Of a stretch of DNA of 20,030 nucleotides, positions 1-20,030 are shown piece by piece. The DNA is taken from NCBI GenBank assembly GCA_049301335.1, contig JBAQKV010000036.1:1-20030 (forward strand), in the 5' to 3' direction. The translations under genes were made by a program, and so were the position numbers. Numbering within the stretch: the stretch's first letter is position 1; every line of letters begins with the position of its first letter. Below the pieces are notes generated by a model, which was given only the letters and a program-made list of their open reading frames with translations, did not search any database and was not told where the DNA came from. Source of the DNA: Patescibacteria group bacterium. GTDB taxonomy: Bacteria > Patescibacteriota > Gracilibacteria > BD1-5 > UBA2023.

Positions 1-2108
1 CCGAAATCCTGAACGTAGTAGGTCTGTCCGTTCTTCACTACCGCGGCGACGCCGACTTTGCTCCAGTCGCCCAACATGTTCGAGCGGTGTCCGCCCGAGA
101 GCGAGAGCCCGGCGAGGAGGAAATCCGTCCCCACGCTGCCGCCGGCGACGTTTTCGCCGACGCTTCCGTACACTTGGATTCCGGCGCGTTTGGCGGTTCC
201 GGTAATTTTTTGTCCCGTGGAATCGTCGTGTCCGACGTAGTTGTGCGAAGCCATGTCGTTCGCTTTGAACTGCGCGAGTTCCCGGAGGGTATCGTCGCTC
301 GCGAGCGCCGCTTTCCCCACCTTCTTGCGGATCGCGTTGATGAACCGGAGCGCGTTGGGAACGACGTCGTCGAGATTGGAATCGGTTTCCTTGGTTACCG
401 AATCGTATTCGTTCGGCATGAGCGCTACGACGCCTTCCTTATGGACTACCGGACCGTTGAACGCCGGAAAGCCGTTGGAATACATGATTTCCACCAGGTA
501 CTGCCCCGCGTCGGAAAGCGGGACGTCGAGTTCGACCTTCCGTCCGCGTGCCACGAACCCGTTCGAGTCGAGATCGGCGGCGGCGAAACGGTGGGTCGAA
601 ACGCTTCCGTTCGGCGCGATGAGGTAGGTGTCGGCTCGAAGGGTCGGGCCGTTGGAAGCCAAATCCGTACGGATTTTGAGGGTCGAGCCTTCGACGAACG
701 CGTTCACGGCTTCTTTCCGTTCGGTAGCGTAGGCGGACACGAGCGGAAGGTCGCCGTCGAACACGACGGTCTCGACCCCGAATACGTCCATCGAGAAGTC
801 GGTTGAGGATTCGGCCGCGGTCACGGTGACGTGGACGGGTTTTGCCGTATCGAAGCGTTCGGCGTCTTCGGGATAGAACGCCACGTCACCCATCGAGCGG
901 CGGACGAGGTCGGACTTTCCGACCTGAGAAATCTTCACGGTACGGAGCGCTTTCTTTCCGATGGACGGAAGATCGAGGACGTTGAGCGGAGTAAGGTCGC
1001 TGGATTCCTTGCGGACGAAATGGAACTCGCCCACGTTCATGGAAACCGGAGCCGAAGAGAGGATCTTCCTTCCGACGAGCGCGTCGTCCGAAAGCACGTA
1101 AATCGGCTGGGTCTTATTGGTGCTGAACCCCATTCCTGAGGCTACGACGAGGTCGTACTTCCCCACTTCGAGGAGCGGGATTTCGTACGAGAAGACGTTT
1201 CCGTCCACCGGGAGCGAGCGGGAATATTTCTTCCCCGAAGGCGATTTGAGAAAAAGCACGGTATCTTCTTTTCCGTCCGTTACGATTCCGGAAATTCTGA
1301 GAGTTTCGCCGGGAAGGTAGGTATTGGGGATATTGGTGTCGAACTTCACGCCGAGATCCGAGAATCCCGCGGTGGAAATGGCTTCTTTCCGATATCCGGA
1401 AGGCGACCAGCCGAGCACTTCGAACGAGCCGGAAATCCGTCCTTTGGAAAGCGGCGCGAGGGATTGGAACGCGGTGGTGGTGAGGTCGACGATATCCGGA
1501 TGTTTGGAACAGCTCGGGCGGTCGTTGACTTTGACCACGACCGATTTCGAACCGTTCGCCACCTGGATGAGGCGTCCGAGGTCGACGGCGCAGCGCGCGG
1601 CGGAATAGGCCGACTGGTTGAAACGGTCGCCCCCGGACGTGCCGGAATTTTCGAAATCGTCGGAATAGTAGAGGATCTGGGCTTCGGTCGAAAGCGACGA
1701 AACCGCCGACTGCGACGCGGCGGGGACTACGGTCTGAACCGGCTCCGCGGCAGCGGGGGCGGAAACCGTCGCCGGAACCTTCGCGACGGCGGCGATGAGG
1801 ACGTTCAGGTCCGAATACGCCCGGACGAGCTGTTTTACGGCGCGTTGGCGGTCTTCGGGCTTCTTGAAGGCGGCATCCACCGCGACGAACGCCTTTTCGA
1901 GGTTGGTTCGGGCCGCCGAAATTTTCGCGCGGTCTTCCATGGAAACCGAACGGATCTTCGCGACCTTCTTATCGGTGGCGAGGACGATTTTCGCGTAGAT
2001 TTTCGCGACCTTCGGTTCGGTAAAATTCGCCGCGGAGGCCATCGGTACCGCGAGTCCGAAGACTACGGCGGCGAGGACGAGCGGCGAAAGGAACTTGGAG
2101 AATTTCAT
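1..2108 (-). CDS. Secreted protein, partial (C-terminus runs off the window): signal peptide + RlpA-like double-psi beta-barrel domain + C-terminal CAP/SCP (YkwD-like) domain
   Basis: ATG at 2108-2106. Absent from the ORF track because there is no stop inside the window. My translation starts MKFSKFLSPLVLAAVVFGLAVPMASA (signal peptide, AxA). It continues ...YYSDDFENSGTSGGDRFNQSAYSAARCAVDLGRLIQVANGSKSVVVKVNDRPSCSKHPDIVDLTTTAF (RlpA/DPBB-like), then ...LAQFKANDMASHNYVGHDDSTGQKI...GENVAGG...GGHRSNMLGDWSKVGVAAVVKNGQTYYVQDF (CAP/SCP-like). I checked every + strand 'tca' in 1..2108 and none is in frame. Track ORFs 87..806(+) and 1464..2672(+) are its antisense shadows. Confidence 0.8.
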   Translation of the reverse strand, partial: MKFSKFLSPLVLAAVVFGLAVPMASAANFTEPKVAKIYAKIVLATDKKVAKIRSVSMEDRAKISAARTNLEKAFVAVDAAFKKPEDRQRAVKQLVRAYSDLNVLIAAVAKVPATVSAPAAAEPVQTVVPAASQSAVSSLSTEAQILYYSDDFENSGTSGGDRFNQSAYSAARCAVDLGRLIQVANGSKSVVVKVNDRPSCSKHPDIVDLTTTAFQSLAPLSKGRISGSFEVLGWSPSGYRKEAISTAGFSDLGVKFDTNIPNTYLPGETLRISGIVTDGKEDTVLFLKSPSGKKYSRSLPVDGNVFSYEIPLLEVGKYDLVVASGMGFSTNKTQPIYVLSDDALVGRKILSSAPVSMNVGEFHFVRKESSDLTPLNVLDLPSIGKKALRTVKISQVGKSDLVRRSMGDVAFYPEDAERFDTAKPVHVTVTAAESSTDFSMDVFGVETVVFDGDLPLVSAYATERKEAVNAFVEGSTLKIRTDLASNGPTLRADTYLIAPNGSVSTHRFAAADLDSNGFVARGRKVELDVPLSDAGQYLVEIMYSNGFPAFNGPVVHKEGVVALMPNEYDSVTKETDSNLDDVVPNALRFINAIRKKVGKAALASDDTLRELAQFKANDMASHNYVGHDDSTGQKITGTAKRAGIQVYGSVGENVAGGSVGTDFLLAGLSLSGGHRSNMLGDWSKVGVAAVVKNGQTYYVQDF

Positions 2109-2117
2109 CGGGAGAAA

Positions 2118-2630
2118 TTACGAAACGGTTTCGACCGTCGCCTTGATGATCTTGGCTTCGGTTTTCGGCTTGTCGTTGCGGTCTACCGGAAGGTTGGCGA
2201 TGGCGTCGACCACTTCCTGCCCTTCGACCACCTGGCCGAAAATGCTGTAGTCGCCGTCCAGATACTTGGCCGGACGTCCGTGGACGATGAAAAACTGGCT
2301 GCCGTTGGTATCCGGTCCGGCGTTGGCCATGGAAAGGGTGCCGACGATGTGCGAGAGCTTCGGGGAAACTTCGTTTTCGAACTCATGGCCGAAAGCGGAC
2401 TTGCCTCCGCGGCCGGAACCGGTGGGGTCTCCGCCCTGAATCATGAAGTCGCGGATGACGCGGTGGAAGATGATGCCGTCGTAGTAGCCCTTTTCGGAAA
2501 GGGTGAGGAAGTTCTCCACGGTCTTCGGAGCCTCGCTCGGGAAGAATCGGAGTACGACGGTGCCGTGATTGGTTTCGAGGCGGACGATCTTATCGCCGGA
2601 TACGGGTTTGGAAGTCTGGAATTCGGACAT
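2118..2630 (-). CDS. ppiB: Peptidyl-prolyl cis-trans isomerase, cyclophilin type
   Basis: Track ORF, 170 aa. Cyclophilin hallmarks FHRVIRDFMIQGGDPTGSGRGG...FENE...GTLSMANAGPDTNGSQFFI. TAA stop. The next gene starts 9 nt downstream at 2108, so the two are probably co-transcribed. Confidence 0.95.
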   Translation of the reverse strand: MSEFQTSKPVSGDKIVRLETNHGTVVLRFFPSEAPKTVENFLTLSEKGYYDGIIFHRVIRDFMIQGGDPTGSGRGGKSAFGHEFENEVSPKLSHIVGTLSMANAGPDTNGSQFFIVHGRPAKYLDGDYSIFGQVVEGQEVVDAIANLPVDRNDKPKTEAKIIKATVETVS

Positions 2631-2715
2631 GGAAAAACGGTTTGGAAATCACGGGGCGACGCCCCGTTTTAAGGAAATTCAGCCGGCACAGGATACGGCT
2701 TTCGCGCGCGTAGGC

Positions 2716-2745
2716 AAGAAAAAACGCCCCCGGGGAGGGGGCGTT
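2716..2745 (-). terminator. Rho-independent terminator (minus strand) ending the fabI-like / small-ORF transcript
   Basis: Perfect 9-bp stem aacgccccc (2723-2731) / gggggcgtt (2737-2745) with loop gggga. On the minus strand it is followed by TTTTTTCTT. Confidence 0.8.
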
Positions 2746-2766
2746 TCGTTGGTCCGGAGACCGGTT

Positions 2767-2946
2767 TTAGCCATTAACGTTCGGTTTGGGAACGGAAGGC
2801 GGCGACTCGGAGCAGCGGATGGCCGAAGCGTCTTGGGAGCCGGGGGTCGCTGACCCACGGTCTTTCTGAAGCGACGGAAAGTGTTTGGCGGCAGTAATGT
2901 CGCCCGACGGACGCTTTTGTCCGTCCTGGGGTTTCGTAGCTTCCAT
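2767..2946 (-). CDS. Small hypothetical protein (59 aa), hydrophilic and low complexity
   Basis: Not in the track; no listed ORF is shorter than 60 aa. ATG 2946-2944 is preceded by AAAGGAG with a 4-nt spacer. TAA at 2769-2767 lies about 20 nt before the 2716..2745 terminator. Codon choice (TCG, CCG, GAC, AAA) resembles the neighbouring genes. Product: MEATKPQDGQKRPSGDITAAKHFPSLQKDRGSATPGSQDASAIRCSESPPSVPKPNVNG. No family recognised. Confidence 0.45.
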   Translation of the reverse strand: MEATKPQDGQKRPSGDITAAKHFPSLQKDRGSATPGSQDASAIRCSESPPSVPKPNVNG

Positions 2947-2989
2947 GGCACTCCTTTCTGAGAAAAAAGAAGAACGAAACTGCTTCGCC

Positions 2990-3916
2990 TTACGCCTGTT
3001 TGGCGACCGGCTCGACTTCGGAAACGGTTTCCAGGTGGTGGCCTTGGTTCATGCCGACGGCATGGGTACCCAGGTCCACGTGGAAGATTTCCGCAGTGAC
3101 GTGCAACGCGGCGTCGGACACCATGAACGCGACCGCTTGGCCGACGTCGTAGATGTCGACGTGCGCTTTCTTCAGCATCGCCATGTCTTCCGACTTCTGC
3201 AGCAAGCTGTTGAAGCTGGGGAGACCGGAGGCGGCGCGGGTAGCGATCGGGCCCGGGGACACGACGTTGAAGCGGATGCCGCGGTGGCCGTGTTCGAACG
3301 CCAGGTAGTTGGACATGGAGTTCATACAGGCTTTCGCGGGACCCATGACGTCGTAGTTCTCGATGACGCGTTCGCCGCCTTCGTAGCCGATGGAGATGAC
3401 CGTGCCGCCGTTCGGCATCATGGACTTGCAGTTCTCGGCGATGGGGATGAGCGGATACGCGGAAGTGCGCATCGCCGTGTCCATGCCTTCGTACGTGGCC
3501 TCGGAAAGCGGATTCTTGATTTCGTTCTTGTCGGCGCCTGCGACCGAGAAGATGACGAAGTCGAGCGAATCCCAACCCGTGGAAGCACGCAACGAAGAGA
3601 ACAGGATGTCCACGTCGCTCGATTTGCTGACATCGCAAGTCAGGAGAGCCGCGACGTTGAATTCATGGTGGTTAATGAATTCTTCGCACTTCGAGAGAAC
3701 CTTCTGGTTGATCGACGCGACGGCCACTTGGGCGCCGTATGCCGAGAGAACCGCGAGGCAGCCTTGGGCGATGCCGCCCAAGCCCATGCCGATGATGAGG
3801 CCGCGTTTGCCATTGAGGTTGCGGGCACCGACGATCTGTTCGACCGAAGGCACGCCGTCGCCCTTGATGACGGAAAGGTGGGGGGTGTGAGCGTGGTTGT
3901 TTTGACCCTGAGTCAT
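2990..3916 (-). CDS. fabI: Enoyl-[acyl-carrier-protein] reductase (NADH), FabI-like SDR
   Basis: Track ORF, 308 aa. ISIGYEGGERVIENYDVMGPAKACMNSMSNYLAFEHGHRGIRFNVVSPGPIATRAASG parallels E. coli FabI [29 protein letters not shown]...GVRVNAISAGPIRTLAASG (Y-x6-K core). GKRGLIIGMG matches the nucleotide-binding turn and IYDVGQAVAFMVSD...HVD.G the C-terminal block. About 29-aa N-terminal extension relative to E. coli FabI. TAA stop. Confidence 0.85.
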   Translation of the reverse strand: MTQGQNNHAHTPHLSVIKGDGVPSVEQIVGARNLNGKRGLIIGMGLGGIAQGCLAVLSAYGAQVAVASINQKVLSKCEEFINHHEFNVAALLTCDVSKSSDVDILFSSLRASTGWDSLDFVIFSVAGADKNEIKNPLSEATYEGMDTAMRTSAYPLIPIAENCKSMMPNGGTVISIGYEGGERVIENYDVMGPAKACMNSMSNYLAFEHGHRGIRFNVVSPGPIATRAASGLPSFNSLLQKSEDMAMLKKAHVDIYDVGQAVAFMVSDAALHVTAEIFHVDLGTHAVGMNQGHHLETVSEVEPVAKQA

Positions 3917-3992
3917 TCTGTACTGCCTTTCTATTGGTTTGAGAGAAAAATTCCCCCTTCGGGACGAAGCGTCCTTCAGAGGTACGCGTAGG

Positions 3993-4020
3993 AACTTAGT
4001 TACGAAAACGGAGATGTCAA
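3993..4020 (-). promoter_or_regulatory. Putative sigma70-type promoter for the fabI-like gene
   Basis: On the minus strand: TTGACA (4020-4015), 16-nt spacer, TAAGTT (3998-3993). This would give a ~70-nt leader containing two short hairpins (GGACG-CTT-CGTCC and CCC-TTCG-GGG). Confidence 0.3.
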
Positions 4021-4039
4021 GGGCGGATTCGAAAAAGGG

Positions 4040-4714
4040 CTACGGACGCGGGGCGTCGGAAGCCGCCTTCGCCTCCATGTCGGTCTTCCAAAGCTGTTTG
4101 TGGATCATTACCGTGTTCACCACGACGCCCAGCGCGCAAACGAGCGTGACGGCGGGAAGGACGTACTCGAAATACCCCGTCCCCCAATAGATGATGAACG
4201 TGTTGATGAGAATGAAGACGACCCTCGTTTCGGTGGGGCCGATGCCGTAATGGTAGATGCGGAACTCGTTCGTCGCGGCGAACGAAAGGAACGAGTTCAC
4301 CATGTACGCCCCAAGTACCGCCAGAAGGGCGAAGTACCATACTTCCAGACCGGCGGGCGAGAGCATGTAGCCCACGAAAACGAGCGAACAGAGAAAGACG
4401 TAGTCGAGGAAATGGTCCATGTAGAACCCCCATTTGACGAGCCCGGTATTCCTTTGCCGTCAAAGTTCCCCGTCGAAAAGGTCACTAACGTACTGGAGCG
4501 CGATCATGAGCGAAACGATCCAGAGCCAGCGGAGATCGGTCTTCACCGTCAGCCCCACCGCGACGTTGACGGCCGACCACGCGAGCGTCATGAACGTGAG
4601 GTGGTGGGTTTCGATCCACGCGGGAAGGCGCGGTACCGCCCAAAGCTTGAAATCGGTTTCGACCTTCGAGAGGACGGAACTTCCGAACTTCTTGTCTCAA
4701 GCGAACTTGGCCAT
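4040..4714 (-). CDS. CDP-alcohol phosphatidyltransferase family protein, with two in-frame UGA codons
   Basis: ATG 4714-4712, TAG stop 4042-4040, 224 codons. The track shows only the 3' part (4040..4420). My translation: MAKFA[UGA]DKKFGSSVLSKVETDFKLWAVPRLPAWIETHHLTFMTLAWSAVNVAVGLTVKTDLRWLWIVSLMIALQYVSDLFDGEL[UGA]RQRNTGLVKWGFYMDHFLDYVFL... The family signature D-G-x2-A-R-x8/9-G-x3-D-x3-D spans the second UGA (4460-4462). The first UGA is at 4697-4699. Confidence 0.85.
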
Positions 4715-4770
4715 GGCTGGTCGGTTAGGTTTTCGCGCAGTATACCGGAGTCTCGCCCGTTGGAAATGTT

Positions 4771-4812
4771 TTGACTTCCAACTGATTCATATATACTTGA
4801 GTTATCAAGTAT
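4771..4812 (+). promoter_or_regulatory. Putative marR promoter overlapping a perfect 20-bp palindromic operator
   Basis: -35 TTGACT (4771-4776), 15-nt spacer, -10 TATACT (4792-4797). The palindrome ATACTTGA-gtta-TCAAGTAT (4793-4812) overlaps the -10 and lies 16 nt upstream of the MarR ATG. It sits in the divergent intergenic region shared with the phosphatidyltransferase gene. Confidence 0.5.
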
Positions 4813-4827
4813 TAAATAACTAAATAT

Positions 4828-5256
4828 ATGAACGCTACCGAATTGGAATTCTTCCTCACCCTCGCCAAACTCGGCACCGTCGTGTCGAGAAAATTCGACG
4901 GAAGCCTCGGCGGACTCGGATGGAACGAGTTCATCATCCTCCACCGCCTGAACGAAGCCCCGGAGAAAAAACTCCGCCGCATCGACCTCGCGGAAAAAGT
5001 GGGACTGACGGCGTCCGGCATCACCCGCCTCCTCCTTCCCATGGAAAAAATCGGTCTCGTATCGAAAGAAGCCAACGCCGACGACGCCCGGGTGAGCCTC
5101 GTAGCCATCGCTCCGGGCGGCGAACGCAAACTCGAGGAAGCCCTCGACCGCATGCAGTACCTCACGGGGGAACTTTTGAAAAACCAGAATCCCGCGGACG
5201 TGGCGGCGCTTTCCAAGACCCTCGAATCCATCGGCGGCGCGGTCATGTGGAGATAG
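4828..5256 (+). CDS. MarR-family transcriptional regulator
   Basis: Track ORF, 142 aa. Winged-HTH core LRRIDLAEKVGLTASGITRLLLPMEKIGLVSKEANADDARVSLVAIAPGGERKLEEA is typical of MarR. TAG stop. Confidence 0.85.
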   Translation: MNATELEFFLTLAKLGTVVSRKFDGSLGGLGWNEFIILHRLNEAPEKKLRRIDLAEKVGLTASGITRLLLPMEKIGLVSKEANADDARVSLVAIAPGGERKLEEALDRMQYLTGELLKNQNPADVAALSKTLESIGGAVMWR

Positions 5257-5333
5257 TCCGGAACTCCGCGTTTGACTTTTTTCCAGGCGTCACCATATTC
5301 ACTTCATCCAACGATTCGTACAAGGAGGGAAAA

Positions 5334-5660
5334 GTGGATTCGAAACAAAAGCCCGTACCCGGTTTTCCGGGACGGTGGATCAAATTGGTGCTCGGCGAAA
5401 ACGTCGAAGTCGGGGTGGCCTATTTGGCCGGCCAAGTCTTCGAAAACGATCTCTACGGGTACCTGCTCGATTTCAAAATCATGGAGGAATACCGTAGGCG
5501 CGGCGCCGGAAAAAAACTCATGGCCGCCGTGAAATCCGCCGCGAAACGCGAAGGATGCAAACGCGTCGCCGTGATGATGCCGCACGAGGAACCTTTCTCG
5601 GGATGGCTCCAATACGTGGGTTTCGCCAAAGTGGGCGAAGCGCTCGTCATGGAAATCTGA
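5334..5660 (+). CDS. Small GNAT-family N-acetyltransferase (108 aa)
   Basis: GTG at 5334 is preceded by AGGAGGG with a 5-nt spacer. The part of track ORF 4920..5660 upstream of 5334 overlaps marR out of frame and is R/P-rich. The acetyl-CoA motif is present: EEYRRRGAGKKLMAAVKSAAKREGCKRVAV...VGFAKVGE. The ORF ends at TGA 5658-5660, 7 nt before a strong terminator (see findings). Confidence 0.7.
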   Translation: MDSKQKPVPGFPGRWIKLVLGENVEVGVAYLAGQVFENDLYGYLLDFKIMEEYRRRGAGKKLMAAVKSAAKREGCKRVAVMMPHEEPFSGWLQYVGFAKVGEALVMEI

Positions 5661-5667
5661 AGTTCCG

Positions 5668-5698
5668 AAATCCCCCGGTTCGACCGGGGGATTTTTTC
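5668..5698. terminator. Intrinsic terminator between convergent GNAT (+) and DUF1761 (-) genes
   Basis: Stem aaatcccccgg (5668-5678) / ccgggggattt (5684-5694), loop ttcga, followed by a T-run on the + strand. Confidence 0.8.
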
Positions 5699-5708
5699 AT
5701 CCGAAAGG

Positions 5709-6158
5709 CTAGCGTCCGCCGAGCGCGTATCCGGCAATCAAAAGCACCACGAGGCGGTACGATGCGGAAAGGGCGATTTTGGCGAACATCCATTTGCGGT
5801 CGTCGTTTCCCCAGAGGGTGGCCGTTACGTAGGTAGGAAGGACGAACCCCGCCCATACGAAGGCGCCCACGAGGTATCCGGGAACGTCCGGACGGATGGA
5901 GACGGCGTACGCGAGGGCCGTAACCATGGCCAGACATGCCGCGATTTCCGGAATGAGGAGCTTCCAAAGCCCCTGGGCCGCTTCTTCGGCGACTTTCTTG
6001 GGGATTTTTCCGTCCGCCCAGTGGATCTTCATCCAGAGTTTTCCGAAAAGCGGACCGAACCAGAGCGCTCATCCCGCCCAAGCGGCGAGGGAAATGCCGA
6101 CGATCGCCGGCCAATTGAGAGTATCCATACGAGTGGTGAAAAAGGATAAACGTGTCAT
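5709..6158 (-). CDS. DUF1761-like membrane protein, with one in-frame UGA
   Basis: ATG 6158-6156 is preceded by AGGAGG with a 5-nt spacer. Translation: MTRLSFFTTRMDTLNWPAIVGISLAAWAG[UGA 6069-6071]ALWFGPLFGKLWMKIHWADG... It continues in frame into track ORF 5709..6032. The xLWxGPLFGKxW block is characteristic of DUF1761. TAG stop. Confidence 0.75.
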
Positions 6159-6188
6159 GATATCCTCCTGGAAGAAGAAATCCAGCGT

Positions 6189-7259
6189 TTAGTTCCGGAT
6201 GATTTCGAAATCGGGCAATCCGTAGAAGCCGGCGTACCTTCGGGCTTCTTTTTCGAGTTCTTCGGAAGCCACCGAAAAACCCGGGAGGATTTCCGGAAAG
6301 ATGACGACCCGGTCTTTTTTGAACGTCCGCTTCCAACTCCCCACGATCTTTCCGCCCTTCATGACGAGCGGAAAGAATATCCCGTTGGAAGTGAAAAGCT
6401 TTCCATGGTGCTCGACGTCGGCCACGGGCGAACGGTCCTTGTACCCGAGAAAGTATTCGTCAAAACCTCCGAGAAGCCGGATTTCCTCGGATTTTTGAGA
6501 AAATCCCCCGGTTTTCGAAAAGTAATACGTTTTTCCGTTTTCGTTCAACGTTTCGAGTTCGTTCGAAATCAATGAAACGGCGGTTTTGCATTCGGTTTTT
6601 CCAAGTCCGCACCACCATGCCAAATCGTCCACCGTTGCGGGGGAATGGCTTCGGAAATACGTCCTCGCGAGTTCGGCGAGTTGTTCATCGTGGGAAAATT
6701 CGCCGGATTTCGGTATCCATTCCTCCAAAAGGACGAACGTTTCTTCTTTTTCTGTGGGCGGACCGAAACAGATGAGTCCGCGGGTGGCGGCGTAGCACGC
6801 GAGGTGGTACGTCCACTGCGTTTGCATCGGGATTCCGGCGTCTTTCAGGACTTCGGTCAATTCCGAACGCGAGAGCGCTTTTCCTGAGCGAAGCGCCAAA
6901 TCCATGGTTTCGAGCGCTTTTTCTGCGTGAGCGTCAGAAATTCAAAGGAATTCGCGCCTTTTCGCAAAGCCCGAGAGCGTCTTCGACGCGCAGAGCGAAA
7001 GGAGCCAGCGGACGTTTTTCGGGTCGACGTAATGGAGCGTTCCACGCATCGGCCACGTGCGCACTATGGCACCGCGAGAACAGGCGTCGCGGACGGCGGC
7101 TTCGGTCGAACCCTCGATTCTCGAACCGATCGCCCACGTAGCCTGGGGAATGTCTTGCGCCTGCATGCAGCCGTAGTGCGCCACCACTTCTTCCGGAGCG
7201 GAAAACCGCGGCACGGAAACGGCGTGCGAAGCGAGGCGGCGGGAAAGGAAATCGGGCAT
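6189..7259 (-). CDS. Winged-helix DNA-binding protein of the YcaQ/AlkZ (HTH_42, former DUF1006) family, putative DNA glycosylase, with one in-frame UGA
   Basis: ATG 7259-7257. Track ORFs 6942..7487 (from its internal MPDFLSRRL...) and 6189..6905 share one frame, joined across TGA 6942-6944: ...FAKRREFL[UGA]ISDAHAEKALETMDLALRSG... The N-terminus has the family motif HYGCMQAQD (Q-x-Q/D). TAA stop. 356 codons, a typical family length. Confidence 0.75.
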
Positions 7260-7270
7260 GGGCGGAACGG

Positions 7271-7897
7271 CTAATGGTGGCCGCTCGCGCGGAGGAATAT
7301 TTTCAACAGGTTCAAAAACAGGTTGAGAATGTCCAGATAGAGGCTCATGGAAATGTCTATGGCGGCTCACCACGTCCGGTCTCACGCGAGTTTTTGAAGC
7401 CTGTTGAAATCGTAGACGAGGTACAGCACGAAAAGCATCGATCCGAAATACGGGAGGACGAGGTCTACGAACGACGATTTCCACCAAAACGAATTCAGGA
7501 GGGAGAAGACGATGAACATGACGAGCGCCAAGGACAGGTACCCCTTAAGGAAACCGAACTCCATGCCGGAGAACATTCCGAGCCATCAGGTTCCCACGGT
7601 CGCCGCCGCCGTACATACGAGCGCCTGGGTAATCGCGTTTCCCTGCCCGTTCTGCGAAATCATGTTCATCAACGGCCCCAGCATCCAGCCGATCCAGGCC
7701 GAAAAAACGACCATCAGCAAGATGTTCACCGGGTAATCGTTACGGAAAGCCATGGCCGCGAACAAGATCGCCAACGATATGAGAAAGCTCGCGATTTTGC
7801 CGACTATGACGTCTTTGTTGAGCGCGGAAACCGCGGCGGTGACGAGAAGCATTCCCCCGACGATGGAGAAAGTGCGGACGAAGAGGATGTCGAACAT
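7271..7897 (-). CDS. Bax inhibitor-1 / YccA family membrane protein, with three in-frame UGAs
   Basis: Track ORFs 7586..7897 and 7382..7576 plus an unlisted tail share one frame: ...AATVGT[UGA 7586-7588]WLGMFSGMEFGFLKGYL...YDFNRLQKLA[UGA 7382-7384]DRTW[UGA 7367-7369]AAIDISMSLYLDILNLFLNLLKIFLRASGHH, then TAG (7273-7271). The SLYLDxxNLFLxLL block is the family's C-terminal signature and lies beyond two of the UGAs. Confidence 0.85.
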
Positions 7898-7980
7898 GGC
7901 CTGGGTGCGGAAAGGATTTTCAGCAAGGGTATCCGAAGGTGCGGAAAAGGAAAATCCGCTTTCCTTTCGTCGGGAACGGA

Positions 7981-8427
7981 CTAGGGCAATCCCACCGTCT
8001 TGAGCACCGTTTCGCTCACCGCAAAGCGGTGTTCCGGCTTTTGGACCACGTGTCCTTTGGCTTCCAGACGGTAGAGTTCGGTAAAAATGCTGGACATGGG
8101 AACACCTCCGTGTCCTGCGATTTCCTTAGCGGTCATCTCGTCTTTAAAAAGCATGATGAAGAGGATCTTCCTTTGCTGGTTGGAAAGCGCGATTTCCGGA
8201 AACGGGCTGAAGAAAACGTTGGAAACGACGGATACGTCCAACTCCGACACGTTGTCGAACCGCGGCAATTCGAAGGCTTTCAAGACCCGGGAAACCCTTT
8301 CGGAAACGATTTTCATTCTCCCGTCGCACGTATCTACCACGGCCTGGAGCTCTGATTCCAACGTCTGAAGCCGAGCTTTGGGAACTTCGACGATGGAAGC
8401 TCCCAGTCCGCCCAATGTAATGCTCAT
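7981..8427 (-). CDS. Winged-HTH (ArsR/TrmB-like) transcriptional regulator
   Basis: Track ORF 7981..8586. I start it at the internal ATG 8427 (MSITLGG...) because the upstream 53 aa are R-rich and overlap the SRPBCC-like remnant. C-terminal wHTH: LSNQQRKILFIMLFKDEMTAKEIAGHGGVPMSSIFTELYRLEAKGHVVQK. TAG stop. The start is uncertain. Confidence 0.6.
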   Translation of the reverse strand: MSITLGGLGASIVEVPKARLQTLESELQAVVDTCDGRMKIVSERVSRVLKAFELPRFDNVSELDVSVVSNVFFSPFPEIALSNQQRKILFIMLFKDEMTAKEIAGHGGVPMSSIFTELYRLEAKGHVVQKPEHRFAVSETVLKTVGLP

Positions 8428-8447
8428 ACCGCGTCTTTCGTAAGTTG

Positions 8448-8650
8448 TTAAACGAGACTTTCCACGTACTTCTTGAAATTCGCGAGGATGGCGCTCCAGC
8501 CGGCGGTCTGCATCTCCGGAGAGTGGATGTGTCAAGGTTCGCTTTCTTCGCCCAACCGACTCTCTACTCCCCGAGGGCTCCGGCATCCGTCCGGAGCTTT
8601 TCTTTTTCCATGAGAAAGTACCGTTCCCGGTACAGTCCCGGCGGCATCCT
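8448..8650 (-). pseudogene. Degraded remnant of an SRPBCC/AHSA1-like gene, spread over three frames
   Basis: Minus-strand pieces in three frames. First: ...MPPGLYRERYFLMEKEKLRTDAGALGE, then TAG. Second: ...RTLTHPLSGDA. Third: ...EMQTAGWSAILANFKKYVESLV, then TAA (8450-8448). The last two resemble the T.LTLTHxG ... GWxxxLxxLxxxLE C-terminus of AHSA1-type SRPBCC proteins. The expected N-terminal two thirds are missing where the AT-rich islet begins. Confidence 0.35.
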
Positions 8651-8762
8651 CAACGCCGAATGGCTGCAGAAATTGAGTTGATTCGAAAGGATGCTGGAGC
8701 CTCGGGAACGTAGAAAGTTAGGCGACTAAAAAGCGGGGAGCGGAAGCCAAATCGTTAGCTTC

Positions 8763-9194
8763 CTAAAATCCTCTGGTTTTTGCCTGAATTATGAACCATA
8801 CGGTTACCCCAATAAGAAAAAGTGGTCCAGCGATGAGAAGCATCCTAAATGGCAAACCCCATTCATAAACTGCGTTCGGAAATTCCGCTCTTAAATTCTG
8901 TGCTAACATACGAGGAACGATGCGGGATCAGAAAACGCTCAGTCATTGAAATTTTTTGTATGCCGTAAAATGCATTGCGTAAAAATGAATGCCATTGTAA
9001 ACGGCTATCAGCAGCGCCCATGCTATCATTATTCGGAGTCACTTCGCCAAGTCGTCGAGAAAGCCGAAACTTAAGGGAAATCGATAAGCGAGATATAGCA
9101 GCGCATAGAGTGTGATCCTCCCTAAAAATACTGCGTTGTCGAATATTCCGGCTTTACGAATATCGTCTTCCGACCACGGTACGTTCGTTTTCAT
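8763..9194 (-). CDS. Hypothetical membrane protein (143 aa, about 3 TM segments), with three in-frame UGAs; invisible in the standard-code ORF track
   Basis: ATG 9194-9192, TAG 8765-8763. I translated all 143 codons. There is no TAA or TAG in frame even though the region is AT-rich. TGAs at 9039-9041, 8943-8945 and 8928-8930. Product: MKTNVPWSEDDIRKAGIFDNAVFLGRITLYALLYLAYRFPLSFGFLDDLAK*LRIMIAWALLIAVYNGIHFYAMHFTAYKKFQ*LSVF*SRIVPRMLAQNLRAEFPNAVYEWGLPFRMLLIAGPLFLIGVTVWFIIQAKTRGF. No obvious SD and no family recognised. Confidence 0.55.
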
Positions 9195-9266
9195 GAGGAA
9201 AATTTATCAATATGGGAAAAGTGTAACGAAATTGGCGAATTCTGGATACGATTGTTAATCATTATC

Positions 9267-9358
9267 GGTTCGCACGGGCTCTTCCCCGCCGCCGAATGCG
9301 GCTTCGGACGCGGAGGTCGCGAACCAAATCATTGGCCCACTCGAATGCTTCGCATCCG
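9267..9358 (+). repeat. Direct repeat copy A (~92 nt)
   Basis: By hand alignment it matches 10052..10144 at about 86 of 94 columns, including identical runs of 36 nt (aatgcggcttcggacgcggaggtcgcgaaccaaatc) and 18 nt (tcgaatgcttcgcatccg). Confidence 0.85.
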
Positions 9359-9443
9359 AACTTCGAATTCAAGCAAACTTTGACAATACGAAAAATTCTT
9401 TTATTAACGGATTACTAAACAAATACGAAAGAGAGGCGACACA

Positions 9444-9983
9444 ATGGAACCGGTTTTCAAAATCCCCACGATCGGCGATCAAGTCGAACTGACGGAAAAT
9501 TGGACATTCCCGCTCTTTGAAGAACGGCGAAACAAGCCCTTGTTCAAAATCGTGGCTCCGGAACGGAAAATAACGAGACACCACATGGAGGAGCTCGATT
9601 ACATCCCGTTCCTCCGAGCGAACCGTCCTGCGAACTGTCCGCACATATTCGAACCTGGCGGTGAAAATCCCGAGAATCTCCGTCAGATTTGGGACGAATA
9701 CAAAAAAACCGAGAAATGGAAAAACTTCTCCCGTCTTTACTGGGAAGCCAACCATGCGTTCCAGTTGAAGAATTCAGTATCGGTTACCCTTCCCGTCGGA
9801 ACTTGCCTGGAAGTCGACCGGATATACATCCGTCAAAAATCGGGAGAATTCGATTCGGTAACGTTCAAGATCCGTACCGAAGAAAAATCCCCGATGACCA
9901 ACGTCAGGTTCTGGGTGAAACGGAGTGATGCCAACAATATCGTTGGCATTTACGTCCGAGCAGACGAATTCAATATGATTTGA
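9444..9983 (+). CDS. Hypothetical protein (179 aa), orphan ORF in the AT-rich islet
   Basis: Track ORF. GAGAGG lies 7 nt upstream of the ATG. A possible promoter is TTGACA (9380-9385), 16 nt, TATTAA. The sequence is protein-like (MEPVFKIPTIGDQVELTENWTFPLFEE...) and no family is recognised. It ends at TGA 9981-9983 followed by the 10003..10033 terminator. If UGA is read through, the frame stays open to TAA 10170-10172. Confidence 0.6.
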   Translation: MEPVFKIPTIGDQVELTENWTFPLFEERRNKPLFKIVAPERKITRHHMEELDYIPFLRANRPANCPHIFEPGGENPENLRQIWDEYKKTEKWKNFSRLYWEANHAFQLKNSVSVTLPVGTCLEVDRIYIRQKSGEFDSVTFKIRTEEKSPMTNVRFWVKRSDANNIVGIYVRADEFNMI

Positions 9984-10002
9984 CGGCTTCGAGCCGTTAC
10001 CG

Positions 10003-10033
10003 CCCCGTACGCAAGTACGGGGTTTTTCTTTTG
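10003..10033 (+). terminator. Rho-independent terminator after ORF 9444..9983
   Basis: Stem ccccgtac (10003-10010) / gtacgggg (10015-10022), GCAA loop, then tttttctttt. Confidence 0.85.
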
Positions 10034-10051
10034 TAAAATCAGGGTGTCACG

Positions 10052-10144
10052 GGTTCGCCCACGGCTCTTCCTCGCCGCCGAATGCGGCTTCGGACGCGGA
10101 GGTCGCGAACCAAATCGTTGGTTCGCTCGAATGCTTCGCATCCG
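10052..10144 (+). repeat. Direct repeat copy B (~93 nt)
   Basis: See copy A. It folds on paper into three consecutive hairpins: CCTCGC...GCGGAGG enclosing CCGAA-TGCGGC-TTCGG; GCGAACCAA-ATCG-TTGGTTCGC (perfect 9 bp); CGAATGC-TTC-GCATCCG. Confidence 0.85.
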
Positions 10145-10184
10145 TCCTCCGTTCGAGCCCCGGCATCGATAACCGCAATGAATC

Positions 10185-10218
10185 ACAAAAGCACCCCGCT
10201 TTCACGGGGTGCTTTTTG
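10185..10218. terminator. Bidirectional intrinsic terminator downstream of tRNA-Lys
   Basis: Stem gcaccccg (10191-10198) / cggggtgc (10205-10212), flanked by an A-run on the left and a T-run on the right, so it has a U-tract on either strand. Confidence 0.75.
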
Positions 10219-10226
10219 ATGATTCA

Positions 10227-10302
10227 TGGTGGGTTCGCCGGGGCTCGAACCCGGGACCTTGGCCTTAAAAGGGCCCTGCTCTACCGACTGAGCTACGAAC
10301 CC
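10227..10302 (-). tRNA. tRNA-Lys (anticodon UUU), CCA encoded
   Basis: Minus strand: GGGUUCG UA GCUC AGUCGGUA GAGC A GGGCC CUUUUAA GGCCA AGGUC CCGGG UUCGAGC CCCGG CGAACCC A CCA. It has a perfect 7-bp acceptor stem, D and T arms, and U33-UUU-A37 in the anticodon loop. It closely resembles E. coli tRNA-Lys. Confidence 0.93.
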
Positions 10303-10354
10303 GCGCTGCGGGGGTGTGGATAAAACTCGCGTCTCTCCACATCGGTGCGGGCCG

Positions 10355-10383
10355 ATTGTAAAGAAAAGATTCCCGAAGTCCAA
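10355..10383 (-). promoter_or_regulatory. Putative promoter for tRNA-Lys
   Basis: On the minus strand: TTGGAC (10383-10378), 17-nt spacer, TACAAT (10360-10355), about 50 nt upstream of the mature tRNA 5' end. Confidence 0.45.
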
Positions 10384-10463
10384 TTTTTTTCTCGCAAAAG
10401 AACCGCTTTAACAAATCCCCGGAAAGCCTCATCGGAAAAGGAAAAAATGGGGTGCTTCTTTTT

Positions 10464-10491
10464 TTGCAAACCACCCGTGAAATGATAAACT
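10464..10491 (+). promoter_or_regulatory. Putative promoter for the giant gene (extended -10)
   Basis: -35 TTGCAA (10464-10469), 16-nt spacer, TG-a-TAAACT (TG 10483-10484, -10 at 10486-10491), about 35 nt upstream of ATG 10527. Confidence 0.45.
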
Positions 10492-10526
10492 GGCGAGGAT
10501 AGCACGAATACGCTCAAAAACTCGGA

Positions 10527-13500
10527 ATGAACACTTCAAAAAGACTCTTCTCGGAACGTTTCAAACGGTACGTTTCGTCCCTTCTCATTTTCGCCATCCT
10601 CTTCGGGCAGACGGTACACATCCCGCTCCTCCAGACGACCAAGGCGGCCGAAGCCGAATATCCCAACCTCGTCGCGGTCCTCGTGAACGAGGGTTCGTTT
10701 TCGCGCGACGTCAAAAGCAAGCTCGAACGCTACGGCGAAGACGTGCAGGCCAATTTGGCCGGCAGTCGCGTTTCGATCATCTCGATCCCCGACGACACCA
10801 CGCCCGAAAAAATCGCCGCGCTTCTCGAAAAGCTCTACTACGAAGGCGACGGCAACGGGCTTTCGCGCCTCGTGGGAACCGTGCTCGTCGGTGATTTGCC
10901 GATGCCGGTCGTCCACCGCGGAGAAAAAACCTTCCTCTCGGTTTTCCCCTACGTCGATTTCGTAGACAAGTCTTTCGTCTACAAGGCCGACAAGGGATAC
11001 TACGAGTATTCCGAAACCCCTGCCGCCTCCGACACGCCCGAAATCTGGCACGGCATCGTCCGTTCCAATACCGGCGACAAGGATAAGGACGAAGGGCGCG
11101 TTTCCGCCTTCTTCGACAAGACCCACGAATACTACCAGAAGACCGGCCGCTTCGAGACTTCCAAGTTCCGCATCCAGCCGCACGTCTTCTATTTCGACTC
11201 CTACCACGACCAGCTTTCGAGCAAGTCCTCCGAATGGAAGTCGTACCAGCTCATGCTCCAGTACGCCGAAGAAATCGCGTACAACCGTTTCAACAAGCAC
11301 CTCGCCAAGACCGTCTACGAAGCGTACCAGGGATACATGGGCGCCGACGTTCCCGACGCTTCGGGCACCGATATCGGGAAAATCCTCGCCGCCAATACCG
11401 GCGCGACGCTCAATTTCGACAGCGCCCCCGACGTCCAAACCCGCGAACCTATCGAACAGTCCCTCAAGAAATTCTTCCAGGTCCTCAGCGAAAAATACTT
11501 GGGCGACATCCTCCGTTACGTCCATAATGCCGGACGCTACGGAACCGGCAACGACGTGCGCGTCGACGTTCCGGCCATCATCGTCGGCAAGAGCGACGAA
11601 CTCATGAAGCGCTCGCTCAAGGACGCCAACACCACCTTCGAAGACGCGGTCGACGCCCTCGTGAAGGGCGGTTTGGCGCGCAACGTCGCCGTGGGCCTGA
11701 CCTACAAGGTCGACGACGCTTCCGCGACCGCCGGCACCGCCGCTACCGAAACCGCTCCGGCGGCATCGGGAACCGCCAAGACTTCCAGCCGCACCTACCG
11801 GAATTTCATCTTCGGCAAGCAGGGCTCAGAGATCAACGCGGCCAACGAATGCACCATCGTCCGCGGATCGACCCTCCCCATCGAAGCGAACCGCGGTTTC
11901 AACGCGTACAACACCCAGGGCGACGTTTCGCTCCTCCAGAAAGACCTCCCGTCCGGCCGTTGTTTCCCGGGGAACGCCGCTGCCGCCATGTCCTTTTGGG
12001 GAAACAATTCGCCCCTCAAGCTCGACGTCAGCCGAAGCGGAGAAGGAATCATGACCCTCATCGGCAACGCCTACGACGGCTATATCAAGCCGACGTTCGA
12101 CATGGGCGGCGCCAAGGAAATCAAACTCGACGCGACCTCTGGAAAGAACGAAAAGGGGCTCTCGGTGGCGTCTCCGCTCGACTGTACCGCGCAGAAGCTC
12201 TGGATTTCGGATCCGTACGTCGACACGTCGGAACTCGGCGGCAAGTCCGGCTTCCCGGCGGAACGCCCGGGCCAGCCTATCGCCTGTACTACCGACACCG
12301 TCGGAAACTCGCTCAAGATCGACACGTTCGAAAACTACTTCTCCAAGGGGTTCCCGAGCGAAACCTGTACCACCCACCACCTCCTCCTCGACGGCGTCGA
12401 AACCAAAAAGGACGGTTCTTGGTGCGACGCGGGCGACGGCAGCTATGCCCACATCGACAAGACCTACTCGTACAAGAAGGTCCTTTCCGTCATCGAACAC
12501 AAATCCCCTACCGACCGGGAATACGGCGAAGAACTCAAGAATTTCCTCACCCCGTCCCTCCCGGCCGATAAGGACCGCTACGTCGACTTCGTCAGCGCCA
12601 AGGGAAACTACGTAAAGATTTCGTATCCCAACCTCTTCCGCATCTCCTTTCCGGAAGACGAAGACCTCACCGCCGAAAAGGCGCAGGCGAAGATTAAGGA
12701 AGTCCTCGACGCGAAGAGCGCCGAAATCAATGCCTTGATAGCTTCCGAGGCCGGATCCGGCCCACTCTACGACGCGCTGAAAAACGGAGCGTACCCGTCC
12801 GGCACCAAGATCGACCTCTACGGCCAGCTGTCTTCCAAAGAAGAAATGCTCCAGTCGGTTGTCGACGCCGTGGTATGGAACAATCTCGCCAACGCGACCG
12901 CCAAGTACGCCTACGTGCTCGAACACCACCTCGACATCGACGGCAATTCCAAATACCCGATCGCGAGCCATAAAGAAGACTACGAAGTTTCCTACGTGGT
13001 CGGAAAGGGCGACGCCCGAAACATGTACGTCAAGCTCGACCCCGCCGCCAAGGACGGACCGGGCGCCGAAGTTTCGGACATCCTCCGGAAATCCGCCGAG
13101 CAGCTCGCCGCCATCGACGCTTCCAACGTCGCTTCGGGCGGACCGGGCGAAAAGGCCGAATTCAAATGCTGACCTCCGGAAGGGGTCGAACTCCCCAAGT
13201 GGATGCCCGCGATTTTCTGCTGGCTCGGCTCCATCATGCCGCCGACCATCAGCGCCGGAAACTGTTCGCCGAATTCTTCCGTCGACATCGCCGACCTCAT
13301 CAACAAGCACTACGGCGCCGACAAGAACGGCAACGGGATCCCGGATTACCAAGAAGATTCCAACGGCAACGGCATCATCGACGGCGCCGAATACGTGAAG
13401 GACGGGGCCATCAAACTCTCCGCCACCCCCAAGCGCGCTCCGTACCGCGAAAGCGTGGCGCTCGCCGCCATCCTCGAAAACAAGGACGGCGTGCAGGTGT

Positions 13501-16500
13501 ACGTCGACTCGGTCAACGACGTTTCGTTCGACGTGACCAAGGTCGTCGCCTACTCCGGCGGCATCGCGACCGAAAAATACCGTCGCGGCGCTTCCGGCGA
13601 GCTCGGCAATTCGGTCAACGTCAAAGACTACGTCAATTTCGGGCAAATCAGCGTGAAGGCGAAGGAAGGCAAGGCCACCTACGTGCTCACCACCAAGGAC
13701 CGCGACGCCGACGTCTACTTCGACGCCACCGTCGCCCCCCGCGACAAGGACGGCAAGGCCGCGTTCGTAAAAACCTCCAACGAAGCCAAACTCGAAATCC
13801 GCGCGGAAACCCTCCAAATCGGGCTCACTTCTTCGGGCTCGTCCATTTCGAGCTATGCCAAAGCCGGCGAATATTCCGAAGTCTCGTTCCCCATCAAGAA
13901 GATCGGAAAGGGCGGAACGGCGCTCGCCGTAGCATTCCCGGTCACCGTCCGCGTCACCGACGACGATTCCGGAAAATCCGTCGCCGACCCGGTCGTCACG
14001 AACAAGGACGTCTGGACCTACACCGGAAACCTCCTCAAGCAGTCCGCGAACTACCGTTTCGAATTCACCGATAAGGAAGGCGTCACCGGCAGCCAGGTGC
14101 TCACCGTTACGGCGGGAGCGGCCACCAAGCTCGAACTCGCCCCGTCTTCGACGCTCTTCGTCAAGAACGAAACCGTCACGGTGCTCGCCAAGGTCGTCGA
14201 CCAGTACGGAAACTACGCCAAGGGCGATCTCGTCGACCTCCACGGCAAAATCGAAGGCGGCGGCTACTTCCTCGAAAACAAATCGGACGAACTGAACCGC
14301 TCGATCGTCGAAGGGTTCACCACGTTCGAAATTTCCACGAGCGACGGCGGAAAAAACCTCAAGTTCTCCCTCGAAATTAAAAACCGCAACCTCTCCGCGA
14401 CCACTTCGTTCCGTTCGCTCGACTATGCCAAGGCGGTGGTCGACGTGGAAAACCGCGACAAGATCGTCGTAGGCAAGGAGCCGCACGCGGTACGCATCAA
14501 GCTCGTCGACGGCGACGGAAAGATCCTCACCGGCTTCGACGGCGTGGCGGCGTTGAACTTCCCGCAGCTTTCGGGCGTTTTCGATACCAACTACCTCGCC
14601 ATCAAGGACGGCCTCTCCACTACGGGAGCGCTCCTCTCGCCCAAGTACGTCGCGGGGAAGGACCTTAAGATCGAAACCTACGTTCCAGGCGTCAAAGACG
14701 TGGAAGGCAACGTCCTCACCGTCTATCCGGACGTTCCGATGCGCGTTTCCCTCGAAACCGAAAAACCGGCCATCGAAGCTCGGACAGGCGAAACCGAAAC
14801 CGTCACCGCCAAGCTCTTCGACCGCTACGGCAACCTCGCGTACAACCATGCCGACGGCGCGTACTCCTCGAAGTTCTCGATTCCGGAACTCTTCCATAAG
14901 TACCTCCGTTTCCCGGGCAAGGTCTTCGCGAAGGATTCCCAATTCAAAGAAGGCATCGCGACCGTCACGGTGGAAACCACCCGCCTCCCGGGAAGCCCGT
15001 ACGTCATCGCCGAAGTCGCTCCGGGTCTCGAATCGAATTCGTACTCTGTCACCGACAAGTCCGGCTCGACCGTCACGATTTCCGGATATTCCAAAAACGC
15101 CGTCGTCGTCGACAGCTACTACCTTTGGAACAAGGAAAAGGTGAACAAGCTCCAATACAACGGGCTCTACACCGTCCTCGCCGGCGCCGATTACGGAAAC
15201 TTCACCGAACGCGACTATTTGGGCGGCGAGATCCTCTTCAACCCGGATTCCCGTTCCATGGCGGTCACCACCCTCGTGAACGACGCCACCGAACGCCAGA
15301 AGACCTTCTCGGTCACTCCGGGCGGAAAAACCGAACTCCCGTCGGGCGATTCGCTCGTCACCGCCGAAGTTTCGTCCGTCGCCGGACGCACCTCGGTAGG
15401 GTTCTACGACCCCTTCTATAAGGAATACGTCGCGCGCGCGTATTTCAATTTCGCCGAAGGATCCGACCGCATCGCCTGCAAGAACGACGGACAAGAAGGC
15501 ATCGACAACTGCGAAGTCCCCACCGGAAAGCCGTTCACCCTCCTCAAGGGCTACGGCGACGCCACCGCCGTTTCGCAGGGCGGACTCGCGCTCGTCCTCA
15601 AGGGGGCACGCATCCTCGAAATCGACGCGAACGGGGCCGTTTCCGCGCTTCCGAGCGTCCGTCTCGAAGTCGATAAGGACAATTCCAAGAACCTCCTCGC
15701 CGTCAAAGTCGTCTCGAACAACCAGGAAGTCGGATACTTCGCCGCCAAGCTCCGCGCCGATTCCGTCGTCCTCACCAAACCGGCCGAAATCAAAAAGGCC
15801 CTCGCCGAAAATCCGGGCAAGGTCATCGTCGAAGCCGTTTCCTCGCGCTACTTCCCGCAGGACTCCTTCCTCGGCAATTCTTCCCGCGGGGCGAAGGGAA
15901 TCTCGTTCTACTCGAACCGCGACCTCGACGGTTCGAACGCCGACCGGGAAATGATCGGCAGCGCCGACAAATCCGGTTTCGAAGAATACCGCGAAAAACA
16001 GGGCGTCGGATGGGAAGGACAGAACAAGACCCTCCTCGAATTCGCCGGAGGAAGTTCGGTAGGCGAAGCCACCCGTTTCAATTCGACCTATTCCACCGTC
16101 AACTTGGGCGACCCGGTGTTCCGCGTCAAGCAAGCGACCAACGAAGGTTCTTACGACCGTACCCTCGGCACCCGCCTCATGGACGCCGTGGGCGACACCA
16201 TCGAAAGCTATAAGAAGTTCGACTTCAACGGCGACTCCTACGAAGACCTCGTCGTCTTCTTCGAAAGCGGAAAAATCCGCCTCTTCGCGAACCTCCAGGG
16301 AAGCTATAAGGACATGGGCTACCTCGCCTACGTCTCGGACGCCGGAAAGGCCCGCAAGGGCGTCGGCGATTTCGCGGGCGACGGATATTCCGACATCGCG
16401 GCCGTCACCAACAAGGGGCAACTCATCATCCTCGACAATAAGGAAGGCAAATTCACCCGCAAGGAAGCCGTCATCGTCGACGATAAGGACAACCTCACCC

Positions 16501-19500
16501 AAATCCGGGGAAAGATCGTCCAACTCGAAACCTACGACATGGACGGCGACGGTAAGACCGACCTCGTCGTTTCCGACGAATCGGGCGAACTGAACGTCCT
16601 CTACGGCAAAGTCCTGAACGGCGAAACCGTCTTCACGAAGAATATCCTCGATTCCGATCTCGCCCTCCGCCTCAGTTCCGCGGAACGTAGCGACGGCGGC
16701 GCGGTCTATTTCGACGGCATCCCGCAGTTGAAAAACCCCACCGTTCCCGACCAGGCGCGCTATCTCGCCGAATCGAAGAGCCTCGCGGCCGCCGGCGAAG
16801 GCGAAACCATCCCGCCGGAAGTCATGAGGGCTTCGGTCGACGCCAAGCTCTACTACGTCCATGCCTACCAGGTAGCGGTCGAATACACCGGCGGAACCTT
16901 GAATTCGCAGCTCGAAGGCCGCCTGTCCGGCGCCATCGGCAACGATCCGGAAAACCCGAGCTCGCCCAACACCGCGCTCCAGAAGCAGGTCATGGACGCC
17001 ATGAGCGGTGCCCAGGCGGCATCCGCGAGCGGTTCGTTCAAGACCTCCGGAACGTACAACGAAACCCGTTACAAGACCTTCCTCAAGTCCGAATTCGCCG
17101 AAGACCGCGACCTGCGCGTCGTAAAGACGATGAAGGACGTGAACTCCGATCCGCTCAAGAGCGAGGATCCGGTGGAAATCACCGTCACTCTCGGAAACTC
17201 GGGTTCGACCACGATGAAGAACGTGGCGTACCTCGATTCTTTCGACAAGTCGATCTTCTCCGAAACCGACACCCCGTTCTATACGGTGAACGCTCCGTCG
17301 TATTCGCACACGGGCACCCTCGACATGCTTCCCGATTCGAGCTACGACTACCTCTTCGACGGGTTCGACCTCCGTCCGGGGGAAACCGCGACTATCAAGT
17401 ATTCGCTCAAGACCAATACCGTCCAGTTCGGCAAGTTCGTCGTAGGGCAGCTCGAAACCGACGATACCTACGGCGACGTCGCGATGCGCGCCAACAATAT
17501 CTGCTGAGAAGCGATGACGCTCTGGAAGAGCACCACTCCGCATCCGCGAAGCTTTTTGAAGACCACGCGCACTTTCGCGAAGAACGAAGGCGACGCGGGA
17601 GGACTCGCCGGCAAGTTCATCGACATGAACGCCAATGGCCAACCCGACTACATCGACGTGCTTTCGGCGAACGTTCCGCAATCGGACCTCGCCGACATGC
17701 GGAAGTACTTTTACGACTTGAACGGCGGCGGAACTTCGTACGACGCTTCGAAATTCGGCATCCTCCTTTTCCGCGAAGTCGTCGACCAAGTCAACGGCAC
17801 CGTCAATTCCGGCAACGTAGAAATCGCCCGTCTCGTCGCGAACGCCCAGAACGACAACCTCATGCGTTCGGCGGAACCGGGAACCGGCGACGTCACCGTT
17901 CCGGTGGCAGCTTCGGCCGTGAATTCGACCTACTCCGATTCTTCCAAAACCCTTACGGCCGGCGCTCAGGCGAGCACCGCTTCGGCTTCCCTTCCGGAAT
18001 GCGGAACCGTAGGATACAAGACCGTGACCGCGCCGGAAGCCATCGGTTGGAAACAAACCGCCGACGCTCCGAACGGACAGCTCGAAATCTTCTTCTCCGC
18101 GGGTACCCATTCCAAGGACGGGGGAAAGACCGCCGAACCGTGCCGCATGGCGTTCTCGTCTTCGTCGAACCCGAAATGGGGATCGAGCAAGGTCATCGGC
18201 GAAGGATGGAAAATCCTCACCAAATACACCTACAACTCCTACGTCCTCGCCGCGAAGACCGCCGACTACAAGAATTCGTCGAGCAACGTTCCGGACGACT
18301 ACGACAAGAAGGGCAGCGACCTTTACTCCTACGACCAGACCGCGGGCGGAGCCGTCTCCATCGACGGGCTCACGAGCGGCAACGTCGAAGCCATCGAAGC
18401 GGGCATCGACGAAATCGTCCAAGGCCTCGGCTGCGGATTCGGCGGCGGCGCGTGCATCTCGATGCCGTTCAACTGGGCGCCCCTCGCTCCGGGTTCGGCG
18501 CCGTCCATCATGGGCTTTCCCGCCGGTTCGCTCGCTCCGAGCACCGGTTTCCCGATTTTCTCGGCGCTCACGGGCATGTGGTACGGACCGTACTGCTGAC
18601 CTTCCGTTTGGCCGGCATCGCCGCTCGACCTCTGAAAGACGTGCGGCGACATCGGCGCCGGCGGTTACCTCGGCGACAAGGGCGCGGCGAACTTCTTCCG
18701 CTTCTACATCACCCCCACGCTCACCGGCGCGGTAGGTATCGCGGCGTGTTTCGGCGTGGTTCCTGCCGTCATGGGCAAGGTTCCGCCGCAGGGCGTTTCC
18801 CCGGTCGTTCCGGGCGGAAACTGCATCGTCGCGGCGAAGCCGCTCCTCGGATGCAAGGACGACGGTTCCGACGGCGACGTCTCGAGCCAGGGAATGTCCA
18901 ATTCCGACGGGTTCTTCAACGCGAATTCGTGTACTCCGAAAACGGAAAAACGTCCGCTCACTACTTCCGAGCGCTCGTACGTACGTTCGTACGTACGCGG
19001 AAACACCAACGACAAGTCGATCATGAGCGGTCTCACCGCCGCCCTCCCGTTCATCAGCGCGGGACCGAGCGGACGCGGAAGCTCTCCGGTAGTCGGCATC
19101 GGCATGGCATCGGGGCAGGATCCGAATTTCGAAGTCGGCATCAACCCCACCGCCCTCAAGAACTTCGACGTGGGCAACATCCTCAAGATCAAGCTCGACC
19201 GAGTCAGCGCATTCCCGGAATTCATCATGGACTGGGTCAACCGCCAGACCGAAGAAGTCGTCAACAAGCTTACGAGCCTCCCCACCCTCTACATCATCCT
19301 CCCGGACTTCTCGAAGATCTTCGAATCCGGCTGGAGCGGTTTCGCGGGCAAGCTCAAAGCGAAGTTCGACAAGGGTTCCTCGGGATACGATACCAACAAG
19401 GATTATTCGGTAGGCAGCTCGAAATACGCCAAGGGAGCTTCGGACAAGGCCAATTCGCTCCTCGCCGACAATAAGGACAACATCAACACCGTCGGAAAGA

Positions 19501-20030
19501 ACATCTCCGGCATGCGCTCGGCCTACGAATTCCTTTCGAGCCTCCCGATCATCGTCTTCGAAACCGAGGTCGTACAAGTCGACATCCCGATGATTTCGGA
19601 CGAAGACGTCGACAAGGCCATCCTCGATTTCAACAAGACGAAACAGCAGTGGACCAAGGAGATCTCCGATAAGAAACAGTCGTGGTCGAAGGTCGCTTCG
19701 AAGGACGGCGTAAACGAGAAGGTCTTCGTGGAAGCCGACGCTACCGTCGCTTCCATCGACGCATGGGCGCGCTTCCTCGAAGACGCCAAGCGTTTCCCTG
19801 ACAAACTCTACCGCTACCTCACTTGGAAGCAGCGCTACGCCGAACAGATCCTCTGTAACGTCGAATCCATCGAACAGATGACCGGCGGCTACATCGCCGA
19901 AAACGGAAAACGCTTCCGCGCGTGGGTCGAGCTCTACGTGATGCTCAAGGCCATACTCAAATCCTGGCAGCTCATGGTGGACCTCTTCTACCAGCACACC
20001 AGCGACTGCGGAGTCTGCCGCAACGAGCGC
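10527..20030 (+). CDS. Giant secreted/cell-surface multidomain protein, at least 3168 codons, 3'-partial, with four in-frame UGAs
   Basis: Track ORFs 10527..13172, 13203..17507 and 17514..18599 are all in frame 0 and are separated only by single TGAs (13170, 17505, 18597). Frame 0 then stays open through TGA 18633-18635 to the window edge (translated by hand). N-terminus MNTSKRLFSERFKRYVSSLLIFAILFGQTV...AAEA is a signal sequence or anchor. Gingipain/C25-like segment: LVAVLVNEG...LVGTVLVGDLPMPV...IWHGIV. Ca-binding-like DKNGNGIPDYQEDSNGNGIIDG. Big-like repeats: ATKLELAPSS..ETVTVLAKVVDQYGN and ETETVTAKLFDRYGN. FG-GAP/VCBS repeats: FDFNGDSYEDLVVF, GDFAGDGYSDIAAV, YDMDGDGKTDLVVSDESG. CARDB/DUF11-like: PVEITVTLGNSGSTTMKNV...GETATIKYSL. 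The C-terminal region is Cys-rich and hydrophobic. Confidence 0.75.
18975..18998 (+). repeat. 12-bp tandem duplication inside the giant ORF
   Basis: tcgtacgtacgt / tcgtacgtacgc encodes SYVR-SYVR. Each unit contains the palindrome GTACGTAC. Confidence 0.8.

What the first reader, a model, noticed from the sequence alone, without database searches (positions are those of the whole stretch)
4040..18635. UGA is decoded as a sense codon: 14 in-frame TGAs in 6 otherwise intact genes (best fit translation table 25, UGA=Gly)
Seen directly, gene by gene. (i) CDP-alcohol phosphatidyltransferase 4040..4714(-) has TGAs at 4697-4699 and 4460-4462. The second sits inside the catalytic signature DLFDGEL[UGA]RQRNTGLVKWGFYMDHFLDY (D-G-x2-[A]-R-x9-G-x3-D-x3-D), so both halves of one motif flank the supposed stop in the same frame. 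(ii) DUF1761 gene: TGA 6069-6071 lies between an AGGAGG-preceded ATG and ALWFGPLFGKLWM. (iii) YcaQ/AlkZ-like gene: TGA 6942-6944 joins two track ORFs in frame. (iv) BI-1/YccA gene: TGAs at 7586-7588, 7382-7384 and 7367-7369, with the family signature SLYLDILNLFLNLL downstream of the last two. (v) Membrane ORF 8763..9194: TGAs at 9039-9041, 8943-8945 and 8928-8930. (vi) Giant ORF: TGAs at 13170-13172, 17505-17507, 18597-18599 and 18633-18635. No interruption is ever TAA, TAG or a frameshift, which argues against pseudogenes. Ten of 12 complete genes end in TAA or TAG, although TGA is normally the most common stop at this GC content. Established knowledge: UGA=Gly in Gracilibacteria/Absconditabacteria (table 25) and UGA=Trp in table 4 lineages. 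Inference: a UGA at the near-invariant small-residue (Ala) position of DGxxAR favours Gly over Trp. A GC-rich genome with this reassignment would itself be somewhat unusual. A standard-code annotation would call these genes split or pseudogenes.
Basis: partly seen in the sequence, partly recalled or inferred. Interest (0 to 1): 0.85.

Follow-up and report, generated by a model that had tools for sequence, protein, structure and literature searches.

The report
UGA read as glycine, GC-rich bacterium
[quoted passage not shown] A few of its genes still end in UGA, always right in front of a transcription terminator, and that is not explained.

Summary
All 14 TGAs lie in frame at the stated coordinates. 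The six ORFs hold 14 TGA and no TAA or TAG in 4248 codons.

The interpretation (UGA = Gly, table 25) is supported:
- Four of the six genes match Pfam families across their TGAs.
- The TGA-bearing genes with diverged orthologues in independent assemblies (all but membrane ORF K) are under purifying selection (dN/dS 0.06-0.27).
- Of 50 TGA sites, 34 vary. The alternative is a GGN glycine codon at 26 and Trp at none.
- The DGxxAR-motif TGA is GGC in an orthologue.

This rules out pseudogenes, assembly errors, table 4 and selenocysteine.

The clade has 53-57% GC, at or above the published range for table 25 (0.21-0.53). A near relative is labelled "Peribacteria" and the contig itself "Patescibacteria group". 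NCBI's table-11 annotation ends the GNAT gene at its TGA.

Sense UGA is 5-8 times rarer than in typical BD1-5 genomes.

About six gene families, two of them in the window (5658-5660 and 9981-9983), end exactly at a conserved TGA followed at once by an intrinsic terminator. UGA may therefore keep an end-of-gene role, or these genes may rely on ribosome run-off.

RF2 and tRNA-Gly(UCA) could not be checked.

The parts
4040..4714 (-). CDP-alcohol phosphatidyltransferase gene (224 aa, stop TAG). It has sense TGAs at 4697-4699 (codon 6) and 4460-4462 (codon 85, the small-residue position of DGxxAR).
   Evidence: Pfam PF01066 matches residues 40-193. Codon 85 is GGC in the L005 orthologue and codon 6 is TGA there too. 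PDB 4mnd has Ala at that column. dN/dS is 0.06. The gene is absent from L001, L002, L004 and L013.
5709..6158 (-). DUF1761 gene (149 aa, stop TAG) with a sense TGA at 6069-6071 (codon 30).
   Evidence: Pfam PF08570 matches residues 18-147. The TGA is conserved in L001, L003, L005 and L013. AGGAGG lies 5 nt before the ATG. dN/dS is 0.23-0.27.
6189..7259 (-). AlkZ/YcaQ-like DNA glycosylase gene (356 aa, stop TAA) with a sense TGA at 6942-6944 (codon 106).
   Evidence: Pfam PF06224 matches the full profile 1-329. Codon 106 is GGC in L002 and GGA in L005. It aligns with Gly in AlkZ 5uuj and in homologues. dN/dS is 0.10-0.14.
7271..7897 (-). BI-1/YccA family membrane protein gene (208 aa, stop TAG). 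It has sense TGAs at 7586-7588 (codon 104), 7382-7384 (codon 172) and 7367-7369 (codon 177).
   Evidence: Pfam PF01027 matches profile 5-207 of 207. All three TGAs are conserved in L001. In homologues, column 172 is Gly in five of the seven that cover it, column 104 is mostly Ala, and column 177 is variable (S/A/G/N/D).
8763..9194 (-). Hypothetical membrane ORF K (143 aa, stop TAG) with TGAs at 9039-9041, 8943-8945 and 8928-8930. This is the weakest of the six genes.
   Evidence: Only the conspecific contig L003 has it, with identical TGAs. There is no Pfam or NCBIfam match. It lies in a lower-GC stretch.
10527..20030 (+). Giant surface-protein gene, more than 3168 codons, running off the window end. 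It has sense TGAs at 13170-13172 (codon 882), 17505-17507 (codon 2327), 18597-18599 (codon 2691) and 18633-18635 (codon 2703).
   Evidence: It has FG-GAP repeats. The orthologue in L009 is 4382 codons stop-to-stop with 19 TGAs. Codons 2327 and 2703 are GGN in L009, codon 2691 is ATC, and codon 882 is TGA in both. Column 2327 is Gly in all seven other homologues that cover it.
5334..5660 (+). GNAT acetyltransferase gene (108 aa as called) whose coding sequence ends at TGA 5658-5660.
   Evidence: Pfam GNAT families reach the C-terminus. Read-through would add 162 codons antisense to the DUF1761 gene. The terminal TGA is kept in L001, L003, L004 and L013, with dS up to 0.83 and dN/dS 0.09-0.27. 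All public homologues are 108-110 aa.
5668..5699 (+). Intrinsic terminator, AAATCCCCCGG-ttcga-CCGGGGGATTT plus a T-run, 7 nt after the GNAT TGA. It is shared with the convergent DUF1761 gene.
   Evidence: Sequence and fold. The hairpin is kept in L001, L004 and L013. The loop differs in length and sequence between genomes, and L004 extends the stem by one G-C pair. The downstream frame is therefore not conserved.
9444..9983 (+). Hypothetical gene (179 aa) whose coding sequence ends at TGA 9981-9983.
   Evidence: The orthologue in L002 has TAG at the same codon and the one in L013 has TGA. dN/dS is 0.12-0.14 at dS 1.0-1.3. Read-through would add 62 codons.
10002..10033 (+). Intrinsic terminator, GCCCCGTAC-gcaa-GTACGGGGT plus a T-run, 18 nt after the TGA at 9981-9983.
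   Evidence: Terminator scan and sequence. The equivalent hairpin is present in L013.
10227..10302 (-). tRNA-Lys(UUU), the only tRNA in the window. It is not a UGA decoder.
   Evidence: ARAGORN and Rfam. Its position next to the giant gene is conserved in L009 and L011.
4828..5256 (+). MarR regulator gene (stop TAG), directly upstream of GNAT on the same strand (probable operon). It has no TGA in the window, but codon 98 (GGC here) is TGA in L004.
   Evidence: Pfam and codon table. In L004 the same gene pair carries an internal UGA in marR and a terminal UGA in GNAT.

Best explanation
The organism translates UGA as glycine throughout its genes (genetic code 25). It presumably does so with a tRNA-Gly carrying anticodon UCA, as in Gracilibacteria (BD1-5) and Absconditabacteria. 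The six 'interrupted' genes are intact, functional genes.

Shown:
- UGA is a sense codon.
- Its meaning is Gly.
- This holds in a whole clade of GC-rich (53-57%) uncultured bacteria, seen in independent assemblies.
- The closest homologues of two of its proteins come from known table-25 lineages.

Inferred, not shown:
- The decoder tRNA.
- Loss of release factor 2.

One added feature is unresolved. About six gene families keep a TGA exactly at their natural 3' end, and only where an intrinsic terminator follows at once. The explanation I favour slightly is that RF2 is gone. Ribosomes would read this UGA as Gly, run a few codons to the 3' end of the transcript, and be released by a rescue system such as tmRNA or ArfB. 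A TGA stop would then be tolerated only at transcript ends.
For: - In-frame TGAs sit inside family matches that span them.
- The window has 14 TGA against 0 TAA/TAG in 4248 codons. Confident clade genes have 80 TGA against 0 in 17,468 codons.
- dN/dS is 0.06-0.27 in the TGA-bearing genes that have diverged orthologues.
- The same TGAs appear in assemblies from different sequencing runs and MAGs.
- TGA alternates with GGN at 26 of 34 variable sites and never with TGG.
- HisD in L001 has TGA at invariant Gly positions (KIGxAQA, GFxTES, IFxPGN). RecG in L009 has TGA in DEQHRFxV and GRVGRx.
- AlkZ homologues at 57-67% identity are labelled Gracilibacteria or 'gcode 4'. Those translated with table 4 carry W at Gly columns. 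A 55%-identity cluster includes Absconditabacterales.
- For the run-off reading: terminal TGAs occur at about 6 of 14 terminator-followed gene families and at 0 of about 45 others (my count).
- The base after sense TGAs does not differ from that after GGN codons (p = 0.51), so there is no sign of selection against RF2 competition.
Against: - No tRNA(UCA) and no statement about prfB could be obtained. Only tRNA-Lys was found in about 150 kb of clade and control sequence.
- A strict table-25 genome should have no gene ending in UGA, yet three terminal TGAs are conserved over dS 0.8-1.0. One alternates with TAG, as synonymous stops do. My rough estimate of retention by neutral drift is P about 0.005-0.01.
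- Sense UGA is used at only 2.8-4.6 per 1000 codons, against 21-22 in BD1-5 control loci. Some cost of UGA decoding would produce the same pattern.
- One window TGA (giant ORF codon 2691) aligns with Ile/Val, not Gly.
- A close relative is named Peribacteria, a group regarded as using the standard code.
Confidence: 0.88

Rival explanations
1. Dual-meaning UGA. The clade decodes UGA as Gly inside genes but UGA still ends translation at some gene ends. Either RF2 is retained and competes with tRNA-Gly(UCA), giving a stable ambiguous intermediate, or termination depends on position close to the transcript 3' end.
For: - GNAT ends in TGA in five contigs (W, L001, L003, L004, L013), with dS up to 0.83.
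- The 9444-9983 gene ends in TGA in W and L013 (dS 1.0) and in TAG in L002.
- A 123-aa gene ends in TGA in L001, L002 and L013.
- The sequence after these TGAs evolves as an RNA hairpin with frame-shifting indels, not as protein.
- These genes are under purifying selection, dN/dS 0.09-0.35.
- Sense UGA is 5-8 times rarer than in BD1-5 controls.
- In L004, marR and the GNAT gene just downstream carry a sense UGA and a terminal UGA respectively.
Against: - The terminal TGAs found all lie at terminator-followed genes and none inside operons. Plain RF2 termination does not predict this.
- There is no +4 context difference between sense TGA and GGN.
- A gene with 19 internal UGAs (L009) would suffer badly from any appreciable termination.
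- No bacterium is known to work this way (my knowledge).
- The sample is small, about six families.
Confidence: 0.25
2. UGA is read as tryptophan (translation table 4), by a tRNA-Trp(UCA) or a UGA-reading tRNA-Trp(CCA).
For: Table 4 is the commoner bacterial UGA reassignment and has recently been reported in other Patescibacteria. Hodgkinia shows it can occur at 58% GC.
Against: None of 34 variable TGA sites has TGG as the alternative, while 26 have GGN. TGAs sit at invariant Gly positions of HisD, RecG and AlkZ, and at the small-residue position of DGxxAR.
Confidence: 0.02
3. The genes are pseudogenes, or the TGAs are sequencing or assembly errors, and the standard code applies.
For: Under table 11 the genes are split, which is how public pipelines call them.
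Against: - Only TGA ever interrupts, where about 40 TAA/TAG would be expected.
- There are no frameshifts.
- dN/dS is 0.06-0.27 across the interrupted genes.
- Identical TGAs appear in independent assemblies, and many are conserved at dS of 0.4 or more.
Confidence: 0.01
4. Site-specific recoding, meaning selenocysteine insertion or programmed read-through at individual UGAs in a standard-code organism.
For: Several window UGAs follow Cys (KCxP, ICxE, YCxP in the giant ORF), which looks superficially like redox motifs.
Against: About half of all genes carry UGAs, 80 in 17,468 codons. Their orthologous partners are GGN and never TGC or TGT. They include membrane-helix and loop positions. That is too many sites, and too varied, for signals in the mRNA at each one.
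Confidence: 0.01

Closest known systems
Translation table 25: UGA = Gly in Gracilibacteria (BD1-5) and Absconditabacteria (SR1), now GTDB class JAEDAM01
   Same: - UGA is a sense codon at glycine positions, and all other stops are TAA or TAG.
- The genes are fragmented by table-11 callers.
- The closest AlkZ and giant-protein homologues come from these lineages.
- It has giant surface proteins. The tRNA-Lys plus giant-gene arrangement is shared with a 1.27-Mb genome of 45% GC (L011).
   Different: - GC is 53-57%, against the published 0.21-0.53.
- UGA usage is 2.8-4.6 per 1000 codons, against 21-22 in two BD1-5 control loci.
- A few genes still end in UGA, and none of about 46 control genes does.
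- Public labels place it in Peribacteria or the 'Patescibacteria group', not Gracilibacteria.
Table-25 genomes placed in GTDB class Gracilibacteria (the former Peregrinibacteria side): orders JAYELJ01 and GCA-2401425, reported in the gTranslate preprint (10.64898/2026.05.24.727570)
   Same: These are Patescibacteria outside the expected class JAEDAM01 whose genomes nevertheless show UGA reassignment. The taxonomy-based expectation for them is table 11.
   Different: I could not establish whether the window's clade is one of those orders. That paper treats them as tree misplacements and does not describe genes that end in UGA.
Position-dependent stop codons in eukaryotes (Condylostoma, Parduczia, Blastocrithidia), where UGA is sense inside genes and a stop near the mRNA 3' end
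   Same: The pattern resembles it only for the terminal TGAs. The same triplet is sense internally, and it sits at gene ends only when the transcript end is a few nucleotides away. This comparison rests on my own knowledge, not on a tool result.
   Different: Those systems rely on the eukaryotic release factor and poly(A)-binding protein. No bacterial equivalent is known, and termination at UGA is not shown here.
Translation table 4: UGA = Trp (Mycoplasmatales, Hodgkinia, some Minisyncoccia and Eggerthellaceae)
   Same: UGA is reassigned from stop to sense. Hodgkinia shows that this is possible at about 58% GC.
   Different: The amino acid is Gly, not Trp.

Membership tests
Genetic code 25 organism (UGA = Gly) | UGA occurs in frame inside conserved, functional protein-coding genes | tested here: met
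   There are 14 in the window and 80 in 17,468 clade codons. Pfam matches span them and dN/dS is 0.06-0.27.
Genetic code 25 organism (UGA = Gly) | UGA columns correspond to glycine in orthologues and family alignments | tested here: met
   GGN is the alternative at 26 of 34 variable sites. TGAs sit at invariant Gly of HisD, RecG and AlkZ. The other partners are scattered and mostly small residues.
Genetic code 25 organism (UGA = Gly) | A tRNA with anticodon UCA and glycine identity elements (G1:C72, C2:G71, G3:C70, U73) | not testable with these tools
   Only tRNA-Lys(UUU) is present in the window and in 12 related or control loci. The whole MAGs could not be read.
Genetic code 25 organism (UGA = Gly) | Release factor 2 (prfB) is lost | not testable with these tools
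   No prfB-bearing sequence of the clade could be reached.
Genetic code 25 organism (UGA = Gly) | No gene uses UGA as its stop codon | tested here: not met
   The coding sequence of about six families ends exactly at a TGA with no TAA/TAG before the following terminator. They are GNAT (window 5658-5660), the hypothetical gene at window 9981-9983, a 123-aa gene, a PadR-like gene and two genes in L005. Whether translation actually stops there is unknown.
GTDB class JAEDAM01 (BD1-5 + Absconditabacterales) | Phylogenetic placement inside the class from marker genes | tested here: inconclusive
   No marker-gene tree was possible. The nearest AlkZ and giant-protein homologues come from table-25 Gracilibacteria and Absconditabacterales. 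However, the 93%-identical GTDB representative is titled 'Candidatus Peribacteria bacterium'.
Genetic code 4 organism (UGA = Trp) | UGA columns correspond to tryptophan | tested here: not met
   TGG is the alternative at 0 of 34 variable sites.
Selenoprotein recoding | UGA aligns with Cys or Sec in homologues, and a SECIS hairpin follows each UGA | tested here: not met
   No Cys partner appears at any of the 34 variable sites. SECIS elements were not searched for individually. Hairpins were seen only after terminal TGAs, and those are T-run terminators.

The most novel reading that the evidence does not exclude
In this GC-rich clade UGA has two meanings. It is glycine inside genes, and it is a working end-of-gene signal where the transcript ends a few nucleotides downstream. 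Two mechanisms could produce this. RF2 may be retained alongside a UGA-decoding tRNA-Gly, which would make this a living 'ambiguous intermediate' or a partial reversion of code 25. Alternatively there may be a bacterial form of position-dependent termination.
Probability: 0.25. Interest if true: 0.9.

Novelty: new member of a known kind. Interest (0 to 1): 0.6.

Why it matters
Practical. This contig and its relatives are filed under names (Patescibacteria group, Peribacteria) for which pipelines assume table 11. About half of their genes are therefore split or truncated in public databases. Some relatives were translated with table 4, which puts Trp where Gly belongs.

Conceptual. UGA reassignment is usually explained by AT pressure driving UGA to extinction. 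A clade at 53-57% GC with sparse sense UGA stretches that picture for table 25.

The conserved gene-end TGAs in front of terminators offer a direct way to ask how a stop codon loses, or keeps, its stop function. If RF2 is still present, the clade is a natural ambiguous intermediate. If RF2 is absent, these genes show that bacteria can do without a stop codon at transcript ends. Looking for prfB, tRNA(UCA), tmRNA and arfB in MAGs that already exist would settle which applies.

Tried and rejected
- Exact look-up of the cyclophilin found nothing on record.
- A JGI metagenome scan with the AlkZ alignment found no relative.
I then used the exact 103-aa N-terminal BI-1 fragment, and the homologues served for column reading.
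- ARAGORN and Rfam on all loci found only tRNA-Lys: no tRNA(UCA) and no tmRNA.
- NCBIfam gave nothing for ORF K, the 9444-9983 protein or the 123-aa protein. Pfam gave nothing for ORF K, the 9444-9983 protein, the 123-aa protein or the L005 8433-8867 protein.
- The listing of cluster members gave almost no names.
- I considered querying RF2 in the protein database. I rejected it because the top-120 list cannot be limited to this clade.
- I rejected the minus-strand 2735-codon ORF as the real giant gene, on composition, skew and homology.
- I rejected selenocysteine, pseudogenes and table 4 (see the rival explanations).
- I tested whether the base after sense UGA avoids strong RF2 contexts. There was no signal.
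- The built-in terminator scan missed the GNAT terminator because of its T-run rule. It was confirmed by reading and folding the sequence.
Full report
**1. What is in the window**

The window is 57% GC and appears to be a whole NCBI MAG contig. The GNAT protein cluster lists a longest contig of exactly 20,030 bp and the source name [quoted passage not shown].

"Stop" is the codon ending the coding sequence.

| Coordinates | Strand | Gene | In-frame TGAs | Stop |
|---|---|---|---|---|
| 3-2108 | - | secreted CAP/DPBB protein, cut by the window start | 0 | outside window |
| 2118-2630 | - | cyclophilin | 0 | TAA |
| 2990-3916 | - | FabI-like reductase | 0 | TAA |
| 4040-4714 | - | CDP-alcohol phosphatidyltransferase | 2 | TAG |
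| 4828-5256 | + | MarR | 0 | TAG |
| 5334-5660 | + | GNAT | 0 | TGA |
| 5709-6158 | - | DUF1761 | 1 | TAG |
| 6189-7259 | - | AlkZ-like glycosylase | 1 | TAA |
| 7271-7897 | - | BI-1 | 3 | TAG |
| 7981-8586 | - | TrmB-like regulator | 0 | TAG |
| 8763-9194 | - | membrane ORF K | 3 | TAG |
| 9444-9983 | + | hypothetical | 0 | TGA |
| 10227-10302 | - | tRNA-Lys(UUU) | n/a | n/a |
| 10527 to beyond 20030 | + | giant ORF | 4 | outside window |

**2.

Pfam matches run straight across them.

The six ORFs contain 14 TGA and no TAA or TAG in 4248 codons. The other five frames of the same DNA hold 253 TGA, 130 TAG and 68 TAA. A non-coding frame would therefore carry about 40 TAA/TAG, and 14 of 14 interruptions being TGA has P = 3e-4.

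The giant gene is on the + strand. The 2735-codon stop-free ORF on the minus strand (11826-20030) is an antisense shadow.

**3. Related sequences**

A genome scan with FabI found two GTDB species representatives:
- L001, CAYZVC010000003.1, "uncultured Candidatus Peribacteria bacterium", 93% nucleotide identity.
- L002, JASDUA010000041.1, "Patescibacteria group bacterium", 87% identity.

Protein searches and exact look-ups added Logan contigs from other sequencing runs:
- L003 and L012, the same species at 99% identity.
- L004, L005, L009, L010 and L013.

All of these loci have 53-57% GC.

**4. Not pseudogenes, not errors**

The same TGAs recur in independent assemblies. For the TGA-bearing genes that have diverged orthologues (all but ORF K), dN/dS is 0.06-0.27 at dS between 0.16 and 1.16. 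In 17,468 codons of confident clade genes there are 80 in-frame TGA and no TAA or TAG.

**5. The amino acid is glycine**

I aligned orthologues codon by codon. Fifty sites carry TGA in at least one genome, and 34 of them vary. The alternative is GGN at 26 sites, Ser at 3, and single cases of other residues. It is never TGG and never Cys.

The window's own TGAs compare as follows.

| Gene and codon | Partner in orthologues or homologues |
|---|---|
| CDP-OH codon 85 (the DGxxAR position) | GGC in L005; Ala in PDB 4mnd |
| CDP-OH codon 6 | TGA in L005 too |
| AlkZ codon 106 | GGC and GGA in orthologues; Gly in AlkZ 5uuj |
| BI-1 codon 172 | Gly in most homologues |
| BI-1 codon 104 | Ala |
| BI-1 codon 177 | variable |
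| Giant codon 2327 | Gly in every homologue that covers it |
| Giant codon 2703 | Gly in the closest relatives, Ala or Ser further out |
| Giant codon 2691 | Ile/Val, the one clear non-Gly column |
| Giant codon 882 | TGA in L009 too |
| DUF1761 codon 30 | TGA throughout |
| ORF K codons 52, 84, 89 | no informative orthologue |

In the relatives, TGA sits at textbook glycines:
- HisD: KIGxAQA, GFxTES and IFxPGN.
- RecG: DEQHRFxV and GRVGRx.

**6. Who is it?**

The closest full-length AlkZ homologues (57-67% identity) are labelled Candidatus Gracilibacteria or "uncultured bacterium (gcode 4)". Several were translated with table 4 and show W at glycine columns, for example WPMRWT and LLWWFDEYFLWYKDR. 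A 55%-identity cluster includes an Absconditabacterales protein. The only named relative of the giant protein is also from Gracilibacteria.

The organism therefore belongs to, or sits next to, the known table-25 radiation.

The literature says the following:
- Table 25 is confined to Gracilibacteria/JAEDAM01 (PMC13293708).
- Its GC range is 0.21-0.53 (PMC8629427).
- A 2026 preprint notes a few table-25 genomes placed on the Peregrinibacteria side of the GTDB tree (10.64898/2026.05.24.727570).

NCBI's Peribacteria is a class of the Peregrinibacteriota. I could not build a marker-gene tree, so the exact placement stays open.

**7. What differs from ordinary table 25**

(a) GC content is at or above the published upper bound.

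(b) Sense UGA is rare. It is used at 2.8 per 1000 codons in the window's training genes and 4.6 per 1000 across the clade. Two BD1-5 control loci (L007 at 37% GC and L008 at 43% GC) use it at 21-22 per 1000.

(c) Some genes end in TGA.
- GNAT stops at 5658-5660, exactly where the GNAT fold ends. Read-through would add 162 codons antisense to the DUF1761 gene in the window, and 217-226 different codons in L001 and L004.
- Seven nucleotides after that TGA comes a perfect intrinsic terminator.
- The gene at 9444-9983 ends in TGA where its L002 orthologue has TAG. A terminator follows 18 nt later.
- The relatives show the same pattern at a 123-aa gene (L001, L002, L013), at a PadR-like gene where the TGA lies in the loop of the terminator hairpin (L004), and at two genes in L005.

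The terminal TGA of GNAT is kept in five contigs (dS up to 0.83), and that of the 9444-9983 gene in W and L013 (dS 1.0). The sequence just after these TGAs evolves as a hairpin, with loop indels that break the frame. The genes themselves are under purifying selection, with dN/dS of 0.09-0.35.

By my count, terminal TGAs occur at about 6 of 14 terminator-followed gene families and at none of about 45 other gene ends. About 46 control genes in BD1-5 loci show none.

**8. Reading the terminal TGAs**

There are two readings.

(i) RF2 is lost. Ribosomes insert Gly, run 5-17 codons to the transcript end and are rescued. A TGA "stop" would then survive only at transcript ends. This explains the exclusive link with terminators, and it fits the lack of any +4 context bias at sense UGAs (p = 0.51).

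(ii) UGA still terminates to some degree, through retained RF2 or position-dependent termination. This better explains three things: the conservation of the triplet (I estimate P of about 0.005-0.01 for neutral retention), the TGA/TAG interchange, and the low use of sense UGA.

I give (i) roughly 0.6 and (ii) roughly 0.25. The rest goes to tolerated long extensions or to chance. The data in hand cannot decide, because prfB, tRNA(UCA), tmRNA and arfB could not be looked for.

**9. Verdict**

- The interpretation (UGA = Gly, table 25) is supported and Trp is excluded.
- This is a new, GC-rich, mislabelled and mis-annotated member of a known kind.
- One real loose end, the conserved UGA gene ends in front of terminators, could turn out to be ordinary tolerance or something new about how a stop codon is given up.

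Noticed in passing
window 11826-20030 (-): A 2735-codon ORF with no stop of any kind lies antisense to the giant gene. It is arginine/valine/glycine-rich junk, but under table 11 it is the longest ORF in the window and could be miscalled as the gene.
   Followed up: yes
window 4021-4764; L001, L002, L004, L013: The CDP-alcohol phosphatidyltransferase gene is present in the window, in L003 and in L005. It is cleanly absent between FabI and MarR in L001, L002, L004 and L013. In the 99%-identical L003 its last residues differ (QDSRP* against DAPRP*), next to an unaligned stretch at window 4037-4058.
   Followed up: partly
window 8700-10500: A lower-GC stretch (47-50%, against 55-62% elsewhere) lies next to tRNA-Lys. 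It holds ORF K and the 9444-9983 gene, neither with any family match. In relatives an AHSA1-family gene sits where ORF K is. This may be a variable island at the tRNA.
   Followed up: partly
window 10527-20030; L009 803-13948; L011: The giant protein is about 4380 codons in L009. It has FG-GAP repeats and a conserved Cys/Gly-rich module (GLGCGFGGGxC...NWAPLAPG...GGNC...CKDDGSDG) with no Pfam family. Its position next to tRNA-Lys(UUU) is kept in L009 and in a 45%-GC, 1.27-Mb genome (L011).
   Followed up: partly
proteins P0002, P0004, P0006, P0012, P0026 (AlkZ homologues): Public protein entries from table-25 organisms were translated with table 4. They carry Trp at conserved glycine columns. 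Other entries are truncated at TGA by table-11 calling. Both kinds pollute family alignments.
   Followed up: yes
L004 13705-13998 and 13168-13494: In L004, marR has a sense TGA (codon 98, GGC elsewhere) and the GNAT gene just downstream on the same strand ends in TGA.
   Followed up: partly
window 5668-5699; L001 17916; L002 18002 and 20058; L009 after 18939: Many terminators in the clade share nearly the same stem (AAATCCCCCGG...CCGGGGGATTT), whether the gene before them ends in TAA, TAG or TGA. This suggests a recurrent terminator module.
   Followed up: no
window 10190-10216: A further hairpin with a T-run (GCACCCCG-ctttca-CGGGGTGC-TTTTT) lies between the 9444-9983 gene's read-through frame stop (10170-10172) and the 3' end of tRNA-Lys. 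It is probably the tRNA's terminator read on the other strand.
   Followed up: no

What the first reader, a model, noticed from the sequence alone, without database searches (positions are those of the whole stretch)
10527..20030. One giant (>3168 aa, still open) surface protein reconstructed from four standard-code fragments
With UGA as sense, frame 0 is uninterrupted from ATG 10527 to the window edge (9504 nt). The architecture, read from my translation, runs as follows. N-terminal signal or anchor (about 10527-10655). A segment resembling the gingipain/peptidase-C25 fold, with the layout LVxVLV...LVGDLPxP...IWxG, but no clear His/Cys catalytic dyad seen (about 10656-11250). A long unassigned Cys-containing region. 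Ca-binding-type D/N-G repeats (about 13300-13400). Invasin/Big-like beta-sandwich repeats (about 14070-15100). At least three FG-GAP/VCBS repeats (about 16210-16620). A CARDB/DUF11-like domain (about 17120-17420). A C-terminal region with Gly/Pro/Cys-rich and hydrophobic stretches (GGGACISMPFNWAPLAPGSAPSIMGFP..., LTGAVGIAACFGVVPAVMG) and a conserved-looking tail (...WVELYVMLKAILKSWQLMVDLFYQHTSDCGVCRNER). Inference: this is an adhesin-like giant protein of the kind proposed to mediate host or prey attachment in episymbiotic CPR bacteria. The combination and the C-terminal module are not something I can assign to a described family.
Basis: partly seen in the sequence, partly recalled or inferred. 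Interest (0 to 1): 0.8.

Follow-up and report, generated by a model that had tools for sequence, protein, structure and literature searches.

The report
Giant Gracilibacteria surface protein gene
The four "fragments" are one very large gene, about 72% of it inside the window, from a bacterium that reads UGA as glycine; it encodes a secreted giant protein of a widespread but uncharacterised family, so it is a new member of a known kind, not a new kind of thing.

Summary
From ATG 10527 to the window edge, the + frame has only four in-frame stops, all TGA. Orthologues are continuous across those sites, and TGA aligns with Gly codons, not Trp. This is genetic code 25.

The equally long antisense ORF that is open in the standard code is a shadow ORF.

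The protein is a collinear member of a family of about 3,900-4,800 aa proteins in Gracilibacteria. More distant members in Peregrinibacteria carry SLH domains. Databases label the family "hypothetical" or "VCBS repeat-containing".

A complete orthologue at 74% identity has about 4,390 codons, so the window lacks about 1,227 aa. A divergent tRNA-Lys(UUU) sits upstream in 39 of 58 species loci.

Domain claims:
- The FG-GAP repeats are confirmed.
- Big/Invasin-like and DUF11-like domains are supported only through homologues.
- The N-terminal "C25-like" region is a confident α/β domain. Its similarity to gingipain and caspase folds is weak, and it has no Cys. Residues 40-211 are homologous to an undescribed family of small secreted proteins that keep His and Gly-Cys motifs.
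- The C-terminal module matches no described family and is found only in giant proteins.

The role in surface contact or adhesion is inferred, not shown.

The parts
10227..10302 (-). tRNA-Lys(UUU), the divergent upstream neighbour of the giant gene
   Evidence: ARAGORN and Rfam tRNA at 69.6 bits. The same arrangement occurs in L001, L002, L005, L007 and L078 and in 39 of 58 Gracilibacteria species loci.
10527..20030 (+). Giant ORF, 3,168 codons, truncated by the window edge. This is about 72% of an expected ~4,390-codon gene.
   Evidence: The complete 74%-identical orthologue L078 has 4,393 open codons ending in TAG. The last window residue aligns to its residue 3166.
13170..13172 (+). In-frame TGA 1 (aa 882), read as Gly in the conserved motif FKC-G-PP(E/D)GV
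   Evidence: It aligns with GGT in L002 and L003, GGA in L001 and TGA in L007. Other homologues have A or S here and never a genuine Trp.
17505..17507 (+). In-frame TGA 2 (aa 2327), read as Gly in the conserved Cys-Gly motif
   Evidence: It aligns with GGA in L002 and GGT in L001 (codons read). L007 has Gly at this column in the protein alignment.
18597..18599 (+). In-frame TGA 3 (aa 2691), at a variable position
   Evidence: Orthologues have I, V or L here. The frame stays conserved on both sides.
18633..18635 (+). In-frame TGA 4 (aa 2703)
   Evidence: It aligns with G in L007 and A in L002 and L001.
10527..10652 (+). Signal-peptide-like N-terminus (aa 1-42): a basic n-region, the hydrophobic stretch VSSLLIFAILFG, then TKA-AEA
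   Evidence: It is the only strong hydrophobic segment at the N-terminus. AF2 gives a helix over aa 4-29 followed by a low-confidence linker over aa 35-43. Cleavage is inferred; no signal-peptide predictor was available.
10659..11906 (+). Conserved N-terminal domain (aa 45-460). The α/β core is aa 45-260, followed by a helical part. Residues 1-441 contain no Cys.
   Evidence: AF2 with 63 sequences gives mean pLDDT 78, and about 90 over aa 45-260. The invariant residues are P141, D144, F145, K148, W174, H175, K198, H200, P218, D224, Y240, E248, Y252 and R254. Foldseek finds no hit at E<=0.001. Gingipain R 1cvr has the highest probability, 0.97, at E = 0.049, and caspases also appear.
10644..11159 (+). 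Sub-region aa 40-211, homologous to the N-terminal half of an undescribed family of secreted proteins outside the CPR
   Evidence: hhalign of A6 against A8 gives probability 98.6% and E = 5.6e-16 over 159 columns. The family members are L066-L075. They have no Pfam or NCBIfam model.
11850..13301 (+). Cys-containing conserved region (aa 442-925), unassigned. It ends in the FKC-G-PPEGV...CWL motif.
   Evidence: Cys counts per 200 aa. The region is collinearly conserved in the family. It has no Pfam, NCBIfam or PDB sequence hit.
13320..13385 (+). Two D/N-G loops, DKNGNGIPDYQED and SNGNGIIDG (aa 932-953), possibly Ca-binding in the TSP3 style
   Evidence: Read directly from the sequence. TSP3_bac is called in one distant homologue, but its position was not mapped to this segment. 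The window protein gives no significant model hit.
14070..15101 (+). β-sandwich (Ig-like) repeat region (aa ~1182-1525)
   Evidence: The window protein gives only weak hits: Glyco_hydro2_C5 at E = 0.064 over aa 1214-1250. Homologous positions in P0043 and P0045 hit Invasin_D3 (8e-10, 1.1e-10), Glyco_hydro2_C5 and Big_1.
16209..16622 (+). FG-GAP/VCBS repeats (aa 1895-2032), with three DxDGDxxxD-type motifs
   Evidence: Pfam FG-GAP_3 gives E = 7.5e-11 and 42.9 bits against a 26.9-bit cut-off, with its best stretch at aa 1948-2015. FG-GAP gives 31.4 bits against 22.1.
17109..17417 (+). DUF11/CARDB-like β-sandwich (aa 2195-2297), tentative
   Evidence: Pfam DUF11 gives E = 0.23 and 12.2 bits against a 24.6-bit cut-off. 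TIGR01451 is found in 5 of 11 homologues. DUF11 lies at the corresponding position in P0043 and P0045.
17694..18266 (+). Lineage-specific variable linker (aa ~2390-2580), rich in S, T and A
   Evidence: BLAST alignments to all but the closest relatives break here.
18324..20030 (+). Conserved C-terminal module, cut by the window edge (aa ~2600-3168). It has a Gly/Pro/Cys-rich part, long helices and a CxxCxNER motif. In orthologues it continues with FPKWPDI and an (LPx)n proline-rich stretch.
   Evidence: Family consensus. The profile finds 658 clusters at 50% identity. Every listed hit longer than about 3,000 aa (3,175-6,066 aa) carries the module roughly two-thirds along; shorter hits are fragments. 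There is no Pfam, NCBIfam or PDB hit. The AF2 model is poor, with pLDDT 47.
11826..19997 (-). Antisense shadow ORF (2,723 codons in the standard code). It is not a gene.

Best explanation
Shown:
- Positions 10527-20030 are the first ~72% of a single ~13.2 kb gene. The organism reads UGA as glycine (genetic code 25, Gracilibacteria-type CPR).
- The product belongs to a collinear family of about 3,900-4,800 aa proteins. Close members occur across Gracilibacteria. More distant members in Peregrinibacteria carry SLH domains.
- The gene is usually transcribed divergently from tRNA-Lys(UUU).

Inferred:
- The protein is exported through Sec, using an N-terminal signal-like segment with no other membrane span.
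- It forms an elongated cell-surface structure. A conserved, Cys-free α/β head domain sits at the N-terminus; this domain is a non-catalytic relative of an undescribed family that keeps His and Gly-Cys motifs and distantly resembles the gingipain/caspase fold.
- Behind the head come Ig-like β-sandwich spacers, an FG-GAP (integrin-like) β-propeller and a DUF11-like domain. A conserved C-terminal module follows: a Cys/Gly/Pro-rich part, very long helices and an (LPx)n proline stretch.
- Peregrinibacteria relatives end in SLH domains, which bind cell-wall polymers. The C-terminal end is therefore probably the cell-proximal end, and the N-terminal head the distal end that makes contact.
- The most likely job is cell-envelope-anchored contact with another cell or surface, meaning host or prey attachment. 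A structural, S-layer-like role is not excluded.
For: Gene model and code:
- The only in-frame stops are four TGAs.
- Orthologues L002 (67% identity), L007 (77.5%) and L078 (74%) are continuous across these sites.
- Across six orthologues, the residues opposite TGA are 45.6% Gly (background 7.0%) and 0.1% Trp.
- TGA 882 and TGA 2327 align with GGN codons.
- Other genes in the window also read through TGA: YetJ/BI-1, AlkZ-like, CDP-OH_P_transf and DUF1761.
- Substitutions concentrate at third codon positions.

Family:
- The search found 60 homologues, and the architecture is collinear from end to end.
- 68 loci were found among GTDB species genomes. The best is 97% identical over the first 470 aa.
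- The C-module profile finds 658 clusters, all in giant proteins or fragments of them.
- tRNA-Lys is upstream in 39 of 58 loci.

Surface location:
- The signal-like N-terminus is the only N-terminal hydrophobic span.
- FG-GAP repeats are significant in the window protein.
- Homologues carry Ig-like, DUF11 and SLH domains.
- Published work: giant predicted membrane proteins of up to 4,163 aa in Vampirococcus were proposed to mediate host attachment (PMC8080830). VCBS-repeat proteins of groundwater Gracilibacteria were detected by metaproteomics (PMC11452946).
Against: - No experiment or structure ties any member of this family to adhesion.
- Gracilibacteria members have no recognisable anchor. 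They lack SLH domains, a sortase signal and a C-terminal membrane span.
- The strong class-wide collinear conservation and fixed synteny look more like a core structural component than a fast-evolving host-specific adhesin.
- The C-module could not be modelled (pLDDT 47).
- The gingipain resemblance of the N-domain is weak: E about 0.05, TM about 0.2.
- The 3' end of this particular gene was not recovered.
Confidence: 0.72

Rival explanations
1. The protein is a core envelope or S-layer-like structural component. It would tile or brace the cell surface of Gracilibacteria and Peregrinibacteria rather than act as a host-specific adhesin.
For: - Peregrinibacteria homologues carry C-terminal SLH domains, which are typical of S-layer and S-layer-associated proteins.
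- The family is collinear across class-level divergence, and one locus per contig was retrieved.
- Synteny is conserved, with tRNA-Lys upstream and a tsaB-like gene downstream.
Against: - At about 4,400 aa, with FG-GAP, Ig-like and DUF11 modules, the protein looks more like fibrillar adhesins than like lattice-forming S-layer proteins.
- Gracilibacteria members have no SLH domain.
- There is no evidence on abundance or lattice formation.
Confidence: 0.2
2. The region holds four (or five) separate standard-code genes, or a decaying pseudogene, with each TGA a real stop.
For: Standard-code gene callers split the region. Several database entries for relatives are such fragments, for example P0061-P0149 and the L007 gene calls.
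Against: - All the stops are TGA. There is no TAA or TAG in 9.5 kb.
- Orthologues carry GGN at these positions and carry TGA where the window has GGN.
- Conservation and third-position substitution bias continue across the TGAs.
- Housekeeping genes in the window need TGA read-through to reach their conserved C-terminal motifs.
Confidence: 0.02
3. The real gene is the 2,723-codon antisense ORF (11826-19997, minus strand), which needs no recoding.
For: It is uninterrupted in the standard code.
Against: - Its translation is low-complexity and R/G/E/V/D-rich.
- The openness is explained by the absence of TTA, CTA and TCA codons in a sense frame with 80% GC3.
- Substitutions fall on what would be its first codon positions.
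- Only the + frame was searched for homologues, and it has many.
Confidence: 0.01
4. The UGAs encode selenocysteine. Three of the four directly follow a Cys codon, which could suggest Cys-Sec redox motifs.
For: The contexts are KC-UGA-PP, IC-UGA-E and YC-UGA-P.
Against: - Orthologues have Gly codons at two of these sites, and I/V or A/G at the other two. They never have Cys.
- Cys-Gly is a conserved dipeptide in the family.
- The 21 TGAs in L001 do not follow Cys.
- TGA is used in many unrelated genes of the window.
Confidence: 0.01
5. The protein is a secreted giant toxin or effector, in the manner of MARTX or Tc toxins. The N-terminal clan-CD-like domain would be an autoprocessing protease.
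For: - The size is in the right range.
- The N-domain weakly resembles gingipain and caspase folds.
- It is homologous to a family that keeps His and Gly-Cys motifs.
Against: - Residues 1-441 contain no Cys, and the homology stops at aa 211, before the His/Cys part.
- No toxin, RTX or pore-forming domain was detected.
- The Tc-toxin hits for the C-module model are meaningless, with E>3 on a model of pLDDT 47.
Confidence: 0.04

Closest known systems
Giant 'VCBS repeat-containing protein' / hypothetical proteins of Candidatus Gracilibacteria. Examples: P0012 (4,377 aa, GCA_010119145.1), ACD_2C00141G0001 (P0003, 4,232 aa, 'uncultured bacterium (gcode 4)') and P0002 (4,397 aa).
   Same: Homology is collinear from end to end at 25-41% identity, and 67-78% in L002, L007 and L078. 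They share the N-domain, the FG-GAP block and the C-module, use UGA as a sense codon, and have tRNA-Lys upstream.
   Different: Nothing qualitative. The window copy comes from a high-GC lineage (57% GC, GC3 80%). It uses only 4 TGAs in 3,168 codons, against 168-222 in low-GC orthologues. It has a lineage-specific linker at aa ~2390-2580 and is truncated by the window edge.
Giant 'S-layer homology domain-containing proteins' of Peregrinibacteria and other Patescibacteria (P0038, P0043, P0044; 4,171-4,258 aa)
   Same: They share the N-domain, Ig-like region, FG-GAP block, DUF11 and C-module in the same order, at 21-31% identity.
   Different: They carry C-terminal SLH domains and stronger Big_1, Invasin_D3 and Glyco_hydro2_C5 signals. 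They use the standard code: L006 translates to P0038 with table 11. No SLH domain is seen in Gracilibacteria members.
Giant predicted membrane or surface proteins of Vampirococcus lugosii (Absconditabacteria), e.g. VAMP_16_20, 4,163 aa (PMC8080830)
   Same: Same size class, same genetic code 25 clade, and the same proposed role in host recognition and attachment.
   Different: That paper gives only Pfam-level domain lists and no family definition.
Peptidase C25 (gingipain R/K) and other clan CD peptidases
   Same: The N-domain core has an α/β layout. It carries the motif pattern LVxVLV ... LVGDxPxP ... (E/D)IW(H)G ... FFDKTHxYY. RgpB (1cvr) is the highest-probability Foldseek hit, and caspases are also listed.
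   Different: There is no Cys at all in aa 1-441 and no His-Gly / Ala-Cys dyad. There is no PF01364 match, even at E<=10 over 48 family members. Foldseek gives E = 0.05 and TM about 0.2. It is not a C25 member.
Undescribed family of 380-490 aa secreted proteins in Verrucomicrobiota, Bacteroidota, Lentisphaerota, Armatimonadota and a Thermoplasmatales archaeon (L066-L075)
   Same: Their N-terminal ~160 residues are homologous to giant-protein aa 40-211, at hhalign probability 98.6%. Both share the W and F(F/L)xK(T/S)HxYY motifs.
   Different: They are stand-alone proteins encoded in the standard code. They keep an invariant His and an invariant Gly-Cys further along, both absent from the giant protein. 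They have no Pfam or NCBIfam model.
Fibrillar Ig-like/FG-GAP adhesins (invasin/intimin, integrin-like VCBS proteins) and the α-helix/polyproline stalk of streptococcal antigen I/II
   Same: An array of β-sandwich spacers plus a propeller. Long helices followed by an (LPx)n proline-rich stretch could form a stalk. The stalk idea rests on my own knowledge of AgI/II and was not tested here.
   Different: There is no sequence or structure match to these proteins. The stalk idea rests only on predicted helices from a low-confidence model and on the motif pattern in orthologues.

Membership tests
Genetic code 25 organism (Gracilibacteria / Absconditabacteria) | In-frame UGA inside conserved genes, with TAA and TAG as the only terminators | tested here: met
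   The giant gene has 4 in-frame TGAs. The BI-1-like gene has 3, CDP-OH_P_transf 2, AlkZ-like 1 and DUF1761 1, and their homology continues past each TGA. The complete orthologue L078 ends in TAG.
Genetic code 25 organism (Gracilibacteria / Absconditabacteria) | UGA corresponds to Gly (not Trp) in alignments with orthologues | tested here: met
   Residues opposite TGA are 45.6% Gly (background 7.0%) and 0.1% Trp, n = 1,624. Reciprocal TGA-to-GGN correspondences are seen with L001, L002 and L007.
Genetic code 25 organism (Gracilibacteria / Absconditabacteria) | tRNA-Gly(UCA) present and release factor 2 absent | not testable with these tools
   The window holds only tRNA-Lys. The source genome was not retrievable.
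Gracilibacteria giant-protein family ('VCBS repeat-containing' / hypothetical, ~4,000-4,800 aa) | Collinear homology over N-domain, middle region, FG-GAP block and C-module | tested here: met
   BLAST segments q5-3168 against P0002, and the same order in 35 or more members. E = 0 for 17 members.
Gracilibacteria giant-protein family ('VCBS repeat-containing' / hypothetical, ~4,000-4,800 aa) | Full length of about 4,000-4,800 aa as one ORF | tested here: inconclusive
   The window ends at codon 3168. The complete orthologue L078 (74% identity) has about 4,390 codons, and the window end maps to its residue 3166. The 3' end of the window gene itself was not found.
Gracilibacteria giant-protein family ('VCBS repeat-containing' / hypothetical, ~4,000-4,800 aa) | Divergent tRNA-Lys(UUU) immediately upstream | tested here: met
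   In the window the tRNA is at 10227-10302 (minus strand) and the gene starts at 10527. The same holds in 39 of 58 species loci and in 5 further loci.
Peptidase C25 (gingipain) / clan CD | Catalytic His and Cys dyad | tested here: not met
   No Cys in aa 1-441. The invariant H175 is not followed by a conserved Cys-bearing strand.
Peptidase C25 (gingipain) / clan CD | Match to the family sequence model (PF01364) or to solved gingipain sequences | tested here: not met
   No PF01364 hit at E<=10 in 48 members. No PDB sequence hit with the single sequence or with the profile.
Peptidase C25 (gingipain) / clan CD | Caspase/gingipain-like α/β fold | tested here: inconclusive
   The AF2 model has pLDDT 78. 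Foldseek gives 1cvr at probability 0.97, E = 0.049, TM 0.18-0.19 over 144 columns. 6i9a and caspases 1, 3 and 6 appear at E = 0.05-0.2. Nothing reaches E<=0.001.
FG-GAP / VCBS repeat proteins | Pfam FG-GAP_3 or FG-GAP above the gathering score | tested here: met
   PF13517 gives 42.9 bits against 26.9. PF01839 gives 31.4 bits against 22.1.
DUF11 / CARDB-type β-sandwich | Match to PF01345 or TIGR01451 above the cut-off | tested here: inconclusive
   The window protein gives 12.2 bits against 24.6, E = 0.23, and no NCBIfam hit. TIGR01451 is found in 5 of 11 homologues. Weak DUF11 hits lie at the corresponding place in P0043 and P0045.
Bacterial Ig-like (Big_1 / Invasin_D3) | Match to PF02369 or PF09134 above the cut-off | tested here: inconclusive
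   There is none in the window protein; Glyco_hydro2_C5 gives only 13.6 bits against 32. Invasin_D3 gives 39.6 and 42.3 bits against 33 at the homologous positions of P0043 and P0045.
SLH-anchored S-layer(-associated) proteins | SLH domains (PF00395) | tested here: not met
   No SLH domain in the window part or in the four full-length Gracilibacteria-type members scanned (P0002, P0003, P0011, P0012). SLH occurs in 5 of 11 members scanned, including the Peregrinibacteria/Patescibacteria members P0038, P0043 and P0044. The missing C-terminus of the window gene could not be examined.

The most novel reading that the evidence does not exclude
This family may be the conserved cell-contact organelle of the whole Gracilibacteria/Peregrinibacteria clade, built from two modules that are new to structural biology. 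The first is a distal head: a catalytically dead descendant of an undescribed clan-CD-like (His and Gly-Cys) family that still exists as free secreted proteins in Verrucomicrobiota, Bacteroidota and archaea. The second is a C-terminal module in which very long helices pack against an (LPx)n polyproline strand, forming a stalk or anchor of a new type.
Probability: 0.2. Interest if true: 0.7.

Novelty: new member of a known kind. Interest (0 to 1): 0.4.

Why it matters
Episymbiotic and predatory CPR bacteria must hold on to other cells, but the molecules that do this are essentially unknown. This gene belongs to a family that is nearly universal in code-25 Gracilibacteria, with relatives in Peregrinibacteria. 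Standard gene callers chop it into pieces, so it is under-counted in databases.

This analysis gives three concrete handles for structural and cell-biological work in culturable relatives:
- It defines the family: about 4,400 aa, tRNA-Lys synteny and fixed domain order.
- It shows that the N-terminal head is a Cys-free relative of an undescribed putative peptidase-like family.
- It shows that the C-terminal module exists only in these giant proteins.

For the window itself the result is a sound annotation, not a discovery.

Tried and rejected
- Exact look-up of the 13203-17507 fragment in public assemblies found nothing.
- An exact 60-mer from the window end found nothing in metagenome contigs. 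The protein-guided metagenome scan returned only two short, distant contigs. The true 3' end was therefore not recovered.
- AF2 of the complete C-module (P0002 residues 2610-3420, 18 sequences) gave pLDDT 47. Its Foldseek hits (E>0.6; Tc toxins, BAR/ESCRT helices) are meaningless.
- Single-sequence and profile searches of the N-domain, the C-module and the stand-alone family against PDB sequences gave only chance-level hits.
- Pfam at E<=10 on 48 N-domain fragments gave only noise and no Peptidase_C25 hit.
- NCBIfam found nothing significant on the four window fragments.
- Rfam found only the tRNA, so the 89-nt repeat is not a known RNA.
- The selenocysteine, antisense-gene, pseudogene and toxin readings were considered and rejected (see the rival explanations).
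- The two small genes downstream of orthologues are a tsaB-like gene (Pfam TsaD, weak, in L078; my reading of the L001 and L005 sequences) and a small protein with two hydrophobic segments that looks PH-like (my reading of the sequence). They look like housekeeping neighbours rather than partners.
- A literature search for a description of the SLH-bearing Peregrinibacteria giant proteins found nothing relevant.

Full report
**1. The observation**

The window is 57% GC. In the frame of ATG 10527 the nearest upstream stop is TAG at 10500. Downstream there are exactly four in-frame stops, all TGA (13170, 17505, 18597, 18633). There is no TAA or TAG before the window ends at 20030, giving 3,168 codons. 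Standard-code ORF listing shows the pieces 10527-13172, 13203-17507 and 17514-18599, plus a final piece that runs off the window.

**2. The antisense ORF**

Taken alone, that is the more economical reading, so I tested it. It fails:
- The antisense translation is monotonously R/G/E/V/D-rich, whereas the + translation looks like a real protein.
- The + frame has GC3 of 80% and contains 0 TTA, 0 CTA and only 2 TCA codons. These are the three codons that would make stops on the other strand.
- Differences from orthologues fall mainly on + frame third positions: 34/32/200 against L008 and 566/373/1275 against L007.
- Only the + translation was searched for homologues, and it has them.

The antisense ORF is a shadow ORF.

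**3. One gene and genetic code 25**

A search with the whole translation found 60 proteins, 17 of them with E = 0. Most are 3,900-4,800 aa long. They align collinearly from the N-terminus to the window end.

I fetched the DNA of several orthologues:
- L002 is 67% identical and has a single TGA in 3,888 open codons.
- L007 is 77.5% identical and has 13 TGAs.
- L001 (P0002) is 41% identical and has 21 TGAs.
- L004 and L005 have 168 and 222 TGAs.

None has a TAA or TAG inside the gene.

At the window's TGA sites the orthologues show:
- TGA 882: GGT or GGA.
- TGA 2327: GGA or GGT.
- TGA 2703: G or A.
- TGA 2691: I or V.

Conversely, TGAs in the orthologues sit opposite GGN codons in the window. 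Over six orthologues, the residues opposite TGA are 45.6% Gly against a 7.0% background, and 0.1% Trp (n = 1,624). This is code 25 (UGA = Gly), not code 4.

Three of the four window TGAs follow Cys. This is explained by conserved Cys-Gly dipeptides, not by selenocysteine.

Other genes of the window also need TGA read-through to reach their conserved ends. These are a YetJ/BI-1 homologue with three TGAs before the SLYLD..NLF..LL motif, an AlkZ-like protein matched over the whole Pfam model, a CDP-alcohol phosphatidyltransferase and a DUF1761 protein.

**4. How much of the gene is missing**

The window's own 3' end could not be recovered. A complete orthologue, L078 (JGI 3300037047), is 74% identical, 56% GC and has 15 TGAs. 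It is open for 4,393 codons, ends in TAG, and is followed by a tsaB-like gene. The last residue of the window aligns to its residue 3166. The window therefore holds about 72% of a gene of roughly 4,390 codons.

**5. Family, distribution and synteny**

Database names for members include:
- [quoted passage not shown].
- [quoted passage not shown].
- For the most distant members, [quoted passage not shown].

A scan of one genome per GTDB species with a single N-domain motif gave 58 CPR loci. The best is 97% identical over the first 470 aa. The records are labelled Gracilibacteria, Patescibacteria or "Peribacteria".

A tRNA-Lys(UUU) on the opposite strand lies a few hundred bases upstream of the gene in 39 of these 58 loci, and also in L001, L002, L005, L007 and L078. 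That is the same arrangement as in the window (10227-10302 and 10527).

A profile of the C-terminal module found 658 clusters at 50% identity among 1.84 billion representatives, 359 of them at E<=1e-30. Every listed hit longer than about 3,000 aa (3,175-6,066 aa) carries the module roughly two-thirds of the way along; shorter hits are fragments. Many other database entries are fragments produced by standard-code gene calling.

**6.

(a) N-terminal signal or anchor. Residues 16-34 are the only strong hydrophobic segment at the N-terminus. A basic stretch precedes them, and TKA-AEA follows. A cleaved Sec signal is likely but could not be predicted formally.

(b) The "C25-like" segment:
- AF2 with 63 sequences gave a usable model, with mean pLDDT 78 and about 90 over aa 45-260. 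It shows alternating β-strands and helices.
- Foldseek against the PDB found nothing at E<=0.001. The hit with the highest probability is gingipain R (1cvr): probability 0.97, E = 0.049, 144 columns, TM about 0.19. Gingipain K and caspases 1, 3 and 6 are also on the list.
- At the sequence level there is no Peptidase_C25 match, even at E<=10 in 48 family members, and no PDB sequence hit.
- Residues 1-441 contain no cysteine.

Membership of C25 is rejected.

An unexpected result came from the genome scan. It also picked up 380-490 aa secreted proteins in Verrucomicrobiota, Bacteroidota, Lentisphaerota, Armatimonadota and a Thermoplasmatales archaeon (L066-L075). Their N-terminal ~160 residues are homologous to giant-protein residues 40-211 (hhalign probability 98.6%, E = 5.6e-16). 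Further along they keep an invariant His and an invariant Gly-Cys, which the giant protein lacks. That family has no Pfam or NCBIfam model. The giant protein's head therefore looks like a non-catalytic relative of an undescribed, possibly peptidase-like family. This last step is inference.

(c) Cys-containing region, aa ~442-925. It is conserved in the family but unassigned.

(d) D/N-G loops at aa 932-953. They are present in the sequence. No model confirms them.

(e) Big/Invasin-like repeats:
- The window protein gives only sub-threshold hits (Glyco_hydro2_C5 at E = 0.064).
- The homologous positions of the Peregrinibacteria members P0043 and P0045 match Invasin_D3 at 8e-10 and 1.1e-10, and also Glyco_hydro2_C5 and Big_1.

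(f) FG-GAP repeats. Confirmed: PF13517 at E = 7.5e-11 and PF01839 at 1.7e-7, both above their gathering scores, with the best FG-GAP_3 stretch at aa 1948-2015.

(g) DUF11. Tentative: E = 0.23 in the window protein, and TIGR01451 in 5 of 11 homologues.

(h) C-terminal module, aa ~2600 onward:
- It is highly conserved, with invariant Cys and Pro residues and the CxxCxNER motif at the very window edge.
- In orthologues it continues with FPKWPDI and a long (LPx)n proline-rich stretch.
- It has no Pfam, NCBIfam or PDB relative.
- AF2 on the complete module of P0002 failed (pLDDT 47). Only a set of very long helices reached moderate confidence, and the fold search on that model is meaningless.
- A helix-plus-polyproline stalk, as in streptococcal antigen I/II, is a thought based on my own knowledge, not a result.

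(i) Between aa ~2390 and ~2580 lies a lineage-specific linker where alignments to all but the closest relatives break.

**7. How it most likely works**

Shown:
- It is a single exported-looking giant protein of a conserved, vertically inherited family.
- Apart from the signal-like segment, only one weak, non-conserved hydrophobic stretch is found, at aa 2727-2752; it is absent in P0002.
- Full-length Gracilibacteria members have no sortase-type or membrane-anchor ending.
- Peregrinibacteria members have C-terminal SLH domains.

Inferred: the protein is displayed on the cell surface with its C-terminal end near the wall. The Ig-like, propeller and DUF11 array forms an extended shaft, and the conserved head sits at the far end, where it contacts another cell or a surface.

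This fits published proposals. The membrane proteome of Vampirococcus is enriched in giant proteins of up to 4,163 aa, thought to form its fibrous surface and bind the host (PMC8080830). VCBS-repeat proteins of groundwater Gracilibacteria were detected in metaproteomes (PMC11452946). Whether those particular proteins are orthologues was not testable here.

The main functional rival is a core structural, S-layer-like role. Class-wide collinearity, fixed synteny and the SLH-bearing relatives favour that reading.

**8. Novelty and verdict**

The gene model, the genetic code and the general kind of protein are all things a CPR specialist would expect. The family is already in public databases, although it is uncharacterised and often fragmented. 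It is a new member of a known kind.

The parts with some real interest are at the family level:
- the Cys-free head related to an undescribed family that keeps His and Gly-Cys motifs;
- the C-terminal module found only in giant proteins;
- the near-universal pairing with tRNA-Lys.

Interest is 0.4. Confidence in the gene model is very high. Confidence in the surface-contact function is moderate.

Noticed in passing
window 11826-19997 (minus strand): A 2,723-codon ORF is open in the standard code, exactly antisense to the giant gene. It is a shadow ORF caused by the absence of TTA, CTA and TCA codons in a sense frame with 80% GC3. It could mislead standard-code gene callers.
   Followed up: yes
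window 9277-9365 and 10063-10151: An 89-nt direct repeat (91% identity) brackets an orphan ORF at 9444-9983, which continues to 10172 if TGA is read as sense. It lies next to tRNA-Lys. There is no Rfam or Pfam match. It may be a small insertion or a remnant of an integration at the tRNA.
   Followed up: partly
L066-L075 (Verrucomicrobiota, Bacteroidota, Lentisphaerota, Armatimonadota, Thermoplasmatales archaeon): An undescribed family of 380-490 aa secreted proteins. Their N-terminal half is homologous to aa 40-211 of the giant protein. They carry an invariant His and an invariant Gly-Cys that could be a clan-CD-like catalytic dyad. They have no Pfam or NCBIfam model. In an Alistipes contig (L073) the domain is fused behind a DUF5054 domain.
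   Followed up: partly
window 10227-10302, and loci L001, L002, L005, L007-L063 and L078: tRNA-Lys(UUU) lies on the opposite strand a few hundred bases upstream of the giant gene in 39 of 58 Gracilibacteria species loci. This is unusually stable synteny for a surface-protein gene. A tsaB-like gene and a small protein with two hydrophobic segments follow the gene in L001, L005 and L078.
   Followed up: partly
window 4040-4714, 5709-6158, 6189-7259 and 7271-7897 (all minus strand): Four further genes contain in-frame TGA: CDP-alcohol phosphatidyltransferase (2), DUF1761 (1), AlkZ-like DNA glycosylase (1) and a BI-1/YetJ homologue (3). The cyclophilin gene (2118-2630), the FabI-like gene (2990-3916) and the CAP/DPBB secreted-protein gene (1-2108) contain none.
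   Followed up: yes
window 10527-20030 compared with L004 and L005: TGA use tracks GC content. The window copy has 4 TGAs in 3,168 codons (1.4% of Gly codons). The low-GC orthologues have 168-222 TGAs in about 4,300 codons. High-GC code-25 lineages can therefore pass for standard-code genomes with a few 'broken' genes.
   Followed up: partly
window 1-2108 (minus strand): A secreted protein of more than 702 aa that runs off the left edge of the window. It has a DPBB_1 (lytic transglycosylase-like) domain and a C-terminal CAP domain, and may be another envelope or host-interaction factor.
   Followed up: no
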